Virus record (IMG/VR): IMGVR_UViG_3300003322_000571
Location: 248,001-312,000 of that record
Direction: 5' to 3' (one strand)
Length of the DNA stretch: 64,000 nt
Program-made: the position numbers and the translations under genes
The notes under the pieces: model-generated
Database searches by the model: none
Seen by the model: only the letters and a program-made list of their open reading frames with translations
What the model was told of the DNA's origin: nothing
Shown: one piece after another, positions 1 through 64,000 of the stretch
Position numbering within the stretch: position 1 is the first letter of the stretch
Layout: each line of letters opens with the position of its first letter

Positions 1-1
1 T

Positions 2-733
2 GATCGTGAAGCGATCAACAGAATTTGTCAGCTGCTTAAGCCCTTCAGACGTGCCGCCCATAGCATTAAACATCTGACGAGCACCGTTTGTGATGTTCGC
101 AAATGTCGTTGCATCAAGCTTAAACTTGAGAGCTTCGTTCTGCTGAGCAGCCATTGCATCAATCAAGTTCCCGGTACCTTCTACAAGACCACCGTTCGCT
201 TTATTTTGCGATAGAACTTGCTTGCCTGCTGTCGTTACGGCAGAGCCGAACCATGAAACGGCAAGGCTAGCCCAGTCAACATTCTTAACGAGGCCACTGA
301 ATGATTTGTTAACAGCGGTCGTTGCTGATTGCAGCCTCTGCGAAGCAGTGCGGTGTCTGTCAGCAGCATTAGTGACAGTACGGCCAAGACGCTCTAGTTC
401 ATCTGTAGGAGCGTTGTTTGCAATTGCAGCAGCTTGATCACGGTGAGCCTTTTCAAGAGCATGTGCCGCTTCAATCTCAGCCTTCTTTGCCTTGATTGCT
501 TCTTGGACAAGCTTTTCTTGCTGTTCGTTCAGTTTCCTACCAGCGCGCAATTGCTTCGAGAACTCAGCAAGGTCGTTTGTTGCGTCTTCACGCGCCCGAC
601 GTTGTGCTTCTTGTGCTCGAGCAATATTCGATTGACTTGCCAACAAACGTTCAATACCTTGAGTCAACAACTGCAGTTGTTGCGCGGTTGCTTGAAGCTG
701 TTGATTAAGTACTGTGGTGTTGACGTCTGCCAT
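2..733 (-). CDS. Tape-measure-like tail protein, N-terminal part (runs off the left edge; missed by the ORF track)
   Basis: Open frame from ATG at 733 (MADVNTTVLNQQLQATAQQLQLLTQGIERLL...) with no stop before base 1. Ala/Gln/Leu-rich helical composition. Divergent from the gp26/gp51-like genes and preceded by TAAATA (754-759, - strand). Confidence 0.65.
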   Translation of the reverse strand, partial: MADVNTTVLNQQLQATAQQLQLLTQGIERLLASQSNIARAQEAQRRAREDATNDLAEFSKQLRAGRKLNEQQEKLVQEAIKAKKAEIEAAHALEKAHRDQAAAIANNAPTDELERLGRTVTNAADRHRTASQRLQSATTAVNKSFSGLVKNVDWASLAVSWFGSAVTTAGKQVLSQNKANGGLVEGTGNLIDAMAAQQNEALKFKLDATTFANITNGARQMFNAMGGTSEGLKQLTNSVDRFTI

Positions 734-753
734 GGAAACCCCTTTTATCCAGG

Positions 754-783
754 TATTTAGACGAAGGAACCGTTGGCTAAATA
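754..783. promoter_or_regulatory. Back-to-back divergent late promoters (TAAATA)
   Basis: TATTTA at 754-759 (- strand) and TAAATA at 778-783 (+ strand) lie between the divergent genes; both resemble the T4 gp55 late promoter TATAAATA. Confidence 0.7.
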
Positions 784-805
784 CGCAGTACTAAAAGGAG
801 TCTAT

Positions 806-1612
806 ATGACAGAAACAACAAACCCACTGTTGAAACGTTTGCGCATTCCCGGTGCAACATTTAGATTGCCGTCTCAGGGAATCCTGTATACAAACGGTGA
901 ACTAGATCAGTCGGTTAAGAATGGTGAGGTTGAAGTAAATCCGTTGACGGCAATTGATGAAATTGCTCTCAGCTCGTCCGATAAACTAATTTCCGGTAAG
1001 GCTGTTACGGAAGTAATCTCACGTTGTATTCCTCAGGTTTTGAAGCCAGAACTACTGCTCAATACCGACGTTGAATTCTTGCTTGTTGCACTTCGCATTG
1101 TTACATTTGGCGATGTGATTGAAGTGCAGTACCAACATACATGCGATGGTGCAAAGGAACATACGTACAAGGTTAACTTGCAAGCCATGTCGGCACGTGC
1201 TCGTCCTCTTGATCCGACTGCGATCACAAAGGAATACACGATCACATTGCCTAATGAACAAGTCGTTGTTCTTCGCCCGCTGATCTTCTCTGATGTAATT
1301 GCACTTGTTCAGTCACATGCAGAACTCAGCGGTAAGGAACGGAACGAGATCCCAGTAGATCAGGAAGAGCTGATGCAATTTGCTAACAAGTCGATTGCAG
1401 CTATTGTGATGTCAGTTGATGGAATCACAAACCAGGAGCAGATTCGTGAATGGGTTTCCGCATTGCCACTGGGCTATAAGAGGCAAATTGAGCAAACTGC
1501 TCATGCGGTAACAAGGTGGGGTGTAGATACGACGAGTAAGCAGGTATGTGCTGATTGCAAAGCGAAAATCGATGTCCCAGTGATTGTCAATCCAGTAAGT
1601 TTTTTTACCTAA
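806..1612 (+). CDS. T4 gp26-like baseplate hub / tail assembly chaperone
   Basis: Start moved to ATG 806 (RBS AAAGGAG at 794-800). Motifs LRIPGATFRLPSQG, EVEVNPLT..DE, D.EFLLVALRI.TFG.. and H-T-C/CADC metal-ligand pairs; ends NPVSFFT like gp26-family proteins. Confidence 0.8.
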   Translation: MTETTNPLLKRLRIPGATFRLPSQGILYTNGELDQSVKNGEVEVNPLTAIDEIALSSSDKLISGKAVTEVISRCIPQVLKPELLLNTDVEFLLVALRIVTFGDVIEVQYQHTCDGAKEHTYKVNLQAMSARARPLDPTAITKEYTITLPNEQVVVLRPLIFSDVIALVQSHAELSGKERNEIPVDQEELMQFANKSIAAIVMSVDGITNQEQIREWVSALPLGYKRQIEQTAHAVTRWGVDTTSKQVCADCKAKIDVPVIVNPVSFFT

Positions 1613-1839
1613 CACTTAGGTCAGGCGATCTGGATAACATCCGAAAGATGTTCGCCAGCTTGAAACAAGACATCGACAATCTGATACTCAATATTACTGA
1701 GCTGACGTACTTCATGCGAGGTGCGATTCAATACGACGACATGTTTGACATGTGTTTCCTAGAGCGGCAGAAGGTGAGTGAATTCATCGAAAAACGCCTG
1801 GAAGTAGAGAAGAAGAAACCACCATCGCAGCAATATTGA
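1600..1839 (+). CDS. T4 gp51-like hub assembly protein; probably the -1 frameshift extension of the gp26-like ORF
   Basis: The segment ITELTYFMRGAIQYDDMFDMCFLERQKVSEFIEKRLE resembles gp51-family C-termini. The frame is open through T TTT TTT at 1600-1606. The only ATG (1648) has a weak RBS. Confidence 0.65.
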   Translation, partial: FFYLTLRSGDLDNIRKMFASLKQDIDNLILNITELTYFMRGAIQYDDMFDMCFLERQKVSEFIEKRLEVEKKKPPSQQY

Positions 1840-2252
1840 GCTGAACTAAGTGATCTAGTCCTGCATGCCGGCATTATCAGCTTCGCAGAACTCGTAGGAG
1901 CGCTTCGCTTATCCTACGAGTTCTCGTTTCGTTTGAAGTACCTAGCGGAAATAAACGGGAAGCAATCACAATCCCTCCCCCGCATTTTCGTAGCTGACTG
2001 GAAGAACCTCACGGCCTGGGCGATACAGGCTTGCACTGATAGCGCAGCCCACGCTGGTCAACTTTTGCGGACTTCATACCGCGGGCTCGTTAGCTGTCGC
2101 TCTGTTCCCACTCCCGGACGAGTAAGGGTCTACGTCCGTGCGTTTCTACTTTAGCAGCTTGTTCCTGCTTGATTTGGAATTGTGTCGTCTAGAGTGCCGC
2201 GAAGGCAATTGAGGCTGTTATAACAACAGCTCTGATATGTCTGTGTAGAGTC
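1840..2252. ncRNA. Hairpin-dense non-coding element (structured RNA or replication origin; family not recognised)
   Basis: At least 7 stem-loops in ~410 nt, including a perfect 13-bp stem (1887-1899/1912-1924); no credible ORF. Confidence 0.5.
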
Positions 2253-2732
2253 TTAGGATTTGAACAAAGCCAGCCAATAGGCGTCGGTGACGTCGGCTAA
2301 CCCTGAAGATTTTTTCAATTTAGCGGTAACAAATTTGTCCATTACGTTCTGTGGTACGGCTGTGATCATTGCTGCCTTATCGGACTTCCCAGTCCCTGTG
2401 GCGAACTTCTTAAGTGAAGTTGGTGCAATGATTTTGACGACCGTGCTTGGGTGTTTGACTTTCAAACGTGTGATCACAACAAATTGCAATCCTGCCAAGT
2501 CACGCGTTGCATCTCCTCGAATACCAAATGCAAGACCTTCAATGCGGACATCCTTGATTGAGTACTGTGTAACGAGATCCTCAATGAAGTCTGCGAGCTC
2601 AATTGCTCGCTCGTAGACGTCTTTGTCTTTCGTAGTCTTGAACGTGCCAAACTTGTGAATTACGTTGCTTTCGTCAACGATCACGTAGCCAGTGCACGTA
2701 TATGATTGGTCGATACCGAGAGTATATTGCAT
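2253..2732 (-). CDS. ruvC: RuvC-like Holliday junction resolvase
   Basis: RNase H-fold acidic motifs LGIDQS..TGY, VRIEG..FG, KKFATGTGKSDK and D.TDAYW; 159 aa. Confidence 0.85.
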   Translation of the reverse strand: MQYTLGIDQSYTCTGYVIVDESNVIHKFGTFKTTKDKDVYERAIELADFIEDLVTQYSIKDVRIEGLAFGIRGDATRDLAGLQFVVITRLKVKHPSTVVKIIAPTSLKKFATGTGKSDKAAMITAVPQNVMDKFVTAKLKKSSGLADVTDAYWLALFKS

Positions 2733-2797
2733 GGGGTCTCCTATACCTATATAGGCAAGAAGACGCCCCGGGTGACAATGTTAGATGATCATATGGG

Positions 2798-3118
2798 TTA
2801 AATGGTCAGTTGATGGTCTTGTAGCTGCTCTAGAGTATATGTCTCATCACTGTTCGGCAAGAACCAAGTCCATACATCATGCCTGTCGCGGTACCACTCT
2901 TGAACAGTCCAGTACCAACCACGGCGAATTTCCCGAACAAATGTGTGTGGATTCGTGTACACCACATAATGGTGGAAAGTATTATGACGAACCATCTCAA
3001 CTCGTCGTTGTTTCTGTTTGTTAACTCGAATGATCACTTCAATTTCTGGATCACGGTAAAACTCTACGGGAAATGCCTCACCTTCCTCCAGTTCGATTTC
3101 AATTACGCTCAGCGTCAT
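2798..3118 (-). CDS. Hypothetical protein
   Basis: 106-aa ORF overlapping the gp46 stop on the same strand; no motif recognised. Confidence 0.6.
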   Translation of the reverse strand: MTLSVIEIELEEGEAFPVEFYRDPEIEVIIRVNKQKQRRVEMVRHNTFHHYVVYTNPHTFVREIRRGWYWTVQEWYRDRHDVWTWFLPNSDETYTLEQLQDHQLTI

Positions 3119-4892
3119 CTTGCTCTCCTTGTTCGTCCTTGATATAACTGAACCCCTTTTCCATTTGAATCTTTAGGGTGTTCTTAAAAATACTGCCTAC
3201 TTCATCACGGTGTGATACGATGTACATCGACAAACCGTCAGTTTGAGCTTTCAGTTTCAGTAACTTTGCAGCAGCCTGAACACCAACAGCATCGAGACCG
3301 TGATCGAGCACTTCATCCAACATACACACGTTAACGCGATTACTCATACGTTCGCGAACGTCCTTAAAAGCGAGCGACAAGGCAATGTTGACGCGTGCTC
3401 GTTGACCAGCTGACAAGTTACCGAAATCTAGTTCTCGGCCAAACTGTGAAATTTTCGCTGTCATTTCATGTGTGAACTCAACGACATGCGGCAACCCTAG
3501 TTGCGACAAGTTTTCTCGAAGGTTCTTGTTCAGAACAGGGAGCTTTTGGTTGAGCAGTTCTTTACGAACAAAACTGTCCTTCTTCGTCAACAGCTTCAGC
3601 AGGAACTTTTGGTGTTCAATTTCACGCGTTGCCGTATTGACTTCGTCGTAATTGATTGGTTCCAGCTCAGCGTTCAGCAGTTCTTCATAAGGTTCGACAA
3701 ACGGATTGATCGCGTTTTCTTGCTCAACGATCTTTGCTCGGATGTTTTCCGTTTGGTTCTTGATGTTTTGTAGTTCTTCAAGGTCGTGTACAGTAACCTT
3801 TTCACGGACTTCACTAATCTTCGCACGTAGTTCCTCGAGTCGTTCCGCAGCTTTTTCAATCAACGGCTGTAGTTCTTCGATCTTTGTGAACAAAGAATCG
3901 TTCTCTGCGATCAAACCGTCGATCTTACCGGCTGCTTCTGCATAGTCCTGCAAGCAATACGGACACTTAGCATCACGCAAGTGTGACAACTGACTTTCGT
4001 TGTCTTGGTACTGCTTCATCAACTCTTTCATTAGACGTTGGTCAGCCTTCAGCTGTTCACTGAATGTATTGCGTTCTTCGGTCAAAGCTGAAAGCTCTGT
4101 GTGGAGAGCACGCTCGACATCGAAGTCGATTTGTTCAACACGATTCAGCTTGTCTTTCAGATTTTCAATCTGCTCGGTGTTCTGACGAATCCAAGAAGCT
4201 ACACGTGCTTTCGCGCTTTCAACCAGTGTCAAATGACGCGCGTGTTCCTTCTCAAGCAGTGCGACCTTCTCCTTCTTCATTTGAAGCGAGAGTTCCCAGT
4301 CCTTTGTTTCCTTCTTGAGTAGTTCAGCCTTTGCAGACAGTTCCGTAAGGCCAAATAGCTCTTCGATGATGTCTTTTTGGTTGGGGGCGGTTGCGTGCGT
4401 CTGAGGAAGATCAAGGAACGGTGTATGAGAAGCACTGAATACGACGATACGAACAAACAGCTCGTACGGAATACCAATTGTGTTTTCAATCAGCTTGTTC
4501 GTGCCAGCACTGTCAACCGTTTTATCTTCACCATTGACGTAGAAGTACGTGTTGTTGCCAGCTGCGCCGGCCTTTGTCTTGCGTTCACGAATGATCTTAT
4601 ACAGGTTGCCATCACCCGTTGAAAATTCAAGAGTGACAACCATGTTCTTCCCGTTAATGTTGTTAACGAGATTGTCCTTGGAAATTTTGCTGATCGGCTT
4701 GTCGTAGATAGCGTAAGTGAGTGCGTTAATCAACGCACTCTTACCTACACCGTTCGCACCAATACCCTCAGCAGTCTTGTCGAGATCCTCACCTACGATC
4801 AACGTAGTGCCGGGACGCTCGAGTTCGAAAATTGTAGTGTTGTTACCGTAGCTGAGGAAGTTCCTCAGCGTCAGTGTATGGAAACGAATCAT
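3099..4892 (-). CDS. 46: Recombination/repair nuclease ATPase subunit (T4 gp46 / SbcC / Rad50)
   Basis: Walker A NGVGKS, long coiled coil with CPYC zinc hook, signature LSAGQ, Walker B MLDEVLD, H-loop VSHR. Confidence 0.93.
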   Translation of the reverse strand: MIRFHTLTLRNFLSYGNNTTIFELERPGTTLIVGEDLDKTAEGIGANGVGKSALINALTYAIYDKPISKISKDNLVNNINGKNMVVTLEFSTGDGNLYKIIRERKTKAGAAGNNTYFYVNGEDKTVDSAGTNKLIENTIGIPYELFVRIVVFSASHTPFLDLPQTHATAPNQKDIIEELFGLTELSAKAELLKKETKDWELSLQMKKEKVALLEKEHARHLTLVESAKARVASWIRQNTEQIENLKDKLNRVEQIDFDVERALHTELSALTEERNTFSEQLKADQRLMKELMKQYQDNESQLSHLRDAKCPYCLQDYAEAAGKIDGLIAENDSLFTKIEELQPLIEKAAERLEELRAKISEVREKVTVHDLEELQNIKNQTENIRAKIVEQENAINPFVEPYEELLNAELEPINYDEVNTATREIEHQKFLLKLLTKKDSFVRKELLNQKLPVLNKNLRENLSQLGLPHVVEFTHEMTAKISQFGRELDFGNLSAGQRARVNIALSLAFKDVRERMSNRVNVCMLDEVLDHGLDAVGVQAAAKLLKLKAQTDGLSMYIVSHRDEVGSIFKNTLKIQMEKGFSYIKDEQGEQDDAERN

Positions 4893-6031
4893 GAGATTGT
4901 AAGGCGTTTGTATTGTTCAATCAGCAAATTGTTGTCGATGTGATCACTTTTGATTTCCTGGAGCATTTTGATCACCAAGTCATCAACGGTGCTGATTTCT
5001 TCGTCTTTGTTAGCGACCTCTTCCTTAGTCTCTTCGGAGACTTCAGTGCTGGTCAGCGCTTCATTTAGTTGTTGTGTTTCTTCGAGCGCGAACTCACGAA
5101 GCTTATACGCATCCATCATCTGCTGACGGATCAATGTACTTTCCTCGAAGGTAATAGGAACGTCAACCAAGCATTTTACACGTGCATTACGGTACATCGT
5201 CACTTTATCATCAAGTAGCTGTGACAGCTTAATCTTGAGGTACTTTGGACAGTCTGGCCAGTCGATGAACGTCATATCATCGTCGATGTGATCGTACGTC
5301 ATCATTCCGCGATTGAAGTCGCCAGCATCGCCAAAGTCCATTGGAAACGTGTTTCCCATGTAGACGATATTATCTTGCTCTTGTCGCTTGTGAAAGTGAC
5401 CGGATACGATATGCTTAGGACCTTTAAAGTCGGAAGCTGCAGGGCCAGTAGGCATTTTGACGTTGTAACCAGTAACGATAAAGCCCTGGAATTCAAAGTG
5501 ACCAGCCCAGAACGGAATCTTCAAGTACTCCTGAAGACCAGGGTACTCGTCGTGGAACATATAAGGGCTAAACAACGCTCCACCCTCAATCTGATCAATA
5601 ATTTTAGGTTCATCGATAACAACGAAATTGCTGAACTCTTTGAATGTAACGATCGAATGAATTTCACGCGAGTTGCGATGGTATAGGTCGTGGTTACCAA
5701 CAACGAAGAACACCGGCAAACCGAGATTGTTCAACATTGATGCGCCTTCGTGTGAACTATTCAACGTAGCAATGTTGATTGAACTACGGTTCTCGTTCCA
5801 GTCTCCTAGAAAACCAATGTAGTCAATCGTTGGATCTGCCTGTACTTGTTCGCAAAACCATGCGAGAAAGTCGAGGCAGTCTTGATTATGAATTGGTGAA
5901 TTGGACTTTTTACCGAAGTGGATATCGGTGAAAAAAGCTCCTTTACGGAGCTTCTTTGTCGATCGCTTTGGTGTGTAGGTGCAAGTATTATCTGGCACCA
6001 GACTAACACCGGGACTAACTAGGTTCGCCAT
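4889..6031 (-). CDS. 47: Recombination/repair nuclease subunit (T4 gp47 / SbcD / Mre11)
   Basis: Metallophosphoesterase motifs FTDIHFG, LGDW, VGNHD, GHFE and SGHFH; coupled to gp46 and gp55. Confidence 0.92.
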   Translation of the reverse strand: MANLVSPGVSLVPDNTCTYTPKRSTKKLRKGAFFTDIHFGKKSNSPIHNQDCLDFLAWFCEQVQADPTIDYIGFLGDWNENRSSINIATLNSSHEGASMLNNLGLPVFFVVGNHDLYHRNSREIHSIVTFKEFSNFVVIDEPKIIDQIEGGALFSPYMFHDEYPGLQEYLKIPFWAGHFEFQGFIVTGYNVKMPTGPAASDFKGPKHIVSGHFHKRQEQDNIVYMGNTFPMDFGDAGDFNRGMMTYDHIDDDMTFIDWPDCPKYLKIKLSQLLDDKVTMYRNARVKCLVDVPITFEESTLIRQQMMDAYKLREFALEETQQLNEALTSTEVSEETKEEVANKDEEISTVDDLVIKMLQEIKSDHIDNNLLIEQYKRLTIS

Positions 6032-6630
6032 TATTGTTCTTCTTGTTGTTCGGCAGGTTCTTCAGGAACAGGATCTTCTTCAACGGGGATAGGAGTGATC
6101 TCAACACCCTTTTCGTCGCGTTCGATTGGACCATCCACGAAACGACCAGAAGACAAGGAGTCAGCTGTGCTGCGAATTGTGTCGAAGTCTTGTTCGTCTT
6201 CAATGCCACGTGGGCCATCGTTACCGTCATCGTAACCAAACGAAGGGTTGAAACCTTGGTCTACTAGGAGAGCGTCGCGAACGTCACGTTGGCGCTTCTC
6301 GTGGTTAAGGTACTGGATAAACGAGTGCTTAATACACTGCGTAAAGAAAGCGAATGGATTGTTACTCTTGGCGGGATCGAAACTTTTCCAAGTTCGTACA
6401 AGCATCATAAGTGCGTATGCTTGCATATCCTCGTTGTACGAATAATTGACGAAGTTACCTTTCTTCGCATAATTCGAACACAGTAGCATCAACATTTTGG
6501 CTAGCGTCGGCGTCATTTCGCCTTTCGCTTTCGATGTGATTACTTCTGGCAAGAGATCCTTGTTGTTCAGGTAGAATACTTTACCTGCAACTGTAACGGA
6601 ATGCTTTGTTCTTGTTCTTGTTGTTGCCAT
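6031..6630 (-). CDS. 55: Late-transcription sigma factor (T4 gp55-like)
   Basis: YLNNKDLL..V, NFVNYSYNEDM, FDPAKSNNPFAFFTQCIKHSFIQYLNHEKRQ match the gp55 family; T4-like position next to 47/46. Confidence 0.9.
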   Translation of the reverse strand: MATTRTRTKHSVTVAGKVFYLNNKDLLPEVITSKAKGEMTPTLAKMLMLLCSNYAKKGNFVNYSYNEDMQAYALMMLVRTWKSFDPAKSNNPFAFFTQCIKHSFIQYLNHEKRQRDVRDALLVDQGFNPSFGYDDGNDGPRGIEDEQDFDTIRSTADSLSSGRFVDGPIERDEKGVEITPIPVEEDPVPEEPAEQQEEQ

Positions 6631-6666
6631 TTGTTTTACTACACCTTCTTGATGAGGTTTGGGTTA

Positions 6667-6695
6667 ATAGTACACGAATTTTTGAACGATGTCAA
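6667..6695 (-). promoter_or_regulatory. Sigma70-type early promoter for the gp55-47-46 operon
   Basis: - strand reads TTGACA-17 nt-TACTAT (6695-6690; 6672-6667). Confidence 0.7.
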
Positions 6696-6726
6696 CACAC
6701 TAAATACCTGACTTAAGGTCGAAAAT

Positions 6727-7515
6727 ATGGCAACAAACCTACAAAATGCGTACAAAGTACGTCTGATTCCTATCTCTAGCCTTGTCGGTGGAGGGGATCC
6801 AGACACGATTCGTAACAGTCAAGTAACGTTTGACGTCACTCCTACGTTTGTTGAATCGGGTTCAGTTGAATATACACCTGTCACGCCCGTCCATATGCCC
6901 GGATCAATGCAAGTGTACAAGCATACAAATTCTCGTACGTTTGAAATCACAGCACATTTGATCACACGCAATACTTCTGATGCGCTAAAGAACATGAAAT
7001 ATCTTCAGCGTCTTCGTGGTTGGAGGATGCCATACTTCGGACAATCAGATACACTGACGGATGCAAATCGTCAAGCTCGTAGTGAATCACAGCAGGCACG
7101 TGCGAATCAAGCTGGCACACCAACAGCTACGTTGTCTGATGCGGAACGCGATGCTGCAGTGCGTCAGCGTGTTCAAGATGAAGGGGTTCAATTGCGGGGC
7201 GCACCGCCTGACGTCCTTTATTTGTATGCGTATTCGAATGATCAGATCGATCAACGTAACAACACAGGTGGAATCTTCACGCCAGTCAACATCAACCGTG
7301 TTCCTGTCGTATTGACAAATCTGTCGATCACATTTCCCGAGGATGTTGACTACATTCCTGTATATGACCCTGCGAACAGTCCTGATGCGACGTTTACGCA
7401 GCCTTGGCCGGTCAAAGTTGATGTGGCAATTTCTCTGGTGGAGACCCATTCACCAAGTGAGTTCGAAAGGTTTGACCTTGCGGCGTACAAAAACGGTAAC
7501 CTTGCAATGTTCTGA
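6727..7515 (+). CDS. Baseplate/tail-tube initiator-like protein (gp48/gp54 / CIS tube-like)
   Basis: First gene of the baseplate operon after TAAATA (6701-6706). Pattern VTFDVTP...YKHTNSRTF.ITA...LRGWRMPY...PPDVL.L...VPVVLTNLSITFPEDVDY is typical of contractile-tail tube initiators. Confidence 0.6.
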   Translation: MATNLQNAYKVRLIPISSLVGGGDPDTIRNSQVTFDVTPTFVESGSVEYTPVTPVHMPGSMQVYKHTNSRTFEITAHLITRNTSDALKNMKYLQRLRGWRMPYFGQSDTLTDANRQARSESQQARANQAGTPTATLSDAERDAAVRQRVQDEGVQLRGAPPDVLYLYAYSNDQIDQRNNTGGIFTPVNINRVPVVLTNLSITFPEDVDYIPVYDPANSPDATFTQPWPVKVDVAISLVETHSPSEFERFDLAAYKNGNLAMF

Positions 7516-7526
7516 GGTGTTTATAT

Positions 7527-7853
7527 ATGGCTACTCAAATGCGATCTGACCAACAACAAGGTGGTCGTTACGTTCAAGGTGGTGAAGTGACTGTTATTGG
7601 TGGTAACAGACTAGGCTGGTGGGAACGTAAGATTTTTACAAAGTCCTCGTCCGACATTGCGTTCACGATCACTCCAAAATACGCTAACCGACCAGATCGT
7701 CTCGCATATGACCTGTACGGTCGTGCAAACCTTCAATGGTTCATTCTTCAATACAACAATGTGACTGATCTGTTCACTGACTTTGCAGTTGGTAAGCAGA
7801 TTGTTGTTCCTACAAAGTCGCGCCTATTCACAGAATTGCTCTCCAGGAGCTAA
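7527..7853 (+). CDS. Baseplate wedge LysM-like protein (T4 gp53 / P2 gpX-like)
   Basis: RPDRLAYDLYGRANLQWFILQYNN...G.QIVVP, a LysM-like motif; operon position fits. Confidence 0.8.
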   Translation: MATQMRSDQQQGGRYVQGGEVTVIGGNRLGWWERKIFTKSSSDIAFTITPKYANRPDRLAYDLYGRANLQWFILQYNNVTDLFTDFAVGKQIVVPTKSRLFTELLSRS

Positions 7854-7861
7854 TACTTTAT

Positions 7862-10834
7862 ATGTCAAATCCGTCAAACAGACTGGCGAAATTTCGCTCG
7901 TACAGCTATTACCATGTTCTTGCAATGTGTGATTGCAGCGCTACTGCAGACACACTTGCACTCAGTCAAGAATTGAATGTTTGGGATCACGCAACGCCTG
8001 AAACAGCTGTTCAGGATGATCGCGCTCAGTCAAAGAATCTTGGTAAGTATGCACCAAAACGACTTGAAGGATCTGGCAAGTACATCATTCTGATTAACGG
8101 TGCTACAGACGCTGCATACACTATTACCGAAGCAAAGTGGACATCTGCTACGGCTGCTAACGCTGTACAGGGTGATCGCGGTACGTCGATTGCAATCGAA
8201 GGATCACTACGTGTATCGGAACCGAAGGGTATTGCATTCCTGGACCAGGTTGTCCAGTGCAGTGTTGCACTTGGAGTCGATGCATCGCAAGTTGTTTTTG
8301 TTCTTAAGACTTTCTTCGTAGGACATGCTTACGATCCTGCACGTGGCGATTATCAAGATCATATTGTCGATGTTCCGCCAATTAACTTCATTGCATACGA
8401 TGTTACAGGTTCGTTTACAGAACAAGGCGGTGAGTATCAGATTCAGTTTGTGGCAGCTGGACATGGTGCTGCTCGCTTGCCGCAATATGGTAAGGCTGTT
8501 AATGCAATGAGCATTACCGCTGGTGATAGTCTTGAAGCTACATTGCGTAAGCTGCAAGACAACATCAATGAGAGTTACGATCTATACTTCGACTGTGTCT
8601 ACGAACAGATTCAATCGACAAACGGAACTGAAAAAGAAGAATTGCTTCGCTCTCTGCGCCGTGTTAACTATGTAATTGAGGTTGGACCGGATTATAAAGC
8701 GTCAAACGGCCAAGTAGCATATACTGTTACAAACCAGCCACAGCAATACAAAAATACTGCTGGTTGTAGTGACACAGCTCAAATCACATTCCCTGCTTCA
8801 TCCAGCATTGAGAGCGCAATCAACACAATTATGTTGATGAGCCCTCAAGTACAAGCCGATATGGCTAAGGGTGATACTGCATCTGGTGCGAAGTACGAAT
8901 ATAAGATTCATACCGCACTTGAATCAAAGCCCGTTGATGGCGCAAATGAAGATACGTTGGAATACACTGTATATTACCGTGTAGAACGATTTCTCGTTCC
9001 TAAGACAATCGCATACGATCCTGCGTTTCAAGCACTCGCACAAGATGACGAACAACTCAAGGCGGATCCACGTTACGATCAGATTCGTCGTAATCTGATC
9101 GAGTTTGACTACATCTATACCGGCAAGAACATCGATATTCTCGAGTTCGACATGAAGGTAAACATGGGTTTGGCGTATCTCCAAACCGCTACATTAGCAA
9201 ATACGTTTAAGAGCCAATTGGAACGTAGTGCAAACCGCCAGATGCAAGCGTCAACGCAAGACGTTAATACTCAAGGCGTTCGTTTTGGTGGCGCTCTCGT
9301 TCAAACGCCGGTGTTCTTTGGTTCACAGGTGAGAGTTCCGAACCTAATTAACCAGCAAAACGCTGGTAATGCTATTCAGTCGGCATATACATTGACAAAG
9401 CATGCTTCTTTGGAAGTTGCTGAAGCGTCTATGCGTATCATCGGTAATGAACAACTGCTGGGTTCAACGAATAGGACATCATCACCAGCGAATGTTATCG
9501 CATCTGCGTCACGTAGTCAGACGACAAATACGCCTGATTCCGCTGATTTTAAAGATTGGACACTTGTTCCTGCGTTTGTCAAAGTTAATATCAAGATGCC
9601 TCGTGATAATGACGATTTTAACTTATTCACGGGTTCATCGAAAACTGGAAATCCTAACGACGCTGGTGCAACTGATTACGCGCGTGATTTCTGGTTTGAT
9701 GGATACTATTACGTGTACGGAATCGAACATGCGTTTGAAAATGGAGAATTCACACAGAATCTCCAAATGATCGGTATTCCGAAGAAATCTGCGTTTGATG
9801 CAACGAAGAACAATTCCAGCCGTGAAGTTAACATTACACAAGACGTAGGTCGTTGCTTTGACAACCAAGTGGGATGTGGTACAGCAGGTTCTTCATCTGC
9901 AGCTGGTGGAAGCACTACAGCTCCGCATACAGCTGTTCCTGAAATGCCACCTTCTGGTACTACCGCCCCTACGAACACTGCCGACGCTAACACTTTGAAC
10001 CGTAGTGCTCGCGATCCTGCAAATGTACGTGGTTGGACTAATGCATCACCATCAGTCAAAGCTGCAATCATCGAAGCTTCTAACCGTTACGGTGTAGACA
10101 TCGTGATCATGGCGCAATTTGCTGCTAAGGAATCGTCGTTCAACCCTAAAGCACATCCACCAGGTTCTGCGTCGAGTGCTACAGGTTTGTACCAGTTCCT
10201 CAAAGCTACATGGAACGGACTTGTTAAACAAGGTAAGGTTCTTGGTTTGAACGCAACTGATGGTGTTGTTAACACTCCAGGCAAGACGCCTGCAGCAAAC
10301 GACCCTCGTTACAATGCTCAGTTGAATGCGTACGCTGGCGCTGCATTCTTGCGTGATAATGCAAGAGCGATTGGTTCGACGGATGCAGGTGATTTGTATC
10401 TCGCTCACTTCCTTGGCCCTGAAACGGCACGAAAAGTGATTGCAAGTTGCAACTCTAACGGAGGAAATAGTAAGCTGTCAGCTGTTCTTGGAACTCAACA
10501 AGCAGCGGACATTGCGGCTGCAAACCCAACGATTGTTAACGCTAACACTACATGTGCAAGTCTTCGTGCTTGGGCGGCGACATCAATGGCACGTTTGTTG
10601 ATTAATCAGACACAGACGGCTAAACAAACAGCTCCTGTCCAGTCAGTAGTTCCACCATCGCAAGCTGCTGGTGATGCTGCTCGTACGGCTCCAGCTACGG
10701 CACGAACAGCAGATAAGGCTGTTGCAGCTGTTCAAAACTGCAATACACAATCTGCTAAGAAGGATGTCAATCCTTGCGGACCTACAGCACAAACGACAAA
10801 TACAACGTCTAAGCCAACTGCGACAACACAATAA
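7862..10834 (+). CDS. Baseplate hub protein (gp27 / P2 gpD-like) fused to a lytic transglycosylase domain
   Basis: Hub-like N-terminal ~640 aa ending GYYYVYGIEHAFENGEFTQNL. C-terminal SLT motifs AIIEASNRYGVD...AKESSFNP, SATGLYQF, YLAHFLG. Confidence 0.8.
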   Translation: MSNPSNRLAKFRSYSYYHVLAMCDCSATADTLALSQELNVWDHATPETAVQDDRAQSKNLGKYAPKRLEGSGKYIILINGATDAAYTITEAKWTSATAANAVQGDRGTSIAIEGSLRVSEPKGIAFLDQVVQCSVALGVDASQVVFVLKTFFVGHAYDPARGDYQDHIVDVPPINFIAYDVTGSFTEQGGEYQIQFVAAGHGAARLPQYGKAVNAMSITAGDSLEATLRKLQDNINESYDLYFDCVYEQIQSTNGTEKEELLRSLRRVNYVIEVGPDYKASNGQVAYTVTNQPQQYKNTAGCSDTAQITFPASSSIESAINTIMLMSPQVQADMAKGDTASGAKYEYKIHTALESKPVDGANEDTLEYTVYYRVERFLVPKTIAYDPAFQALAQDDEQLKADPRYDQIRRNLIEFDYIYTGKNIDILEFDMKVNMGLAYLQTATLANTFKSQLERSANRQMQASTQDVNTQGVRFGGALVQTPVFFGSQVRVPNLINQQNAGNAIQSAYTLTKHASLEVAEASMRIIGNEQLLGSTNRTSSPANVIASASRSQTTNTPDSADFKDWTLVPAFVKVNIKMPRDNDDFNLFTGSSKTGNPNDAGATDYARDFWFDGYYYVYGIEHAFENGEFTQNLQMIGIPKKSAFDATKNNSSREVNITQDVGRCFDNQVGCGTAGSSSAAGGSTTAPHTAVPEMPPSGTTAPTNTADANTLNRSARDPANVRGWTNASPSVKAAIIEASNRYGVDIVIMAQFAAKESSFNPKAHPPGSASSATGLYQFLKATWNGLVKQGKVLGLNATDGVVNTPGKTPAANDPRYNAQLNAYAGAAFLRDNARAIGSTDAGDLYLAHFLGPETARKVIASCNSNGGNSKLSAVLGTQQAADIAAANPTIVNANTTCASLRAWAATSMARLLINQTQTAKQTAPVQSVVPPSQAAGDAARTAPATARTADKAVAAVQNCNTQSAKKDVNPCGPTAQTTNTTSKPTATTQ

Positions 10835-10849
10835 CAATAAGGTCAGAAT

Positions 10850-12397
10850 ATGGTAATGCAAACACGAATGAGGGAGTTGTTTGACCGTACAGGTACGGCT
10901 CCTGAAACAATCCCGTTCGTAACAATTGGTCTTGTAGCAGATACAAACGATCCTCAGCAAATGGGTCGTCTTCGTGTCATCTGTCCTCAATGGGGAGACT
11001 CGATGCACTCTAATGTCGAAGACCTTCCTTGGGCTATCTACATGACGCCGTTTGGCGGTCAACAGCAAGTTGGCACGCGTGGTCCTGGTATTCAGACATC
11101 TGAAGGTAGTGTTGCGTACGGTCTATGGGCTATTCCAAAGGTTGGCTCGCAAGTTGTATTGATGTGTGTCGACGGAAATCCAATGGCTCGTATTTGGATT
11201 GGCTGTGTATACGATCAATTCACGCCGCACACAATGCCTCACGGTCGTTTCATGTATGACGATCACCCTGAGCTTGAAAAGAGTGGAGCTACACCTGCAC
11301 CGTACGGTCCGTATACATCGTCAGAGAAGTATATTCAGCCGCTTGCAGACAACTTGAAGCAACAATTTGGCAATACTGGAGAGCCAAATTACGAATTCCG
11401 CAGTCGCGGTGCAGATTATTCTGTATCAGGCGTCAATGTCGATCAACTCAATCAAACATATAGCAGGGCTGCTGATGATAGTGGTGTAACACATGATAAT
11501 TGGACGAGCACCCAAGGTTATCAAGCAAGCCGCACGGATCCGTTTGCTTCTTCGTCGTTGACCGACAAAAACTATGATTCGTTGACAGTCGCATTGACGT
11601 CTCCAGGATTCCATGCAATTTCTCTTGATGACCGTCAAGAAAATTGCCGCGTTCGTTTCCGTACAACGTCGGGCCATCAAATCTTGATGGACGATACAAA
11701 CGAGCGTATCTACATTGCGACAGCTCAAGGAAATAACTGGATTGAGCTTGATCAGAACGGTAACGTTGATGTGTATAGTGCAAACACTGTTAACGTCCAT
11801 TCTGCGAAGGATATGAACTTTACTTCCGATCAATCGATCCGCATGTTTGCCAAAGACGGTATTCACATGCATTCAGGAAACGAAATTCGGATTAATGCTG
11901 CCAATGATATTCACGTGAAGTCAGGCGCTAATCTGCGTTTGCATTCTGCTGCTTCTACGTATCTGCAGAGTGATGCTGAAATCAATTACAAGGCGGGATC
12001 TGTTGTCAGTATTACAGCTGGATCAACTTTGAATTTGAAATCTGGCGCAAATACAAACGTCGATGCAGGTGGCACGTTAAATCTGAAAGCAGGAGGAACA
12101 GTCGCCGCTCAAGCAGGAAGTACATTTGGTATTACGGGCGGAGATGTCAAGGTAACTGGTGGCCGTATCGACTTGAATGGACCGTCTGCACCTAGTGCTG
12201 GCTCAGCTGCGGATGCAAACGATGCGAACGAAAAACCTGCATTCTTCACAAGTCGCGTACCTGATCACGAACCATGGGCTCGTACGATGACGAAGAGTGA
12301 TGATTCTCATGCTCCGGAGTTTGGATACAACGATTCCAATGTTAACCGTGTCGAACGCGGTCAACCAATTGTTCGCGGCCAATTCTGGCGTCGTTGA
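10850..12397 (+). CDS. 5: Baseplate central spike (T4 gp5 / VgrG-like; OB fold plus beta-helix)
   Basis: IGLVADTNDPQQMGRLRV..P, LPWA, IPKVGSQVV...GNP, RTTSGHQILMDDT, then beta-helix repeats and a C-terminal IDLNG motif; no lysozyme domain seen. Confidence 0.88.
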   Translation: MVMQTRMRELFDRTGTAPETIPFVTIGLVADTNDPQQMGRLRVICPQWGDSMHSNVEDLPWAIYMTPFGGQQQVGTRGPGIQTSEGSVAYGLWAIPKVGSQVVLMCVDGNPMARIWIGCVYDQFTPHTMPHGRFMYDDHPELEKSGATPAPYGPYTSSEKYIQPLADNLKQQFGNTGEPNYEFRSRGADYSVSGVNVDQLNQTYSRAADDSGVTHDNWTSTQGYQASRTDPFASSSLTDKNYDSLTVALTSPGFHAISLDDRQENCRVRFRTTSGHQILMDDTNERIYIATAQGNNWIELDQNGNVDVYSANTVNVHSAKDMNFTSDQSIRMFAKDGIHMHSGNEIRINAANDIHVKSGANLRLHSAASTYLQSDAEINYKAGSVVSITAGSTLNLKSGANTNVDAGGTLNLKAGGTVAAQAGSTFGITGGDVKVTGGRIDLNGPSAPSAGSAADANDANEKPAFFTSRVPDHEPWARTMTKSDDSHAPEFGYNDSNVNRVERGQPIVRGQFWRR

Positions 12398-12444
12398 CAC
12401 AGGGTTGCTTCTGATAAATATCAGAAAACAATGGAACTGTCGCT

Positions 12445-12822
12445 ATGAAAAAGGGATTGTACCGTGGTTACTCATCATATGAGTACCAACGTGCGAAATC
12501 GTTTAGTATTTCTGACGTCGAGCTAGTAAAGCTTGATTTGCTAAATCACATTTTCACTCGTAGGGGTGAACGTGTGATGATGCCTACGTTTGGCACACGA
12601 ATCCCTGATCTCGCTTTCGAACCGTTGGACGACATCACTCTTCAAGTGCTCGAGGAAGACCTTCGAGCTGTGTTTGCGTTTGATCCACGTGTAGAGCTAG
12701 TTACTCTTGTCATCACACCGTCGTATGATACGAACTCTGTGACGGCTGCTGCTCGCCTGTACTACATTGAACTGGATCTAACAGGCAACATCGACATCAA
12801 TATCGTATTCGAAGGATCATAA
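12445..12822 (+). CDS. 25: Baseplate wedge subunit gp25
   Basis: DLLNHIFTRRGERVMMPTFGTRI.DLAFEP...DPRV, the gp25/GPW motif; TAAATA at 12415-12420. Confidence 0.93.
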   Translation: MKKGLYRGYSSYEYQRAKSFSISDVELVKLDLLNHIFTRRGERVMMPTFGTRIPDLAFEPLDDITLQVLEEDLRAVFAFDPRVELVTLVITPSYDTNSVTAAARLYYIELDLTGNIDINIVFEGS

Positions 12823-15800
12823 TGAGCAGACTAGTTGCCCGTGCAGAAACATGGGAACGCGCGTATGAAGCGTTCCAAAATATCAACTTTGCTGCGTTTG
12901 ACTACGATACAGTTAAACGCAGCTTGATTGATTACATCAAGCTGTACTTCCCAGAAACATTCAACGACTTTATTGAGTCGTCTGAATTCGTTGCAGTTAT
13001 TGAAGTATTTGCATACATCGCTGAAATCATGGCGTATCGCCTTGATGTCAATGCGCATGAAAACTTCATTTCAACAGCTCAGCGTAAGGATTCGATCCTA
13101 CGCTTGGCTAAACTCGTCTCTTATTCAGCATCACGTCCACTTCCTTCTCGCGGTCTTGTCAAACTTCAGTCAGTTTCAACGACTGAATCTGTAGTTGATA
13201 CAAACGGTCTTGATCTTGCTGGTCGTACAATCCGTTGGAATGACGTTAGCAATGCCTCATGGAAAGATCAATTCATCCTTGTGATGAACCGCGTTATGGA
13301 ACAGCAGTTTGGTTCTGTTGGTCCTACCGATCGTTTCCAGATTCAAGACGTTTTGTTTGAACTGTACTCGTGGAACCTTGTTCCGCTTGCTACTGGTGTA
13401 TTCCCGTTCAATGCAAACGTCAGCGGTCAGTCACTGCCTATGGAACTTGTTTCCACGGCGTATGACACCTCTAACGGAATTATCGAGCGCCGTCCACAAA
13501 ACAATTCAAACTTCACGTTCCTGTATGGTCAAGACGGTCTTGGAGACGCTTCTGCGACAACAGGTTTCTTCTGCTATGCAAAGCAAGGCCAGTTGCAACG
13601 TTTCCGTACTACGTTTGACGGCGTAACACCAAATCAAACGTATGATATCGGTGCACAGAATGTAAACGAAACGGATATCTGGTTGAACAATGTGGATCCT
13701 ACAACGGGAGCCACACTTGATCAGCCTTCTGTTCTGCCGTACCGCAACTCAAAGCTTGGAAAATCGGGTGAATGGGTTCAGGTAGACGTAGCACACTCGC
13801 AAAACGTTATTTTCAACACGAACCCTCGTCGCAACAAGTACGAAGTAGAAACTCGCGATGAAAACCGTGCTAGGTTGATCTTCGGCGACGGTGAGTTCGC
13901 TGACATTCCGTCGGGTGCATTTGACATTTGGGCACGTACGTCTGTAGATCAAGACATTGTTATCCCTCAGTCGGCTGTATCAAATCAAACATCTTCGTTT
14001 ACGTACGTTGATTCGTTTGGTCGTACGCAGACGTTCACGTTCACATATTCACTTGTTAACACGCTGCAGAACGGTTCTGCAGCTGAGGATATCGAACACA
14101 TTCGCAACGTAGCTCCAGGCACGTATTCAACACAGGACCGTATGGTTAACGGCCCAGACTACAATACGTATCCGCTGCAAGATCCTTCGATCATGAAGCT
14201 GCGTGCAATTAACCGTACGTTCGCTGGCGAGTCGAAGTATATTACGTGGCATGACTCTTCTGGTACGTACGAAAACGTCAAGATTTTCAGTGACGATGGC
14301 GTATTGTACTTTAAACAACGACAAGACGTAACAACGACGCCGGTTGTTGATACAAACGTGCTGATTTCTTCATACATTCAGCCGTTGTTGTCAACACCTG
14401 AGTTGTACATGAACATCATCAGCGCTGGTGTGCCAATTGGCAATTACCGTCGTCAGTTCAACACAGATGAAATCGATCGTATCACAACAGAGATCACGAC
14501 GAACATGGCTCCTGTGATGATTTTGATGTACTACAACACGGCGACGTTTGAATGGTACGCTATCAAAAACAGTGACGATCCAGCTGTCAAGTTTACAGGT
14601 TGGCCTAACAACTACATCACAACTCCTCTGATCTCTATTGAACAGACGAGCATCTTCGAGACTTCGTATTACGTAACTCGTAATACGAAGGAATTCATGA
14701 TGTACAGTGAGACAACAGAATTCTGGAATACGAATGATGGTCAAACTGTGATTGACTACGATACGTTGAATTCTGACAGTGACAAGATTGTTGTACTTCA
14801 GGCGAACACAAACTACAACCGTAACGCTATTTTGACTTCGAACGTCGAATTCAACGTTGTGTCGCTTGGTACAGTTGAATCTGGAACTGATGTTGGTTTG
14901 CCAGATACGTCAAACGTAATCATTGTTCCAACGGATACAAACGGAGACGGTGTTCCTGACAACTTGTCGATTGAAACTTGGAACAATCCTCAAGGGATTG
15001 CTGACATCGTTAAGCCAAAGATCATTGCTGACGTTAGTGCAGGTAATCAGTCTGCGTTCGATCCGTTGTCTGCAGGTATTGAGATTACATTGCCTGTGTA
15101 CTACGTTGTCGATCCGTCACTTGTAACATCAACAGCCATTGGCAACACAGTATACAAAACGAACGACGTTGAAGTATATGCGCCGGCACCTGACTACGGT
15201 AGCCTAATGAAGCAGGCAGGAGATTCTTCGTCTCCAAACTGGTCCGACTGGGCAACGATTACAAACGACGGTTCATATGTGTCAAACAAGATCCGTGTGT
15301 TGAACAACCGTACGAATACGTCTCTTGGTAGTAGTGTTAACGTGTTGACTGAGCTTGTCAAGGTTAAAGAATATGTGTACTTCACGCGTGAAACGAAACT
15401 CGATCCTTGGGTATTGTCACCGACGACACCTCAAACGCTAGCTTCGTTTGTGACAGACGTTAATTCGTTCCTTGTTCCTGATCCTTCGTCTAGCTCTGGT
15501 TACCGTCCTTTGACGATTGCAGAAGCTGATGCAGGTACGAATACAGACTACGAAAACGCTCGTACAATTAAGCGTTACGAAGGTCGTGGTGGTTTGAACT
15601 TCGCGTGGTTCCACTTCTCTCCACGTTACTACTTGGTTGATCCTTCGCCAACGAATATTATTGACATGTACGTAATTACAAAGGGTTACTACATCTCGTT
15701 GAAGCGTTGGTTGGAAGATCCGTTGGCCGCCGCTCCGTCGCTTCCTACGCCGTTGGATCTTCGTACGTCATACAACTACATGCTTGACAACAAAATGATC

Positions 15801-16205
15801 TCTGATACGGTGATCTTGCATCCAGGCAAAGTCAAGTTGTTGTTCGGAACGAAAGCAGCAGCTCCGTTGCAAATGACGTTCAAGGTTGTTCGTTCGCAAG
15901 GCAGTACGATGACCGACAATCAGATCAAGACGCAGATTGTGTCTACGATTCGCAACTTCTTTGATATGTCGTACTGGGAGTTTGGTGAAACGTTCTATTT
16001 CGTTGAAATGGCAACAGCGATTATGGATACTCTGCAAGGCCAATTGAGCTCGATTGTTCCTGTACCAACATACGCGAATAATCAGTTTGGTGATGGCTTC
16101 CAGGTATTTGCTCGTGAAGACGAGATTTTGTATCCTGACATCACAGTTGACAACATCGAGATTGTTGAAAGTTACACAACGACGAATCTCCGTATGAACG
16201 GGTAA
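12822..16205 (+). CDS. 6: Baseplate wedge protein gp6 (baseplate J-like), enlarged
   Basis: DYDTVKRSLIDYIK..FPE.FNDFIESS, ENFISTAQRKDSILRLAKLVSY, IFGDGEF..IP, TQDRMVNGPDY; follows gp25. Confidence 0.87.
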   Translation: MSRLVARAETWERAYEAFQNINFAAFDYDTVKRSLIDYIKLYFPETFNDFIESSEFVAVIEVFAYIAEIMAYRLDVNAHENFISTAQRKDSILRLAKLVSYSASRPLPSRGLVKLQSVSTTESVVDTNGLDLAGRTIRWNDVSNASWKDQFILVMNRVMEQQFGSVGPTDRFQIQDVLFELYSWNLVPLATGVFPFNANVSGQSLPMELVSTAYDTSNGIIERRPQNNSNFTFLYGQDGLGDASATTGFFCYAKQGQLQRFRTTFDGVTPNQTYDIGAQNVNETDIWLNNVDPTTGATLDQPSVLPYRNSKLGKSGEWVQVDVAHSQNVIFNTNPRRNKYEVETRDENRARLIFGDGEFADIPSGAFDIWARTSVDQDIVIPQSAVSNQTSSFTYVDSFGRTQTFTFTYSLVNTLQNGSAAEDIEHIRNVAPGTYSTQDRMVNGPDYNTYPLQDPSIMKLRAINRTFAGESKYITWHDSSGTYENVKIFSDDGVLYFKQRQDVTTTPVVDTNVLISSYIQPLLSTPELYMNIISAGVPIGNYRRQFNTDEIDRITTEITTNMAPVMILMYYNTATFEWYAIKNSDDPAVKFTGWPNNYITTPLISIEQTSIFETSYYVTRNTKEFMMYSETTEFWNTNDGQTVIDYDTLNSDSDKIVVLQANTNYNRNAILTSNVEFNVVSLGTVESGTDVGLPDTSNVIIVPTDTNGDGVPDNLSIETWNNPQGIADIVKPKIIADVSAGNQSAFDPLSAGIEITLPVYYVVDPSLVTSTAIGNTVYKTNDVEVYAPAPDYGSLMKQAGDSSSPNWSDWATITNDGSYVSNKIRVLNNRTNTSLGSSVNVLTELVKVKEYVYFTRETKLDPWVLSPTTPQTLASFVTDVNSFLVPDPSSSSGYRPLTIAEADAGTNTDYENARTIKRYEGRGGLNFAWFHFSPRYYLVDPSPTNIIDMYVITKGYYISLKRWLEDPLAAAPSLPTPLDLRTSYNYMLDNKMISDTVILHPGKVKLLFGTKAAAPLQMTFKVVRSQGSTMTDNQIKTQIVSTIRNFFDMSYWEFGETFYFVEMATAIMDTLQGQLSSIVPVPTYANNQFGDGFQVFAREDEILYPDITVDNIEIVESYTTTNLRMNG

Positions 16206-16273
16206 AACATCGCGAAAAATTGGACGGGAACCTTCATATAAATATCTGACACAGATATTACAGAGGGTTTCCC

Positions 16274-19200
16274 GTGGCAAATTTCAGCGACAACAAAAAA
16301 CCAGCGCTTACCGTTTCTAACCTCCTTCCTGAAGTCAATAGGTCGGATGTTAACGGTTCCGTCTTTAGCACAGCGTTTGATCGTCTGCTTACTAAAGACG
16401 ACTCTGCTCGCGTTGCTGGTTATATCGGCCAGGGCAACCCTAACGCCGTAATCAATCGTCAGATCAAAGAAGCTACGCCTCACCGTCAAGCCTATCAGTT
16501 GGCACCTACAATGGTGACGACTGTAGGTACAGAAACTTCTGCGCTTTCCTTCGAAGCATTCAACAGCCAACTGGAATTGATGGGTGTTGACATTGACCGC
16601 TACAAGAAGTGGGGTTCTACGCTTCAGTTCAACTGGGTTCCTCCAGTGAACATCGACATGCTCGTCAACTATTCTGACTACTACTGGGTTCCTGCAACTC
16701 GCGGTGATGGTCAGCAATATTTGACGATTGAAAGCCCATGCACGAAAGCACAGAGCGCGAAACAAACGTTCATGGCTGTCGTTGAAGCTCGTGGCTCAGA
16801 ATTCCCTCTCAAGTCGATCAACTACGTTGAAAACCAGTTTGTGATCGAATCACAGATGGCTGACATTTTCAAGACGGGATTTGTGTTCCAAACGACGAAT
16901 ACATCCGCTGTTAGCCTGAACAATAAGGACTGGACTGTAGATACGTCTTCGTACGATTTCCAGACGAATTTGACAACGATCACAGTGATCGAACCGATCA
17001 GCATTGTTCAAAACATTGCTCCTGTCGCTTCGTTCGTGGGCCAGTGGTGGTACAACACGACTGATAATCAACTGTATCAATGGACTGGTGCAGCATGGGT
17101 GATCGTGTCTAAGGTTCAAGTCGCTGACTTGTCTCTTGCTGCAACAATTGCTTTGTTCCAGAAAGCGGCAAACTGTGCTTGCTATGGTAGCGAAGGTTGG
17201 GATACAGGTCCTTGGGACATTGATGAATGGGATTCCACTTCTACGTGTGACATTCCACTACCATCACCATGGGCTGATCAGAACCGTTGGGTTCACAAAT
17301 CACAAGTCCAGTCGTCAGCTACTGCAAAGCGTGCTACACTTCCAATCCTTGAGTACGGTAGTTTCGTTGAACTCAATACATGGGTTCAACGCGATCGTCA
17401 ATGGAAGTACCGCTCGAGCACGTTGAAGACATTTGCCGCGACAGATGCAGCACCAACGCGCTTCGAACTTGAACCAATCAAGGGATATGCTGTTGCTAAC
17501 GTCAACGGGCAGTGGAACATCTACCTGTTCTCAAAAAGCCAAACGGTTAACCGTGACATCGACCACACAGCGACGTTTGTGCCAGGTTACAAGTTTGCGA
17601 TCAAAGATGACACAGGTTCTGCAGCAATCTACACTGTTTTGCGTTCCGAATATCGTGAATTGAACGGTACAGATCAAGCGTTTATTAATGCTGTTGTTGG
17701 TACTGGTTGGATGTGCACAGTAGTTATTCTTGAAGAATCAACTTTCTCGTCCGCTGTTCAAAGTGGTGGTATCAATAACATCCGTATTGAGCCGTTGAAG
17801 ACGAGTCAAGGAGACACGTGGAACGGTTACCATGCCCACTGGTTGCTTGACGTAGAAGCTACGACAACGGTTGCAACAGCAAACCACGCACCAACAGTTT
17901 ACGGTGAGCGTGACATTGAAGACCCTGCGGTGTATTCTATTCCGCCTGTCGGTTTCTCACCACAAGTTAGTGTGATCGCAATTGGTAATACGTATCAAGA
18001 GTTCACAGCAAACTTCGCTGGAATCACACATATTGATCTCGCCGACAAGTTTAAGTATGACCCAGCTAATCCTACCGTGTATGCAACACCTGGTAGTGAT
18101 GAACTTCGTCTATACATCAACGGTCAACGTCAGTATCTAAACTACACGGAAGTAGTTGCTACAGGTAGCCCTAACTATACAGTTGTCGGTAATGCTGTTC
18201 AGACATCACAGACAATCAGCTATGTCACGGGAATTGATCTTTCTGTCGCGCTCAATTTGAACGACGTTGTTCGTATTGAAGTTGGCCCGGCAGCGTACGA
18301 AGATATGGGCTGGTATGCTGTTCCTGTTCGTACAGTTGAAGATGAAGCTGCGTTCATTGTTGCTACTGCTGCAGGTACACAACCAGCTTATGTTAGCTTG
18401 ACGCAGTACGGTCTGCAGGAACAACAGAAGGTTGCTATCAACCAGTATCCACAGTTCAACATGTACGATGTTGTTACAGGGGAAGTTGTTGGTGCGTCTC
18501 CGTTGTTTGCATTCCAGGAAGGCAGTGACTATCCAATCACTCCTGCAATCCAACGCCGTATCGTCAAAGATGCAACTGGCAAAGAGTTCGGGTTCGAACA
18601 GTTCCTTGTTGATCGTTCGAACAACATCATGTATGCATATCGCAACACGTCAGTACAACTTCCTTACTGGTTTAACACGACTGATCAAAAAGTGTATCAG
18701 TGGAATAACCGTGCTTGGACAGATCAATTCTTGATGGAACTTCCATCAGGAGCTATTGTCGCTCGTACTGCAGTTGCAGCAGCAATCGACCCTGTTGAGT
18801 TGCATGACGTTGATCGTGCTTTGTGGTATGATACAACGAACGAAAAGTTGTTCTACCGTAATGTAGCGACAACAGCGTGGGTTGAAATTACGGGTGTTAC
18901 GTCAGCGTCTGCTGACCCAACACTAATGACTGTATGGCGTCACGGTAAGACGGATCAACAGGCTGTCCCGCAATATGTTGATAAGAATCGTAATCCAATT
19001 ACTGTCGGTAGTCCGGACGGTAGCTGGGGCGTCGTCGACCAATGGATGTACAACAGCGAGCACAAGAACTACAAGGACATTACGTACTCGCAGCTTGTAA
19101 CGCACTTCTCATCGATTATCAACGCTCAGCCAGCAGTTCCCGGTTTGCCGGGGAACGGTGCGTTCACTCTGTTGCAATCGAATTACGATTACGGTCTTGG

Positions 19201-22200
19201 CGGTACGATCAAAGAACATAACGACAGTTTCGATACATTGATCTCAGCTGTCAATGTAACAAATGTCTCCCCGATTGGTGTCATTGAATTTGCCGCTCGT
19301 GAATACGCAAACAGCTTGTTGACTCTGCGTGACAGCTTTAACAAGTTGCTCCCTTCGATGTTGACAACAGTAACGAGTAGTTCGTTGATCGACTTGACCA
19401 GCTACGTCGCTGACGCTCTGATTGACAATTATGAAAATAATGATTATACAGCACAGTTGTATGGTGATACATCTGCGTATGATCCTGTAACCAAGAAGGG
19501 CGTACGTAACTGGATCGCTACAGCTCCGATGTTTGGTTTGACACCACTGTACCGTCCACATCTGAATGTTGATGGTAACTTTGTTGAAGTGTTTAACCAT
19601 GACGGACACCGTACGAACATTTCTTTCAGCGCAGCAGAACAAGATCGTGTTGCACGTCTCGTAATCAACGCAACAGATAACCGTACGTTGAACGGCAAGT
19701 TTGGTAAGACGGGCTCGGGTTCGTTTGTCACGACAGTTCCAGCATTCCTTACAACATACGGTTCCTTCCGTACGAACGTGTACTGGTACAAGGTAGTATC
19801 TGGTACGCGTACGTTGTACCGTTTCCAGCCATACGCAATCATCGACAACGATCCTTCGTTCTACGACGCTGATGGCAACGAACTACCTGACGGTATCAAG
19901 TACTACAATACAGTCGTTAAGGCAGTGTTTGAAAAGACTGGTCTTGCGTGGAATCAGATTACTGTAACAGGTGCAGAAGACATCGCTCCTTTGTGGGAAG
20001 TTGTCGATCTTCAGCTGCTGCTTGGTAATTTGTACCTTGAAATCGATCAGCGTTTGTTTGAAGTCACGCCTATCATGCGTGAAGTATTCGACTATGGTTC
20101 CTTGGTTGTTGACAGCCAAGACCAGCTGTTGTATGAATCCCTCAACGCTCAAAGGTTTGCTGCATACGTAACGGAAAATGATATCCGTACACCGTTTGTT
20201 AACGATACGTACAACGCTTCAAACCCGTTCTCGTGGAATTACAAGCGTTCGATCTCATTGCTTCCACCTGCAGCTTTGTCGGTTGTTCCTGCTGCTTCGT
20301 GGCAAGAGCAGTACAGCCGTTGGTACAACACACCGTACCCACATCTTGAACCTTGGAAGATGCAAGGGTATACAGACAAGCCAACGTGGTGGGACGAAGA
20401 GTATAAGGACACAACTGGCACACGTTTGTGGACAGCCCAAATGTGGACAAACTTGTTTGGACGTATTGTCCCAGCAGGCCGCTTGCTGCCGTCTGGAGTT
20501 GTAAGCGTCGGTTCTCTTGATCCGACGATGACGCTGTACACGTACTTTAGTGTTGATACTACGACAGATCAGTTGTTGCCTCCGTATTTCTCTACATCGA
20601 GCACGACAGATCGTTCGTTGTTTACTGATTACGCCAACGAAATCATTGCTCCTGATGCGGACTACATGTTTGGTGATGTTGGTCCGGATGAATGGAACTG
20701 GACAATTTCGTCGCAACATCCGTACGACAATGCTGTAATTGCATTCCAGATGCAACCAGCTAAGTTCTTGCATGCAGCTTTCGGTCCGAAGTTTGTTGAA
20801 GTTGACAAGCTACAAGTTGAGACAATCTTCAAGCAAGTTTACAGCCACGAAGATGCAATGTTCCATGGCGATATCTACGACACTAACAAGTCGTACTATG
20901 TCCGTGGTTTGAATCAATGGTATGTTAACTACAACCGTTACACAGGATACGACACAAACGGTGAATTCCGTCAGCTGTGGGCGGGTTGGGATCCAAAGAT
21001 GACGCACCAATTTGGTGGAATCATCGACACGAGCTCGTTCGAAATTACGAACAGGAATTTCGAACTGATCAACTCCGACTACCGGATCATTCTTGCGAAC
21101 AGTGGCGTTGTCGGTGATTCGTGGGTTGATGCATTCGAAGTCAGCTTGATCAACATTCCTCCAGCTATCGTTCAGTACAACAACCAAGCTGCATGGAGGC
21201 TTGAAGTTGATAGCCTCGCAGCTGTTCCTCGTACAATTAACTATTACGGCGTTAAGGCTTACCCGTTCAGTGCTAATCCGGCTACGGACGACTTTAAGGC
21301 GTTCAACTACGTAATCGTCGGTGCTGATAGTGCAGCAAAGCGTTTCTATGTTTCTGGTGATCAGACAGATACGTTCAATATTGGCCGTAATTTCACTGTT
21401 TCGTTGTCTTCAACGAACAACGGTGTATACACAGTTACATCTTCTGTTTACGAACCAACTACTGGCCGTACGCGTATTAACGTTCAGCAAACATTGAACA
21501 GTTCGACTGTTGATGGTGAAATCGACATTACGGACATTACTCTGCCGTGGACAACCGGCGATCAGATCGTTCTCGGCAGCACGATGTTCTTGCCTTCGCC
21601 GCTTGTGCCAGATACACCGTACTTCTATATCAAGACGGGTGATCGTACATTCCGTCTTGCGGAAACGATCGGTGATGCTTTTGCTGACAATCATATTGAC
21701 GTGATTTCTCGTGGTAACGGCACACACACTGTCGCTCAACTTGACAGTTCGTTCTTTGTGTTTGGTGGTAACGGCAATTCCGGTGAACGTTGGTATCACT
21801 ACGCTCTCGATAAGAACGTGGTTCGTACGTTCACACCTCCACTCGCTGTTCTTGGAATGCAGTCATTCATCAATTTGATGGACGGATACGCTTCGTACCA
21901 ACAAGACAATCATGACGTGTTGTTCGGTCAATCTGAATTCGGTGAGACGGATCCTGACACAGGTCGCCCTGTTGATTGGGCTGTTGAAACTGAACGCTTC
22001 ATCAACTGGGCTTATGGCCTCCGTCAGAACCGTCAGTTCATTAACGATTCGTACAATGTTAGTGTTGACGACATCACTAACGTATTGACGTTCAGTGACA
22101 TGGTTCCAATGTGGCGTACGGGTACAATGGTCGGTGTTCGTTCGACGGGCACATTGCCTGTTCCGTTGCTTGACGGCGCACCTTACTACGTCGTTACAAC

Positions 22201-25200
22201 AGGAACGGCAAACCAGATTCGTTTGTCAGTTTCACCAAATGGTGCTGATACATCTGCATGGATTGACTTCACGACAGCTGGTAGTGGTAACATCACTATC
22301 GGTTTGTTTGACAAACAACGTGCTTACCCACGTTTTGAGTTGAATGCAAACCGCAACAACATCTACGTCAAGACGCCCGTTGGTGTGATTGCCGATGTGA
22401 TTGAAGGACCGTACTCTGATATTCGTATCCAGCAAACGATCTTTGACCAATACAACCGTCCGTTGACGGCTAACCAAATCGCTACTTACCGTCAAGACGA
22501 GCGTACGCGAATTTCCGTTATGCCTGAGCTGGAAAATGATATCGACATCATTTATGTTGGCGATCCGTATAACTACATCCACATCGGTGGTGCTCACCTG
22601 TTCGTTGAAGGGTATGAGCATTACCTGATTCTCAACGACTACACTGTAGGCGGTGCATTGTTGTACGATCAGTTCTACGGCTTGTGGACGAAGAAGTTCG
22701 ATGTTGACTACTTTGAGAAAGAGGATTACACACTGCGTCCAACGCTCGGAGGTTACTACCTCGTCGATGGTCAGTTCCAGCGTAACATTGAAGGTTCCGT
22801 CGTTGACATGTCGGAATACTACGATACAAACGAACTGTCAGAGACTACAGAGATTGCTCGTTACGCTCGCAACTTGCTCGGTTACAAGGGCAAGGAACAA
22901 TATTTGAATCAACTTGGAGTCAACGCTAAGTCACAATTCTTGTTCTACAAGGGAATGATCCAGACAAAGGGTTCGATCAACTCAGTCACAGCTTACACAA
23001 ATAGCCGCCGTTTCCTTGATGCAAAGATCGACGAATTCTGGGCTTGGAAGCTCGCTGATTTCGGTGATCGCCGTGTTAAGACGTATCCTGAAGTGAAACT
23101 GTTTGCGTCAGATGGCGCGTTCGATGACGTTCGTCTTGAATTCTTGTCGTCGAGCGATCAGAAGACAGATCCAGAGTTTGTTGAAGACGTTAACAAGGGA
23201 TTCCAGCTCGTGTCGTTTGCAGACGATTCCCGTTGGAACAATTTCCCTGAGCAACGTGCAGAAATCCGTTCACCGTTGTTCCTGGATTCTCAAGTTTCGT
23301 CAACGACAGCAATTTACTCAGGCATTGCTCCACCACCGGCTGGCGCAGAGGATTCAATCGACTACTGGGTTGATACAACGAATCCTGCAGCACCGGTTGC
23401 TAAGGCGTTTAATGGCAATCAATGGGTTGCTACAAACGAACTGCGTATCGCGTTGTTTACGGTTGGTTCTACGTCTCAGTTGTATGTCGAGCATGGTACT
23501 TTTAGCGATACTGTTCGTGTATTGCGTCGAACGCTTGCAGTCAATGAGTTTGATGCAGATGTCGTCACAGGACCACAGCGTCTTCGTATCGCTGGCGATG
23601 TGTCTGGTAATTTCTCTTCTGGTATTGCCTTCACGTTCGTTCCTTTGAACGAGCAAGTTGTTGTATTAACAACTGCTTCTGTCAATTTCGACGGAACGAA
23701 TACGTACGTCACTACTGTTGAGCCATTCACATTCAGCGCAACGTCTGGTGTTGCTAACGTTCGTAGCTTCTCTGATTACACAACAGAAGTTATTAACGCT
23801 GGTTCTGGTGTTGACGAATTCACAAAGGTTAACTCCGAAAGCGTACGCTTTAACTTGGCTGGTTTCCGTGATTTGATGGTGATCTTCACTATCAATCCGT
23901 CGAAAGCCAAGAACAATCCAGCAAAACTGGTTGACTTGAAAGCAGGCGCCGTCGTCCAGCAAATGCCATTGTGGCACCCAGCGCTTGGTTATCATTCGCC
24001 AACTGCAATTCACAATGTGACGTTGCAGCATGGTGGTGATCCAGCACGTTATCAGTTTACGCCTAACCCGCTTGCTGACAACAACTCTGGTAATTTCTGG
24101 AATCAGAACGAAATTGGTACAGTGTGGCTTGATACATCGTATCTCGGCTACGTACCGTATTACGACGATGTGATTTACAGTGATGTGAATCAGCGCTTGT
24201 ATTCATGGGGTCGTTTGGCTCCGTGGGGTGACATTCGTGTTTATCAGTGGGTTGAGTCAACTGTTCCACCAGAGCAGTGGGATCAGGCTGTGATCGAACA
24301 GACGAACGATCCAACGATTGCTCAGAACGACAAAGCAACTGGTACGCCATACATGATTACAAGCAAGCGTACACGTACGTCTTACAATGCTTCTGTGATT
24401 AACAACACGACGATCCAAGGTCCTGCAGGTGTATTTGCTACAGGAGATGTTGTATTGTTCACATCTACAGGCTCATTGCCAAGTGGACTGGTTACCGGAA
24501 CGAAGTATGCGATCGATACATTGACGGTTGGTGGTGCAATTACTCTGATTGACATTGCTACTGAAGAACCTATTGAAGTTGGTTCAGGTGCAACGGGTCA
24601 GTTGAGTATTGTCCCAGCGTTTGAGGCTAACGATTGGGTTGAAAGCGTATTGACGCGTGATCGTATGACAGCTCCTGTAGCTGTTCAACAAGCTCGTCAA
24701 TTCGCTGGCACGACAGGTGCAATCAACTGGCCAGTTACTTTGCCGCAGAGTAGATTCGTTTGGACGCCAAGTGACTACACGTTGTGGGATCCGCAGGTTG
24801 GTTCGACATTCAACGCAGCACCTGACGTTGTTGATGTCTATGTTAACGGTGTTCTCACCGTGACAGGACGTGTTGTCAACGTTGCGACAACGCCTTCGTC
24901 GACGTCTCAGTTCTATGTTGCAACAGACGCGCCACTCGTGTTGAACGAATACGACATTATTGATGTTGTACGTCCTGTTCACACGTTGACGGAAGAGGAA
25001 GCTGCATTTGATCCAGACTCGTCAGACGATGGTTCGTTGATGGTTCAGTGGAAGCGCGACTATCAGTACTCTGTTCGTACAGCTACGACTGGTAGTGAAA
25101 CTGCCGGCTACGTAACGACAACGTACTATTACTTCTGGGTACAGCATTTGACGTCCCGTAAGACGAACGTCAACGCTAGCTTGTCAACGCTTGAAATCGA

Positions 25201-25993
25201 ACAGCAACTGGAAACAATTCCAACGTCATACTTTGTTGTACAAAAACCAAAGGATGATCCGTATCTTCTTGAAAAGTATGGATATGGCATTATTCCTTAC
25301 GGTTCTGTATGGAGTCTTGGTGTGTTGACAGAAGCTGCTTATGAGATCCCAGTTCAATATCGTCAAGCTATTATTCGTAAAGTTGCTAGCTACTTGACGG
25401 ACGACAACAGGTTTATCGCTCGATTCACACGTGATTGGACTTTGCGTGATAGCTTGACCGCTAATGGCAAGCAATTTAACTTGAAGGACAAGCATTCTCA
25501 GTGGTTGATGTTCCGTCGTGAACAACCTGGTCGTGTTCCAGCTGAACTGTGGGAGCGTTTGACGGAGTCGGTCGTCGGATACAAGGTAACGAACGGTACT
25601 CAAGTTCGTGTCCCTGCAATCGATCGTGAATTGTACGATGCTCAGTACGGTACCGATACACGTTTCGGTCTCGGTGAAGACCAAGCGTTTGTTGATCGTA
25701 CGTATGCTCTCGATTCGATTGTGTCGTATTTGGAAGATCCTTCTAAGGACTTCTGGCCGCTCAATATCGACTCGTTCTTCGAAGATAACAACTTCGATAC
25801 GCCGGAAGGTATTCGTGCAGCGATGGACGAGATTTACGCGACGTTCCCGTACGAACACGTTAACGGAATCTGGTTTGAGACACTGTCAGACGCGTTCGCT
25901 ACGAAGGCTAAATACAAGGAACTGATGAAGACTTCTTGGATTGCCTTGCATGGCGTACGAATCCTTGATGTTAATGGATTGTTTGACGACTAA
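16274..25993 (+). CDS. Giant (3239 aa) baseplate wedge / virion structural protein, gp7-like by position
   Basis: Single uninterrupted 9.7 kb ORF after gp6 with a TATAAATA promoter (16237-16244); beta-rich, aromatic-rich, with internal repeated modules. Confidence 0.65.
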   Translation: MANFSDNKKPALTVSNLLPEVNRSDVNGSVFSTAFDRLLTKDDSARVAGYIGQGNPNAVINRQIKEATPHRQAYQLAPTMVTTVGTETSALSFEAFNSQLELMGVDIDRYKKWGSTLQFNWVPPVNIDMLVNYSDYYWVPATRGDGQQYLTIESPCTKAQSAKQTFMAVVEARGSEFPLKSINYVENQFVIESQMADIFKTGFVFQTTNTSAVSLNNKDWTVDTSSYDFQTNLTTITVIEPISIVQNIAPVASFVGQWWYNTTDNQLYQWTGAAWVIVSKVQVADLSLAATIALFQKAANCACYGSEGWDTGPWDIDEWDSTSTCDIPLPSPWADQNRWVHKSQVQSSATAKRATLPILEYGSFVELNTWVQRDRQWKYRSSTLKTFAATDAAPTRFELEPIKGYAVANVNGQWNIYLFSKSQTVNRDIDHTATFVPGYKFAIKDDTGSAAIYTVLRSEYRELNGTDQAFINAVVGTGWMCTVVILEESTFSSAVQSGGINNIRIEPLKTSQGDTWNGYHAHWLLDVEATTTVATANHAPTVYGERDIEDPAVYSIPPVGFSPQVSVIAIGNTYQEFTANFAGITHIDLADKFKYDPANPTVYATPGSDELRLYINGQRQYLNYTEVVATGSPNYTVVGNAVQTSQTISYVTGIDLSVALNLNDVVRIEVGPAAYEDMGWYAVPVRTVEDEAAFIVATAAGTQPAYVSLTQYGLQEQQKVAINQYPQFNMYDVVTGEVVGASPLFAFQEGSDYPITPAIQRRIVKDATGKEFGFEQFLVDRSNNIMYAYRNTSVQLPYWFNTTDQKVYQWNNRAWTDQFLMELPSGAIVARTAVAAAIDPVELHDVDRALWYDTTNEKLFYRNVATTAWVEITGVTSASADPTLMTVWRHGKTDQQAVPQYVDKNRNPITVGSPDGSWGVVDQWMYNSEHKNYKDITYSQLVTHFSSIINAQPAVPGLPGNGAFTLLQSNYDYGLGGTIKEHNDSFDTLISAVNVTNVSPIGVIEFAAREYANSLLTLRDSFNKLLPSMLTTVTSSSLIDLTSYVADALIDNYENNDYTAQLYGDTSAYDPVTKKGVRNWIATAPMFGLTPLYRPHLNVDGNFVEVFNHDGHRTNISFSAAEQDRVARLVINATDNRTLNGKFGKTGSGSFVTTVPAFLTTYGSFRTNVYWYKVVSGTRTLYRFQPYAIIDNDPSFYDADGNELPDGIKYYNTVVKAVFEKTGLAWNQITVTGAEDIAPLWEVVDLQLLLGNLYLEIDQRLFEVTPIMREVFDYGSLVVDSQDQLLYESLNAQRFAAYVTENDIRTPFVNDTYNASNPFSWNYKRSISLLPPAALSVVPAASWQEQYSRWYNTPYPHLEPWKMQGYTDKPTWWDEEYKDTTGTRLWTAQMWTNLFGRIVPAGRLLPSGVVSVGSLDPTMTLYTYFSVDTTTDQLLPPYFSTSSTTDRSLFTDYANEIIAPDADYMFGDVGPDEWNWTISSQHPYDNAVIAFQMQPAKFLHAAFGPKFVEVDKLQVETIFKQVYSHEDAMFHGDIYDTNKSYYVRGLNQWYVNYNRYTGYDTNGEFRQLWAGWDPKMTHQFGGIIDTSSFEITNRNFELINSDYRIILANSGVVGDSWVDAFEVSLINIPPAIVQYNNQAAWRLEVDSLAAVPRTINYYGVKAYPFSANPATDDFKAFNYVIVGADSAAKRFYVSGDQTDTFNIGRNFTVSLSSTNNGVYTVTSSVYEPTTGRTRINVQQTLNSSTVDGEIDITDITLPWTTGDQIVLGSTMFLPSPLVPDTPYFYIKTGDRTFRLAETIGDAFADNHIDVISRGNGTHTVAQLDSSFFVFGGNGNSGERWYHYALDKNVVRTFTPPLAVLGMQSFINLMDGYASYQQDNHDVLFGQSEFGETDPDTGRPVDWAVETERFINWAYGLRQNRQFINDSYNVSVDDITNVLTFSDMVPMWRTGTMVGVRSTGTLPVPLLDGAPYYVVTTGTANQIRLSVSPNGADTSAWIDFTTAGSGNITIGLFDKQRAYPRFELNANRNNIYVKTPVGVIADVIEGPYSDIRIQQTIFDQYNRPLTANQIATYRQDERTRISVMPELENDIDIIYVGDPYNYIHIGGAHLFVEGYEHYLILNDYTVGGALLYDQFYGLWTKKFDVDYFEKEDYTLRPTLGGYYLVDGQFQRNIEGSVVDMSEYYDTNELSETTEIARYARNLLGYKGKEQYLNQLGVNAKSQFLFYKGMIQTKGSINSVTAYTNSRRFLDAKIDEFWAWKLADFGDRRVKTYPEVKLFASDGAFDDVRLEFLSSSDQKTDPEFVEDVNKGFQLVSFADDSRWNNFPEQRAEIRSPLFLDSQVSSTTAIYSGIAPPPAGAEDSIDYWVDTTNPAAPVAKAFNGNQWVATNELRIALFTVGSTSQLYVEHGTFSDTVRVLRRTLAVNEFDADVVTGPQRLRIAGDVSGNFSSGIAFTFVPLNEQVVVLTTASVNFDGTNTYVTTVEPFTFSATSGVANVRSFSDYTTEVINAGSGVDEFTKVNSESVRFNLAGFRDLMVIFTINPSKAKNNPAKLVDLKAGAVVQQMPLWHPALGYHSPTAIHNVTLQHGGDPARYQFTPNPLADNNSGNFWNQNEIGTVWLDTSYLGYVPYYDDVIYSDVNQRLYSWGRLAPWGDIRVYQWVESTVPPEQWDQAVIEQTNDPTIAQNDKATGTPYMITSKRTRTSYNASVINNTTIQGPAGVFATGDVVLFTSTGSLPSGLVTGTKYAIDTLTVGGAITLIDIATEEPIEVGSGATGQLSIVPAFEANDWVESVLTRDRMTAPVAVQQARQFAGTTGAINWPVTLPQSRFVWTPSDYTLWDPQVGSTFNAAPDVVDVYVNGVLTVTGRVVNVATTPSSTSQFYVATDAPLVLNEYDIIDVVRPVHTLTEEEAAFDPDSSDDGSLMVQWKRDYQYSVRTATTGSETAGYVTTTYYYFWVQHLTSRKTNVNASLSTLEIEQQLETIPTSYFVVQKPKDDPYLLEKYGYGIIPYGSVWSLGVLTEAAYEIPVQYRQAIIRKVASYLTDDNRFIARFTRDWTLRDSLTANGKQFNLKDKHSQWLMFRREQPGRVPAELWERLTESVVGYKVTNGTQVRVPAIDRELYDAQYGTDTRFGLGEDQAFVDRTYALDSIVSYLEDPSKDFWPLNIDSFFEDNNFDTPEGIRAAMDEIYATFPYEHVNGIWFETLSDAFATKAKYKELMKTSWIALHGVRILDVNGLFDD

Positions 25994-25994
25994 A

Positions 25995-27146
25995 ATGGCA
26001 ATTACTCAACCAACGACACAAATCGATGCAACTAGTGGTTTGATCGCTTATGTACAGGCGATCAAACCATATCATTCCAAGATTCTTGATGTCTTGGTTG
26101 AGTATGTTGTTCAAGATGATGTAAACGTAACCGTCCTCGAAGACGTCGATCTTCAAATTGAACTGCGCAATGTTGAAGGCGACGTCATTTACACATGCGG
26201 CTACGGGTTTGTGTGGAATCCTTACAGCGGAACAGCTGTAGGTGATTTGCCGTCTGCATCGATTGTAAGTATTGCCGGTGATCCCGTCAATCAATTTGTC
26301 GTTTCAATGCCGGCTCAACCGCAACGCAGTGTTGTCGTTAGTAGTGTTAAAGCGAACCAGTTGACGTTTGTAACCCCATACAACATCGTTACTACATCAC
26401 CAACAAGCCAGCAATGGGTAGTATCCGGGAATGTGACATCTTTGGCGCCGAACGGGTCTGTTTTCTACATTAGCTCAAATAGTACTGCAGCTAACGGCAA
26501 GTACACTGTTGCAAGTTCTTCGTACAATTCCGGTACAAATCGCACTACAGTTACGACCGTTGAACCAATTTCTCTGCTCGCCGTCAACTCAGGCAAGTTC
26601 AACATTCCCCTTGAACCAGATGATGTCCCGTACATCCCACCTGGTGCGGCGATCAAGTTTAGTACAACAGGTCAAATGCCTGCACCGTTAGACAATACAA
26701 CGACATACTACTATTCACCGTCAAAGAAGTACGGCGTGTTTAATCTGTCTAAAGTTCGTTATCCAGAAGACTATACGGATTTGGTTGACGTTACGGATAA
26801 TGGTGTCGGTGAGTTGACAATGCAGCGTTCTGAGCCGTTCGTACCCGGTGAATATTTGACGGTTACTGGTACAGCAGACAATAACGGTCAGTATGCTGTT
26901 AAGGAGATTGAACAGTCTGGTTCAAACTTCATTATCACTGTATACCAGCGAGTACCAATGGATCAGGCGTCAGCTGGTGGTACGATCCAGTATCAGGGCT
27001 CTTACGGCGATCCGTACTGTGCTGTTGCTCATTCTCCACCGCTGCATAGCGAAACGTACATTTACGAACGACTTCAGTTTGATTTTGGTCCTCTTCCAAG
27101 CAATCCAACTATCGATCCACCGCAGTACGACGTCGACTTCATTTAA
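25995..27146 (+). CDS. Virion structural protein (baseplate-associated)
   Basis: Start moved to ATG 25995, just after the upstream stop. N-terminus L..YVQAIKPYHSKILD; shares beta modules with the 3239-aa protein. Confidence 0.6.
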   Translation: MAITQPTTQIDATSGLIAYVQAIKPYHSKILDVLVEYVVQDDVNVTVLEDVDLQIELRNVEGDVIYTCGYGFVWNPYSGTAVGDLPSASIVSIAGDPVNQFVVSMPAQPQRSVVVSSVKANQLTFVTPYNIVTTSPTSQQWVVSGNVTSLAPNGSVFYISSNSTAANGKYTVASSSYNSGTNRTTVTTVEPISLLAVNSGKFNIPLEPDDVPYIPPGAAIKFSTTGQMPAPLDNTTTYYYSPSKKYGVFNLSKVRYPEDYTDLVDVTDNGVGELTMQRSEPFVPGEYLTVTGTADNNGQYAVKEIEQSGSNFIITVYQRVPMDQASAGGTIQYQGSYGDPYCAVAHSPPLHSETYIYERLQFDFGPLPSNPTIDPPQYDVDFI

Positions 27147-27224
27147 CCTTATTGCCGGTATGCCGCTGAATCCCGCAGCGTACCGGTCGATAAATACGCA
27201 AATACATTATAGAAAGGTTGCATT

Positions 27225-27452
27225 ATGCACGAATACAAGACTTCAGACATCGTTCTCGCTTCTTATTTGAAGTTGCAGGGATGCCAGATGCTAGGAATTG
27301 AAAAGCAAGGTCAAAAGGGAACGTTCGTTTTCGATAACGTTCCGTCAGAATATATCAAGACGTATGATCTTGGTAAGGCTCAAGTTGAACCTGTCGCTTT
27401 CAACAACGCGATCAAGCAACTAACCACGTCTGTACGTCGAATCGTCTCGTGA
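27225..27452 (+). CDS. Small conserved phage protein (DUF5659-like)
   Basis: TSDIVLASYLKLQG..MLGIEKQG.KGTFVF pattern; own TAAATA at 27191-27196. Confidence 0.55.
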   Translation: MHEYKTSDIVLASYLKLQGCQMLGIEKQGQKGTFVFDNVPSEYIKTYDLGKAQVEPVAFNNAIKQLTTSVRRIVS

Positions 27453-27480
27453 TAAATATTCGACTACAGGAGAGTCATTA

Positions 27481-28656
27481 ATGATTACACATCTGCCAGT
27501 TTTTGTCGATGGACACGTTCATGCTGCTTATGCAGATAACGGAGAAGTCCTCGTCGACAAGCATAACGCTGTTCACCCGCAGAACATGGCGCGAATCTTC
27601 GCACGTGCGTTGGCTGGGGAGAGCAACAGCTCGATCTACCGCATGGCGTTTGGCGATGGTGGTACAACGATTGACGCTGCTCTTCAGGTTTCGTATAAGA
27701 CGCCTAACGATGGTCAACCACCTGATGTTGCCACATGGGACAGTCGCATTTATCATGAAACGTATTCTGAAATTTGCAACAACGGTATCTTCAGCAATAA
27801 CCCGTTGATTGGTACAGACCCAGGTTCTGCTGACCAAAACACAGGTCAACGTTCCGGTGGCGGTGCTGTTCCTTCTGGGGACACGCAACCTAATAGTGTA
27901 CGTTCGAACGAAGTAGGATTGATTTCGCAAGTGATCATTCAAGTAACGCTGAACGGCGGTGAACCGTTGACGCAAGCTGCAGGAGATGATACACCTACAG
28001 AGCTGAATGATTTCTCGTTTGACGAAATTGGGCTGTATACTAGTGGAGCTCAAGCTCTCCCGACGTCCGGATATCAAAATATCAACGTTGGCACGCGTGT
28101 TTCGACGGATGATTCAGGTCTCGTTCCTGGTACGACATACTCGTTCAACCTAGCGGTTGATGGAGGTATGGTTCAAACGATCACTTTCACGTGTCCTGTC
28201 GCAGGTGGATCTGGTTCGAGTAATGAAATCTTGTATGGTGATTTGTGTGAAGCACTGAATACAGGTGATCCTTCATGGTCAATTACACCTGCTGCACCGA
28301 TTGCTACGTTGTCGATTACTGACACAACGGGTGGTTCGTTCCCTACAATTACAGGCGCACAGACGTATGGATTCTTGAGGTTCGAAAGTCCAACAACAGG
28401 TGCAAGCTCTGCTGTTAGTTTGGCTGGTGCAAACACGAACGCTTGGTTGAATGCTTTGAATCCACCGCTCGGTGGCACACTGGAGACGGCTGTTGCAGGT
28501 ACTGTAGCAGGTGTGCAAAATGATCCTACGGATCCTGATGCAGAGCGTGAGCGTCTGTTGACGCACGTGATCTTCTCACCTGTAACAAAAGCTGCAAACC
28601 GCACGCTCGTTGTTACATACACGTTGTCAATCTCTGTAGCCCGTTCAGAGCATTAA
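27481..28656 (+). CDS. Virion structural protein (tail/baseplate; tail-collar-fibre-like ends)
   Basis: V.VDKHNAVH..NMA, MAFGDGG, FSFDEIGLY and LLTHVIFSPVTKAANRTLVVTYTLSI; TAAATA at 27453-27458. Confidence 0.65.
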   Translation: MITHLPVFVDGHVHAAYADNGEVLVDKHNAVHPQNMARIFARALAGESNSSIYRMAFGDGGTTIDAALQVSYKTPNDGQPPDVATWDSRIYHETYSEICNNGIFSNNPLIGTDPGSADQNTGQRSGGGAVPSGDTQPNSVRSNEVGLISQVIIQVTLNGGEPLTQAAGDDTPTELNDFSFDEIGLYTSGAQALPTSGYQNINVGTRVSTDDSGLVPGTTYSFNLAVDGGMVQTITFTCPVAGGSGSSNEILYGDLCEALNTGDPSWSITPAAPIATLSITDTTGGSFPTITGAQTYGFLRFESPTTGASSAVSLAGANTNAWLNALNPPLGGTLETAVAGTVAGVQNDPTDPDAERERLLTHVIFSPVTKAANRTLVVTYTLSISVARSEH

Positions 28657-28672
28657 ACTGAAACGCTCAAAG

Positions 28673-28703
28673 AAAAAGCCCGTCGACGACGGGCTTTTGT
28701 TTT
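28673..28703. terminator. Bidirectional intrinsic terminator
   Basis: AAAAAGCCCGTC-GAC-GACGGGCTTTTGTTTT between convergent genes. Confidence 0.85.
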
Positions 28704-28715
28704 ATCTAAGTCAGA

Positions 28716-29090
28716 TTATTGAGCGTTTGTGTTGACAGTACCTGTTACACCACCCATTTGACCTTGACGTGGGTCCATGATGCGGCCGTTAGGAGTCAAT
28801 TGACGAACGAGCTGGTTGAAGTACTCAAGTGCATTGACGCCGTTACCGAGCGTCTTGTTCAACATCAAGTCCCACAATTCCATATTACGAGCATTACGAT
28901 CCATCAGGATCTGTGCCAGACGACGCTTATCGATTTCGTCGAGGTCGTTTGTCTTGAAGAACAAAATGTTACCGTACACGTCGCGCTTCATAACTGCGCA
29001 CTCGTGCAGGATACCATCACCGTTCAGTTCAATCCATTCGACGTGTGGATATTGTCCTTGTTGTGACTTGTAAGATGTTTTTACGGCCAT
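28716..29090 (-). CDS. Hypothetical protein
   Basis: 124-aa ORF with RBS (AGGAGA) and late promoter at 29128-29133. Confidence 0.65.
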   Translation of the reverse strand: MAVKTSYKSQQGQYPHVEWIELNGDGILHECAVMKRDVYGNILFFKTNDLDEIDKRRLAQILMDRNARNMELWDLMLNKTLGNGVNALEYFNQLVRQLTPNGRIMDPRQGQMGGVTGTVNTNAQ

Positions 29091-29181
29091 GATGATTCTC
29101 CTTGTGGGTTTGGTTATTCCGTGAAAATATTTAGATTCACAAGAAAACGGGAGACCTATCCGCTAAACATCGGTACCATTA

Positions 29182-29427
29182 TCACCCTGCGTCAACATTG
29201 GAGCTACCGCCTACTTGAGTATCTCCGCTAGAGTCAGTATCTCCAATTCTGTATACAGCACGATTGTTAACAAACACAGAACTACTTGAGGCAATCTTTG
29301 TATTGCCTCGCGAGTCAGTATCTCCGTTGCGTGCAGCGCCTACATTGTTAACGAATACGTCACTGCTTCCTGTTACAATCGCGTCGTTACGTGTGTCCCT
29401 ATCACCAATTCTTGATACACCTGCCAT
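29182..29427 (-). CDS. PAAR-repeat spike-tip protein (gp5.4-like)
   Basis: Three R(I/N)GD repeats with GSS.VFVN spacing (RIGD, AARNGD, YRIGD); late promoter at 29445-29450. Confidence 0.85.
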   Translation of the reverse strand: MAGVSRIGDRDTRNDAIVTGSSDVFVNNVGAARNGDTDSRGNTKIASSSSVFVNNRAVYRIGDTDSSGDTQVGGSSNVDAG

Positions 29428-29488
29428 ACACAGTCCTCCTTTGTTATTTACGATGTCCCGATAAATACCCTATAAGAAAGGGACTATC

Positions 29489-29881
29489 ATGTTTGATGCA
29501 ATTACAGCGTTCTTTGCAGCGCTTCCGTTCACAAAAGCAACGTGGTTTACGCTAGGCACGTTGCTTTTCTTTGTTTGGCTGTTCGCTAAGGCTAGCCGAG
29601 ATCCGTTGAATCCAATCAAATGGGAACATTTGATCATGGACGGATTTAACAATCGTGCTTCACCGTATAAGCTCGGTTATTTGATTGGGTTGATCGTCGG
29701 TACTTGGATTGTCCTTCGCATGTCGGACAACGACAAATTGACATACGACATCTTCGGTATGTACTTGACATACTTGCTTGGTGGTGCTGGCGTTAACAGC
29801 TTTGCAAAAAGTAAAGCTGCGAGCCAAGAGGCAACGCAGCTTCGTGCACAAACAGATGACGATCAGATCCCTAAGCCGTAA
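29489..29881 (+). CDS. Membrane protein, possible holin
   Basis: Three hydrophobic segments and a polar C-terminal tail; stand-alone late promoter at 29462-29467. Confidence 0.4.
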   Translation: MFDAITAFFAALPFTKATWFTLGTLLFFVWLFAKASRDPLNPIKWEHLIMDGFNNRASPYKLGYLIGLIVGTWIVLRMSDNDKLTYDIFGMYLTYLLGGAGVNSFAKSKAASQEATQLRAQTDDDQIPKP

Positions 29882-30267
29882 GCACAAACATTTCTGTCTT
29901 CAATGTAAACCCTGTCAGCTTTAGCGACAGGGTTTTTCGTTTCCACTTCAACAAAACTGTCGTACAGATACGGATTGTACGTCACTTTAGTTCCACCGAC
30001 GTCATGGAGTTCAATTTGATCAAATTGAACTCCATCTTTCCTAGGTTCATACCAGCGACAACCAACAATCTCTCCGACAATTCCAGCATGAACGTTCTTC
30101 GTTTGCTGTTCCAGCACTCTTTGCCTACCAGCTTCGCTGACGTAAAACGAAGCATCTTTTACTTCGATTACAGGGGCGTAACCTACGATTAACCCCTTGT
30201 GTTCGCCTTCCAAAGCTCTAATTGAATAGATCCTTCGGTTGATGTTCCGGTAGATGAAGCACTTCAT
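29863..30267 (-). CDS. Conserved phage hypothetical protein
   Basis: IYRNINRRIYSIR...F.VSEAGRQRVL.QQTKNVHA...VTYNPY...F, a pattern familiar from phage genomes; function unknown. Confidence 0.6.
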   Translation of the reverse strand: MKCFIYRNINRRIYSIRALEGEHKGLIVGYAPVIEVKDASFYVSEAGRQRVLEQQTKNVHAGIVGEIVGCRWYEPRKDGVQFDQIELHDVGGTKVTYNPYLYDSFVEVETKNPVAKADRVYIEDRNVCAYGLGI

Positions 30268-31211
30268 TTGCTTAGCAGTGGAATGTACTGATCAATGCTT
30301 TCTTTGATCTTGTTCAGCTTCAGTTTTCCGATGAACTTCAAGATGAAGAACATCGAGAATGTCCGCTTCTTAGCGATCGCTTCTCTAACAGACTTCTCAA
30401 TCAGCTCACGAATTACAGGAGGCTGCATGGTCAAGTCAATCAGCAACTGGTTCTCTTCGAACAGGTCCTCCACCTTGAATTCAACTTGTTCGTGAACTGT
30501 CTCGCCGTCCTTTTCAACTGCGATCATTCCCTTCCAAGTCTCTTTCATTAGCTGAACACGCTCGAACGGATCAGTGTACGCTTTCTTGATACGTGTAGAG
30601 CGAACTCGCGGATACGCTGATTGAACATTGTCAGTGCTGTCTCCACGAAGGCACTTCTGGAACACATAGTACGCAGCATCACCGTCATAATCTTCAAGTG
30701 ATTGTTCTTTGTCAGTTGCAGGACTGATAACACGAACGTTACTTTGCGTGCACAACTGCAGCAAGTCACTGTCAGTGCTGATGATAATGATCTCGTCATC
30801 TTCACTAGTGTTAACCTGACAGAAACCAGCAATCAGATCGTCCGCTTCGAGGTTGTCTTCAACGAGTGAAATGATTGTTGTGTATTCGAAGATCAGCTTC
30901 TCGAACTCTTTCATGTGGTTCATGAAACGCTGGTACTTCTCCTTCTGCGACTGCGTCATATCCTGACGTCGATTTCCCTTGTAAGGAAGCTTCGAAATGC
31001 AAGCATCGCTTGCAGTATACGTCTTACGCCAGCTACGGCGGTCAAACGCCATAACAACCTTGTCAGGCTTGAACATTTTGAAGTATTTGTTCAGTGTGAC
31101 AAGGCCTGTATGCGTCGCTAGACCGGCAATCGTTTCATCCGACTCATGCGTATGAGAGAAGAACGTGCGGTACAGCATGTTCGAGATGTCAAAAACGAGG
31201 TATCTCATCAA
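30264..31211 (-). CDS. rnh: RNase H / 5'-3' exonuclease (T4 rnh, FEN-like)
   Basis: LVFDISN, AFD.RSWRK, YKGNR, LEADDLIA, STDSDLLQL, GDSTDNV. Confidence 0.92.
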   Translation of the reverse strand: MMRYLVFDISNMLYRTFFSHTHESDETIAGLATHTGLVTLNKYFKMFKPDKVVMAFDRRSWRKTYTASDACISKLPYKGNRRQDMTQSQKEKYQRFMNHMKEFEKLIFEYTTIISLVEDNLEADDLIAGFCQVNTSEDDEIIIISTDSDLLQLCTQSNVRVISPATDKEQSLEDYDGDAAYYVFQKCLRGDSTDNVQSAYPRVRSTRIKKAYTDPFERVQLMKETWKGMIAVEKDGETVHEQVEFKVEDLFEENQLLIDLTMQPPVIRELIEKSVREAIAKKRTFSMFFILKFIGKLKLNKIKESIDQYIPLLSK

Positions 31212-31224
31212 TTCTGCTTTGTAG

Positions 31225-31686
31225 TTATTCGAAGTCGTTAATCATCTGACGGTCGGAGTTCTCAATCACTTCTTGTTCGAGACGGTCCATCAAGTTTTTG
31301 TACAGCGATAGAAGCCATTTTTGAACAACACCTTCGTCATCACGCGCGACGATTCCGTTGTCGCGCAAGTATTGAACAAATGCATCGTTCCAATCAAGCT
31401 CAATTTGAATGCCGCGTGTATCACTAACTTCAGCACTCTTAATCTCAACCCATGGTTCATTGCTATTGCGACGTGCTTCATCAGCTGCGTCTTGTTCACG
31501 CCGGAATTCGAGTTCCTTATTGGCTTCTTCCAGCTGTTGGACGATAGCCTCTTTTTGAGCTTCGATTTCGTGCTTTTCTTGTTGAATCTGGGCGATTCCC
31601 TTAGTCAATTCATCGAACTTTGCGTTGATACGCTCACGTTCGATTTTGTCACGATTCCACCAGTTAGAGAGTGCTTGAAACATCAT
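31225..31686 (-). CDS. Hypothetical protein with an N-terminal coiled coil
   Basis: 153-aa ORF coupled to the clamp gene. Confidence 0.65.
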   Translation of the reverse strand: MMFQALSNWWNRDKIERERINAKFDELTKGIAQIQQEKHEIEAQKEAIVQQLEEANKELEFRREQDAADEARRNSNEPWVEIKSAEVSDTRGIQIELDWNDAFVQYLRDNGIVARDDEGVVQKWLLSLYKNLMDRLEQEVIENSDRQMINDFE

Positions 31687-32405
31687 TAAGTCCTTGGTAC
31701 GACAAGAATGTCGAGGTTGTTGACCACGATCTTCAACATACCACGGGATGTGACGTAGAAGTTACCGTCTGGATTCGCCTTGAACAGTGTCGTGACCGTT
31801 TTAATAGGGTACTTATGGACAAAATTTGCCGGCTCACCATCGTCGTCATCCGTGTTTTCAATCGTGTCTGCGAATGAATATGTCAGCTTATCACTGTTGA
31901 TGTCAGCGATTTCAAACGAGACGCCCTTGTCTGTTCCGATGAATGTGATTTCATCAGCCTTCATCGCAGAAGTTCCCTGTTGCATTAGCAACACAGCTTC
32001 AGGCGTCATACGGATTTTGTGCTTAACGGCGTCGTTCAAAGACTTAGGCGCTTGAATAGTCTTCGGGTTAGCACACCGGTAGTCAACCTTGAATCCTTTG
32101 CCTTTCATGTTGATTGCACGTGCGAACGATTCTTCTGTGCCTTCACCTTCAACAGTGACATCCATCTCGAAGTTCGACATTCCGCGTGCGATATTGAATC
32201 GAGACATGAATACGTCGATACGGTTCAATCCAATCGATCCGAAAGGCAGATCAGGAACTCCCTTGTCGTGATAGAGAACAACAGTACGATCTTCGTCGAT
32301 TGCTCGAACCTTCCCAGGTTCAATGATGATGCTACCAATCTTGGCGAGCTCTGCTGTTTGCACTACATTCTGAATGTATGCCAGCGATGCTTGATCCATT
32401 TTCAT
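31686..32405 (-). CDS. 45: DNA polymerase sliding clamp (T4 gp45-like)
   Basis: 239 aa directly downstream of the polymerase; GSIGLNRIDVF, DYRCANP..I..P and a two-domain beta/alpha pattern. Confidence 0.65.
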   Translation of the reverse strand: MKMDQASLAYIQNVVQTAELAKIGSIIIEPGKVRAIDEDRTVVLYHDKGVPDLPFGSIGLNRIDVFMSRFNIARGMSNFEMDVTVEGEGTEESFARAINMKGKGFKVDYRCANPKTIQAPKSLNDAVKHKIRMTPEAVLLMQQGTSAMKADEITFIGTDKGVSFEIADINSDKLTYSFADTIENTDDDDGEPANFVHKYPIKTVTTLFKANPDGNFYVTSRGMLKIVVNNLDILVVPRT

Positions 32406-32467
32406 GGGTGTAAATCCTTGTTATAGTTATGTTGTCATGTTACTTGAGTTCGAGTTGTTGATCAACT

Positions 32468-32489
32468 GAAAGGGGCTGAAGCCCCTTTC
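32468..32489 (-). terminator. Stem-loop immediately after the polymerase stop
   Basis: GAAAGGGGC-TGAA-GCCCCTTTC, 9-bp stem with a weak U tract. Confidence 0.55.
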
Positions 32490-35336
32490 TCAGAACTCAA
32501 ACAAACTGTCTACAAACAGACTTTGTTTAGAAGGTGGTTCTTTGCCAATAGCCTTCAAGATATTCCCTAGCGGATTGTCGACCAGTCGTTCGATGTGAGC
32601 TTTCTTGTCGATCTTGAAGTTATCAAGGAACCACTGAGGGACGAAGTCAGCATCAACAGGCAAAGCCAAGCTCTTGAACTTGCCGTGATTACCGAGTAGG
32701 TAGTAGACACGAATCTTCATACCAGAAGAAATCTGCGGACTGACTTTGTCTTTGTACTGCTTAAGCATCAAGTTGTAGTAGATTGACGCTGCAACGTGAC
32801 CTGGAAGACGTGCGCTAGCACCTTCATCTTCATACTTTGACGTGTAGTCTTCAAGTCCCTTAACGCCCTTCGGTAGACCAATTGTACGTACGTCAGGTGC
32901 ATTGAGCAATTCGTCCTTGTACTCAACAATCGATACTGAGACAGATTCCCATGTTTCACCTTTCAAGAACCGTTCGATAAAGCCGTTCAGCTTCTTCGAC
33001 ACATGGACAGGAAGTGTTGTCTTCTTCGTGTCCAGTCCCATCACTTTCATCTTGTCGACAGGATCGCCGTCAAGGTTGATCAAGTGCAAGATGTAACGCT
33101 TCTTTTCAACGAAGATTCCGCGGTCGGAAACGATTTCACGTCCCGCCTTGATGATATTGTCATATCCGGCTGTGCATAGGAACGATTCACGCATGAACTC
33201 AGGGAACGATGCGTTGACAATGTCAGCAACACCGTCAGCAATTTCAATTGCTTCGTCAGCAGTACGACCGTGCGTCTTGAAATACGTTGAGTCAGTATCA
33301 CCGTAGATGATGTGGGTCGCTGGATGCTTACCGTTGAACTTCGGACCATGTAGAGAGATCAGCTCAGCTTCCTTCTCAGTATAGCCGGATTCCATCGCAT
33401 CTTTGACAGTCTCATACAGAGGGAAGTCAACGTTATACGATCCACCAAGCGTCTCGTTCGTCTTACGGCACTGATGACGGAGAATCATACGGCCTGTACC
33501 GGTTGTTGATTCACCAAGACGCAGGTCAAAGAACCGGAAGTACAAGTTCGTCAAAGCGCCGTAAAGGCTGTTCAGCTTAATTTTGTACACGTACTGAAGA
33601 CGGTCATAGTAACCAGCCTTCAACGCATCGCCAGCAGCCTTAGACTCACCCTTCAACTTCTGATACTTCTTACGAAGATCGTACCACTCAGCAAGCAACG
33701 CCGGAATGAAACCTTGTTTCGTTTGATCGAACACAGTTCCGTACCCAGACACAGCCCACTTACGTTCCGCGAAGTATTCACGCCATTCGGTCGCAGGCAT
33801 CGTCAGCTCCTTGCTTGAAGGACCGCGATAACTGTCTTCAAACACGAAAGTCAAGTTATCAAACGAGCCGTCTGCGAGTTTCTGAGCATCGGCTGCATAT
33901 CCCTTGAATTGTCCTCGAATAGTCTCAGGAGAGATGTTCAGAGAACGAATAGCAGATGGATACAGCGAGTTGATGTCAATCGACCCAATGAAATCATGAA
34001 GACCGACCTGTGGATACAGAACAAGAGCACCGTCAATTTGACGATCTTCCAAAGGTTGTGTTACGTTCTTTACGACTCTCCGAAGCGTATGATGGCAGTA
34101 GTTAATCAACGCCAGTTCGGCAAGCTTCAAAGTGCCGTTTACATGCGAAAACAACGCGGTTGAGAGGTGAACGTTAACGTTTGCAATGCCAACGTAGCCG
34201 AGTTTGTCTTCGAATCCGTTCAGAATCTCAGTATCTCGCAAGTTGTACCGGCTGAAGAACGCGTAGTTGTTACGGTACAAATCAGCAAGCGTACCTTCGT
34301 ACTCCAACTTAGGAAGAAGAGGTTGCTTTGTTTTGTCGTCGACCAGAACGTCAGCTGCAATTGCAGCAAGGGCGTACGAAGGCTTTTCACCAGGTTCGTA
34401 CTTCTTAACGAGGTTCATGTAGTCGATCTTAACACGCCCGACAGTATCAATCGTGTTGCCCATTAGCTTACCGTTTGTCGGATTCGGCACAGGACGGAAC
34501 GACACGTTGCCGAATGTTGGGAAGTCGAGTTGACGGAGGAACCTGAACTTGCCAGGATGCTGCTTGATCTTTGGATTCGGATTGTCGGTATAGACGAGAG
34601 TTGGCTTACCACTTGGTGTTTCAGCTAGTTCACTGCCAAGAGATAGAGGTTGCCGGTCAAGTACACGTGCAACGCGTTGTGCGATGTACGGCATATCAAA
34701 GAAGTCACTGTTCCAGCCAGACACAACGTCACTATCGCGCAATTCCTGCAGCAACAATAGCAAAAGCTCTTGCTCATCGTAGCAGATATGAATTTTCAGA
34801 CGGTAGTCAGTAGGGATCGGTGCATCAGGAGCGCATTCATTCATCTCACGACGAAGGCGTTCTTCAGTCCATCCCTCTTCAGGAGGGACAGTGAGAAGAA
34901 CGTATTCACGCTTCCAGCGATGATACAAAGCAACAGAGTTGATTGGTGCATACGGATTCGTAGCAACCATGTCAATAACTTGAACACCTAGTTCAGGATC
35001 GTAGTCAACTTCGATGTCGAGGAACGTAACATGAAGCTGAGGTGCTTCGATGCCGTAGTAGTGATTGGATAGGACGCGAATGTCAGGTGTGATATCGCTT
35101 TCCCACATCTGAATACCGCGATCATCGTATTCTTTGCGAGCCCGGCGATATTCACTGTTCTTTTTGAATTCTACTTTCGACACACGGTTGCCGTAGACGG
35201 TTTGGTAATCGCCGTCAGGATCATCGATGTAGAAGTAGTACGGAGCTGGGTAATCCTTAACGACGCGGTCGCCATCTTGATTTCGCTCCCAGACGATAAC
35301 TTGATCGTCTGTATGGATAGCAGAAATGTATGCCAT
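32490..35336 (-). CDS. 43: Family B DNA polymerase (T4 gp43-like)
   Basis: Exonuclease motifs FLDIE, GWNSDFFD, YNLRD; polymerase motifs SIDINSLYPS, KIKLNSLYG, YGDTDS, KKRY; no intein. Confidence 0.97.
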   Translation of the reverse strand: MAYISAIHTDDQVIVWERNQDGDRVVKDYPAPYYFYIDDPDGDYQTVYGNRVSKVEFKKNSEYRRARKEYDDRGIQMWESDITPDIRVLSNHYYGIEAPQLHVTFLDIEVDYDPELGVQVIDMVATNPYAPINSVALYHRWKREYVLLTVPPEEGWTEERLRREMNECAPDAPIPTDYRLKIHICYDEQELLLLLLQELRDSDVVSGWNSDFFDMPYIAQRVARVLDRQPLSLGSELAETPSGKPTLVYTDNPNPKIKQHPGKFRFLRQLDFPTFGNVSFRPVPNPTNGKLMGNTIDTVGRVKIDYMNLVKKYEPGEKPSYALAAIAADVLVDDKTKQPLLPKLEYEGTLADLYRNNYAFFSRYNLRDTEILNGFEDKLGYVGIANVNVHLSTALFSHVNGTLKLAELALINYCHHTLRRVVKNVTQPLEDRQIDGALVLYPQVGLHDFIGSIDINSLYPSAIRSLNISPETIRGQFKGYAADAQKLADGSFDNLTFVFEDSYRGPSSKELTMPATEWREYFAERKWAVSGYGTVFDQTKQGFIPALLAEWYDLRKKYQKLKGESKAAGDALKAGYYDRLQYVYKIKLNSLYGALTNLYFRFFDLRLGESTTGTGRMILRHQCRKTNETLGGSYNVDFPLYETVKDAMESGYTEKEAELISLHGPKFNGKHPATHIIYGDTDSTYFKTHGRTADEAIEIADGVADIVNASFPEFMRESFLCTAGYDNIIKAGREIVSDRGIFVEKKRYILHLINLDGDPVDKMKVMGLDTKKTTLPVHVSKKLNGFIERFLKGETWESVSVSIVEYKDELLNAPDVRTIGLPKGVKGLEDYTSKYEDEGASARLPGHVAASIYYNLMLKQYKDKVSPQISSGMKIRVYYLLGNHGKFKSLALPVDADFVPQWFLDNFKIDKKAHIERLVDNPLGNILKAIGKEPPSKQSLFVDSLFEF

Positions 35337-35374
35337 TTATTGTTTTCCTTATTTGACACAGATTGTGCACGATT

Positions 35375-35403
35375 ACTTTAGACGTACCCGATAGAGACAT
35401 CAA
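35375..35403 (-). promoter_or_regulatory. Sigma70-like promoter for the polymerase operon
   Basis: - strand reads TTGATG-17 nt-TAAAGT. Confidence 0.45.
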
Positions 35404-35455
35404 CATTTTGTACCCTTTTGGATAAATATTGAGAACATCCTAAAGGAGTTATGTT

Positions 35456-37843
35456 ATGTCTACATCTTTGCCGATCAAGGGCGATAACGACAAGAAGATT
35501 GGTGCCTACGGTGCGCCGCTTCAGGTCACAGCTCAAGACCAGCCAACGATGACTGTAAAGGTCCGCGCTGGTTCATTCTTCAATAGTCAAAACAATCTCG
35601 TCGAATACGCTGGTGGTACGACACCTATCATCTCTGCTCCTGTTTCAGGCGCAAAGTGGGTTCTCGTAACGCTGTCGGATACAGGTTCGCTGGCTCTCGT
35701 TAACGGAGCAAACCAATCTGCTCCAAACCTTCCAGCCGTCCCAGCTGGTGCGATTCCTCTTGCTGCGATTTACGTCACGTCGACAACGATCGCAATTACG
35801 CCTAACTTGATTCAGGATATTCGTCCATTCCTGCGTGCTGTTAACTCGGTTCCTGATGTTGCTGCAGAACTCGCTGATCGTCCAACGTTTACAGACGTTG
35901 ACAACGATCTCGCTTTGAAGGCTGACGTTGACGGTACGGCTAACACGACATTCGCTTTGAATAAGACATTCGTTGCTGGTTCGCCAAACTCCGACGCTTC
36001 GTTCGCAGTTAAGCGCGGTAACGCACCTGAGGTTGCTATCCGCTGGAACGAGTCGATCGATCAGTGGGAATTCACGAACGATGGTGTTACGTACAGTCAG
36101 TTTGCAGCAACGAGCGGTACTTATGCTCCTCTCGTTCACTATCACGTAGCTGCTGACGTTACGGACTTCAACCCAACTGTTAATGCATTGATTGCAGCAG
36201 CTCCAATTGCTCAATCGCAAGTGACAGGTTTGTCTACAACGCTCGCAACGAAGACGGATCAGGTCAACTTCCTCGCTCACGCAAACGATACATCAATTCA
36301 CCACACATTGCCACTTCCACAGTCAGCAATCACAGGTTTGACAGCTGCTCTTGCTGCTAAGGCTGACTCAACAGGCGGTACCTTCACTGGTGATATCACT
36401 GTTCAAGAAGGCACGAACCAGCCAATCGCGCTCGTAAGCGATGCAGGTAGTTCTGGTTTGACGGTTGACCGTGGTGTTAACCCTGACGCTAAGCTCGAAT
36501 GGGATGCGTCCAGCCAGACATGGATGTGCGGTACTGTCGGTTCGATGAACACAATTTTGACAGCAAATGCTGTTGCACTTGTTTCGTCTGTCAACGGTCA
36601 GCAAGGTGTTGTTGTTCTCGATGCAGCCGATGTAGGTGCAGCTCCAACAGTGCACACACACGTTGCCGCTGATATTACAGACTTCACGGCAGCTGTGACT
36701 GCTTTGATTCCAGCTGATGCTGTAACGTCCGTCAATGGTGATACAGGTGCGGTTGTGTTGACAGCAGCTGATGTAGGTGCAGCTCCAACTGTCCACACTC
36801 ACGTAGCTGCTGACATTACGAACTTCACTGCTGCAGTTACAGCTTTGATCCCTGTGACATCCGTCAATGGTGACACTGGTGCAGTCGTATTGACGGCTGC
36901 TGATGTAGGTGCGGCACCAACCGTTCATACTCACGTTGTTGCTGATGTAACAGACTATGTGACAGCTACCGATGCACGTATTGCAGCGGCCTCGATTGCT
37001 CAGTCACAAGTCACTGGTCTTGCAGCATCGTTCGCAGGTAAAGCAAATACAGTTCACACTCATGTCGCAGCTGATGTTACTGACTTTGCAACCGCAGTCG
37101 TCGCTGCTGCTCCTGTAGCATCTGTCAACGGTGACACAGGCGCTGTTGTATTGACAGCGGCAGATGTTGGTGCGGCTGCTACAGTTCACACGCATACTGC
37201 TTCTCAAATCACTGACTTTAACACAGCTGCTGATGCTCGTATTGCTGCTGCTACGATTACACAATCGCAAGTAACAGGTTTGACAACTGCGTTGGCTGGC
37301 AAGGCAAATACGGTTCACACGCACGTAGCTGCTGACGTCACTGACTTCACATCGGCAGTGAACGCTTTGATCCCTGTAACATCCGTCAACGGTGATACGG
37401 GTGCGGTTGTGTTGACAGCAGCTGATGTAGGTGCAGCTCCAACTGTCCACATTCACACATCTGCGGCAATCACTGACTTCAATACGGCTGTTGATGCTCG
37501 TATTGCTGCGGCTGATCCAACAAGCACGGTTGCAACTACTGATGCTACGCCAACACAAATCGTTGCTGTACCAACAACGACGGATAGTGTCGCGGCTGTA
37601 GAAGTAGTCGCTTCGGCGTTTGAATCAGCTACAGGTGATGCTAAGAGCGTTCGCGTATTCGCAATGGTTAAAAACATTGCTGGTACGGTGACGGTTGGTA
37701 CGCCAGATGTTACAACATCCGAAGACGCTGGTGCAGCTGCTTGGACTGTTACACTCGTTGTATCAGGTACGAACGTTGCTGTTACCGTCACAGGTGAAGC
37801 TGCTAAGAACATCGCTTGGAAGGCGAAGGTATCAGTAGCTTAA
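35456..37843 (+). CDS. Virion fibre protein with phage-tail-repeat (HxH) modules
   Basis: Repeats of V.SVNGDTGAVVLTAADVGAAPTVHTHVAAD(I/V)TDF and IAQSQVTGL; late promoter at 35423-35428 and RBS AAGGAG. Confidence 0.8.
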   Translation: MSTSLPIKGDNDKKIGAYGAPLQVTAQDQPTMTVKVRAGSFFNSQNNLVEYAGGTTPIISAPVSGAKWVLVTLSDTGSLALVNGANQSAPNLPAVPAGAIPLAAIYVTSTTIAITPNLIQDIRPFLRAVNSVPDVAAELADRPTFTDVDNDLALKADVDGTANTTFALNKTFVAGSPNSDASFAVKRGNAPEVAIRWNESIDQWEFTNDGVTYSQFAATSGTYAPLVHYHVAADVTDFNPTVNALIAAAPIAQSQVTGLSTTLATKTDQVNFLAHANDTSIHHTLPLPQSAITGLTAALAAKADSTGGTFTGDITVQEGTNQPIALVSDAGSSGLTVDRGVNPDAKLEWDASSQTWMCGTVGSMNTILTANAVALVSSVNGQQGVVVLDAADVGAAPTVHTHVAADITDFTAAVTALIPADAVTSVNGDTGAVVLTAADVGAAPTVHTHVAADITNFTAAVTALIPVTSVNGDTGAVVLTAADVGAAPTVHTHVVADVTDYVTATDARIAAASIAQSQVTGLAASFAGKANTVHTHVAADVTDFATAVVAAAPVASVNGDTGAVVLTAADVGAAATVHTHTASQITDFNTAADARIAAATITQSQVTGLTTALAGKANTVHTHVAADVTDFTSAVNALIPVTSVNGDTGAVVLTAADVGAAPTVHIHTSAAITDFNTAVDARIAAADPTSTVATTDATPTQIVAVPTTTDSVAAVEVVASAFESATGDAKSVRVFAMVKNIAGTVTVGTPDVTTSEDAGAAAWTVTLVVSGTNVAVTVTGEAAKNIAWKAKVSVA
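36580..37520 (+). repeat. Modular coding repeats within the fibre gene
   Basis: Five SVNG..G.VVL.AADVGAA units and seven H(T/I)H motifs; an identical 52-nt direct repeat at 36746-36797 and 37400-37451. Confidence 0.9.
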
Positions 37844-37859
37844 CTAGCGACTAGCCAAT

Positions 37860-37890
37860 AAAAAAGCCCACCTAGGTGGGCTTTTTGTTT
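37860..37890. terminator. Bidirectional terminator (perfect 26-bp palindrome)
   Basis: AAAAAGCCCACCTAGGTGGGCTTTTT between convergent genes; an identical copy lies at 48246-48271. Confidence 0.88.
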
Positions 37891-38252
37891 TAGAACGGGC
37901 TATCGCCGTCGTCTTCATCCTGCTTATCGAGTGGATCGCTAGAAGCATCCGGATCGCGAAGACCACCTTCAACGATTGTTTCGTACAGGGTTTCGAAGTG
38001 ACGATTTTCTTCAAGCAGTGAGCCGTAGTTGTGCTTGTACATCGTAGCTGCGATCTTGCGAACGAGCTTCTTGTCAACGCCGTACTCAGCGGAAAGAGCG
38101 GCAATGGTTTCGCTCATCCCTTCCTTGATGTCGTCAATTTGCTGGAAGTAGTGAGTAACCGTAGCGAGAGCCGATTTGAACTTCTTACGAATTTCCGGAT
38201 CAGCCAACAGATTACCCTTCGATTCCTTTTCCTTCTTTGCAAACTTAGCCAT
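37890..38252 (-). CDS. dsbA: Double-stranded DNA-binding protein (T4 DsbA-like)
   Basis: IDDIKEGMSETIAALSAEYGVDKKLVRKIAATMYKHN...FETLYETIV aligns by eye with the T4 DsbA pattern (K.ELG.DGK.F.RL..LYHK). Confidence 0.6.
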   Translation of the reverse strand: MAKFAKKEKESKGNLLADPEIRKKFKSALATVTHYFQQIDDIKEGMSETIAALSAEYGVDKKLVRKIAATMYKHNYGSLLEENRHFETLYETIVEGGLRDPDASSDPLDKQDEDDGDSPF

Positions 38253-38298
38253 TTATTGTTCTCCTTATTAGGCTTTTTATATGCGTATGTTACGGTGT

Positions 38299-39009
38299 TT
38301 AATACCGTTGCGTCAACTGTAACCCGTTGTTGCGGTTAAATTGACGCACCACAGTTTCGAGTTTACGCTTGACCTCTTGGACATAGCCATACTCACTGTG
38401 ATTGTCGATCTTTTGTGCACCACCGATTCCCATGTTGTATGCGGCAACAGCTCGGTTCCAGTCACCGCCCGACAACTGCATGTACAGTTTGAAGTGATAC
38501 GCTGCGATACGAACGTTTGCTTCGTCGTTTGACAACAACAAGGCGATGATTTCTTCGTCCATCAAAGAGCCGTATTTGCGGCCTTCGAAGTACTTGTCAA
38601 GTAGAACTGGAAACCGTTCAAGGACCGATCGTGCAGCAACAACTTGAACTTGCATCAAGCCGTAAGAACGCTTGCCAATCGGTGCATTCTTGTTGCCAAT
38701 TCGTTCCGAACGTCCACCGTTCGTTTCTTGCATCAGAATCGCTTGAAGCGTTTCTGGATTGCCGACTTCACGACCAACCATGAACACAGTCTTCAGGTGG
38801 TCTGTCATACCTTCCGGTACATCGACAGATGGTTGCACGGTTTGTTCAACGACTTGAATAGGTCGTGTGAACTCCGACGCTGCGCGGAGCCTTGAAGAAG
38901 GGTCCGTGAAAGTAACTTGCCCAGTTGCTGTTGCAAAACCACACAGCAACAATACTGCCAGGAATGTCAAAACCGCAGCGACTGAGGTGAATTGCAGACG
39001 ATTGCTCAT
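38299..39009 (-). CDS. Lytic transglycosylase (SLT) with an N-terminal signal/anchor segment
   Basis: Start moved to ATG 39009 (RBS AAAGGAG). Hydrophobic N-terminus; LQAILMQET (catalytic Glu), SYGLMQV, AAYNMG. Confidence 0.88.
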   Translation of the reverse strand: MSNRLQFTSVAAVLTFLAVLLLCGFATATGQVTFTDPSSRLRAASEFTRPIQVVEQTVQPSVDVPEGMTDHLKTVFMVGREVGNPETLQAILMQETNGGRSERIGNKNAPIGKRSYGLMQVQVVAARSVLERFPVLLDKYFEGRKYGSLMDEEIIALLLSNDEANVRIAAYHFKLYMQLSGGDWNRAVAAYNMGIGGAQKIDNHSEYGYVQEVKRKLETVVRQFNRNNGLQLTQRY

Positions 39010-39117
39010 CTCTGGTTCTCCTTTTGTCAGTGAAAGAATATCCATTAGGTGTTAACAAAAACACCATGCAGGATATGACAGCCTTGGAAAATAGAAAACG
39101 GGTCAGCTTGAAAAGCG

Positions 39118-39732
39118 TTATTGCCCGAACCAAGACAGATAGTTACCCTGAAACTTCGTAGGATCATACAGATATGGCACCTTTGCGCAAATCTGAATGC
39201 GTGCTTGATATGCGTCTCCGACGTGTACAAGCGAAGTCAGGTTGATAAAGTGCGGATCGCTTGGAAAAACGATCAGCGTCCCACGTTGCGGATTAAATCC
39301 GAAACGGTGCTGGGGGAATTCGAGTTTCCCACCATACACTTCATACTCCGAATCAAACGGAGGCTGTTCTTGATAATCATTGAGGAAAAGGACGGCAGTC
39401 AAATCGCGTTGATGAATGCGAGCCCACTTTCCTGAAACATACATTGAGTTTTCTGCCTGAGGAGCACTGCTGCTACCTTCAGGAAACCACTCAAAACGAA
39501 TTCGTTCTGTTCCTTTGTACTCCAAACCGTAGTAATGTTCGAGAGTAGGAATCAGTTGCTGTAGACGGCGATATACGATGTCTTGAGCGAGGTCGTGTGT
39601 CTTAACTGTCTTGACTTCGTCACCATCTTTGTTCTTGTCAGGCACTGTAAAATCACAAGTGTCAATCAGATCCTCGCACATCAACGGCGACATGAAATCT
39701 TCAACAACAAGAAATGGTGACTTAACCGACAT
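39118..39732 (-). CDS. 2OG-Fe(II) oxygenase-fold protein with atypical metal ligands
   Basis: LTAVLFLND...YGGKLEF...P.RGTLIVFPS is the P4H-type core, but HxD appears as QAE and the distal His as N. Confidence 0.7.
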   Translation of the reverse strand: MSVKSPFLVVEDFMSPLMCEDLIDTCDFTVPDKNKDGDEVKTVKTHDLAQDIVYRRLQQLIPTLEHYYGLEYKGTERIRFEWFPEGSSSAPQAENSMYVSGKWARIHQRDLTAVLFLNDYQEQPPFDSEYEVYGGKLEFPQHRFGFNPQRGTLIVFPSDPHFINLTSLVHVGDAYQARIQICAKVPYLYDPTKFQGNYLSWFGQ

Positions 39733-39733
39733 T

Positions 39734-40282
39734 TTAATCCTTAATTTCGTTTACTGCTAGGGTACGAAGATATGTAACTAGATCACTCAATGTTACGCCA
39801 TTTTCCACTAGCACTGCAACAGCTTCGAGTACCTTCTTGTCGTCACGAAGATGTGTCACTGCTTCTGTCACGTCTGCACTCGAATGTTCCTTCTCACTTC
39901 GAGAGGGGTCAATGATGAATCCCGCGTCCTGTAGAATATTTTGTCCGATTAGAACATGGCTATCCATACCGCTACGGTCGTTCAAATTGAATGATGCGTT
40001 GCGAATCAACTTGCCGTCAACTTCTACGTCGAGTGTGACGATTGGACGTGTAACACCACCAGCATCTGCAGAGTGAACTTCTTGAGATCCGTCGAGTGGC
40101 AATGTCAGATAGTTGTCTGACAGCATAGGACAGCGAAACCGTACTTGACCTCGCCCTTGCTGAATATCTTCAGCGTGCAGAGACGACGTTGTTGCACCTG
40201 TGTCAACTTTGCCCTCCACACCACGTCCACCAAGTGACAAGAACGTCACTTGTGCTGTGTTTCCGATTACTTTCTTGTCCAT
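39734..40282 (-). CDS. Retropepsin-like aspartic protease (RimK-associated 'ATP-dependent Zn protease' family)
   Basis: GKVDTGATTSSLHA, RPIV.LDV, FNL.DRS.M...VLIGQNIL; TAAATA at 40311-40316. Confidence 0.82.
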   Translation of the reverse strand: MDKKVIGNTAQVTFLSLGGRGVEGKVDTGATTSSLHAEDIQQGRGQVRFRCPMLSDNYLTLPLDGSQEVHSADAGGVTRPIVTLDVEVDGKLIRNASFNLNDRSGMDSHVLIGQNILQDAGFIIDPSRSEKEHSSADVTEAVTHLRDDKKVLEAVAVLVENGVTLSDLVTYLRTLAVNEIKD

Positions 40283-40950
40283 TATTTCACTCCAAATTTG
40301 CGGTGATACGTATTTATGCGCTCTAGAAGCGGACGGACGTAAGGTTCCACCGGTTGTTTGAAGATCAATGGGACGGCACCCTTCTCACTAGACATCAAGA
40401 TAACAATATTGTCAATCTTGATTCCGTACCTCTCTTCACACATCAAAGCATAAGCAGTCGTCTGAAGATAGTAGTCACCAATCTTATCAGACGACTTGTC
40501 ATTTGTAGAGGTTTTGAAGTCGATGATCGACAGCTTACCGTCGTATTCGCCGATGCAGTCAACACGACCTGCAACACGCATAACGTCACTCCACAGAGCC
40601 GTTTCTTGCGTGACAATGTTGTTGACTTTGCGTAGAGGGAGGCGAAGCTGATTGAAACCGACGATGTGTTCTGGTTTGTGCCCAGCTGTCGGCTTCGGAT
40701 CATTGTTGAGGAGGTTCTCGATCATCGCATGAATCGCTGTGCCTCGATCGGCAGCACGTTTCATTTCCTTATCAGCGCGATCCGCACCAAGCGAATTACG
40801 CCAATCAGTTAACCATGGTTTCTCTTCGGAACCTAGAATTGTCGTGATCGAAGGATACTTGTTCCCTTCCGGGGTTACATAGAAGCGACCTTTAGGTCCT
40901 TCGATCGTCTTGAGTTCTACAGGATTTACGTTATTCAGGTGTACGTACAC
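40282..40950 (-). CDS. PD-(D/E)XK (Cas4-like) exonuclease
   Basis: YPSITTIL, RGTAIH, ETALW, AGRVDCI, IIDFKTS, YYLQ..AYA. Confidence 0.88.
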   Translation of the reverse strand: MYVHLNNVNPVELKTIEGPKGRFYVTPEGNKYPSITTILGSEEKPWLTDWRNSLGADRADKEMKRAADRGTAIHAMIENLLNNDPKPTAGHKPEHIVGFNQLRLPLRKVNNIVTQETALWSDVMRVAGRVDCIGEYDGKLSIIDFKTSTNDKSSDKIGDYYLQTTAYALMCEERYGIKIDNIVILMSSEKGAVPLIFKQPVEPYVRPLLERINTYHRKFGVK

Positions 40951-40958
40951 AGCAAGCC

Positions 40959-41288
40959 TTATTGAGTCTGCGAAGCAGAACCAGGCGTTGCAGCACCGGC
41001 GCTACCCGGTGTCGTAGTTTGGTTGTTAGCTTGCATCTGCTGACCTTGTTGAGCCTGCGGATTAGCTTGTGTACCTGCCTTCTTCTGTTCTGCTTGTAGT
41101 TGTTCTTGTTTTTGAGCAAGCATTGTCTGAAGCTGCTGTTTACGAGCGAGAAGCGGCTTGTTTTGCTGTGCAATACGTGCATCCAAAGCACTGATTTGCG
41201 CTTGCAAATTCTGCACGTCTGCCGCTGTATCTTCAACCAATGGTTTATTTACAATACCCAAGTATTGCTTAAATGTCAACTTGTTCAT
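40959..41288 (-). CDS. Gln-rich small protein, probable internal head protein
   Basis: N-terminus MNKLTFKQYL...PLVED, typical of prohead-protease-processed T4-like internal proteins; coiled coil. Confidence 0.5.
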   Translation of the reverse strand: MNKLTFKQYLGIVNKPLVEDTAADVQNLQAQISALDARIAQQNKPLLARKQQLQTMLAQKQEQLQAEQKKAGTQANPQAQQGQQMQANNQTTTPGSAGAATPGSASQTQ

Positions 41289-41290
41289 GG

Positions 41291-42409
41291 TTACTTCACT
41301 CGGTTAAGGATGTAGCTCGCAATCTCGTGTGGATGAACTTTGCCACGAATAGGAGGAACTTTCTTTGGGGTGTGTTGAACGGGTGCTGACCTAACACGTG
41401 GTTGAGGCATCGGCACTTCTTCATCTTCTTGATCAACTGACAGACTACGCTTTTCAGTAACTTCAAAGTCGTCATCATTGTCGTGACCCATTTCGCTACG
41501 GAACTTGGACAACTGAGCAAGACGCTTGACTTCGCGTTCTTCTTCTTTCTTAGCCTTGTTGTACTGCTCCATGTCAAGCAGTTGTTCTTCCTGCTTTACT
41601 TTCAGGGAAGCACGGCGGGCGATCGAATCTGCTTCCTTCGTCTTAGCTTCAGCTTCACGAGCGCGGGCATCAGCTGTACGCGCTTCAGCGTCAGCCATCA
41701 TCATGTCGATTACTTTGTTGAGCAGAGACTTCGCGTCTTCATCGTCACCTGTATCGGCTGGGAGTTCCGCATCAACATCGTCCATTCCTTCCATGTCGCC
41801 TTCAGGCGGAACTTCACCGTCTGCACCTTGCAAGTCGACGTTTTCTTCTTCGTCTTCTTGAACTTCAGGCCATTGAACGTCGACGATGTCGAAACGGTCC
41901 TTCAGCTTGAACAACACTTCAGCAATTTCAGGTGGTGCTTCATCTTCTTCGACGTCAGCCAAAAATGCTTGGAGTGCTTTTTCGAAGTCTTCAGCTTGTT
42001 CGTGCTTAACGACAACACGAACAAGACCACGTTCGTCATCTTCCAAACCGAACGTGACTGTATCACGATGATCTTGCTCTTCGCGGCTTTCTAGGCCTTT
42101 CAGCTTTGCAATAACACCTGCTGTGTCAAAAGTCTTGTTACCGCCGTACGTATTACCTTGGCCTTCTCCGTCTTGCGAGAATTCGACCAGTTTAGCATAC
42201 TGTTCTTTGAGCGACTTCTTTTTTGTAGCCTTGGAAGTCTCTTCTTCGTCACCGACGAACGTTTCTTCCTTGTCGGCTTGAGGCTTTGTACGCTTTACCA
42301 GAACGGAGAAAAGCGGCATGGCCATTCCTCCAGCCATACCGCCTGCGCCTACAGCTCCGCCAGCTGCGTCTTCTTTGACAAGCGCGTTGATCTTTTTGAT
42401 TAGTTCCAT
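41291..42409 (-). CDS. Acidic coiled-coil protein, probable prohead core / internal protein
   Basis: Start moved to ATG 42409, downstream of TAAATA at 42441-42446. LVKED-AAGGAVGAGG N-terminus; highly D/E-rich. Confidence 0.5.
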   Translation of the reverse strand: MELIKKINALVKEDAAGGAVGAGGMAGGMAMPLFSVLVKRTKPQADKEETFVGDEEETSKATKKKSLKEQYAKLVEFSQDGEGQGNTYGGNKTFDTAGVIAKLKGLESREEQDHRDTVTFGLEDDERGLVRVVVKHEQAEDFEKALQAFLADVEEDEAPPEIAEVLFKLKDRFDIVDVQWPEVQEDEEENVDLQGADGEVPPEGDMEGMDDVDAELPADTGDDEDAKSLLNKVIDMMMADAEARTADARAREAEAKTKEADSIARRASLKVKQEEQLLDMEQYNKAKKEEEREVKRLAQLSKFRSEMGHDNDDDFEVTEKRSLSVDQEDEEVPMPQPRVRSAPVQHTPKKVPPIRGKVHPHEIASYILNRVK

Positions 42410-42481
42410 TGTTGTCCCAATCCTAGGTGATTTTGCTAGGTATTTATGGAACAACTACGGAAAGCAACGCGCTACGTGTGG

Positions 42482-42775
42482 TTACTTCAGTCCGGCTACC
42501 TTGAAAGTACGCCACTTCAAATCATAACTGACGCCCTGAGTATGTTCGAGCCAGTCTTCGAAGTTGAACATGCGATTGACGAACGATTCCTTGTATTCAG
42601 CGTATTCCTTATACAAAGCTGCGATTTCTTGTCGTTCAGCAGGTTCGAGTTCAGTAACATCGATCGCCTTCACGGCGTCTGTTGGTACGTATGTGGGAAT
42701 AATTACACGATCAGAAGTTTCAGACGTGCTCTTTTCATATACGACAGGCGTAACGGTTGCTTCAACTAGTTTCAT
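42482..42775 (-). CDS. Hypothetical protein
   Basis: ATG 42775 with RBS GAAGGAG; starts MKLVEAT. Confidence 0.6.
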   Translation of the reverse strand: MKLVEATVTPVVYEKSTSETSDRVIIPTYVPTDAVKAIDVTELEPAERQEIAALYKEYAEYKESFVNRMFNFEDWLEHTQGVSYDLKWRTFKVAGLK

Positions 42776-42776
42776 A

Positions 42777-43100
42777 TCACTCTCCTTCAGGAGTCTTGCT
42801 TTCATTCAGGAACTTTTCGACGTCGATTTCTGTTGGTGCCTGAGGTGCCTTAGGCAGCAAACCAAGAGCTTCTGCTGCCTTAACAGCGGCTTCGCGTTCC
42901 TTTGAGATCGTTTGGACCAGTTCGTTTTGCAAGTGCTTGAGAGCAGCTTGGACGAGCAACAGTTCAGAACTAGCATCAAACTCACGCTCACGCCATCGGT
43001 CGAAGTGAGAAATCATTGCTTTGACTTCATCACTCATCTTTTCGACTTCAAACACATTTCCGTCAATGGTAATAGTCGTAGTGGGAACTACTTTGGACAT
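42777..43100 (-). CDS. Hypothetical coiled-coil protein
   Basis: 107-aa ORF with RBS AAGGAGA. Confidence 0.6.
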   Translation of the reverse strand: MSKVVPTTTITIDGNVFEVEKMSDEVKAMISHFDRWREREFDASSELLLVQAALKHLQNELVQTISKEREAAVKAAEALGLLPKAPQAPTEIDVEKFLNESKTPEGE

Positions 43101-43133
43101 TCAAAATTCTCCTTGTTATAGTTATGTTGATGA

Positions 43134-44468
43134 TTAATCATCCATATCCATTAGATCGAGAACGGATTTAGGCCTATTCTTTCCCGCTTTAACAGCTTGG
43201 ATCTTTTGGGTGATAACTCCGTCGTCGTCAACGTCTTCATTATCCTTGTTATCTAGGTTCTCAATCAACAGCCTGTTGTTATTCCATTTAAGGTATGCCG
43301 TCTTACCCACACCGTCGCTGCTACGAGTCTTAAGGAAGACAAACCCGATTTCCCCTGCAGCCTTCATAGTTGGTGACAAAACAATCGAAACGTACCAGTC
43401 GACAGTGTTAACCTTTGTCAAACCACCTGCGATGTGCCCTTGGTTGAGTTCCTTCGCTTCGATAGCACTGCGGTTTTGCTGAGAAGCAGTAGCAATGTAC
43501 ATATTGTAGTCAAAACCAATGTCACGAAGCTGTTCTGCAGCGCGTTTATCCTTCTCGGAGATGTTATCAGCGGAAACTGATTCGTTAGATCCCATGATGT
43601 CCAGGTAGTCAACAATCAACAAGTCCGGCACAAAACCGTACTTCAGTTCAAATTCTTTGATGTACGCACGAATTTGGTTTGCTGTTGTTCCGGAGTTCAT
43701 CCGTTTAATAAACAGCTTGCCAGTCTTCTTGCCGATGTTCTTAACAGCTGTTGCGATCTCACGGTAGTTTTGCTGCCAAGCAACAGTTGGCACACCCGTG
43801 ATCATTGTGTCAAACCGTTGACCAACGAGTTCTTCAGACAGTTCAAGCGAAATGTACAAGACATTCAACCCTTGCTGCGTGAAATTCAAACCCAAGTTGG
43901 CAAGAGCAATCGATTTACCACCACCCGAATTGGCACTGAACAGAATCATTTCTGTGCGGGCAAGACCTCCGTTGAGAAGGCTATCAACATCGCGCCACAG
44001 TGTTGGTGTACGCTGTGGAGTTTCGGCCATTTTCTCAAGACGCTTGAGAGGATCGGAGAAGTAGTCAAGACCGAGGTCGCGGTTAAGCGACACAAGCATT
44101 GCGTCCTTAATCAGCGTTTCAATTCCACCGTCTTTTCCCTCTGCAAGCAGTTTGCTAGATTTGACAATCGCCTGTTCCATTGCCTTTTTGCGGCAGAACT
44201 GTTCGATTTCGTTTGAGCAATACGAAATCTGATCGCGCGTAACCTGATGTGTCTTGAGTTTGACATCAGTTTCCGCTTCGATCTGATCAGTAGACGGAGT
44301 GGTGTTGTATTTGTCGTAGTACTCGTTAATGAAGCCAACCGTCTGCCTAAATTCTGGGTTGAAGTATTCAGGCTTGACGATTGACTTACACAGAGCAAAT
44401 GTATCAGCGGACGAGATTAGATACTCGATCAGCAATTGTTGTTTTTTATCGTTGTTATTCAATTGCAA
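43134..44468 (-). CDS. 41: Replicative DNA helicase (T4 gp41 / DnaB-like)
   Basis: Walker A ANSGGGKS, YISLELSE, LIVDYLD, TASQQNRS, LKTRSS.GVG. Confidence 0.93.
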   Translation of the reverse strand: MQLNNNDKKQQLLIEYLISSADTFALCKSIVKPEYFNPEFRQTVGFINEYYDKYNTTPSTDQIEAETDVKLKTHQVTRDQISYCSNEIEQFCRKKAMEQAIVKSSKLLAEGKDGGIETLIKDAMLVSLNRDLGLDYFSDPLKRLEKMAETPQRTPTLWRDVDSLLNGGLARTEMILFSANSGGGKSIALANLGLNFTQQGLNVLYISLELSEELVGQRFDTMITGVPTVAWQQNYREIATAVKNIGKKTGKLFIKRMNSGTTANQIRAYIKEFELKYGFVPDLLIVDYLDIMGSNESVSADNISEKDKRAAEQLRDIGFDYNMYIATASQQNRSAIEAKELNQGHIAGGLTKVNTVDWYVSIVLSPTMKAAGEIGFVFLKTRSSDGVGKTAYLKWNNNRLLIENLDNKDNEDVDDDGVITQKIQAVKAGKNRPKSVLDLMDMDD

Positions 44469-44501
44469 CTCCTATTGCAAGGAGCATACGATCGAAACTG
44501 A

Positions 44502-45497
44502 TTAACCAACAACTAGAATCTGTGGATACGTTGTCTTTACTGCGGACGGGCTTACAAACCCCTTCCCGCCTGTGATATACGTCTGTGGAGACGTCTTATC
44601 AACGTAGTACGCATCGACATACCTGTCGTAGATGCGGTCGACTGAGGCGAAAGGAGATGTTCCTAGAACATAAAGCACTCGTCCTGGCGTTAATGGTTGA
44701 GTACTAATTGCACTCAAGTAGAACCCAGCTCCGTTGGGAATAATTCCCTGTGAGAAATACGGAGGTGCTAACGGAGACGTCAGTAGGTTGAAACTACGCA
44801 GTGTGTACATCTTGCCATTGATGATCGCTTTCTGAGCGTTGACCCACGGAGAGTCTACCGATACAACGTTGTCAATATTGATGTAATCGACAATCACGTC
44901 GCCTTGTGGCGACAAATAGGTGATTGTGATGCCAACGGTTGTAGAGGAATCCAATGTTGCAATTGTTACTTCACCATTATCGCTAGACAATTGCAGAACA
45001 TCGGCTGGAACGGCAGCAGGATTAATGCTGTCAGCATTCGTTGTATTCTGAGAAGCAAGTGAAATACACTGAGCTGTACCTGAATATGCTGTACGGAACG
45101 TCAGCAGTGTCGTATTCAGGTCGATAGTTTCGATCGACAACGGTTCCTCCGTTACAAGAACAGATTCTCCGTCAATCACTTTGTATACGTATGCGTGAAT
45201 TACTGGCTTGTTTGCCAGGTCGTGCTTGATCAGCCATTGGCTGTCAGCAATTGTTTGGTTGTATGTGAAGAGAACTCGTCGCTGAATCCAATCTTCAATA
45301 CCAGCAATCTCCGGCGGATTTGCTGGCGTGTTATTGATGTCACGAATCAATGTGACGCGACGAAGCTTCCCGAGGCAACCAAGGGTGATGTTGCAGTTTG
45401 GTAGAACATCGAGCCCCTGTTTATTCTCAGGCACGCGATTTCGACGGTTGCACGTATCACATTCGTATACGTGTTCACCCCTGGTTGTCGTAGCCAT
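44502..45497 (-). CDS. Hypothetical protein, probable virion structural protein with an N-terminal Cys cluster
   Basis: CDTC...C.ITLGC; FTYNQ...QWLIKHDLANKP, a motif seen in structural beta modules. Confidence 0.5.
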   Translation of the reverse strand: MATTTRGEHVYECDTCNRRNRVPENKQGLDVLPNCNITLGCLGKLRRVTLIRDINNTPANPPEIAGIEDWIQRRVLFTYNQTIADSQWLIKHDLANKPVIHAYVYKVIDGESVLVTEEPLSIETIDLNTTLLTFRTAYSGTAQCISLASQNTTNADSINPAAVPADVLQLSSDNGEVTIATLDSSTTVGITITYLSPQGDVIVDYINIDNVVSVDSPWVNAQKAIINGKMYTLRSFNLLTSPLAPPYFSQGIIPNGAGFYLSAISTQPLTPGRVLYVLGTSPFASVDRIYDRYVDAYYVDKTSPQTYITGGKGFVSPSAVKTTYPQILVVG

Positions 45498-45838
45498 TAG
45501 TTCAGTTTACCTTCCCATTCGTTCAGAGTCTGAGCGATGATGATACTAGATGTGCGTTCTTGGTATGCCTTAGCGAGTTGCTCAGGCACATCAACAGATT
45601 GACTAACAATCTGTGCGCGGAAGAATTTATGTTCGCCTTCTGGATTTGCAAGGCTATGCGGGAACAGGTCAAGTGCATATTCGCCGTTCTGACGTTGAAT
45701 CGGACGAATAACAAGTGGATGTTCCACAACGATAAAGTTAGCGTCATGTGCGACAACTTTAGCAATAAGTTCAGCGCCTCCCGGCAGGCTGAATAGAATC
45801 TGATCAGTCATGGTTTTCCTTATAGTTCTTTTTATCAC
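45497..45838 (-). CDS. Small hypothetical protein (Sm/LSm-like beta fold possible)
   Basis: L..GAELIAKV......IVVEHPLVI pattern. Confidence 0.45.
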   Translation of the reverse strand: MIKRTIRKTMTDQILFSLPGGAELIAKVVAHDANFIVVEHPLVIRPIQRQNGEYALDLFPHSLANPEGEHKFFRAQIVSQSVDVPEQLAKAYQERTSSIIIAQTLNEWEGKLN

Positions 45839-46404
45839 ACGTCGAACAGAGACGTGTAACCATTTACAGCAGTTGCTTTGACTGCATAATAGTACGGGAT
45901 TCCGTACAAAATTACTTCAGCGTGAGATTCAATTCCCTCGCGAAGGTTTGTTGAAGAATATGTGTACTTCAACATGTCAGTAACAACTTCAGATGCCTTT
46001 AGGCTGTCTCCGAAGTGTTCAAACAAAGTATCGACGACACGTCGGTAGTCGTGACTCGAATTCGTCACTTCCTTGCTATACAGGAAGTGGTATCCATTGA
46101 TCGGGAACACGTAGAACAACTCTTGTTGTGATTCTACGAGCGGGGGCTGCGTATATGTAAACACAGCCCGCTGACGAAGGTTAGTGAACTTCTCACGAAA
46201 CGCTTCGTTGAAAATCTCACCTACGACGTCATTTCGCTTTTGTTGGCGAACTTTAACCTTCTGGAAAGGAAGGTATGTCGAAGGGAGTGGCTTTAAAAGC
46301 GGCAAGCCCGCAGACTCTTTCAAGAACTGCGAGCATTCCGCTTTGATCAACGATGATTCACGAGTGCCAAAACTAGGCGTGCCAATGATGTCTTCAAATA
46401 GCAT
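45835..46404 (-). CDS. Hypothetical late protein, possibly ADP-ribosyltransferase-like fold
   Basis: TAAATA at 46425-46430; R.RAVF...FYVFPINGY.FLYS...EVIL pattern. Confidence 0.4.
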   Translation of the reverse strand: MLFEDIIGTPSFGTRESSLIKAECSQFLKESAGLPLLKPLPSTYLPFQKVKVRQQKRNDVVGEIFNEAFREKFTNLRQRAVFTYTQPPLVESQQELFYVFPINGYHFLYSKEVTNSSHDYRRVVDTLFEHFGDSLKASEVVTDMLKYTYSSTNLREGIESHAEVILYGIPYYYAVKATAVNGYTSLFDV

Positions 46405-46451
46405 GCAATACCTCTTTTCAGAGGTATTTATGGCGGACTCAATCGTTGGAT

Positions 46452-46721
46452 TTACGCCTGAGGTTGTTCACCCTGTGACAGGTCTTGAACGACTCGGTCG
46501 ATGAACTCATTGCATTCTGCAATGTTGCGTTGCAGGACGCAACGCGGACCTTGCACGACTTCGTTCAGCAGATATGCGAACTCGGTTTGCAGGACGTAGG
46601 CGTAGTTGGGGCCGTTCTTGCCGCGATGTGCACGCTCGAGACGAGCGGTTGCTTGGTTGAACGTGGAGGAGAGATAGCGGACGATCTGACCGATGTCCTT
46701 TTCGTTACGAACTTCTGCCAT
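46452..46721 (-). CDS. Hypothetical protein
   Basis: ORF with a probable start at MAEVRNE. Confidence 0.5.
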   Translation of the reverse strand: MAEVRNEKDIGQIVRYLSSTFNQATARLERAHRGKNGPNYAYVLQTEFAYLLNEVVQGPRCVLQRNIAECNEFIDRVVQDLSQGEQPQA

Positions 46722-46864
46722 AATGGTTCCTTGAGGCAGTTGATGAAATCGCTTTGTTTGTTTCAAAGCGGGCTTAACATGTAGCTCACTTTACTGATAT
46801 TCTTTTTACCTTCAACGTTGTTGACCCTACCTGTTTTTAAGACAATGTGCGTCAAGGAGCTTAC

Positions 46865-47314
46865 ATGAAACTAAGACAAATTATCGCTCATATGGATGCA
46901 GCTCATGTATACGCAGGGCTATCGTATTGTAATCGACGTAAGGTCGGTTCTGTCATCGTCAAAGATAACCGAATCATCTCTATCGGCTACAATGGTACAC
47001 CACCCGGTGCATGTAACTGCTGTGAAGGTGAGGACGGCAAAACACTACCAAATGTGATTCACGCTGAGGACAATGCGATCCGCAAGCTGAAGAATTCGCC
47101 TGAAACAGGCGTTGGTGCTACGATGTTCATCACAACAGCACCGTGTGAACCATGCGCTCAAATGATTATTGACGCTGGGATTGTTCACGTTGTTTACGAC
47201 CAAAGTTATACGAATGACCACGGTATTGTCTTCCTACGCGAACGAGGCGTAACTGTTGACAATATTACCCAATTAGTGGATAGTGCTCTCATTGATAACA
47301 AGGAACAACAATGA
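46865..47314 (+). CDS. cd: dCMP deaminase
   Basis: Start ATG 46865 (RBS AAGGAG). SYCNRRKVGSVIV, GYNGTP, HAEDNAI, APCEPCAQMI zinc motifs. Confidence 0.93.
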   Translation: MKLRQIIAHMDAAHVYAGLSYCNRRKVGSVIVKDNRIISIGYNGTPPGACNCCEGEDGKTLPNVIHAEDNAIRKLKNSPETGVGATMFITTAPCEPCAQMIIDAGIVHVVYDQSYTNDHGIVFLRERGVTVDNITQLVDSALIDNKEQQ

Positions 47315-47826
47315 CACAATTGATTTTGCCGGAACAATACGAAATCAACGTTGACTTAGACGGCGTTCTCGTTGACTTCCAAGCAAAGGCGTTCGAAATC
47401 GCTGGCTTGCGTCCGTCTGATGATCCTGCTGACAAGCAACTCCGTCGTGACTTCTGGAAGAGGATCGAAATGCATGTCCGTAAGGGCGGCTCGTTCTTCG
47501 AAGACATGAAGCCGATGGTTGATGCTTTTGTCTTGTGGGACTACATCAAGCACCGTAGTCCGACGATTTGTTCTGCGACCGGCCACGTTGTCGGTGCAGC
47601 GCAGGAAAAGCGCAACTGGGTTCGTCGCCATCTTGGCGTTGAAACCGCTAACTCTGCTCGGTTTGTTCGTGATGGCCGCATGAAGGCTCAATACGCACAT
47701 CCGCTCGCAATCCTGATCGATGACCGCAAGAAGGTTCTCGATCCGTGGATTGAAGCTGGTGGTATTGGTATTCTTCATACGTCTGCTGACCGTACGATCG
47801 CACAACTTAAGGAGATGGGTCTGTGA
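47311..47826 (+). CDS. HAD-family 5'(3')-deoxyribonucleotidase-like protein
   Basis: DLDGVLVDF, CSAT, K..WV..HL, K, LIDDR..VL.PW..AGGIGILH. Confidence 0.87.
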   Translation: MTQLILPEQYEINVDLDGVLVDFQAKAFEIAGLRPSDDPADKQLRRDFWKRIEMHVRKGGSFFEDMKPMVDAFVLWDYIKHRSPTICSATGHVVGAAQEKRNWVRRHLGVETANSARFVRDGRMKAQYAHPLAILIDDRKKVLDPWIEAGGIGILHTSADRTIAQLKEMGL

Positions 47827-48230
47827 CCTATGAAGCATTCGTCCTGACGCCCGAATCACGGGCACAAATCCTCGCTCACTACCCCCCGAAGCATCCGAAC
47901 GTCATCGCTCACCATGTGACGCATGCGTTCGGTGTCAAGGAAGGGCACAGCGTAGGCACGCTGATCAACAAGATCAAGTTGGAATACGGTCTGTTGTACA
48001 CACCGATCAAAGTGCTCGGTCATGTGTTCAACGGAGGTGTTCAGGCAGTAATTGTTGAAGTCGTCGGTGCTGAACGTCGTCCTGACGGTAAGCGCTACCA
48101 CATCACGATTTCCATTGATCAAGATCGTGGCTACAAGCCAGCCGACTCGAATAAACTGATCGCAGACGTTGGCGAGAACTTTGAACGCGAAGATCAAACG
48201 TTCGTCGCGGGTACCTTCGAGTACATTTGA
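47823..48230 (+). CDS. Small 2H phosphoesterase-like protein
   Basis: Two HxT motifs, AHHVTHAF and RYHITIS, about 70 aa apart. Confidence 0.6.
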   Translation: MTYEAFVLTPESRAQILAHYPPKHPNVIAHHVTHAFGVKEGHSVGTLINKIKLEYGLLYTPIKVLGHVFNGGVQAVIVEVVGAERRPDGKRYHITISIDQDRGYKPADSNKLIADVGENFEREDQTFVAGTFEYI

Positions 48231-48245
48231 CAGCGACAGCTAAAC

Positions 48246-48272
48246 AAAAAGCCCACCTAGGTGGGCTTTTTT
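48246..48272. terminator. Bidirectional terminator, second copy of the 26-bp palindrome
   Basis: AAAAAGCCCACCTAGGTGGGCTTTTTT between convergent genes. Confidence 0.88.
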
Positions 48273-48565
48273 CATTGGACAATTATCGTGATCTCAATTG
48301 GCTTTTCACACACTTGATACCAGTACGTGAATAGTTGACGATGTTTACCGGACCTCTTTTGGTATGATCTCCATCCCGGAGTATATCCCTGCGCCTTACA
48401 GTCGTTGACAAACTTTTGTTGTGCTTCAAGTTCAGCTAATCGTCGCCGTTCCATTGCCGGTTTGACGTTGTACTCATGATTGTACCACATCCATCCAAAC
48501 AGGACGCCGATCACTAGAAGTATTGAACCAAACAAGAACAGGATGTCGTAGTCGGCTTCGTCCAT
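48272..48565 (-). CDS. Single-pass membrane protein
   Basis: Start at MDEADY; hydrophobic segment ILFLFGSILLVIGVLFGWMWY. Confidence 0.6.
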   Translation of the reverse strand: MDEADYDILFLFGSILLVIGVLFGWMWYNHEYNVKPAMERRRLAELEAQQKFVNDCKAQGYTPGWRSYQKRSGKHRQLFTYWYQVCEKPIEITIIVQ

Positions 48566-48566
48566 A

Positions 48567-48743
48567 TTAGAACCAATCATCGGCGTGGCGATCGAGCATG
48601 TCTTGGTATTCTTCTGGCGTTAACGCCCATTGAAGCCACAAGTCATTGAGGATCAAGTAGGCGAATAGGCCTATGATGCATAGCAAACATGCGCCTATTA
48701 CCTTAGCGAACTCCAATACCTGAGACCAATCGATATCAATCAC
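48567..48743 (-). CDS. Small membrane protein (58 aa; not in the ORF track)
   Basis: GTG start overlapping the AAA ATPase stop; VIDIDWSQVLEFAKVIGACLLCIIGLFAYLILNDLWLQWALTPEEYQDMLDRHADDWF. Confidence 0.55.
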   Translation of the reverse strand: MIDIDWSQVLEFAKVIGACLLCIIGLFAYLILNDLWLQWALTPEEYQDMLDRHADDWF

Positions 48744-49743
48744 GGGTGAATCCTATACCGCGGCCGAACGCTTCACTGGAATTCGGACGTGCATCCATCA
48801 TCGTTTTGAGACGAGTGACTGCATCTTCGAGCGGGACATCGAATACTTCGACTGACACAATCAGTTCCTTCAGATGTGCAATTGAGAAGTTCTTCGTTTT
48901 CGCCACCCATTCTTCCAATTCAGCTGGGTCATCGGCGAGGCGAACGTTCTTTGCCAGCAAGTACGTCTTGCGTGCACGTTCGTCAGGCATCCCGATCTTC
49001 TTGACAATGTCAAAACGGCTAGGACGGTTGATAAACCGCTTGTCGAGACGTTCAGGATAGTTTGTCGTTGCAACGAACACGACATTGTCGATCTGAAGCT
49101 CGCCGTCCATGATTGCGAGCAAGTCGCTCTCGCCATACACGTCAATGATCGAGTCAATGTCTTCGAGCATGACGATCAACGGACGAGTGGGTTCTACTTG
49201 ACGAAGCAGTTTGAGACCACGTGCGGCGCGCCCTGGATGATCGACATACAGTGAGATCCCACCGTGACTAATCACTTTTTGAGAGATCACTTGTAGTGTA
49301 GACGTTTTGCCGGAACCCGGAGGACCCCACATCAACACACCACGCTTCCACAGAAAACCGAACTTACGGAAGTGTTGTTCCTTCGTCCAAAACGTCTCAA
49401 TTTCGCCGATCACTTGCTCCGACACGGAGTCGGGTAGATCAATCAAATCATCAAGATTGATGTCGGTTTTTTGGAAGAACAACCCAAGTTGTTCACTAAC
49501 TTGGATCGTATATTGACCAGGCGGTAGAATAGGAACGGACTTTTCGCACGCGCTGTAGTTGCGATCCCCGTAAACAGCCCACATCTGAGCGTTGACTGCG
49601 GGAGCTGTTGATTTAGTTGGACTTGATTCGCTAGCGTCTTCGTACGCTGGCTTAGCAGGAATCGCACGCGAAACTTTATTTGAATCAGATCCGCCAGCAA
49701 CGCGGTCGTTAAACTCTTGCAAGTCTTCAATGTCGCTCATCAA
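48736..49743 (-). CDS. AAA+ ATPase (classical clade, BCS1/FtsH-like ATPase domain)
   Basis: RGVLMWGPPGSGKTS, MLEDID, TTNYPERLD...RPSRFD (second region of homology with Arg finger). Confidence 0.9.
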   Translation of the reverse strand: MMSDIEDLQEFNDRVAGGSDSNKVSRAIPAKPAYEDASESSPTKSTAPAVNAQMWAVYGDRNYSACEKSVPILPPGQYTIQVSEQLGLFFQKTDINLDDLIDLPDSVSEQVIGEIETFWTKEQHFRKFGFLWKRGVLMWGPPGSGKTSTLQVISQKVISHGGISLYVDHPGRAARGLKLLRQVEPTRPLIVMLEDIDSIIDVYGESDLLAIMDGELQIDNVVFVATTNYPERLDKRFINRPSRFDIVKKIGMPDERARKTYLLAKNVRLADDPAELEEWVAKTKNFSIAHLKELIVSVEVFDVPLEDAVTRLKTMMDARPNSSEAFGRGIGFTRD

Positions 49744-49760
49744 TATCTTTCTGATATGGT

Positions 49761-49994
49761 TTAATATCCACCGTCGTCGTACTTCGACTTCTTACCCATC
49801 TTCGACCAACAGCCGTACTGGTCTTCGTCGTCTTGTTCGTCCATCGCTCTAGCCCATTCGACTAGCGATGAATAAAATTGCTTCTCTACTGGATCGTAGA
49901 CACGTCCGTCTGTACGGATCTGGATTCCGTAAAACTCTTCCAGCTCTTCAGCTGTCATTTCTTCTACGTCATCAATGACTCTGTGGTTGTGCAT
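49761..49994 (-). CDS. Small acidic hypothetical protein
   Basis: D/E-rich ORF between topoisomerase and the AAA ATPase; start uncertain. Confidence 0.55.
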   Translation of the reverse strand: MHNHRVIDDVEEMTAEELEEFYGIQIRTDGRVYDPVEKQFYSSLVEWARAMDEQDDEDQYGCWSKMGKKSKYDDGGY

Positions 49995-50064
49995 TTCTTT
50001 CTGGGTAAGATAACATTGGTAGGTGATCATCAATGTTCCATGATCACCCCAATTTAGTCAACAA

Positions 50065-51417
50065 TTAGTCGTCGTAAGCGCCCTTCTTGTACTTCTGGAG
50101 GATCGCTTGTAGCTCCGTAATGTACACTTTCTTTCGCAGGTCTTCCGAACCGATCAGAGCTTCGTATTCGGCAAGCTGTTCAAGTGCTTCCTTGATACGT
50201 TGTTCGTTCTTCGTATACTCTTCTTCTGTGAATCTGTAGACGGGTAGATCGGCGATGTAGTCCGTATAAACAATACTGATCGTATCCAAAAACTCACGCA
50301 GTTCGCTACGAGAGGCCGTCTTCTTGGCAACACCGCCAACGTTGTTCTTAATTGCTGTACGAATGTCGTAGTAACGCTGAAGGTCGACCTTCAGCAGGTC
50401 ACGAAGTCGTTCGTAACGCTTAACATACCATGTGAGGCGCCAATCAGTGAAATCTTTGATCAGTTCTGATGGAGATTGTGTGTACGACTTGACGTACTGA
50501 CCATCGATACTGAGCACGTTTAGGTTCTCAATATGACGGACAGCAAGACCTGTCAATTCAAGCAACTCATCTTGTTCAACAGTCGCCAAGAAACCGCGTT
50601 TGAACTTCAGTGTGATCGAGATGACATCCTTGGAATCGTCGACGTATCCCGTCAATGTTCCGCTTTCAACTAGAGCGTCAAGCTTTGCGATTACCTTGTC
50701 GTGACTTTGTCCGAAAGGTAGACGCGTAATTTCAGCAGTCGTAGTATTCTTGATGTCAATTTCGCCGTTGAAGTAGTACGCAATTCCGCGGGCGGTTTCT
50801 TCTTTTGCGTGTGATGCTGATTCAATCGGATGGAAGATTGGCATCGGATCTTCGATCTTTTTGACGCCCTTCAGATGATTGATCTGGCATGTAATCACAT
50901 CAGCAAGATCGCGCGGAAGGATGTTCGTTGCATAACCAATCGCCACACCTTCTGCAGGGTTCAGCAATACTGTCGGAACGATTGGCAGGAAGTGGACAGG
51001 TTCTTCAAGAGTACCGTCGTAGTTTTCTTGCATCGGTACGATTTCGATGTCGGCATACATCACATCTTTCGTGAACGCTGACGCACTGACAGTCGTATAA
51101 CGACTTGCGGAGTATTCGTTTGGCTTAAGCAATGTACCGAACGCACTATCTCCCTTGAAATACGGAAGGTTGTTCCCGTACTGTGCCGTCAGCGTATCAA
51201 TTGCACCTTCTGGAGCTCCGTGCGGATGGATAGGCATCGTTGCACCAGCGAGTGTTGCAGCTTTGTACTTCTTACCGTCGCGTGCCGTCCATAGAACACG
51301 GCGACCGCCCGACTTCATACCGTCAGTTAGTGCTGGAATCGCACGCATGCGAATCACATAGAGGGAATACTCTCGTCGTTGGTCGTTAATATATTGTGTC
51401 GATTCTGCTTTTTTCAT
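50065..51417 (-). CDS. 52: Type II topoisomerase breakage-reunion subunit (T4 gp52 / GyrA-like)
   Basis: RAIPALTDGMKSGGRRVLW, HPHG, SASRYT (catalytic Tyr), G.AIGYATNI. Confidence 0.93.
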   Translation of the reverse strand: MKKAESTQYINDQRREYSLYVIRMRAIPALTDGMKSGGRRVLWTARDGKKYKAATLAGATMPIHPHGAPEGAIDTLTAQYGNNLPYFKGDSAFGTLLKPNEYSASRYTTVSASAFTKDVMYADIEIVPMQENYDGTLEEPVHFLPIVPTVLLNPAEGVAIGYATNILPRDLADVITCQINHLKGVKKIEDPMPIFHPIESASHAKEETARGIAYYFNGEIDIKNTTTAEITRLPFGQSHDKVIAKLDALVESGTLTGYVDDSKDVISITLKFKRGFLATVEQDELLELTGLAVRHIENLNVLSIDGQYVKSYTQSPSELIKDFTDWRLTWYVKRYERLRDLLKVDLQRYYDIRTAIKNNVGGVAKKTASRSELREFLDTISIVYTDYIADLPVYRFTEEEYTKNEQRIKEALEQLAEYEALIGSEDLRKKVYITELQAILQKYKKGAYDD

Positions 51418-52094
51418 TGGGACAACATCAATTCACGAAGATTAATAGGTGCGTAATTTGTATGTTCAACACAGATGTTGACATGCCCTTTTGAAGGAGC
51501 TGGGTGCTGGTGGATATGTCCGTGAACATTCCAACAGTTATCCGGCACGCGGTCAAGAGGGTAGTGTGTGAACAACAATTGTGTACCGTTCCAGTCAACG
51601 ATCTTACAAAGATGGCGTTCGTTGAAAGCCAAACTAAGCAGGTTGCCTCGACGATCGATGTCGTGATTGCCAATGATTTGGATCTTGTAACCGGGAAGCA
51701 GATTGAGGATATCGTTTGTTTCGTTGACGTTCATGAACGTAATATCGCCTCCGAAAATGACGATGTCACGGTCCTTGACAACATTAAGATAGTTGCCAAT
51801 CAAACAGTCATTCATCAGCGATGCTGAAGGATAAGGACGACCCGAATACTTCATGATGTTTTTGTGGCCGAAGTGAATGTCACTCCACACCCACACATCG
51901 CGAGAGTAGTCGTCTAGGTCGATCTCAATCAGAGGGTCGCCTGTTAGCGATTCGCTCGTTAGGATTGCTTTCCAGTGTTCGATGTTGCGGACTTTCAACG
52001 CACGATTGTGCGTTGGGTCGCCTGTAAATTCTAAGTCATGCAAATAATGCTGACGGAAAGATTCAGATGTAAATTTCATTTTGCTGTCAGCCAT
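51414..52094 (-). CDS. Calcineurin-like metallophosphoesterase
   Basis: WSDIHFGH, GGDI, GNHD, FTHYP, HGHIH; overlaps both topoisomerase genes. Confidence 0.9.
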   Translation of the reverse strand: MADSKMKFTSESFRQHYLHDLEFTGDPTHNRALKVRNIEHWKAILTSESLTGDPLIEIDLDDYSRDVWVWSDIHFGHKNIMKYSGRPYPSASLMNDCLIGNYLNVVKDRDIVIFGGDITFMNVNETNDILNLLPGYKIQIIGNHDIDRRGNLLSLAFNERHLCKIVDWNGTQLLFTHYPLDRVPDNCWNVHGHIHQHPAPSKGHVNICVEHTNYAPINLRELMLSQ

Positions 52095-53974
52095 TCTTTA
52101 CGAGCGTCAGAGTCGTTGCCGAATAGCAGTTCCATAACTTGTTTTGTGTCCTCGTCTGCGACAATCGGGATCATTGTGTCAGTTTCACCGGACAAGCACA
52201 TATCCCAATCTTCCTTGCTCATAGAGCCCAGACCCTTGTAATATCGTACTTCATAACCCTTGTACTTGTCTTTGACTTTTTCGTAATCGGCACGGCGTGG
52301 GAAATGGACGCGTGTTTTCCCTTTAACCAAGCAGACGTTAGGAGCAATCATTCGGAACAAGAACGGTGGCTGTTTTGGATCGAGCAGTTCAGGCCAGAAC
52401 TTGTAGAATAGGTTTGTCAACAATGTGAAGATGTCGGAGCCGTCGTAGTCAGCGTCGGTTGCGATGATCACTTGACCGAAGTTGAGTTCACTACGAACAG
52501 CTTTCTTACCAGGGATCAGTCCAATCGCTTGCAACATGTCCTTGACTTTGACCATCTTCAGTACTTGCGCAGGAGTAGCGTCGTACACGTTGTTGATCTT
52601 ACCAGTCAATGCAAACGCAGCCGTTGTTTTTGGATCGCGAGACATCGAGATCTGTCCTGCAGCAGAATTACCTTCTGTGATCAGAACGCGACATTCTGCA
52701 CGGTTCGTGCTCGTTGCATCGAGCAGACCGTCAACCTTCTTACCGATTTTTTTCGCGTGTTCCTTTTGTGCATCAGCATCTGCTTGAGCGTGGTGGCGGT
52801 TGTTGGCACGGAACAGAATATCTTCAAGCCACAACTCCGAACGCTTAGCGAACATCTTCCACTGAGCGTCGATCATTCCCGTCATTTCCTTGCGGAGATC
52901 GGGACCTGTCAGGCGGGTTTTAGCTTGACTATCGTATTCTGGATTACGGACTTTAAGGTTTGCAAGAACAAGCAATCCACGACGAATGTCGTTGTTTGTA
53001 ATCTCGGACTTAGTCTTCTTAGCAGCTTTTTCCAGGTGATTTTGTACACGGCTATACAGTGCGTTGAGGAACTGCGTGTTGCATTTACCGCCGTCAAACA
53101 ACAACGAACTGTTGACCCAAGTGAACATCTGTTCGTCGATACCGTCATGTGCATTAAGGACAACAAACACTTCGCCAACGAGTGTTGGCTCGTTGACTTC
53201 AAAGCAGTAGAACTGTTTATCGCCAGCGATCTGAGCGACGAGGTCAAGCAGTCCCTTCTTGAACCTGTACTTTTCACCGTTATATTCAACAGTGACATCC
53301 GGGTTTGTCATCGCAATTTCGATAGCGCGATTGCGGACAAGTTCGTCAGGAAGGGTTACATTCTTGAATACGAGCGGATCGAGCTGGAATGATACCTGTG
53401 TCCCGGAAGGTGTATTGTCAGGAACAGAAGTGATTTTTGGTGATGAGGCCTTATCAGCACCGTCAACGAATCGCTGAACGTACTTTTTGCCGTCGCGGTG
53501 AATGACAACGTCAAATTCACTCGAGCAATAGTTAGTACATGCTGCGCCAACACCGTTTTGACCGATGACGCCGACTTCCTTATCATCAGTGAAGTTGCGT
53601 CCGGCTTTCAAGCTACCGAGAGCGACTTCTGGTGTGCGCTTCCCTGTAGCGTGCATATCAATCGGAATGCCGCGGCCGTTATCGCCAACAGAATACCAGC
53701 CAATGTCTGGCTTAGCGTCAAACTTGAGTAGTTTGATTCGAGATGTTGTTTGGGAGAATTCGTCGAGCGCGTTATCAACGACTTCGTTGATAGCTTTGAA
53801 TACAGACGGGATGAATTCGACTTCGCGAATTTCTAGTTTATCCGCCGTAAGCAGTGGAATTCGATAGGTGGTGGGGTTCATGTTCCCCAGGTAGATCTGA
53901 GTTCGTAGACGAACGTGATCCCTATCCGACAATGCAACGATGTCATTGCCGGTGTAGTTCTTGTCCTTAGCCAT
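52076..53974 (-). CDS. 39: Type II topoisomerase ATPase/TOPRIM subunit (T4 gp39+60 / GyrB-like)
   Basis: EVVDNALDE, DNGRGIP, GQNGVGA (GHKL); TEGNSA, LTGKINN, ATDADYDG, YYKGLG (TOPRIM). Confidence 0.95.
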   Translation of the reverse strand: MAKDKNYTGNDIVALSDRDHVRLRTQIYLGNMNPTTYRIPLLTADKLEIREVEFIPSVFKAINEVVDNALDEFSQTTSRIKLLKFDAKPDIGWYSVGDNGRGIPIDMHATGKRTPEVALGSLKAGRNFTDDKEVGVIGQNGVGAACTNYCSSEFDVVIHRDGKKYVQRFVDGADKASSPKITSVPDNTPSGTQVSFQLDPLVFKNVTLPDELVRNRAIEIAMTNPDVTVEYNGEKYRFKKGLLDLVAQIAGDKQFYCFEVNEPTLVGEVFVVLNAHDGIDEQMFTWVNSSLLFDGGKCNTQFLNALYSRVQNHLEKAAKKTKSEITNNDIRRGLLVLANLKVRNPEYDSQAKTRLTGPDLRKEMTGMIDAQWKMFAKRSELWLEDILFRANNRHHAQADADAQKEHAKKIGKKVDGLLDATSTNRAECRVLITEGNSAAGQISMSRDPKTTAAFALTGKINNVYDATPAQVLKMVKVKDMLQAIGLIPGKKAVRSELNFGQVIIATDADYDGSDIFTLLTNLFYKFWPELLDPKQPPFLFRMIAPNVCLVKGKTRVHFPRRADYEKVKDKYKGYEVRYYKGLGSMSKEDWDMCLSGETDTMIPIVADEDTKQVMELLFGNDSDARKEWLTAK

Positions 53975-53979
53975 TCTAG

Positions 53980-54231
53980 TTAGTCTTTCTTCTTTTTGTT
54001 CGAAGTTGCCTGATTGATCAGTTCTGTTAGTACGTCTGAAGCGTGTTGTAGTGCTGCGTGCATCCCTGCCATGCTTTCAACTGCAAAGCCGCCTGAGCGC
54101 ATAGACGCAACGGCATTGATTCTGTTCAACACAAGAGCTTGTTGGTTCAACAGTTCATGGAGGTTCATGTCTTGCCACAAATCTGATCGAATTGCGGTCT
54201 CTGGATTGGTATCGTCAGGATAGATGTTCAT
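53980..54231 (-). CDS. Hypothetical protein
   Basis: ORF from MNIYPDD; start uncertain (the ORF track begins at 54348). Confidence 0.5.
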   Translation of the reverse strand: MNIYPDDTNPETAIRSDLWQDMNLHELLNQQALVLNRINAVASMRSGGFAVESMAGMHAALQHASDVLTELINQATSNKKKKD

Positions 54232-54238
54232 TTTGTTA

Positions 54239-54679
54239 TCAGTATTCTTCCCGCAGCGGGAGGCCCGTTGCTTCAAAAATCCTTGGTTGCCAAGAATGAA
54301 AACGTTTTCCGTGTCCCATTCGTCCGTATGCTTGGTATTCCCAAGCATGAACCATTTCGTGTACTAGTACAGTCAAAAATAGTCGCCTAGACTCATAGAA
54401 CGGTTGCATCGACAGGTCGACTTTCTTCCCTGTCGTAGCTCCGAAAGCCCAAGCATGTTCGTGTTCGTGTTCAACGAATTTGACACTGCCAGGCGTAGGA
54501 AGAATGTCGTTGAAAATAGCTACATTCAACGTATTCCACCAGTATTTAACCATTTTTGACGACAGGGTTACCGATTGATGTCCGTACTTACGAATGTGCT
54601 TTTTTATTCTTCTTTGCGCTTTGCTTGCCGTAATCTTCACAGTAAATCCCAAGCTGTGAGCGGGCGTAAAAACCGTCAC
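54239..54679 (-). CDS. SprT-like zinc metalloprotease
   Basis: LN..IF...LP, VLVHEMVHAW, GH G..F..W pattern (HExxH...H). Confidence 0.8.
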   Translation of the reverse strand: MTVFTPAHSLGFTVKITASKAQRRIKKHIRKYGHQSVTLSSKMVKYWWNTLNVAIFNDILPTPGSVKFVEHEHEHAWAFGATTGKKVDLSMQPFYESRRLFLTVLVHEMVHAWEYQAYGRMGHGKRFHSWQPRIFEATGLPLREEY

Positions 54680-55634
54680 AAGTGTTTTCCTTTACTGTCA
54701 TCAACGTATACATTTCACCGTACTTCAATACAGCTGCATTAATGTCCTTACAAGATCCAATATCTGGATAGCTTACAGACCAACCGAGCTCAAGAGCTTG
54801 CTCAGCCAACAGAAATCCTTCACCGAACTTGTCAGGTATGACGACCTTTTGTCTGGGTGATTGATTAATCCATTTCGTTTGAGCAGGCGTCATCTTGCTA
54901 CCAAAGATAGCAACACCGTTCAAATGGTACGCATCAAACCACCCTTCGGTAATATATAGTGGTTCGTCTGTGTACCGTGAAATCTCGGAATATCCGCTTA
55001 ACACTGCATCTTTGATTATGCTTGGGCTCAGGTACTTCTTGACCATTGAGTCAGTCAAGTCTCTCCCTTGCCAAAACACAACATTGCCATCCTTGTATGT
55101 TGGGATGATTAGACGTCCATACCACCTTGCATTATCCGGATGATCCGCTTTTCTGACAAGATGGAACGGATGTTTCTTCCAGTCGATCTTACGACTTGTT
55201 AGGTAGTAGATCGCTTCTTCGGCCCATACATCGTTTGGATCGTCCGTCAACGGATAAAAGTAGTCCGGCATCTGAAGGACAGGTGGTTCGATACTCTTAA
55301 ATTCTTCTTTGAGAGCTCGTTCTTGTTCGTTCGATAGCATTGCATCAAACAACACAGGACCCCAGTCCACTTCCTGAACACCAAAGCTATCGAGGACAAC
55401 AACCATGTCCTTAGGCATCGTCTTATGTTTGTATGGATCAAACCCAGCACTATGGCCGCAGTTAAAGCAGTTATATCCTACTGCTTTTCCTTCGAACTTG
55501 AATCCGGCTCGCGGTCCTTTCTTGCCGTGGTCATTACACACTTTACACAAGACGGAGAAAAACCCGCGACTATTAGGCCGCGGGTTCAACGAAATGTGCT
55601 GTCGAATGACTTGCTCAAGAGTTGGTGCGTTCAT
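54588..55634 (-). CDS. 61: DNA primase (T4 gp61-like)
   Basis: Zinc finger C..CND...CFNC, RLIIP...G.VVFWQGR, TOPRIM YITEGWFDA, CKDIN. Confidence 0.9.
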   Translation of the reverse strand: MNAPTLEQVIRQHISLNPRPNSRGFFSVLCKVCNDHGKKGPRAGFKFEGKAVGYNCFNCGHSAGFDPYKHKTMPKDMVVVLDSFGVQEVDWGPVLFDAMLSNEQERALKEEFKSIEPPVLQMPDYFYPLTDDPNDVWAEEAIYYLTSRKIDWKKHPFHLVRKADHPDNARWYGRLIIPTYKDGNVVFWQGRDLTDSMVKKYLSPSIIKDAVLSGYSEISRYTDEPLYITEGWFDAYHLNGVAIFGSKMTPAQTKWINQSPRQKVVIPDKFGEGFLLAEQALELGWSVSYPDIGSCKDINAAVLKYGEMYTLMTVKENTCDGFYARSQLGIYCEDYGKQSAKKNKKAHS

Positions 55635-55654
55635 ACACCAACACTATACGAGGG

Positions 55655-56455
55655 TTAATCCGTACCTTCAACTTCCTTCTTTACACGTGGACGACGTGGA
55701 GCAGCTTTCTTAGCTGGCTTGCGGGGTGTACGTTTTGGTTTAACCTCGACTTCAACTTCTTGCTCCGCGGCATCTGCTGCGATTGCTTGTTCAATTGCTT
55801 TTTCGATCGCCTTTTCCTGCTTTTCGATTTCTGCAATCATGTTTTGCAAGCGAGTACGAATCTCAGGCGATTGCATCCAGAAGTCTTCTCCCTTAGCGAT
55901 TCGAGTGAATTCTTCTTCTGAAATGAACGGAACATAAATGTCGCGTGCAAGGGATGCGAACCACTTGATAGTAGCTTCGAGTTCCGACACAAGTTCGTTG
56001 CCCTTACCGATCAGACCACCGTTAAAGTTGTGGAACATCATCATGCAGTTGTCGTTGACGACCATCTCATCACCAGCCAAGAAGATTAGCGTTCCGAGAG
56101 AGTATGCACTACCTTCAAGGATTGTAACAATCTTCGCTTGGGAATTCTGCATTGCATTGACGATTTGCACGCCAGTATCAAGTTGACCGCCGGGTGTATT
56201 CAGGTGAATGAAAATTGTATCAGACGGTCCAGCGCACGTGATGCGGTAGATCATGTCTGTGTAATCACCAGGAGCGCCAATACTTTCGCTGATGTAGTAG
56301 TGGACGTGCTGTGCCGTAAATGTCTGAGCGTACTCTTTGTACGGCTTCTTGTTCATGGCGATAAGCGGAAGCCCTGTTTGGTCCTCGCCGCTCTCTTCTT
56401 CATCGTTTGCACGCTTAGGTGCGAGTTTCGACTTATACGTGTACGAGTATACCAT
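55655..56455 (-). CDS. clpP: ClpP-like serine protease with a basic C-terminal tail
   Basis: IHLNTPGG, G.AYSLG (Ser nucleophile region), MMMFH, EDFWM; RBS AAAGGAG; TAAATA at 56482-56487. Confidence 0.8.
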   Translation of the reverse strand: MVYSYTYKSKLAPKRANDEEESGEDQTGLPLIAMNKKPYKEYAQTFTAQHVHYYISESIGAPGDYTDMIYRITCAGPSDTIFIHLNTPGGQLDTGVQIVNAMQNSQAKIVTILEGSAYSLGTLIFLAGDEMVVNDNCMMMFHNFNGGLIGKGNELVSELEATIKWFASLARDIYVPFISEEEFTRIAKGEDFWMQSPEIRTRLQNMIAEIEKQEKAIEKAIEQAIAADAAEQEVEVEVKPKRTPRKPAKKAAPRRPRVKKEVEGTD

Positions 56456-56539
56456 TGGTTCTCCTTTGCTCTGTACGAAACTATTTACGCTGGAGAAATA
56501 GCAGTGATCTTTACCCGTATACCCAGGGACCGGAAATGA

Positions 56540-56563
56540 AGGAAGGCGCCGAAGCGCCTTCCT
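56540..56563 (-). terminator. Terminator hairpin with UUCG loop downstream of tmRNA
   Basis: - strand reads AGGAAGGCGC-TTCG-GCGCCTTCCT-TCATTT. Confidence 0.75.
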
Positions 56564-56888
56564 ATGATACTGTTGTTATCGGGGTATCATGCCCTCAGTC
56601 AAGCATTAAGCTGCGAGACGGAAGTTACCTTCATTTGCATTTAGGTTGTTTTCTTGAGTTACGGTCTTCGCCACCGGCATGCGCCATCCATCTCAGTAAC
56701 TCTGTCGAAACCAGGGCAGGCCCATGACAGAAGATTCAACGCTACGTTACTTTTCGAGGGCCTAGGTTCCCTTTAACCGTTTCACGCAGCACTAAACCTT
56801 CTGTGGTGGACCTGGCGGGAATCGAACCCGCGTCCAAAATCCTTCAACATCAGTCGAATTACATGCTTCATCTGCTTGCGCAGATACG
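56564..56888 (-). ncRNA. ssrA: Circularly permuted (two-piece) tmRNA
   Basis: Acceptor piece ends ...GGACGCGGGTTCGATTCCCGCCAGGTCCACCA (3' end 56804). After an 80-nt spacer the coding piece starts GGGCCTG..TTCGAC (56723). The acceptor stem contains G3:U70. GCATGC (56677-82) pairs with GCATGT (56861-66). Tag frame 56638-56606 reads ANEGNFRLAA*. Confidence 0.92.
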
Positions 56889-56916
56889 TCTATTTAAGCA
56901 TAGAACCCTAAAACTA

Positions 56917-57129
56917 TCAACACGTGCAGTTCAACGACTCACGTTTGACCATTTTCCATCCAGGCTCGTTGTTGTCATTGCAAAATTGGTAGTGCATTCG
57001 AACGACACCAAAGCAAACAGGGCACATCTTCGGCCGTGTCTCGATGTCTCCGACCTTGTTCTGGTATGTTCGTCGGAGGATTTGACCATTCAAATGCGTC
57101 TCTTGCACCCAATCAATCGTCGTTTCCAT
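56917..57129 (-). CDS. Small Cys-containing hypothetical protein (possible zinc ribbon)
   Basis: CPVC...C...CTC; 70 aa. Confidence 0.45.
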   Translation of the reverse strand: METTIDWVQETHLNGQILRRTYQNKVGDIETRPKMCPVCFGVVRMHYQFCNDNNEPGWKMVKRESLNCTC

Positions 57130-57301
57130 TTAGTTGTTCCTGTACTTGGCGTTTACCTAGCGTTCTGTCGTGTTTGTGAATGAAACGTTTAAGTTGTCTG
57201 CGTGCTTCTCGAATCTCTTTGCGGTTCGATGCTGTTTCAGCGTCAGCAAGGAGTTCAAATTGTTCCTTAAGCAGTGCGTCCGTCTTGTCCTTTGGCTTCA
57301 T
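57113..57301 (-). CDS. Small basic helical hypothetical protein
   Basis: ATG 57301 with RBS GGGAG; MKPKDKTDALLKEQFELL... Confidence 0.45.
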   Translation of the reverse strand: MKPKDKTDALLKEQFELLADAETASNRKEIREARRQLKRFIHKHDRTLGKRQVQEQLNGNDD

Positions 57302-57461
57302 CAGTTTTCTCCCATCCAAATACTTCAGCAAGGCATTTGTGCAGCCTTGCTTTACTTTCCTCAGTCCAAGGAGGAATGTCAGCAGGGTCACATGACCAAA
57401 CGCTGATTTCTCCTCGTTCATATGCAGCCATCATTTGTTGTCGGATAGATTCTTCTGTCAT
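57267..57461 (-). CDS. Small hypothetical protein
   Basis: MTEESIRQQMMAAYERGEIS..., 64 aa, after the nrdA hairpin. Confidence 0.45.
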   Translation of the reverse strand: MTEESIRQQMMAAYERGEISVWSCDPADIPPWTEESKARLHKCLAEVFGWEKTDEAKGQDGRTA

Positions 57462-57475
57462 TTCATTCTCGTATA

Positions 57476-57502
57476 TAGAAAGAGACGCCGAAGCGTCTCT
57501 CT
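57476..57502 (-). terminator. UUCG hairpin / terminator after nrdA
   Basis: - strand reads AGAGACGC-TTCG-GCGTCTCT-TTCT. Confidence 0.7.
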
Positions 57503-57507
57503 TTACC

Positions 57508-59205
57508 TTATTGACATGCGACGCATTCGTCTTTGTCTTTGGAAGCCTGAACACCAGCCTTACTGTACACGTAGTACAAACCAAGAATGTCGTCGTTCAG
57601 GATCGCTTCGCGGTGAACATCGTTGATGTACGATTCATCTTCACCAGCAGAGAAGAACACATTCAAACTCTGCCATTGATCGATGTATTTACCGCGCGTA
57701 GCTGCCATGCGAATAACTGCATGCTGATTGATTTCGAAAGCAGTTTTGAACACGTCTTTCTCGTGATCAGTCAGCCAGCTAACGCCCTGGACAGAGCCCA
57801 TTGCATCGCGCACTTCTTCGATATTCTTCTTGTTGTACACGCCCTTCTTCTTCATCAAGTCGAGCAAGAACGGGTTGACACGGTCAACTTCACCGCCAGC
57901 TGTACGTTGTGTGAACACCATAGCCGTATCAGGATTGATACCTTCTGAGTAACCACCCATAATCAGAGCAGTACTCTTTGTCGGCGCAACTGCCAGCAAG
58001 TGGCTATTTGCACGACCGTATCCCTTCAACCATTCTGGTTCGCCCCACCATTCAGCGAGCTTCTTCGTTGCGATCTCAGCTTCCGAGCGCATGTGCTTGA
58101 AGATTTCTGCGTTTAGCAGGCTGGCATCAAGCGACTCGAACGGCATCATTTCCTTTTGGAACAGCGAATGCAATCCAAGCAAACCAAGGCCGAGAGCACG
58201 TGACTTCTTCGTGAATGCAACAGCACGTTCAAGACCACGAATGTTCTTAGCACGTTCAATGAATTCCTGTGCGACAGCGTCAAGGAACACAATACCGACT
58301 TGAACCAAGTCCGTATCCTTCCAGTCGTGGTAGAATACTGCATTGACGCTAGCGAGGACGCACGTATATGTGTAGTCTACGCTGGAATGCAATGTAATTT
58401 CGTTACACAGCTGGGCAGCCTTAACATCGAGTCCGTGGTCAAGATACCACTGAGGACGCTTTGCGTTGACCTTGTCAGGGAAGAAGAAGTAGCCCTTGCC
58501 GGTAACCATCTTCGTCTTCATCACTTTAGCGTAACGCTTCAGTGCTTCAGGATCGCGTGCCGTTAGACGTTCAATGAACTTGTTCGACAGGTTCCAACCA
58601 ATGTTGTTACCGTCTGGGTTTTGTTCAAGATACGTGACTACTTCGTAGAAGTCACCGTGATCGATTGGTACGTAGCCAGCCCAAGAACCACGACGTGCGG
58701 TACCTTGCGAAACATACTCCATGTCCTTCTGGAAACCTTCGATGATAGGAAGGATACCAGACGACTTGCCACCACCAAAGATTTCAGCACCGCGAGGACG
58801 AACGTCACCAAGATATCCAGAAGTTCCAAAGCCATACTTCGTCAGCATAGCTGTTTCAAGTTTAGCTTGGTAGATTCCGTAGATTGAATCGTCAACGTAC
58901 GTACCAGCACACGAAACAGGCAAACCTCGCGTCGTACCAACGTTAGCGAGAACAGGAGTAGAAGGGCTGAGCCAACCTTTCCACATTACGTCGAAGAACT
59001 TCTTCGTCCACAGTTCAGGATCCTTCGTATGCGTTGCCAAAGTACGTGCAATTCGCATGTATTGTTCGTACGGATTGGCAGCCTGGTACAGGTACTTTTC
59101 TTTGAAAAGCTGCCACCCACCTGTACTCCACCATTCAGGCATTAGACCTTCTGCCTGTAGTTTCTTTCGCTCCTCCGAGAGCTGACGGTAAATGTTATCA
59201 CTCAT
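57508..59205 (-). CDS. nrdA: Class I ribonucleotide reductase alpha subunit (compact, no ATP cone)
   Basis: SPSTPVLAN, PVSC, QGTARRG, LC.EI, LAVAPT.S, QWQSLN, LYYVYS, C-terminal CVACQ. Confidence 0.95.
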   Translation of the reverse strand: MSDNIYRQLSEERKKLQAEGLMPEWWSTGGWQLFKEKYLYQAANPYEQYMRIARTLATHTKDPELWTKKFFDVMWKGWLSPSTPVLANVGTTRGLPVSCAGTYVDDSIYGIYQAKLETAMLTKYGFGTSGYLGDVRPRGAEIFGGGKSSGILPIIEGFQKDMEYVSQGTARRGSWAGYVPIDHGDFYEVVTYLEQNPDGNNIGWNLSNKFIERLTARDPEALKRYAKVMKTKMVTGKGYFFFPDKVNAKRPQWYLDHGLDVKAAQLCNEITLHSSVDYTYTCVLASVNAVFYHDWKDTDLVQVGIVFLDAVAQEFIERAKNIRGLERAVAFTKKSRALGLGLLGLHSLFQKEMMPFESLDASLLNAEIFKHMRSEAEIATKKLAEWWGEPEWLKGYGRANSHLLAVAPTKSTALIMGGYSEGINPDTAMVFTQRTAGGEVDRVNPFLLDLMKKKGVYNKKNIEEVRDAMGSVQGVSWLTDHEKDVFKTAFEINQHAVIRMAATRGKYIDQWQSLNVFFSAGEDESYINDVHREAILNDDILGLYYVYSKAGVQASKDKDECVACQ

Positions 59206-59219
59206 TGTTGTTCTTGTTG

Positions 59220-60218
59220 TTAGAATGTGAACGCAGCTTCGTTCCAGTCGCGCTGGTATTGGTTACCTTGTGAGCTGAAGAAGTCTTGCATCTGGTAGCC
59301 GTTGATTCCCTTGTAGAACCATTCAGCAATTGGGTTGTATTCAACCTTGTACAGGTTCTCGTAGCCGAGGTTACGGAGGCACAGGTTGATACGTGATTGA
59401 ACGAAGTGTTCGAGTTGGACTTCTGTGATCGAAGCAATCTTGCCCTTCTCGAACAGCTTTTTGATGATCTGTACTTCGTGCTCAAACACCGTCTTAGCAG
59501 CAAGATAGATGTCAGCCTTCAGTGATTCTTGTTCTTCCTCAGACAAAAGTCCAAGTTCGATCAGTTCTTGCTTGAGTGTGCGGAATAGCCAACCTGCAGC
59601 TTCAGCATGGAGATTCTCGTCGCGCGATGAGAAATTAATGCCGCTGACGATGTTGAGGGCTTTGTTCTTACCTTGGCTCTGGAAGTGCTTGAGGAACGCG
59701 AAGCTGCTATACAAAATAGCACCCTCACCGAACGTGAATGCACCGAGAGCACGCAAGTCATCCTTGTTATCGAGGACAGAACGAAGGAAGTCAACACGGT
59801 CCTTTAGAACTGGATCGTTTGTGTATTCGTTATAGAAATCATCTGTTGCAAGGCCGAGTTCTTCGTTAATCTTCGAATAGAACTTAGCGTGTACTGCGAG
59901 TTCCATGGCAGCGAACAAAGCAGCCATAGGCTGAATGTCGGCAGCGCGGGGGAACTTCTTGAACACAAAGTTGAGCCAGAATTCATCACCGATGATCTGT
60001 TCGTACTTCGTGAATAGTTTGAGCGTCGTAATCGTCGCGTGACGCTCTGCTTCCGTCATGTTGACGAGAATGTCTTGTTTGTCCTTGTGGACCTTCACTT
60101 CTTTCCATGGCCAGAACACAGCTGCTTGTTGATCAGCGTATTCGCATGCTTCTGGATAGTCGACGGTGAATGTTGCTTTTGGTTGTTGAATCCTTGGGAG
60201 GATGGTTGAGGTAGTCAT
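59220..60218 (-). CDS. nrdB: Class I ribonucleotide reductase beta subunit
   Basis: FWPWKEV, ELAVHAKFY, EGAILYSSF, RDENLH, DFFS...QY. Confidence 0.95.
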   Translation of the reverse strand: MTTSTILPRIQQPKATFTVDYPEACEYADQQAAVFWPWKEVKVHKDKQDILVNMTEAERHATITTLKLFTKYEQIIGDEFWLNFVFKKFPRAADIQPMAALFAAMELAVHAKFYSKINEELGLATDDFYNEYTNDPVLKDRVDFLRSVLDNKDDLRALGAFTFGEGAILYSSFAFLKHFQSQGKNKALNIVSGINFSSRDENLHAEAAGWLFRTLKQELIELGLLSEEEQESLKADIYLAAKTVFEHEVQIIKKLFEKGKIASITEVQLEHFVQSRINLCLRNLGYENLYKVEYNPIAEWFYKGINGYQMQDFFSSQGNQYQRDWNEAAFTF

Positions 60219-60413
60219 GCTAACAGCGCAATCCTTGTAGTTATTTTTGTTTGGATCGCCGGAGGAACCGGGGACACTTGAGTGAAGATAATTGAGGCGA
60301 GCGGCTATTTATAACCCGTCTTCAAGACCTCAAAAAAGGTTTAGTAACCCCTTGATCTTCAATGTGTCATTCTTATTGTTGTTCAATCTTACGTCAAAAT
60401 TGAACAACCTAAA

Positions 60414-60442
60414 ACAGGAAAGGCCGCACAAGGCGGCCTTTC
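60414..60442 (-). terminator. Intrinsic terminator
   Basis: - strand reads GAAAGGCCGC-CTTGT-GCGGCCTTTC-CTGTTTT. Confidence 0.75.
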
Positions 60443-60480
60443 GTTTATTAGTTGAGTTTCGCTCAACCGAATGTGTTTAA

Positions 60481-60834
60481 TTACTGAACGGTTGGTGGTT
60501 CACGTTCCGCGAGATCAGCGATTGCTGATGCAACAAAACCTTGCAGCTCATCTTCAGTCAGCTCGTGGACAGCTGGTGGGTGTCCAGCTAGCACTTCACC
60601 ATCAAGTCCGATAGAATACAGGCCACCGTCAGTAACTCTCTTCTTATCTTCTGACAAGTTAACGAGAACGAGATGTTGGAAAGTCAGTTCCGTGTAACGA
60701 TCGCCTTCAGGCACGGTAAACACTTGACCTTCTTCGGCTACCTTGTTTTGTTCGTCAAGAGGGAAGCAAGCAAATGAGATGTCGTGTCCGGCTTGTGTCG
60801 GAATGCGAAAGATAATTGAGTTTACTTGTGTCAT
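60481..60834 (-). CDS. Hypothetical protein
   Basis: 117-aa ORF 9 nt downstream of the Acb1-like gene. Confidence 0.6.
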   Translation of the reverse strand: MTQVNSIIFRIPTQAGHDISFACFPLDEQNKVAEEGQVFTVPEGDRYTELTFQHLVLVNLSEDKKRVTDGGLYSIGLDGEVLAGHPPAVHELTEDELQGFVASAIADLAEREPPTVQ

Positions 60835-60843
60835 ATTGTTTTC

Positions 60844-61374
60844 TTATTTGGTAGATTTGCTTGCCCAGTCAAGGTCTAAGTCTTCGCCGTATTCGTCTAC
60901 GATTTTGATCTCACCTAGAAACTTCGTAACATCCGGCAATTCCTTTTCATCAAGGTCGCCAATATCATATGATAGCGTGATGTGTGGCAAATAGTCTGGG
61001 AAGTCGTAAGATGCGTTGTGCTCATCCATTAATGATTTGTGACGGTCACTTAGTTCAGTGCACTTGTACTTCAAAACGAGACATCGTTTCTCAGGTTCGT
61101 CACGGTTCTTCCCTTTTGTTGGCCATACATCTAGCTCAGACGGTGTTCCAATCCACGGAGGACTGATTTTGCCTTGAGCTGTGTAGTCTGGACAATATTT
61201 CCGACTATACAACAACGTTGTGTGCATCTTCCCAGGTGCCACACCGTTTGGAATGTTGTTTTCGTGGATATAGTCCTGCAATGCATCGACAGTTGCTTTG
61301 TCGAATTTCACTGCTGCGTATGTTCCGCGTGTTTCTTCAGTTTGCTCTTTTTCGTATAGGTCAGACCACTTCAT
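60844..61374 (-). CDS. acb1: 2H phosphoesterase, Acb1 (T4 gp57B)-like anti-CBASS nuclease
   Basis: GTYAAVKF, MHTTLLYSR (HxT 1), LVLKY.C.EL..RH, DFPDYLPHITLSY (HxT 2): the layout of T4 57B/Acb1. Confidence 0.8.
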   Translation of the reverse strand: MKWSDLYEKEQTEETRGTYAAVKFDKATVDALQDYIHENNIPNGVAPGKMHTTLLYSRKYCPDYTAQGKISPPWIGTPSELDVWPTKGKNRDEPEKRCLVLKYKCTELSDRHKSLMDEHNASYDFPDYLPHITLSYDIGDLDEKELPDVTKFLGEIKIVDEYGEDLDLDWASKSTK

Positions 61375-61483
61375 TCCTTTATTCTTTCGTGGTGTTACTG
61401 ACGTTTTTGTCAGTAAGGCCCTCGTTAAGAGTGTTGGGCACCACTAGATCAACCTCGTACGAGGTTGATCTATTTACGACTGT

Positions 61484-62566
61484 TTAGTTGTCAACTTCGA
61501 ATCCCGTGAGGCCCTCTTTCAAGCCGTTTGGAATAACCTTTTGCCCCATCATCCAGTGTTGGGTCGTTTGAATATGATTAGCTCGGACGTATTTGCCAAC
61601 CATTGATTTGAACTGACTGTAGTGGAAAGGCTCGTCAACGCGTATGACGTAGCCTTCAATTTCGCCACCAGCAGCTTTTCGTTCTTTCTCGAGTTTGGCG
61701 TAGATACTTTCGATCTTTTGACGATCATATTCACCCCAGTAAATGACTGGGCACGGTTTAATACCCAGCAACTGGAACCATTCCAGTTGTTGAGTCCAAT
61801 CAAGCATCACATTCTTATCGTTCCATACGGCGAATCCGTATGCGTACGTTTCCAAATCTTCATACTTGATCGAATGCTTTGCGTACACGTTTTCAACGTT
61901 AATACGCCATCCTTCGGGAATATCTCCTTGAATCCGGCCGTGCAAGGCACGAACCCAGTTTCGAGAAGGATGCCCTCCAGATGTTACACTACGTGCATGA
62001 ATATGATCATTATACATCGTAGTGTTTTCACCATCAAGTTTCTCCATCACAACGACGCGTTTACCGTTGAAGACGTTAACATCAGGCATCATCCGGTCGT
62101 CACTGTGCATACCAGGACTCCACGGCAGATGATACGTCCGTGGGTACTTGACATGTTGGACGAACAGTCCAAGAACACCGCCCTTGTCGAGGATCTTTTG
62201 AACACTTTCGTCTTCAAACAGGTCACCACGGAGACGAGTTCCGTTATCCATGATAATATTACCCCACTTGTCATACACTTGATCCTCGTACAGATGAGGT
62301 GGCAAGACGGGTTTGGTAATACCAAGTAGTGCTCTGATATTTTCAACAGAGAACGTGTCATGAGTTGTCATTTCACATTCAAGATGATGTTCCTCGCAGA
62401 CGGAAGCACCATTGTTCAAATAGTAGCCGCCGTCAGGGAAGAGTCGTCGTTCGAGAATGTGATGTGCATCGACTGCAGGTTTATCGCAGAAGATGCAAGT
62501 GTGTTTGTCACGTGCGAACACACCTTCGCGGAATTGATCCCGCGTAAGGAGTTTTGTTCCATCCAT
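61484..62566 (-). CDS. HNH-domain / ATP-dependent RNA ligase fusion
   Basis: Start moved to ATG 62566. N-terminus VFARD..TCIFC...AVDAHHI...NNGASVCEEHH (HNH); C-terminus KYPRTYHLPWS, EKLDGEN (adenylated Lys), EGYVIR, KYVR. Confidence 0.85.
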   Translation of the reverse strand: MDGTKLLTRDQFREGVFARDKHTCIFCDKPAVDAHHILERRLFPDGGYYLNNGASVCEEHHLECEMTTHDTFSVENIRALLGITKPVLPPHLYEDQVYDKWGNIIMDNGTRLRGDLFEDESVQKILDKGGVLGLFVQHVKYPRTYHLPWSPGMHSDDRMMPDVNVFNGKRVVVMEKLDGENTTMYNDHIHARSVTSGGHPSRNWVRALHGRIQGDIPEGWRINVENVYAKHSIKYEDLETYAYGFAVWNDKNVMLDWTQQLEWFQLLGIKPCPVIYWGEYDRQKIESIYAKLEKERKAAGGEIEGYVIRVDEPFHYSQFKSMVGKYVRANHIQTTQHWMMGQKVIPNGLKEGLTGFEVDN

Positions 62567-62567
62567 T

Positions 62568-62780
62568 TTAGTAATCTCTATAGTCGTGCTCAGACGTACA
62601 GTTATTCTGTGCCTTAGCGTCGTTATATGCACAACTCCAAATTGAAGCAACTAGTACGCCGAGTATTACGAATGGCATGCTGTCTGACGCATAGACGCAT
62701 ACAGCAACGATCGCACCAATTATAATAGCCAGTACAATTAGATAAACTGTGGCTTGGACAGCAGCTTTTTTATCCATCAC
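62568..62780 (-). CDS. Small two-TM membrane protein
   Basis: Two hydrophobic segments; 70 aa. Confidence 0.6.
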   Translation of the reverse strand: MMDKKAAVQATVYLIVLAIIIGAIVAVCVYASDSMPFVILGVLVASIWSCAYNDAKAQNNCTSEHDYRDY

Positions 62781-62816
62781 ATTTCATCCTCCAAATAGTG
62801 TCTTTAGTATTTCTTG

Positions 62817-62990
62817 TTAACCCAAATGCATACGTACGAAGATCCAGATTAATCCAAATACTGCTGCAAACATCAGTATAGCGAGTAACCACGGATATAG
62901 AACAGTAAGCATTGCCACACCTATGATCAAGGTAGCAAGAAGTCCCATGATGCCAAGCGTAATCAGTGTCGTCCGCAGGATGATGTTCAT
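62817..62990 (-). CDS. Small two-TM membrane protein (57 aa; not in the ORF track)
   Basis: TGATG coupling to the DHFR stop; MNIILRTTLITLGIMGLLATLIIGVAMLTVLYPWLLAILMFAAVFGLIWIFVRMHLG. Confidence 0.6.
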   Translation of the reverse strand: MNIILRTTLITLGIMGLLATLIIGVAMLTVLYPWLLAILMFAAVFGLIWIFVRMHLG

Positions 62991-63661
62991 CACTTTCTCT
63001 TCCAGACAGTGAATTTCAGGTCAGGAGCACCTTCGTGCTTGAACTCCTGAGTAATATCAAAGTGCTTCAGCGTGTAGGCAATCGGAAACTTACGATCGCC
63101 TTCAACGTCCTTGTTGACGACAGTGATGTACAGTGTGTCGCAATAAGCGATACCTTCACTGTAAATCCCTTCACCACCGCAAATAAACACCGTTTTCGTT
63201 TCACGTTCCTCGAACGACAGATGCTTCTCCAATTCGCCAAGGTTGGCGATCGCAATAGCGTTGTCCTTTTCAAGCGGGCGAGACGTAACAACGAAGCATT
63301 TACGTCCGGGAAGGACGCTCTTTGCAGCTTTGTCGCCGAGGTGATTTGTGATATCTTCGTACGTCGTGCGACCCATCACACAAATGTGACCTTGAGTCTT
63401 ACCTTGGAACCACTTGAAATCTTCAGGGTAATTCCACGGAATCTTGCCATCCTTAGCGAATGAACCAGCAAGGTCGACGGCAACAATTGCAGCGTACTTT
63501 GTCCGCGGCATATTGTTGATTTCGTTTTGTGTGACTTGTGCCCATCGTTGTGCGTCTTGCACCTTCCGTTGGAATTCAAGTTGTTCAGCGTGCACACGTT
63601 GCATGTACTCTTGGTACAACCGGTGCATTTCTGCTTCTTGTTGCTTTTGCTCGTCGTTCAT
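62990..63661 (-). CDS. folA: Dihydrofolate reductase with a Gln-rich N-terminal extension
   Basis: IVAVD..G..AKDGKIPW..PEDFKWF, VMGRTTYE, LPGR...VVT, ICGGEGIY, GDRKFP. Confidence 0.92.
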   Translation of the reverse strand: MNDEQKQQEAEMHRLYQEYMQRVHAEQLEFQRKVQDAQRWAQVTQNEINNMPRTKYAAIVAVDLAGSFAKDGKIPWNYPEDFKWFQGKTQGHICVMGRTTYEDITNHLGDKAAKSVLPGRKCFVVTSRPLEKDNAIAIANLGELEKHLSFEERETKTVFICGGEGIYSEGIAYCDTLYITVVNKDVEGDRKFPIAYTLKHFDITQEFKHEGAPDLKFTVWKRK

Positions 63662-63975
63662 TTCTTTTTGGGCTTAAGGATTCGAACAGTTCCGGTTTTA
63701 CCGTGGACGTTAACTTTGTACAGTTCGTACATTTCATTGAAATCGTTCCGCTTCAGCTGTTTTACTTCCAGCGTGAAGTTGCCGATCTCTTCAATGATTG
63801 CCTCACGCGACTTGCCTGCAGCAATCAGTTCACGTTTACGGCCTTCAACAATCACGCTGTACATGCTGCTGACGCCTTCGCCATAAACCATCATTTCGAA
63901 CACCATCAGTGAATTGATCTTGACGTGATTTTCGTCGAACAAAGCAACCGAATCAACAAATAAAAAAGGGGCCAC
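63658..63975 (-). CDS. Hypothetical protein (start uncertain, possibly 63894)
   Basis: ORF coupled to DHFR by an ATGA overlap. Confidence 0.5.
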   Translation of the reverse strand: MAPFLFVDSVALFDENHVKINSLMVFEMMVYGEGVSSMYSVIVEGRKRELIAAGKSREAIIEEIGNFTLEVKQLKRNDFNEMYELYKVNVHGKTGTVRILKPKKK

Positions 63976-63988
63976 GAAGGCCCCTTTG
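63961..63988 (-). terminator. Intrinsic terminator of an upstream unit
   Basis: - strand reads AAAGGGGCC-TTCGT-GGCCCCTTTTTTA. Confidence 0.75.
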
Positions 63989-64000
63989 ATGAACAGGCAA

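Follow-up and report, generated by a model that had tools for sequence, protein, structure and literature searches.

A conserved slippery heptamer at the end of a T4-related jumbo phage gp26-like gene suggests that one gene encodes both a short and a long hub-assembly protein

A single gp26/gp51-family gene with an in-phase slippery heptamer

To determine how a T4-related jumbo phage from a root metagenome encodes its baseplate hub assembly chaperones, we analysed a 64,000-nt stretch (hereafter the window; positions 248,001-312,000) of the complete 350,089-bp virus record IMGVR_UViG_3300003322_000571, which carries terminal repeats. The only PF12322 gene in this genome ends with a slippery T TTT TTT site that most likely allows ribosomes to produce a short, gp26-like protein and a longer, gp51-like protein. 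The same signal was conserved in most of the T4-related lineages sampled. Our confidence in this explanation is high, although it rests on comparative evidence, and no RNA, ribosome-profiling or proteomic data exist for this phage. The coordinates of all features are presented in Table 1.

Table 1 Features of the gp26/gp51-family locus in the window.
Position	Strand	Feature	Details
795..800	+	Shine-Dalgarno sequence AAGGAG	5 nt before ATG 806; read from the sequence
806..1612	+	0-frame ORF, short gp26-like product (baseplate hub assembly protein family)	268 aa; stop TAA at 1610-1612
1600..1606	+	Slippery heptamer T TTT TTT	X XXY YYZ in the 0 frame, AG[T TTT TTT] ACC TAA
1606..1839	+	-1 frame extension, probable equivalent of the C-terminal tail of gp51	77 codons plus TGA (1837-1839)
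806..1839	+	Predicted frameshift product, probable gp51 equivalent	join(806..1606, 1606..1839); 344 aa; junction ...PVSFF/YLTLR
1607..1663	+	Predicted RNA stem-loops 3' of the heptamer, role uncertain	5-bp hairpin starting 2 nt after the heptamer, then a larger stem from 15 nt after it
1888..1935	+	12-bp perfect hairpin followed by a T-rich stretch, likely transcription terminator of the gp26/51 unit	1888-1899 pairing with 1912-1923; read by eye
2..733	-	5' part of the divergently transcribed tape-measure gene, which runs off the window	Full gene at L128:2433-4733(-); full product 767 aa

The 0-frame protein matched PF12322 (T4_baseplate; 3.9e-15, 56.6 bits against a cut-off of 24.5) over residues 45-267 and profile positions 19-218 of 219, and phrog_150 ('baseplate hub'; 9.5e-19) over profile positions 5-232 of 282. 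Structural matches in BFVD to 'baseplate hub assembly protein, T4-like' were also found (E 1e-19). The C-terminal CxxC ... FF motif was retained, with C248, C251, F266 and F267 invariant across our alignments, whilst the first Cys pair (CPxC in most members) was reduced to a single Cys. The gene ends CCA GTA AGT TTT TTT ACC TAA. A sequence-only reading had proposed that this heptamer fuses the gp26-like and gp51-like ORFs, and the coordinates, frames and junction peptide it gave were all correct. Runs of T7/A7 were approximately tenfold rarer across both strands of the window than in shuffled sequence (2 observed against 20.0 +/- 6.0 expected), and one of the two is this site, demonstrating that the run is not a by-product of base composition.

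We considered whether a homopolymer sequencing error or a recent frameshift mutation had split one gene, given that homopolymers are error-prone and that the product of the two frames resembles a single T4 protein. This is very improbable. The contig from the source run was identical, a roughly 92% identical relative from another study spanned the site with no gap, and the same frame relationship was found in dozens of independent isolates and assemblies from many laboratories. In addition, none of the 60 non-self homologous proteins found was longer than 286 aa.

The heptamer and its -1 ORF are conserved across divergent phages

Using tblastn, the -1 peptide was found in RsoM2USA, XacN1, Xoo-sp13, CM1 and RAS14. 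In four of these five the match starts at the last base of the gp26 match, and in RsoM2USA it starts three residues later in the same -1 frame. We further investigated the 3' end of the PF12322 gene in progressively more distant phages. As a search of IMG/VR with the window protein found no confirmed relative, these came from a phage collection, a word search and contig look-ups. This included RsoM2USA, XacN1, Xoo-sp13 and RAS14; PA5oct, RaK2, Atu_ph07 and Phosso; nine metagenome contigs at 38-59% protein identity or lower; 121Q, CBB, Munch and a Vibrio jumbo phage; the cyanophages P-SSM2 and S-PM2; and the pelagiphage HTVC008M, Sinorhizobium phage phiM12 and vibriophage KVP40. All 26 loci, like the window, carry T TTT TTT or T TTT TTC in the same phase on the conserved C-terminal Phe-Phe, followed by a -1 ORF of 57-82 codons that aligns with that of the window. 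The same was true of 80/80 further cyanophage contigs from IMG/VR. However, Vi01, which has no canonical heptamer, and Campylobacter phage NCTC12673, which has two tandem genes, did not fit this simple pattern.

Three details argue for selection on the nucleotide signal rather than only on the protein. The codon before FF always ends in T although it encodes S, A, V, R, H, N, Y or D, the first Phe codon is always TTT, and the number of 0-frame codons left after the heptamer varies freely, from 0 to 11. FF is conserved at the protein level even in T4 gp26, so part of the T-run conservation reflects coding. However, T4-type gene 26, whose phages have a separate gene 51, keeps FF but reads GAG TTC TTT or GAG TTT TTT, which is not slippery. 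U_UU.U_UU.Y falls in the most efficient class of -1 motifs measured in E. coli (PMC4066793).

The extension is unlikely to be translated independently

An alternative is that the small ORF is translated on its own, either from ATG 1648 or by reinitiation after the gp26 stop, with the T-run reflecting only the conserved Phe-Phe. In support of this, an ATG occupies the same place in the extension in all 8 members of the window's subgroup, and cyanophage and KVP40 records annotate a separate small 'gp51' starting within a few bases of the gp26 stop, so that in these phages the small ORF could also be made on its own by coupled reinitiation. Nevertheless, we consider this explanation improbable. 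The first ATG in the -1 ORF varies from codon 2 to 57 across lineages and is absent in PA5oct, ATG 1648 has no good Shine-Dalgarno sequence, and none is conserved before the ATG of the subgroup. The -1 peptide is conserved from the slip site onward ([YF]xx[IL][RK]S.D...), including the 14 codons before ATG 1648, and independent initiation does not require the invariant T before the FF codons.

A switch in codon phase was also apparent in the close relative, a contig from an unrelated rhizosphere study that covers 1494-1834 with 26 substitutions. Of its substitutions at 1525-1588, 10 of 13 fall on 0-frame third positions. There are none at 1589-1628, whilst all eight at 1629-1656 fall on -1-frame third positions, six of which lie upstream of ATG 1648. 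More distant relatives showed the same shift in periodicity, less sharply.

Ribosomal slippage is the most likely mechanism

In the most likely mechanism, most ribosomes read AGT TTT TTT ACC and stop at the TAA, whilst a fraction slip back one base when two tRNA-Phe occupy TTT TTT (P and A sites), re-pair with TTT TTT in the -1 frame and continue for 77 codons. No stimulatory RNA element could be established for the window. The 70 nt after the heptamer fold better than shuffles (MFE -18 kcal/mol, z -2.56), but the predicted stems do not start 5-9 nt downstream, and the eight subgroup members share only a weak hairpin that coding can explain, with no covarying structure. The cyanophage contigs were too alike for covariation to be informative. 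Interestingly, several other lineages, including XacN1, Xoo-sp13, PA5oct, P-SSM2 and S-PM2, have strong hairpins 6-10 nt downstream (z from -2.3 to -4.7), as ribosomal -1 sites do.

The same fusion protein could instead arise by transcriptional slippage, whereby RNA polymerase adds one U on the T-run. Runs of 7 to 9 occur here (T7 in the window, T8 in the sequence labelled L132, T9 in RsoM2USA), U7 runs are avoided in genes partly for this reason (PMC4066793), and no conserved ribosomal stimulator was found in the window's subgroup. Transcriptional slippage could contribute in the window's lineage. However, it appears unlikely as the general explanation, as many lineages, including all the cyanophages, have only T6 followed by C, which is a canonical ribosomal heptamer but a short run for polymerase slippage.

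Relationship of the two predicted products to T4 gp26 and gp51

T4 gp51 (249 aa) is itself a PF12322 protein over residues 1-201 (3.9e-52) with a 48-residue tail, and gp26 and gp51 are therefore paralogues. Like T4 gp26, which ends three residues after the conserved FF, the 0-frame product of the window ends just after this motif. The sequence-only reading had described the small -1 ORF as a gp51-like helix bundle; as T4 gp51 is a gp26-like domain plus a tail, the gp51 equivalent would be the fused 344-aa product and not the small ORF.

Homology between the extension and the gp51 tail was supported by profile-profile comparison. The jumbo-phage extension profile matched the T4-type gp51-tail profile (hhalign probability 79%, E 1.5e-5) with a score of 28.2, against 9.9 +/- 2.0 (maximum 17.3) for 200 column shuffles, although an earlier single-sequence comparison of the extension alignment with T4 gp51 was weak (probability 1.5%). 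A profile of 18 fused products aligned with the T4-type gp51 profile through to its C-terminus (probability 93%, E 2.5e-7), and the window protein stops at position 232 of phrog_150, where the gp51 tail occupies positions 229-281. Direct HMMER scans of the window's extension hit no family in Pfam, PHROGs or NCBIfam, in a Pfam library without PF28602, which is listed on gp51 homologues. The extension is too diverged to hit phrog_634 directly and is about 30 residues longer than the tail of gp51.

The -1 ORFs of cyanophages (S-PM2, P-SSM2) and KVP40, which span 57-60 codons after an in-phase T TTT TTC, are what their records call 'gp51'. These match phrog_634 and the T4 gp51 tail, the cyanophage -1 ORF at an hhalign probability of 96.5% (7.8e-10). 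The records annotate two independent genes with no slippage, and that of KVP40 already notes that its small ORF resembles the C-terminus of T4 gp51.

Whole-genome scans identified one PF12322 gene in the window genome and in the ten heptamer-bearing genomes counted (XacN1, RsoM2USA, PA5oct, RaK2, Atu_ph07, S-PM2, P-SSM2, KVP40, HTVC008M and phiM12), compared to two, divergently transcribed, in T4. The simplest reading is one recoded gene giving a short and a long form, at a ratio set by frameshift efficiency, in most of the T4 superfamily, and two genes (26 and 51) in T4 proper. It is slightly more likely than not that the frameshift is ancestral to this superfamily (jumbo RaK2-, PA5oct-, XacN1- and Atu_ph07-like phages, cyanophages and pelagiphages, phiM12 and KVP40), that genes 26 and 51 are a later duplication that hard-wired the two forms, and that gp26/gp51 are the long-missing G/GT-type tape-measure (gp29) chaperones of T4-like phages, giving the enigmatic 'catalytic' gp51 a concrete role.

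Programmed -1 frameshifting in tail assembly chaperone genes is a hallmark of long-tailed phages. To our knowledge it has not been described for T4-like phages, and no description of a frameshift in gp26, gp51 or T4-like baseplate hub genes was found in the full texts that could be searched, which excluded subscription-only papers. The main text of the CBB virion proteome paper does not mention these ORFs, and none of the sampled GenBank records annotates slippage here. If the frameshift is real, records such as those sampled, which annotate two genes or leave the -1 ORF unannotated, would need re-annotation, and the small 'gp51' ORFs of cyanophages and KVP40 would be explained as frameshift extensions.

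Genomic context and a possible tail assembly chaperone role

The neighbouring gene encodes a tape-measure protein, matching two tail length tape measure families (phrog_167, 6.4e-13; phrog_794, 2e-10), with the T4-type portal gene beyond it. The sequence-only reading had drawn an analogy with the lambda gpG/gpGT chaperones, in which a short and a C-terminally extended protein appear to be made from one start by -1 slippage near the end of the short ORF (Xu, Hendrix & Duda 2004). A comparable role is plausible but inferred. The window gene likewise lies beside the tape-measure gene, but it is divergent from it rather than upstream on the same strand, it belongs to a different protein family (PF12322, about 270 aa, with a Cys-rich motif), and the heptamer is T TTT TTY rather than G GGA AAG. 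In KVP40 and cyanophages the pair does lie directly upstream of a large ORF on the same strand, but that ORF has no family match.

AlphaFold models were confident for the window's gp26 (pLDDT 85) and for a T4-type gp51 (pLDDT 92), the latter with a predicted tail of four helices at 196-249. No solved structure matched gp51 by sequence, Foldseek against the PDB gave no significant hit for the gp26 model (E 0.96), and a wide structural search with the gp51 model returned only generic helix-loop-helix matches to its tail. However, the HK97 tail assembly chaperone (2ob9) was the top hit to the gp26 model in two searches, with Z 6.5 over 98 of 107 residues and Z 6.1 at rank 1 of 48,161 chains, followed by YqbN (3klu; Z 5.7), which is probably an XkdN-type tail chaperone. 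As these scores fall below the level regarded as safe (Z of 8), this similarity is only suggestive. Finally, the likely terminator, which was not flagged by a simple terminator scan, and a 0.4-kb gap lie downstream of the -1 ORF, before a RuvC-like gene on the other strand.

Additional features of the window and of related PF12322 loci

The phage encodes a tmRNA gene. This was identified by its match to the Rfam beta_tmRNA model (126 bits, E 4e-38), with a further match to the permuted tmRNA model, and ARAGORN predicted the tag peptide ANEGNFRLAA. The betaproteobacterial type fits the closest cultured relative being a Ralstonia phage. Only one other T7/A7 run was found in the 64-kb window, in the context ...CCGATTTTTTTCGCG.... 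The 0.4-kb stretch between the -1 ORF and the RuvC-like resolvase gene lacked a convincing ORF, and no Rfam family or tRNA was found there. This stretch begins with a perfect 12-bp hairpin followed by a T-rich tail.

Coordinates of additional features in the window and in related phages
Source	Feature	Coordinates	Strand
Window	PF12322 gene with reduced first Cys pair (protein residues about 110-120)	806-1612	
Window	Stretch without a convincing ORF	1840-2252	
Window	Perfect 12-bp hairpin	1888-1923	
Window	RuvC-like resolvase gene	2253-2732	-
Window	Only other T7/A7 run	52747-52753	+
Window	tmRNA gene	56537-56906	-
Salmonella phage Vi01, record	Single PF12322 gene and gp51-tail-like peptide in the -1 frame	46764-47522 and downstream	
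Campylobacter phage NCTC12673, record	Two tandem PF12322-like genes	15536-16650	
KVP40, locus L127	Large ORF (656 aa)	2113-143	-
P-SSM2, locus L026	Large ORF (529 aa)	4384-5973	
S-PM2, locus L027	Large ORF (1167 aa)	5357-8860	

In the window protein and in RsoM2USA, the first Cys pair of the family's presumed four-Cys site (CPxC in most members) is reduced to a single Cys with nearby His, whilst the C-terminal CxxC is kept. In Salmonella phage Vi01, the PF12322 gene ends GAA ATT TTC ATT TAA with no canonical heptamer. However, a gp51-tail-like peptide is nevertheless open in the -1 frame from just before the stop, which may represent a non-canonical shift site or a different expression route in Ackermannviridae. 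In Campylobacter phage NCTC12673, the second of the two tandem PF12322-like genes is interrupted by a TAA and no slippery heptamer is present. This may be an independent two-gene solution like that of T4.

In KVP40 and the cyanophages P-SSM2 and S-PM2 the gp26/gp51 pair is followed on the same strand by a large ORF. Of these, the KVP40 and P-SSM2 ORFs, the two that were scanned, have no Pfam match. These large ORFs could be the tape-measure/gp29 equivalents, which would reproduce the lambda G-T-H gene order.

What the first reader, a model, noticed from the sequence alone, without database searches (positions are those of the whole stretch)
1840..2252. Unexplained ~410-nt hairpin-dense non-coding element directly downstream of the RuvC-like gene
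Seen: in an otherwise tightly packed genome this gap holds a perfect 13-bp stem (1887-99/1912-24) capped on the - strand by GCGAAGC, further hairpins at 2014-30, 2041-55, 2067-82, 2115-38, 2153-69, 2195-2207 and 2214-30, and a possible enclosing helix 2057-62/1993-98. Known: d(GCGAAGC) is an exceptionally stable ssDNA mini-hairpin found in phage origins and promoters. Inference: (a) an unnamed large ncRNA co-transcribed with the 159-aa RuvC-fold nuclease, an arrangement reminiscent of TnpB/IscB plus omega-RNA, though the protein looks like a plain resolvase; or (b) a replication origin or primase site. I do not recognise a known family.
Basis: partly seen in the sequence, partly recalled or inferred. 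Interest (0 to 1): 0.75.

Follow-up and report, generated by a model that had tools for sequence, protein, structure and literature searches.

The report
New pseudoknotted RNA family in jumbo phages
The gap after the RuvC gene holds a conserved, intricately folded non-coding RNA of about 300 nt that matches no described RNA family, occurs twice in this 350-kb phage genome and recurs in about 30 related uncultured jumbo phages; its job is unknown, but it is neither a guide RNA for RuvC nor a replication origin.

Summary
Window 1840-2252 is a 413-nt ORF-free gap between convergent genes: a conserved 62-aa ORF on + and a canonical 159-aa RuvC on -. The 13-bp stem and most of the listed hairpins exist.

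Single-sequence folding is unremarkable (z -1.3 and -1.7). Comparison is decisive:
- A second diverged copy lies 77 kb away in the same genome, upstream of an NMNAT-Nudix (natV-like) gene.
- A covariance model finds 33 distinct members in related metagenomic jumbo phages, always oriented like RuvC.
- In 27 base pairs, 98.7% of cells are canonical and 18 pairs show compensatory double changes. Controls give 26-40% and 2-8.
- Two crossing helices are supported by covariation; a third long-range pairing is only compatible.
- Rfam 15, GenBank phages and the literature searches give nothing.

The RNA most likely lies on the RuvC (minus) strand. Best reading: a free-standing structured RNA made as the 3' end of the gp47-gp46-RuvC transcript and closed by a bidirectional terminator hairpin.

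An OMEGA-like RuvC partnership is rejected: the RNA occurs without RuvC, and RuvC occurs without the RNA. An origin is not supported: no iterons, no AT-rich stretch, no skew extremum. Function is unknown and there are no transcript data.

The parts
2253..2732 (-). Context: the 159-aa RuvC Holliday-junction resolvase gene. It is the last gene of the leftward block gp47 (4889-6031), gp46 (3099-4892), a 106-aa ORF (2798-3118), then RuvC.
   Evidence: Pfam RuvC PF02075 scores 35.1 bits against a cut-off of 22.2. gp46 matches SMC_N/AAA_23 and gp47 matches Metallophos. There are 575 homologues with E<=1e-10.
2195..2232 (-). Two spacer hairpins between the RuvC stop and P1: about 2211-2232 (GAGCUGUUG...CAACAGCCUC) and 2195-2207 (UGCC UUCGC GGCA). 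They are specific to the subgroup window/L008/L009.
   Evidence: Upstream alignment. The first hairpin has three different complementary stems in window, L008 and L009. The second is conserved in sequence.
2153..2169 (-). P1 hairpin, AGCAG-GAACAAG-CUGCU. The loop consensus is RAACAAN.
   Evidence: At least 10 different complementary stems occur among 33 members, for example GCAG/CUGC, GCUG/CAGC, ACUG/CAGU, CCUG/CAGG, GUUG/CAAC and CGUC/GACG.
2139..2152 (-). J1/2, the conserved single strand AAAGUAGAAACGCA (family consensus AUAACUAGAAACR).
   Evidence: Nearly invariant in alignments A5 and A7.
2115..2138 (-). P2 hairpin, CGGACG / CGUCCG, with the conserved loop ..ACCCUUACU.
   Evidence: At least 12 different complementary stems occur across members. 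The loop's CCCU is invariant.
2083..2114 (-). Three-way module: J2/3 GGAGU, helix P3a (GGG 2107-2109 with CCC 2083-2085), AACAGA, the variable hairpin P3 (2093-2100), then UAACGAG.
   Evidence: P3a changes G-C to A-U or G-U (column pair 64/94). All five P3 pairs covary and the hairpin length varies from 8 to 18 nt. The whole module is missing in the minimal variants L148, L191, L141 and L059.
2067..2082 (-). P4 hairpin, GCGG-UAUGAAGU-CCGC.
   Evidence: GCGG/CCGC here against GUGG/CCAC elsewhere (pair 96/109). The loop UAUGAAGY is conserved in the close group.
2031..2066 (-). J4/5 AAAAGUUGACC (2056-2066), the P5 region (2041-2055; here AGCG-UGGGCUG-CGCU) and J5/6 (2031-2040).
   Evidence: In other members P5 is GGGAG...CUCCU or CUCCC with full Watson-Crick pairing (L122, L104, L134, L066, L033, L059). 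This subgroup carries an 8-nt deletion and a replacement hairpin.
2014..2030 (-). P6 hairpin, GCCUG-UAUCGCC-CAGGC. Its 7-nt loop pairs with J5/6 (GC with GC) to form a pseudoknot.
   Evidence: All five P6 pairs covary. The loop/J5/6 pairing changes in step (GC/GC, AAC/GUU, GAC/GUC) and is absent where the loop has 4 nt.
1977..2013 (-). P7/P8 pseudoknot: CGUGAGG (2007-2013), loop UUCUUCCAGUCA, GC (1993-1994), UACG (1989-1992), AAAAU, then GCGGGGG (1977-1983).
   Evidence: P7 pair 174/194 reads C-G 7, U-A 6, U-G 1. P8 pair 191/203 reads G-C 10, A-U 4, with none broken. The two helices cross.
1957..1976 (-). P9 hairpin, AGGGAUUGUGAUUGCUUCCC (GGGA/UCCC).
   Evidence: Predicted by RNAalifold. Present in about two thirds of the close members and absent in own2, L013 and L016, so support is weaker.
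1887..1956 (-). An A-rich linker (1925-1956), then P10, the perfect 13-bp hairpin (1887-1924) with a purine-rich apex UAAGCGAAGCGC. On the + strand the same hairpin is followed by CGUUUCGUUU, which looks like the terminator of the 62-aa ORF.
   Evidence: The inverted repeat is I2. Every one of the 11 members inspected has a long hairpin here with an unrelated stem sequence and a GAA-rich apex (GAACGAAGUGAA and variants), including the copies at natV.
1860..1886 (-). The GCGAAGC mini-hairpin (1880-1886) and the tail UGAUAAUGCCGGCAUGCAGG (1860-1879).
   Evidence: GCGNAGC follows P10 in most type-1 copies. The variants CCGUAGG (L016) and GUGUAGC (L066) keep the pairing. The motif AURAUGCCGSCAUG is shared with own2, L005, L104, L008 and L009.
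1651..1839 (+). Context: the conserved 62-aa ORF that converges on the element, downstream of the gp26-like baseplate hub gene (773-1612).
   Evidence: T4_baseplate PF12322 scores 56 bits for 773-1612. The 62-aa ORF is conserved and was called as a gene in relatives.

Best explanation
The gap encodes a member of an undescribed family of highly structured, pseudoknotted non-coding RNA.

**Size and strand.** The core is about 220-250 nt, and about 300 nt with its terminal hairpin. It is read from the window's minus strand, the same strand as RuvC.

**How it is made (inferred).** It is produced as the 3'-terminal part of the gp47-gp46-orf-RuvC transcript. In several relatives its first hairpin overlaps the RuvC stop codon. 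It is closed and protected by a long hairpin (P10) that also serves as the terminator of the converging 62-aa ORF and baseplate genes.

**Fold.**
- P1 and P2 hairpins.
- An optional three-way module (P3a, P3, P4).
- P5.
- A P6 hairpin whose loop pairs with upstream sequence.
- A P7/P8 pseudoknot, then a G-tract that could pair with the P2 loop.
- P9, P10 and a GCGNAGC mini-hairpin.

**What it does (inferred).** It acts as a free-standing RNA, that is a protein-bound, ligand-binding or catalytic RNA. It is not an mRNA leader, because the widespread copy has no gene downstream. Some of these phages carry a second paralogue upstream of the natV-like gene.

**Shown:** family, fold, orientation relative to the genes, distribution.
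**Inferred:** transcribed strand, co-transcription with RuvC, action in trans.
**Unknown:** biochemical function.
For: **Copies and distribution**
- A second colinear copy in the same genome at about 70% identity, with sharply conserved blocks.
- The same two positions, after RuvC and before natV, recur in two other phages: the IMG/VR record behind L024, found again as a near-identical record behind L023, and the pair L003/L005.
- Covariance model R1 finds 33 distinct members, at E from 1e-7 to 1e-76, always in RuvC orientation.

**Fold**
- 27 pairs in 14 sequences: 98.7% of cells canonical and 18 pairs with compensatory double changes.
- Controls: partners slid by 1-3 columns give 26-40% and 2-8 pairs. 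In 1000 shuffles the maxima were 85.9% and 14 pairs.
- P7 and P8 each covary, and they cross.
- At least 12 different P2 stems and at least 10 different P1 stems.

**Non-coding**
- Gene callers placed no gene in this interval at 8 loci.
- Insertions and deletions of 1, 2, 4 and 8 nt.

**Strand**
- 12 G-U against 4 A-C cells in the supported helices.
- Conserved unpaired columns on this strand are A 24, G 19, C 14, U 9. A-rich unpaired positions are typical of structured RNAs (established knowledge).
- At all three natV loci the element points the same way as every flanking gene.
- In member L011 the P3 and P6 loops read UUCG on this strand. P10 carries GAA triloops on this strand.
- The P9-P10 tail folds more stably on this strand in most members.

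**Novelty**
- No Rfam match, even at E<=10.
- No blastn match in 50,697 GenBank phage records.
- Nothing in the literature searches.
Against: - There are no transcript data. The genome is a root-metagenome assembly. The only RNA-library signals are 151-238-nt contigs at depth 2, which have no direction and may be DNA.
- Folding of this sequence alone is not exceptional.
- The strand call is only moderately supported. Core MFE does not differ between strands (mean -0.9 kcal/mol, p=0.43). Hairpin-by-hairpin energies slightly favour the other strand for P1, P2 and P6. I traced the P6 difference, and partly the P2 difference, to flanking or loop positions outside the covarying pairs; P1 was not examined.
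- P10 has only a weak U-tract on the RuvC strand, so termination there is inferred.
- P5 is ambiguous in the close group, and P9 is missing in some members.
- No promoter or processing site was identified.
- Nothing here speaks directly to function.
Confidence: 0.6

Rival explanations
1. A cis-acting regulatory RNA, such as a riboswitch or a put/EAR-like antitermination element. It would sense a ligand or modify RNA polymerase and so control termination or read-through at P10. At the second locus this would govern natV. At the RuvC locus it would govern antisense read-through into the baseplate genes.
For: - The type-2 copy lies directly upstream of, and points the same way as, the NMNAT-Nudix gene in three phages.
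- The core is followed by a strong hairpin in every member inspected.
- The size and the junction and pseudoknot-rich fold resemble large aptamers.
Against: - The widespread, probably ancestral copy sits at the end of an operon facing a converging gene, so it has no downstream gene to regulate.
- P10 lacks a clear U-tract on this strand in most members.
- I saw no conserved alternative (anti-terminator) pairing between the core and the very variable P10 stems.
- About 110-200 nt separate the element from natV.
Confidence: 0.15
2. The functional strand is the plus strand. The element would then be a structured 3' extension of, or an RNA following, the 62-aa ORF/baseplate transcript. Equivalently, it would be an antisense RNA to the RuvC 3' end.
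For: - Watson-Crick covariation is symmetric between strands.
- Core MFE is the same on both strands.
- There are 4 A-C cells, in L134 and L157 (P1) and in L013 and L148 (P7), which would be G-U on the other strand.
Against: - On + the element would lie after a good intrinsic terminator (P10 followed by a U-rich tract) and would have no terminator of its own.
- At the three natV loci it would run against all neighbouring genes.
- G-U outnumbers A-C by 12 to 4.
- Its conserved loops would be pyrimidine-rich, with only 9 of 66 being A.
Confidence: 0.12
3. A DNA-level element: a replication origin, a primase or PriA-type loading site built on d(GCGAAGC) hairpins, or a recombination hot spot used by gp46/47 and RuvC.
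For: - There are two GCGAAGC motifs (1880-1886 and inside the P10 loop) and GCGNAGC is conserved. d(GCGAAGC) is an unusually stable DNA mini-hairpin known from ssDNA-phage origins (established knowledge).
- The element lies next to recombination genes. In T4, oriF lies beside the baseplate genes 25-26-51 (from memory, not tested here).
Against: - No iterons or direct repeats.
- The gap has more G+C than its flanks, not less.
- Cumulative GC skew peaks at 192 kb and shows nothing at 250 kb.
- Over 200 nt carry compensatory changes, crossing helices and invariant purine-rich loops. This fits a folded single strand with tertiary structure better than a duplex protein-binding site.
Confidence: 0.05
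4. An RNA partner of the phage's own Ro60 (TROVE) protein, that is an unusually large Y-RNA-like molecule.
For: - The genome encodes a TROVE protein (571-aa ORF, 77.8 bits summed).
- P10 apices are rich in CGAA. A few (L053, L059) contain GACGAACG, which fits the GNCGAAN0-1G motif of bacterial Y RNAs (PMC4201824).
Against: - Y RNAs are 80-130 nt, carry the motif in a stem formed by the 5' and 3' ends, usually have a tRNA-like domain, and lie within 4 kb of rsr on the same strand (PMC4201824).
- Here the copies lie at least 87 kb from the TROVE gene.
- A better candidate, a 98-nt tRNA-like Rfam hit, lies about 1.1 kb upstream of the TROVE ORF on the same strand.
- RsoM2USA has TROVE but no copy of this RNA.
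- Five records that carry the RNA show no TROVE, although they are only 18-72% complete.
Confidence: 0.04
5. An OMEGA-like system in which the RNA guides or activates the adjacent RuvC-fold nuclease.
For: - The RNA is immediately 3' of a RuvC-fold gene and points the same way, in more than 25 phages.
- P1 overlaps the RuvC stop codon in L002 and L003.
Against: - The protein is a 159-aa canonical RuvC with the catalytic D8/E65/D147/D150 columns conserved and no extra domain.
- The RNA also occurs away from any RuvC.
- A gene intervenes in L013 and L014.
- Many RuvC homologues of similar divergence have no such RNA and no gap.
- There is no variable guide-like end and there are no transposon ends.
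- The complex prediction was not folded and gives no evidence either way.
Confidence: 0.03

Closest known systems
Large orphan structured ncRNAs linked to phages and prophages (GOLLD, ROOL; Rfam families, cryo-EM in bioRxiv 10.1101/2024.12.08.627333)
   Same: Large, phage-encoded RNAs with many conserved helices, pseudoknots and invariant unpaired purines. They are not leaders of a downstream gene and their function is unknown.
   Different: This RNA is about 300 nt rather than about 600-800 nt. Rfam finds no similarity in sequence or structure. It is not next to tRNA genes. It is restricted to one clade of T4-like jumbo phages. Multimer formation was not tested.
IscB/TnpB omega-RNA (OMEGA systems; HEARO RNA)
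   Same: A structured RNA of a few hundred nt directly 3' of a RuvC-fold nuclease gene, pointing the same way and sometimes overlapping its end.
   Different: The nuclease here is a minimal dimeric Holliday-junction resolvase, not a 350-500-aa RNA-guided effector. The RNA and the gene occur independently of each other. There is no guide segment and no transposon.
Bidirectional intrinsic terminators between convergent genes
   Same: P10 is a long G+C-rich hairpin placed between converging transcription units. It has an A-tract on one side and a U-rich tract on the other.
   Different: Only the last 40-50 nt fit this description. The apex sequence is conserved (GAA-rich, S-turn-like), and the hairpin is kept at the natV loci, where no gene converges.
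Bacterial and phage Y RNAs (YrlA), partners of Ro60
   Same: The phage encodes Ro60, and the RNA has CGAA-containing purine motifs.
   Different: Size, architecture, position relative to rsr and the lack of a tRNA-like domain all differ. A separate tRNA-like candidate lies next to the TROVE gene.
Riboswitches
   Same: A compact fold rich in pseudoknots and junctions with invariant unpaired nucleotides. One paralogue lies upstream of a metabolic (NAD) gene.
   Different: The main copy lies downstream of genes and has nothing after it. No known aptamer class matches.
d(GCGAAGC) mini-hairpins of ssDNA-phage origins
   Same: The heptamer occurs twice here, and GCGNAGC is conserved across the family.
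   Different: Here it is a small terminal accessory of a 300-nt conserved fold. Nothing else about the locus looks like an origin.

Membership tests
Any Rfam 15 family | A covariance-model match at the family's gathering score, or at least a suggestive E-value | tested here: not met
   The only gathering-score hits in the window are the tmRNA models at 56.5 kb. In 1700-2400 at E<=10 there are only noise hits to eukaryotic miRNA and lncRNA models. Eight further family loci at E<=5 gave nothing consistent.
OMEGA (IscB/TnpB + omega-RNA) | An effector with a split RuvC domain plus WED/REC/TNB-type domains, typically at least 350 aa | tested here: not met
   159 aa. Only PF02075 RuvC (35 bits) and a weak DUF3882 hit match. 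48 homologues align over 157-180 aa.
OMEGA (IscB/TnpB + omega-RNA) | RNA and nuclease always occur together | tested here: not met
   The RNA occurs without RuvC at natV loci. RuvC homologue loci without a model hit: about 45 of 70 and 61 of 80. Most of the IMG/VR ones have a gene directly after RuvC.
OMEGA (IscB/TnpB + omega-RNA) | A variable guide segment at one RNA end, abutting a transposon end | tested here: not met
   Both ends are conserved structures (P1; P10 plus GCGNAGC). The locus is a conserved syntenic phage core region.
Structured ncRNA (general) | Conserved helices supported by compensatory substitutions above controls | tested here: met
   98.7% canonical cells and 18 of 27 pairs compensatory. 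Slid controls give 26-40% and 2-8 pairs. The shuffle maxima are 85.9% and 14 pairs. RNAalifold on 5 sequences already found 12 compensatory pairs.
Structured ncRNA (general) | A detectable discrete transcript | not testable with these tools
   No RNA-seq exists for this uncultured phage. Only undirected low-depth contigs were found.
Y RNA / YrlA | 80-130 nt; a terminal stem carrying GNCGAAN0-1G; a tRNA-like module; within 4 kb of the Ro60 gene on the same strand (PMC4201824) | tested here: not met
   The RNA is about 300 nt and has no terminal stem or tRNA-like module. The copies lie at 250 and 327 kb and the TROVE gene at about 64 kb. The motif occurs only in some P10 apices.
Replication origin | Iterons or initiator boxes, an AT-rich unwinding element, a strand-skew inflection | tested here: not met
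   No repeat families beyond chance two-copy matches. GC is 51.8% against 44-46% in the flanks. The skew maximum is at 192 kb. Origin activity itself cannot be tested here.
Intrinsic terminator (for the P10 part only) | A G+C-rich hairpin followed by a U-tract | tested here: inconclusive
   On the + strand the 13-bp stem is followed by CGUUUCGUUU, and relatives have clearer U-tracts. On the - strand only 0-5 U follow.
Protein-coding gene | A conserved open frame | tested here: not met
   No gene was called in the interval at 8 loci. Length differences between members are not multiples of 3. Open frames are inconsistent between members.

The most novel reading that the evidence does not exclude
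The two paralogous RNAs could be a new class of trans-acting functional RNA of jumbo phages. Candidates are a ribozyme, a ligand-sensing RNA, or the RNA subunit or decoy of an RNP. It would act on host or phage nucleic-acid or NAD-linked processes, for example as an anti-defence decoy. It would be made early from the recombination operon and again beside the NAD-rebuilding gene natV. The tools could not test any of this, and no result contradicts it: the fold complexity, the invariant purine-rich loops and the retention of two diverged copies are all compatible.
Probability: 0.25. Interest if true: 0.85.

Novelty: new variant of a known kind. Interest (0 to 1): 0.66.

Why it matters
Structured RNAs of this size and complexity are rare. 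The known bacterial and phage examples have turned out to be ribozymes, riboswitches, RNP scaffolds or, more recently, self-assembling RNA cages.

This family has more than 30 members with clear covariation, at least two pseudoknots and a modular architecture. Some of these phages keep two copies. It is therefore a well-defined new target for RNA structure and function work, in a poorly understood clade of soil and freshwater jumbo phages. Those phages already carry a large RNA toolkit: this genome has 56 tRNAs, a permuted tmRNA and a Ro60 homologue.

The finding also corrects annotation. The 413-nt gap is a gene, and so is the matching gap upstream of natV.

Showing that the RNA is not tied to RuvC removes a tempting but wrong link to RNA-guided nucleases.

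Tried and rejected
**Searches that found nothing**
- Rfam at gathering and permissive thresholds, on the window and on eight related loci.
- blastn of the core against 50,697 GenBank phages.
- An exact-pattern scan of metagenome contigs. One IMG/VR pattern hit, L007, was a chance match inside a protease ORF.
- The model finds no copy in the cultured relatives XacN1, Xoo-sp13 and RsoM2USA. That includes an unfiltered search of the 1.4-kb ORF-free gap at the syntenic position in RsoM2USA.
- Literature searches.

**Tests that gave no usable answer**
- RNA-seq: no usable runs. The reads laid gave only 151-238-nt undirected contigs.
- Complex prediction with a RuvC dimer plus the RNA was not folded. 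It is evidence neither for nor against binding.
- Strand by thermodynamics: whole-core MFE does not discriminate. Per-hairpin energies were misleading for P2 and P6, where part of the difference lies outside the covarying pairs; P1 was not checked.

**Ideas I dropped**
- A kissing pairing between CACUUU in the core and GAAGUG in the P10 loop. It looked attractive, with compensatory forms in L016 and in the window, but it fails in L008 and L009 and competes with P5.
- The RNAalifold helix CCCAC/GYGGG. It has A-C in 5 of 11 sequences.
- Resemblances to 5S rRNA (CCGAAC..GAAGUGAAAC; GAGAGUAGGGAACUGCC) and to RNase P CR-I/CR-V. These are short motifs in the wrong topology and the Rfam models do not match. 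I recalled them from memory and they failed on inspection.
- Ro60 as a partner: no co-occurrence.
- A recurring promoter motif: the palindrome upstream of RuvC occurs only once.
Full report
**1. Setting**

The window is bases 248,001-312,000 of a single-contig virus record. The record is 350,089 bp long, has 48% G+C and direct terminal repeats, and was assembled from a root metagenome.

The gene content is that of a T4-like jumbo phage. Its gp46/gp47 region is distantly related to Xanthomonas phages XacN1 and Xoo-sp13 and to Ralstonia phage RsoM2USA.

Around the finding the genes are as follows:
- Plus strand: a gp26-like baseplate hub gene (773-1612, PF12322) and a conserved 62-aa ORF (1651-1839).
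- Minus strand: gp47 (Metallophos), gp46 (SMC_N/AAA_23), a 106-aa ORF and a 159-aa RuvC (2253-2732; PF02075, 35 bits).

The 413-nt gap at 1840-2252 therefore lies between converging transcription units. It is downstream of both.

**2. The observation**

- The 13-bp perfect inverted repeat 1887-1899/1912-1924 is real.
- Its loop on the minus strand is UAAGCGAAGCGC. A second GCGAAGC lies next to it at 1880-1886.
- Taken alone, however, the sequence does not fold better than shuffled versions: z = -1.27 on + and -1.70 on -.
- Hairpin density by itself would therefore not have justified the finding.

**3. What changes the picture: other copies**

*A second copy in the same genome.* A short-word BLAST of the gap against the phage's own genome gave five colinear matches in inverse orientation near 327.5 kb.
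- Aligned, the two copies are about 70% identical.
- Blocks of near-identity are separated by variable stretches with small insertions and deletions.
- The second copy fills a 480-nt gap between genes that all point the same way. These are a CoaE-like gene, a CoaD-like gene, two small ORFs, and then an NMN-adenylyltransferase/Nudix gene (natV-like; PF01467 plus PF00293).

*Copies in related phages.*
- A 23-nt conserved block found a syntenic copy in an IMG/VR contig.
- Shorter patterns found two more, one after RuvC and one before natV.
- RuvC homologues from the large protein collection (575 at E<=1e-10) led to eight assembly loci with the same synteny. Gene callers left the interval empty in all eight.
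- A profile found the element in seven of those eight.

*Model search.* I built a covariance model (R1) from 13 sequences.
- It recovered 23 matches among 70 loci.
- It recovered 19 matches among 80 further metagenome loci.
- After removing duplicates there are 33 distinct members.

*Copy number.*
- The phage's own genome has exactly two full copies.
- Another IMG/VR phage, seen in two samples, also has two. Its second copy again lies just upstream of natV, after CoaE, CoaD and a small ORF.

*Where it is absent.*
- No copy is detectable in XacN1, Xoo-sp13 or RsoM2USA.
- No blastn match exists in GenBank phages.

**4. Structure**

All sequences below are written on the RuvC strand.

| Element | Window coordinates | Notes |
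|---|---|---|
| P1 | 2153-2169 | loop RAACAAN |
| J1/2 | 2139-2152 | AUAACUAGAAACR |
| P2 | 2115-2138 | loop ..ACCCUUACU |
| P3a | GGG 2107-2109 / CCC 2083-2085 | encloses AACAGA, the variable hairpin P3 (2093-2100) and UAACGAG |
| P4 | 2067-2082 | loop UAUGAAGY |
| J4/5 | 2056-2066 | AAGUUGACC |
| P5 | 2041-2055 | subgroup-specific form here |
| P6 | 2014-2030 | loop pairs with J5/6 |
| P7 / P8 | 1977-2013 | the two helices cross |
| P9 | 1957-1976 | weaker support |
| linker | 1925-1956 | A-rich |
| P10 | 1887-1924 | the 13-bp hairpin |
| mini-hairpin | 1880-1886 | GCGAAGC |
| tail | 1860-1879 | UGAUAAUGCCGGCAUG.. |

*Covariation statistics.* I counted 27 pairs of P1, P3a, P3, P4, P6, P7 and P8 in the 14 best-aligned sequences:
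- 98.7% of 373 cells are canonical pairs.
- 18 pairs carry compensatory double changes.
- With the 3' partners slid by 1-3 columns the figures are 26-40% and 2-8 pairs.
- In 1000 shuffles the maxima were 85.9% and 14 pairs.

*Individual helices.*
- P2, which the model did not align in register, has at least 12 unrelated complementary stems. P1 has at least 10.
- P7 position 174/194 reads C-G 7, U-A 6, U-G 1.
- P8 position 191/203 reads G-C 10, A-U 4, with none broken.
- P7 and P8 cross, which makes a pseudoknot.
- The 7-nt P6 loop pairs with J5/6, and the pairing changes in step (GC/GC, AAC/GUU, GAC/GUC). It is absent exactly where the loop has shrunk to 4 nt.
- P5 is fully Watson-Crick (GGGAG/CUCCU or CUCCC) in the more distant members. 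It is degenerate or rich in G-U in the close group. In the window's subgroup it is replaced by a different hairpin after an 8-nt deletion.
- A pairing of the invariant CCCU of the P2 loop with the GGGG after P8 fits the few changes seen (UCCU in the second copy; AGGG in L033). It is not proven.

*Modularity.* Four members lack the whole P3a-P3-P4 module, so it is an optional domain.

*P10.* In every one of the 11 members inspected it has an unrelated stem sequence but a purine-rich apex of the type GAACGAAGUGAA. RNAfold draws this apex as a C(GAA)G triloop flanked by G/A mismatches.

**5. Which strand**

Watson-Crick covariation cannot tell the strands apart. Several independent lines favour the RuvC strand:
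- In the supported helices of 33 members there are 12 G-U cells against 4 A-C cells.
- The 66 conserved unpaired columns are A 24, G 19, C 14, U 9 on this strand. Enrichment of unpaired A is a general property of structured RNAs (established knowledge). On the other strand A would be the rarest base.
- At the three natV loci the element points the same way as all its neighbours.
- At the RuvC loci this orientation puts the RNA between a stop codon and a hairpin. The other orientation puts it after a good terminator with nothing to end it.
- The UUCG loops of member L011 and the GAA triloops of P10 read correctly only on this strand.
- The P9-P10 tail is more stable on this strand in most members.

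Two tests did not help:
- Whole-core MFE is the same on both strands.
- Per-hairpin energies lean slightly the other way for P1, P2 and P6. I traced the P6 difference, and partly the P2 difference, to flanking or loop positions outside the covarying pairs. One example is A154/C172 beside P6, where C172 belongs to P7. I did not check P1.

I put the RuvC strand at about 0.8.

**6. What it is not**

*Not protein-coding.*
- No gene was called in the interval at eight loci.
- Length differences between members are not multiples of 3.
- Open frames are inconsistent between members.

*Not a described RNA family*.

*Not an OMEGA-type partner of RuvC.*
- The protein is a minimal canonical resolvase.
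- The RNA occurs without RuvC at the natV loci.
- A 175-205-aa gene separates the two in L013 and L014.
- Most RuvC homologues of comparable divergence have a gene directly after them and no such RNA.
- The complex prediction was not run by the tool and counts for nothing.

*Not evidently an origin.*
- No iterons.
- G+C is above the flanks.
- There is no skew extremum at this position.

*Probably not the phage's Y RNA.*
- The genome does encode a Ro60/TROVE protein.
- The copies lie at least 87 kb from it.
- A 98-nt tRNA-like element lies about 1.1 kb upstream of it on the same strand, where YrlA-type RNAs are expected (PMC4201824).
- TROVE and this RNA do not co-occur in the records I could test.

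**7. How it most likely works**

*Shown:* a conserved, modular, pseudoknotted fold; two paralogues in three phages; a fixed orientation; a position at the 3' end of the gp47-gp46-RuvC block, or between a small ORF and natV.

*Inferred:*
- The RNA is transcribed with the upstream genes. P1 overlaps the RuvC stop codon in L002 and L003, and I found no promoter.
- Its 3' end is defined or protected by P10. P10 doubles as the terminator of the converging late genes, because U-rich tracts follow it on the plus strand.
- Because the widespread copy has no gene downstream, a classical leader or riboswitch role cannot be the family's general function.
- I therefore favour a free-standing RNA acting in trans: protein-bound, ligand-binding or catalytic.

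The retention of P10 with its conserved apex at the natV loci, where no gene converges, argues that P10 belongs to the RNA and is not only a terminator.

*Alternative.* A cis role in termination or read-through at P10 remains the main alternative. It would fit the natV copy.

**8. Novelty and limits**

I found no earlier description in Rfam 15, in GenBank phage records or in the papers searched.

The closest known things are the large orphan phage-associated RNAs (GOLLD, ROOL). They share the kind, not the sequence or fold.

Limits:
- There is no transcript evidence. Two RNA-library contigs of 151-238 nt at depth 2 may be DNA.
- The strand call is only moderately supported.
- P5, P9 and the P2-loop/G-tract pairing are uncertain.
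- There are no functional data.
- All members come from uncultured phages, so experiments need a cloned locus or a newly isolated relative.

Noticed in passing
window 56515-56906 (-): A phage-encoded tmRNA of the permuted (two-piece) type. It matches Rfam beta_tmRNA (126 bits) and tmRNA_permuted (112 bits). ARAGORN reads the tag peptide as ANEGNFRLAA.
   Followed up: partly
own genome outside the window, G000:C1 (whole record): ARAGORN finds 56 tRNA genes in clusters at 0-47 kb and 332-350 kb. Two of them have a CUA anticodon (labelled tRNA-Pyl, at 332868-332944 and 344214-344286), so they are possible amber suppressors. One is an odd 4-base-anticodon call at 342827-342896.
   Followed up: no
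own genome about 63.5-65.3 kb (L112:1333-3048, +) and L112:91-188 (+): A 571-aa ORF with a TROVE/Ro60 domain (56 bits; 77.8 bits summed). About 1.1 kb upstream on the same strand is a 98-nt element that matches the Rfam tRNA model (32.4 bits) but that ARAGORN did not call. It is a likely YrlA-type Y RNA. RtcB and reverse transcriptase are absent from the genome. RsoM2USA also has a TROVE gene.
   Followed up: partly
own genome 327386-327760 (L001:3386-3760, +): The second copy of the RNA. It lies in a CoA/NAD gene cluster: a CoaE-like gene (191 aa), a CoaD-like gene (175 aa), a 170-aa ORF, a 67-aa Cys-rich ORF, then the RNA, then the NMNAT-Nudix natV-like gene.
   Followed up: yes
own genome about 134.2-135.5 kb: About 1.2 kb without long ORFs. 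It contains a repeated motif of about 32 nt, GGTTACTAGTGCGCAGCGCTAGGTTACTAGTA, which includes a GCGCAGC mini-hairpin, and a weak partial hit of model R1 (E=0.04, model positions 148-211).
   Followed up: no
L108:992-2392 (Ralstonia phage RsoM2USA MG752970.1, about 251.6-253.0 kb): A 1.4-kb unannotated stretch with no ORF above 77 aa, at the position syntenic with the finding, between the gp46-side genes and the gp26-like baseplate gene. Model R1 does not match it. This phage has a different 185-aa ORF where RuvC would be.
   Followed up: partly
L015:3704-4369: In one 313-kb relative an HNH endonuclease gene and a 175-aa ORF occupy the interval between RuvC and the baseplate genes. The RNA is not detected there.
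   Followed up: no
window 2740-2755: A near-palindrome, CCTATACCTATATAGG, lies directly upstream of the RuvC ribosome-binding site. It occurs only once in the window. A loosely similar TATATACCTATATGATGG lies upstream of natV in L005.
   Followed up: partly
L013:2944-3561 and L014:2974-3501: Some relatives carry an extra 175-205-aa gene between RuvC and the RNA. It has a P-loop, with a weak AAA_18 match for the L014 protein.
   Followed up: no

What the first reader, a model, noticed from the sequence alone, without database searches (positions are those of the whole stretch)
60481..62566. Counter-defence / RNA-repair cluster: HNH-RNA ligase fusion next to an Acb1-like 2H phosphoesterase
Seen: a ligase (EKLDGEN, EGYVIR) with an N-terminal zinc-binding HNH domain, immediately followed by a protein with two HxT motifs in the T4 57B layout. 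Known: Acb1 degrades CBASS cyclic oligonucleotides; 2H enzymes also open 2',3'-cyclic phosphates during tRNA repair; phage RNA ligases repair tRNAs cut by anticodon nucleases. Inference: either two independent anti-defence genes, or a heal-and-seal pair with a nuclease domain that trims or recognises ends. The role of HNH on a ligase is unclear.
Basis: partly seen in the sequence, partly recalled or inferred. Interest (0 to 1): 0.6.

Follow-up and report, generated by a model that had tools for sequence, protein, structure and literature searches.

The report
Phage Acb1 beside an HNH-RNA ligase
A 350-kb jumbo phage carries a clear anti-CBASS nuclease (Acb1) next to an RNA ligase fused to an HNH nuclease domain; both gene kinds are already known from comparative genomics, and they sit together only in this phage's close relatives, so they are most likely two separate tools, not a repair pair.

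Summary
On the minus strand, 62566-61484 encodes a 360-aa protein with a zinc-HNH domain (about residues 6-90) and an RNA-ligase nucleotidyltransferase domain (137-335; KxDG lysine K176; EGYVIR). Next, 61374-60844 encodes a 176-aa 2H protein with two HxT motifs. The stated range also covers a third, orphan ORF (60834-60481).

The 2H protein is a firm Acb1 family member by Pfam score, PDB sequence match, predicted fold and conservation of catalytic and ligand-contact residues.

The HNH-ligase belongs to a very large, uncharacterised family (phrog_24030; more than 6000 homologues). Its architecture was already noted in jumbo-phage comparative genomics (Iyer et al. 2021).

The heal-and-seal reading is not supported:
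- Acb1 lies within 8 kb of the ligase in 12 of 92 homologous loci. Eleven of these are the close clade sharing the same Thg1-ThyA-LigA-DHFR block.
- Published Acb1 chemistry leaves a 3'-phosphate, which an ATP-dependent ligase cannot join.
- The genome separately encodes an HD-kinase (Pnk-like), an Rnl1 and an Rnl5-type ligase.

Most likely these are two independent genes. The role of the HNH domain remains open; its catalytic residues are nearly invariant. I rate this a new member of a known kind, of moderate-to-low interest.

The parts
61484..62566 (-). P0001, a 360-aa HNH-RNA ligase fusion. It has a zinc-HNH domain (about residues 6-90), a beta-rich linker (about 90-135) and a nucleotidyltransferase (137-335) with K176 in KxDGxN. 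There is no Rnl2-type C-terminal domain.
   Evidence: Translation. PF09414 E 2.3e-24. phrog_24030 matches full length, E 2.7e-126. AF2 model pLDDT 92.7, pTM 0.87. Structural matches: T4 Rnl2 1s68 Z 14.2, NgrRnl 5cot Z 12.7, IscB HNH Z 6.8. Invariant residues.
62392..62551 (-). The part of P0001 that codes the HNH core (about residues 6-58; residues 59-65, including H60 and H61, lie just beyond at 62372-62391). Zinc ligands are C24, C27, C57 and H60. The catalytic set is H36 (with H35), N52 and H61.
   Evidence: In 136 diverse representatives, C24, C27, H35, H36, N52, C57 and H61 are each conserved in at least 98.5%. Position 60 is H, C or D, all zinc ligands. It aligns to the IscB HNH motif.
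61375..61483 (-). A structured 109-nt spacer between the ligase stop and the Acb1 start. It holds a perfect 12-bp hairpin plus a second hairpin, has no T-run, and carries a Shine-Dalgarno-like AAAGGA before the ATG.
   Evidence: Sequence. RNA fold -38.3 kcal/mol, z -5.8 against shuffles. Not reported as a terminator.
60844..61374 (-). P0002, a 176-aa Acb1-family 2H phosphodiesterase. The HxT motifs are H51/T53 and H131/T133. Y19, W84, E164 and W170 align with FBB1 Acb1 ligand-contact residues.
   Evidence: PF23474 E 4.5e-34. PDB 7T26 E 5e-22. Alignment with FBB1 Acb1. AF2 model pLDDT 83.8; best PDB hits are 7T27 and 7T26, E 1.4e-11, TM by target 0.83-0.85.
60481..60834 (-). P0003, a 117-aa orphan ORF starting 9 nt after the Acb1 stop. 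It is probably co-transcribed. It evolves fast: the positional counterpart in the closest relative shares only 27% identity.
   Evidence: No Pfam, PHROG or NCBIfam family. No homologue by word search. No Atlas lead. Pairwise E 1e-7 to L018:7614-7937.
60418..60442 (-). A terminator-like hairpin (10-bp stem, 7 GC pairs) about 40 nt after the P0003 stop. It probably ends the DHFR-to-P0003 transcription unit.
   Evidence: Consensus scan. This is pattern evidence only.
62990..63661 (-). An upstream DHFR gene, followed by two small membrane-protein ORFs (62993-62817 and 62780-62568). The last of these stops 1 nt before the ligase ATG.
   Evidence: PF00186 E 1.2e-29. ORF list.
57508..60218 (-). Downstream ribonucleotide reductase genes: beta (60218-59220) and alpha (59205-57508). 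They show that the finding lies inside a nucleotide-metabolism block.
   Evidence: ORFs. 87-88% identity to the genes that carry PF00268 and PF02867 in relative L018.

Best explanation
These are two independently acting enzymes. They sit inside the phage's nucleotide-metabolism and nucleic-acid-maintenance block, in the order PhoH, Thg1, ThyA, NAD-DNA ligase, DHFR, HNH-ligase, Acb1, orphan, RNR.

(1) P0002 is an Acb1 enzyme. It is a metal-independent 2H phosphodiesterase that uses its HxT/HxT tetrad to open 3'-5' bonds of CBASS cyclic di- and tri-nucleotide signals. This disarms CBASS effectors. The family assignment is shown here; the activity is inferred from that family.

(2) P0002's neighbour P0001 is an ATP-dependent polynucleotide (RNA) ligase. 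Its nucleotidyltransferase domain is closest in fold to T4 Rnl2. It lacks both the Rnl2 C-terminal domain and the Rnl5 N-terminal OB domain. In their place it has an N-terminal zinc-HNH module plus linker that is dedicated to this ligase family.
- I infer that K176 is adenylylated and that the enzyme seals 3'-OH/5'-phosphate breaks.
- I infer that the HNH module supplies the nucleic-acid grip that accessory domains give other ligases.
- The HNH catalytic residues are almost invariant, so it probably also cuts. HNH cuts leave 3'-OH/5'-phosphate ends, the same chemistry the ligase consumes.

The ligase is one of three RNA ligases in a phage that also carries 55 tRNA genes and a tmRNA. Its likely arena is repair of translation RNAs damaged by host nucleases. 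The ligase-Acb1 adjacency is inherited synteny of one phage clade, not a functional unit.
For: Acb1 assignment:
- Pfam 117.7 bits against a cut-off of 27.
- PDB Acb1 match, E 5e-22, full length.
- Catalytic and contact residues are conserved in the alignment.
- The predicted fold is nearest to 7T27/7T26 (E 1.4e-11, TM 0.83-0.85). RNA-repair 2H enzymes such as LigT score only about E 6e-4, TM about 0.5.

Ligase:
- PF09414 match.
- K176, D178, G179, N181, E225, E304, G305, R309, K325 and R328 are invariant in 43 homologues.
- Fold matches: Z 14.2 to Rnl2, 12.7 to NgrRnl.

HNH:
- Fold matches.
- Catalytic residues are at least 98.5% conserved in 136 representatives.
- Of the best 150 representatives of the N-terminal module, 92 carry this ligase domain. 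Most of the rest are short fragments.

Independence of the two genes:
- Acb1 lies within 8 kb in 12 of 92 ligase loci. That covers all 11 loci with at least 67% ligase identity and only 1 of the 81 others.
- No neighbour family is shared widely.
- In cellular genomes the ligase is a solitary gene among unrelated genes.
- The Acb1 product is a 3'-phosphate (PMC9117128).
- The genome separately has an HD plus P-loop kinase protein, an Rnl1 equivalog and a DRB0094/Rnl5 equivalog.
- Prior literature describes Rnl2-family ligases fused to N-terminal HNH domains in jumbo phages (PMC7824862).
Against: - No activity was measured for any of the three proteins.
- The ligase domain has no sequence-detectable relative with a solved structure. 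Substrate preference (RNA or DNA, nick or single-strand ends) is therefore inferred only from fold and Pfam family.
- A DNA ligase gene lies within 5 kb upstream in 24 of 89 loci: NAD-dependent in 13 and ATP-dependent in 11, of which 8 are within about 600 nt. This could point to a DNA-linked role instead of tRNA repair.
- In the window's clade the ligase, Acb1 and P0003 are probably one transcription unit, so co-regulation is real even if it is not mechanistic.
- Whether the host carries CBASS is unknown.
Confidence: 0.62

Rival explanations
1. Cut-and-reseal enzyme. The HNH and ligase domains of P0001 act on the same molecule. The HNH trims damaged RNA ends (2',3'-cyclic phosphate or 5'-OH ends left by anticodon nucleases) or makes a specific incision, producing 3'-OH/5'-phosphate ends that the ligase then joins. 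This would be end-healing by nuclease instead of by kinase-phosphatase.
For: - HNH chemistry gives exactly the ends an ATP-dependent ligase uses (established enzymology).
- The module is almost exclusive to this ligase family, and its catalytic residues are nearly invariant.
- The two-domain model is confident (pTM 0.87).
- Phages ME3 and HGTV-1 carry the fusion but show no AAA_33-type kinase.
- The gene works as a solitary insertion in cellular genomes, without partners.
Against: - Trimming would shorten a tRNA anticodon loop unless a nucleotide-adding enzyme follows.
- All nearest structural relatives of the HNH are DNA nucleases.
- This genome already has a Pnk-like healing enzyme.
- The kinase test used only one Pfam family.
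Confidence: 0.15
2. Offence plus repair in one chain (the published proposal). The HNH domain is a DNase that attacks host or rival-phage DNA, while the ligase domain independently repairs RNA. The fusion only ensures co-delivery.
For: - Proposed by Iyer et al. 2021 (PMC7824862).
- The structural neighbours of the HNH are DNA nucleases or nickases: IscB, McrA, Cap5 and phage GVE2 HNH.
- The same module is fused to a GNAT acetyltransferase in at least one protein (P0243). It can therefore serve other catalytic partners.
Against: - A free DNase would endanger the phage's own genome.
- A module that only needs co-delivery would be expected in many architectures. It is instead found overwhelmingly on this one ligase clade.
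- Ligase-only relatives (XacN1, Atu_ph07, phrog_34045) show that the ligase can exist alone.
Confidence: 0.15
3. Heal-and-seal pair. The 2H protein opens 2',3'-cyclic phosphates on broken tRNA, and the neighbouring ligase seals them.
For: - The genes are adjacent and probably co-transcribed in this clade.
- 2H enzymes perform this step in fungal and plant tRNA ligases (established knowledge).
- Iyer et al. proposed such a role for jumbo-phage 2H proteins before Acb1 was characterised.
Against: - Adjacency is absent in 80 of 81 loci outside the clade.
- Three of five complete phages with the ligase have no Acb1 at all.
- The protein is much closer to Acb1 than to LigT-type enzymes, and it keeps the Acb1 nucleobase-stacking and lid residues.
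- The Acb1 end product is a 3'-phosphate, which still blocks ligation.
Confidence: 0.05
4. P0001 acts on DNA or on RNA-DNA junctions during replication or repair. For example, it might nick and reseal phage DNA or process ribonucleotide-containing nicks.
For: - A DNA ligase of either of two unrelated types lies within 5 kb in 24 of 89 loci, often immediately upstream.
- The gene sits in a DNA-precursor and replication block.
- Rnl2 and Rnl5-type enzymes seal nicks in duplexes (established knowledge).
Against: - Such blocks gather many unrelated early genes.
- 65 of 89 loci have no DNA ligase nearby.
- The Pfam and fold affinities are to RNA ligases, ahead of DNA ligases (Z 14 against about 11).
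Confidence: 0.1

Closest known systems
Acb1 (T4 gp57B; Erwinia phage FBB1 Acb1, PDB 7T26/7T27; Pfam PF23474)
   Same: Full-length homology: E 5e-22 and about 40% identity to FBB1 Acb1. It shares the HxT/HxT tetrad, the aromatic stacking residues, the adenine-contacting Glu, the C-terminal Trp lid and the 2H fold.
   Different: It is about 24 residues longer, with an extra N-terminal helix and a longer beta-hairpin insert around residues 88-96. It lies in a jumbo phage beside RNR and DHFR genes, not beside the T4 57A/gene 1 neighbours. Its activity is untested.
HNH-Rnl2-family fusions of jumbo phages (phrog_24030; noted by Burroughs and Aravind 2016 as cited in Iyer et al. 2021, PMC7824862)
   Same: The same architecture from end to end (profile positions 2-341 of 342, E 2.7e-126). 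Identity is 45-55% to proteins of RsoM2USA, SCTP-2, Caulobacter CcrSC-like phages and Acinetobacter ME3.
   Different: Nothing essential differs. This copy has a 3-residue insert (T68-D70) that 99% of the family lack. No member has been characterised biochemically, as far as the searched literature shows.
T4 RNA ligase 2 (Rnl2, PDB 1S68/2HVQ)
   Same: It is the best structural match of the nucleotidyltransferase domain (Z 14.2, 180 residues, rmsd 3.4 A), and it belongs to the same Pfam family.
   Different: Only about 13% identity. It is not detectable by sequence search against the PDB. The Rnl2 C-terminal domain, needed for 5'-adenylylation of the nick, is absent. An N-terminal HNH module is present instead.
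Rnl5 ligases (Deinococcus DRB0094, Naegleria NgrRnl, PDB 5COT)
   Same: The same overall layout: an N-terminal accessory domain followed by a nucleotidyltransferase that ends the protein, with the lysine near residue 170 (established knowledge).
   Different: The N-terminal domain here is an HNH, not the OB-like PHA02142 domain. The genome has a true Rnl5 equivalog elsewhere (TIGR02306, E 4.9e-71).
IscB/Cas9-type and McrA-type HNH nucleases
   Same: A zinc-stabilised beta-beta-alpha-metal fold with the CxxC...HH...N...CxxHH pattern.
   Different: There is no RuvC or DNA-recognition partner domain, and it is fused to a ligase. Pfam HNH models do not reach E 1 on this protein.

Membership tests
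Acb1 (PF23474) | Scores above the curated family threshold over the full length | tested here: met
   117.7 bits against a cut-off of 27; profile positions 1-143 of 144. Only one copy in the genome.
Acb1 (PF23474) | HxT/HxT catalytic tetrad | tested here: met
   H51/T53 and H131/T133 align with the two HxT motifs of FBB1 Acb1. They are invariant in 8 clade homologues. Their role is defined in PMC9117128.
Acb1 (PF23474) | Nucleobase-stacking aromatics, an adenine-contacting Glu and a C-terminal lid | tested here: met
   Y19, W84, E164 and W170 align with the FBB1 residues Y12, position 74, the Glu and the lid Trp. My residue count in the FBB1 sequence is one higher than the paper's numbering after about residue 100.
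Acb1 (PF23474) | 2H fold closest to the solved Acb1 structure and not to RNA-repair 2H enzymes | tested here: met
   7T27/7T26: E 1.4e-11, TM by target 0.83-0.85. LigT: about E 6e-4, TM about 0.5.
Acb1 (PF23474) | Cleaves CBASS cyclic oligonucleotides and rescues phage from CBASS | not testable with these tools
   Needs enzyme and plaque assays.
ATP-dependent RNA ligase, PF09414 superfamily | Family HMM above threshold, and nucleotidyltransferase motif I KxDGxN with the adenylylated lysine | tested here: met
   86.9 bits against a cut-off of 27. K176, D178, G179 and N181 are invariant in 43 homologues.
ATP-dependent RNA ligase, PF09414 superfamily | Ligase nucleotidyltransferase fold with the later motifs conserved | tested here: met
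   Z 14.2 to T4 Rnl2, 12.7 to NgrRnl and 12.2 to TbREL1. E225, E304-G305, R309 and K325 are invariant. Assigning these to motifs III, IV and V is my inference.
Rnl2 sensu stricto (T4 gp24.1 type) | C-terminal domain following the nucleotidyltransferase | tested here: not met
   The protein ends about 30 residues after the last motif. The structural alignment to full-length Rnl2 covers only chain residues 0-266.
Rnl5 (DRB0094/NgrRnl type) | N-terminal OB-like domain (PF21189) and the TIGR02306 signature | tested here: not met
   P0001 has no PF21189 or TIGR02306 hit. The paralogue at L014:2643-3791 has both.
HNH (beta-beta-alpha-metal) nuclease | HNH fold | tested here: met
   IscB Z 6.8 (rmsd 2.2 A, 73 residues), McrA Z 6.5, Cap5 Z 6.1, GVE2 HNH Z 5.4. 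The local pLDDT is 89-98.
HNH (beta-beta-alpha-metal) nuclease | Catalytic His, Asn and His, plus four zinc ligands | tested here: met
   H36 (and H35), N52, H61, C24, C27 and C57 are at least 98.5% conserved in 136 representatives. Position 60 is H, C or D.
HNH (beta-beta-alpha-metal) nuclease | Recognised by curated HNH sequence models | tested here: inconclusive
   No Pfam HNH model reaches E 1. Eight PHROG HNH families match, E 1e-5 to 3e-3. IscB matches at E 0.02-0.07.
HNH (beta-beta-alpha-metal) nuclease | Nuclease activity | not testable with these tools
   Needs cleavage assays.
RNA heal-and-seal system (Pnkp/Rnl1 or Trl1 type) | Healing and sealing genes linked across relatives | tested here: not met
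   Acb1 lies within 8 kb in 12 of 92 ligase loci; 11 of these are the clade with at least 67% ligase identity. It is absent from or distant in five complete phage genomes. None is found in 51 cellular loci.
RNA heal-and-seal system (Pnkp/Rnl1 or Trl1 type) | The healing enzyme yields a ligatable 3'-OH, with a 5'-kinase present | tested here: not met
   Acb1 products end in a 3'-phosphate (PMC9117128). P0002 has no kinase or phosphatase domain. The genome's candidate kinase-phosphoesterase lies about 87 kb away.

The most novel reading that the evidence does not exclude
The HNH-ligase is a self-contained cut-and-reseal enzyme. Its nuclease converts unligatable or damaged RNA ends (or a specific site) into 3'-OH/5'-phosphate ends, which its own ligase domain then joins. 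This would be a kinase- and phosphatase-independent route of RNA repair or RNA/DNA rearrangement, used by thousands of large phages and a few bacteria.
Probability: 0.15. Interest if true: 0.7.

Novelty: new member of a known kind. Interest (0 to 1): 0.35.

Why it matters
The Acb1 call adds one more jumbo-phage lineage to a well-understood anti-CBASS family, which is useful annotation and nothing more.

The HNH-ligase is the more interesting half, for four reasons:
- It represents a very large family: over 6000 database proteins, 432 viral-contig hits, and a few dozen bacterial genomes.
- No member has a solved structure or a published assay.
- Homing inteins target it at its active-site motif.
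- It couples a nuclease and a ligase that share the same end chemistry.

Showing what the nuclease does would clarify how large phages protect their RNA or DNA, and it might yield a compact cut-and-join enzyme. This work removes the misleading clue that Acb1 is its partner. It also narrows the testable options.

Tried and rejected
- Near-identical DNA search in the phage collection found nothing.
- Sequence search of P0001 against the PDB, as a single sequence and as a profile, found no ligase relative. Only weak IscB HNH hits appeared.
- P0003 gave no family, no homologues by word search and no Atlas lead. The Atlas's own model is poor, pLDDT 0.47.
- RtcB is absent from the genome.
- Clustering ORFs around 89 viral and 51 cellular ligase loci found no universal partner gene.
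- Burroughs and Aravind 2016 could not be read, as it is not held. It is cited only through Iyer et al. 2021.
- The sigma-70 promoter scan gave no more sites than shuffled sequence, so no promoter is claimed.
- Complex prediction for P0001 with P0002 was not run. I do not claim binding, and neighbourhood alone is not reason enough.
- The read-mapping tools were not used, because expression was not needed for the verdict.
- The distance between the HNH and ligase active sites could not be measured, because model coordinates are not exposed.
Full report
**Setting**

The window is bases 248001-312000 of a single 350,089-bp virus record with direct terminal repeats. It is a jumbo phage. The genome carries 55 tRNA genes and one tmRNA. 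All genes of the finding lie on the minus strand.

**Observation: the ligase gene**

The ORF at 62566-61484 gives a 360-aa protein, P0001.
- Homologues start at the same methionine. The longer TTG-initiated frame listed would overlap the upstream gene.
- It matches Pfam RNA_ligase PF09414 over residues 170-327 (E 2.3e-24).
- It matches PHROG 24030 'RNA ligase' over its whole length (E 2.7e-126), so the two-domain architecture is that of an existing family.
- The N-terminus has CxxC, HH, N and CxxHH. It matches PHROG HNH families at about E 1e-5 and the IscB HNH weakly.

An AlphaFold2 model built on 43 homologues is confident (pLDDT 92.7, pTM 0.87).
- Residues 137-335 superpose best on T4 Rnl2 (Z 14.2), then Naegleria RNA ligase (12.7) and the trypanosome editing ligase (12.2).
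- Residues about 6-90 superpose on the HNH domains of IscB (Z 6.8, rmsd 2.2 A), McrA, Cap5 and a phage HNH.

**Observation: the 2H gene and the third ORF**

The next ORF, 61374-60844, gives the 176-aa protein P0002.
- It has HxT motifs at 51-53 and 131-133.
- It matches Pfam Acb1 (E 4.5e-34) and the crystallised Acb1 of Erwinia phage FBB1 (E 5e-22).

- It starts 9 nt after Acb1.
- It has no family, no word-search homologue and no Atlas lead.
- Its positional counterpart in the closest relative shares only 27% identity.

A terminator-like hairpin at 60442-60418 follows P0003.

**Acb1 membership**

Hobbs et al. 2022 (PMC9117128) define Acb1 by these features:
- a compact 2H fold;
- an HxT/HxT tetrad;
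- aromatic residues that stack on the bases;
- a glutamate that reads adenine N6;
- a C-terminal lid.

In the alignment with FBB1 Acb1, P0002 keeps both HxT motifs, Y19, W84, E164 and W170. A model of P0002 (pLDDT 83.8) finds 7T27/7T26 as clear best hits (E 1.4e-11, TM by target 0.83-0.85). It is followed by another phage phosphodiesterase. Generic 2H RNA enzymes such as LigT score only around E 6e-4. I therefore file P0002 as an Acb1 family member. Its activity is inferred.

The PHROG label 'RNA ligase' for this family (phrog_755) is most likely carried over from naming 2H proteins after the LigT '2'-5' RNA ligase' family.

**The HNH-ligase family**

The family is large:
- The word-indexed search returned 6312 proteins at E <= 1e-5, nearly all unnamed metagenomic sequences.
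- IMG/VR holds 432 matching stretches.
- Only 51 loci were found in 185,579 species genomes.
- In the phage collection the full architecture occurs in Ralstonia RsoM2USA, Salicola SCTP-2, Caulobacter CcrSC-like phages, Acinetobacter ME3 and the archaeal virus HGTV-1.
- XacN1, Atu_ph07 and several huge metagenomic phages have the ligase part alone (phrog_34045).

I searched the first 135 residues alone against 1.8 billion representatives.
- Of the best 150 hits, 92 carry this ligase domain, 31 end right after the module, and 27 have other or undetected tails.
- One of these tails is a GNAT acetyltransferase.
- The versions of about 700 aa contain LAGLIDADG inteins inserted at the ligase motif I region.

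Across 136 representatives, C24, C27, H35, H36, N52, C57 and H61 are each at least 98.5% conserved. Position 60 is always H, C or D. This pattern is expected of an active zinc-HNH nuclease, not a decayed one.

The ligase lacks the Rnl2 C-terminal domain and the Rnl5 OB domain. By architecture it is neither Rnl2 nor Rnl5 in the strict sense. From what is established for those enzymes, I infer that the N-terminal module takes over the accessory-domain role.

**Is it a pair with Acb1?**

I collected 92 loci with an HNH-ligase homologue and up to 8 kb of flank, then searched them for this genome's neighbours.
- Acb1 follows the ligase in all 11 loci whose ligase is at least 67% identical.
- These 11 loci also share DHFR, NAD-dependent DNA ligase, ThyA and Thg1 upstream. 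This is the same block as in this genome.
- Among the other 81 loci, Acb1 appears once, 7 kb away.
- In RsoM2USA and SCTP-2 the two genes are 127 kb and about 70 kb apart. CcrSC, ME3 and HGTV-1 have no Acb1.
- Conversely, about 1480 phage records carry Acb1, while only 33 have any match to this ligase.
- ORF clustering found no widely shared neighbour at all.
- In bacterial chromosomes the gene is solitary among unrelated genes, for example between flagellar genes in Devosia.

Two mechanistic points go the same way:
- Acb1 finishes at a 3'-phosphate, which an ATP-dependent ligase cannot use.
- The genome already encodes an HD plus P-loop kinase protein of the HD-Pnk layout, a T4 RnlA equivalog and a DRB0094/Rnl5 equivalog. 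It has no RtcB.

The adjacency is thus inherited synteny within one clade.

**What the HNH-ligase does**

Shown here:
- the domain folds;
- the conserved catalytic sets of both domains;
- the exclusivity of the module to this ligase;
- the absence of a fixed partner.

Inferred:
- ATP-dependent sealing of 3'-OH/5'-phosphate breaks through K176-AMP;
- an active HNH that leaves those same ends.

The published suggestion is that the HNH attacks foreign DNA while the ligase mends RNA (PMC7824862).

A cut-and-reseal mechanism is an attractive alternative.
- ME3 and HGTV-1 have the fusion but no AAA_33 kinase.
- That test is narrow, however.

A DNA-linked role cannot be excluded either. A DNA ligase of either of two unrelated types lies within 5 kb in 24 of 89 loci, and directly upstream in eight.

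I found no biochemical study of the family.

**Verdict**

- The Acb1 gene is an ordinary, confident family member.
- The HNH-ligase is a new member of a known but uncharacterised family.
- The 'cluster' is a clade-specific gene order, not a system.

Noticed in passing
window 56537-56906 (-): A phage-encoded tmRNA just downstream of the RNR genes. ARAGORN calls it permuted, with tag ANEGNFRLAA. Rfam's best model is the betaproteobacterial tmRNA (126 bits against a gathering score of 84). This may hint at a betaproteobacterial host, in line with the Ralstonia phage relative.
   Followed up: partly
window 61375-61490 (-): The spacer between the ligase and Acb1 folds into a perfect 12-bp hairpin plus a second hairpin (-38.3 kcal/mol, z -5.8) with no T-run. 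Its function is unknown. In the closest relative the two genes overlap, so the spacer is not conserved.
   Followed up: partly
proteins P0123, P0145, P0163, P0214, P0190 (metagenomic homologues): HNH-ligase homologues of 530-743 aa carry inteins inserted at the ligase motif I region. Most of the inteins hold a LAGLIDADG homing endonuclease.
   Followed up: partly
protein P0243 (332 aa) and P0171, P0235 (about 340 aa): The same N-terminal HNH module is fused to a GNAT acetyltransferase in P0243. In P0171 and P0235 it is fused to C-terminal regions with no Pfam match.
   Followed up: no
loci L038, L040, L041, L050, L054, L055, L060, L088 and the window's clade: A DNA ligase gene lies close upstream of the HNH-RNA ligase in 24 of 89 viral loci. 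It is an ATP-dependent type within about 160-620 nt in eight loci, and an NAD-dependent type within 0.7-4.5 kb in thirteen.
   Followed up: partly
genome 332868-332944 and 344214-344286 (outside the window): Two tRNA genes with a CUA anticodon (amber-suppressor type; ARAGORN labels them Pyl). There is also one odd tRNA-like gene with a four-base anticodon at 342827-342896.
   Followed up: no
L014:1698-5888 (genome about 67.7-71.9 kb): The Rnl5-type ligase lies between a CYTH-domain gene and TelA and vWA-TerF-like genes, which are parts of a Ter-type stress system.
   Followed up: no
L103 (Devosia sp. YR412) and L099 (Leptospira sp. 'Mane'): In bacterial chromosomes the HNH-ligase is a lone gene among unrelated genes: flagellar FliF, FlgD and FliK in Devosia, and MatE and Band 7 genes in Leptospira. 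It looks like an isolated insertion.
   Followed up: partly
window 16274-25993 (+): A very long open reading frame of 3239 aa. It was not examined.
   Followed up: no
L021 (genome 311000-321000): Upstream of the finding, on the same strand, lie PhoH, Thg1 (tRNA-His guanylyltransferase family), ThyA and an NAD-dependent DNA ligase. Thg1 is another possible tRNA-repair enzyme in the same block.
   Followed up: partly
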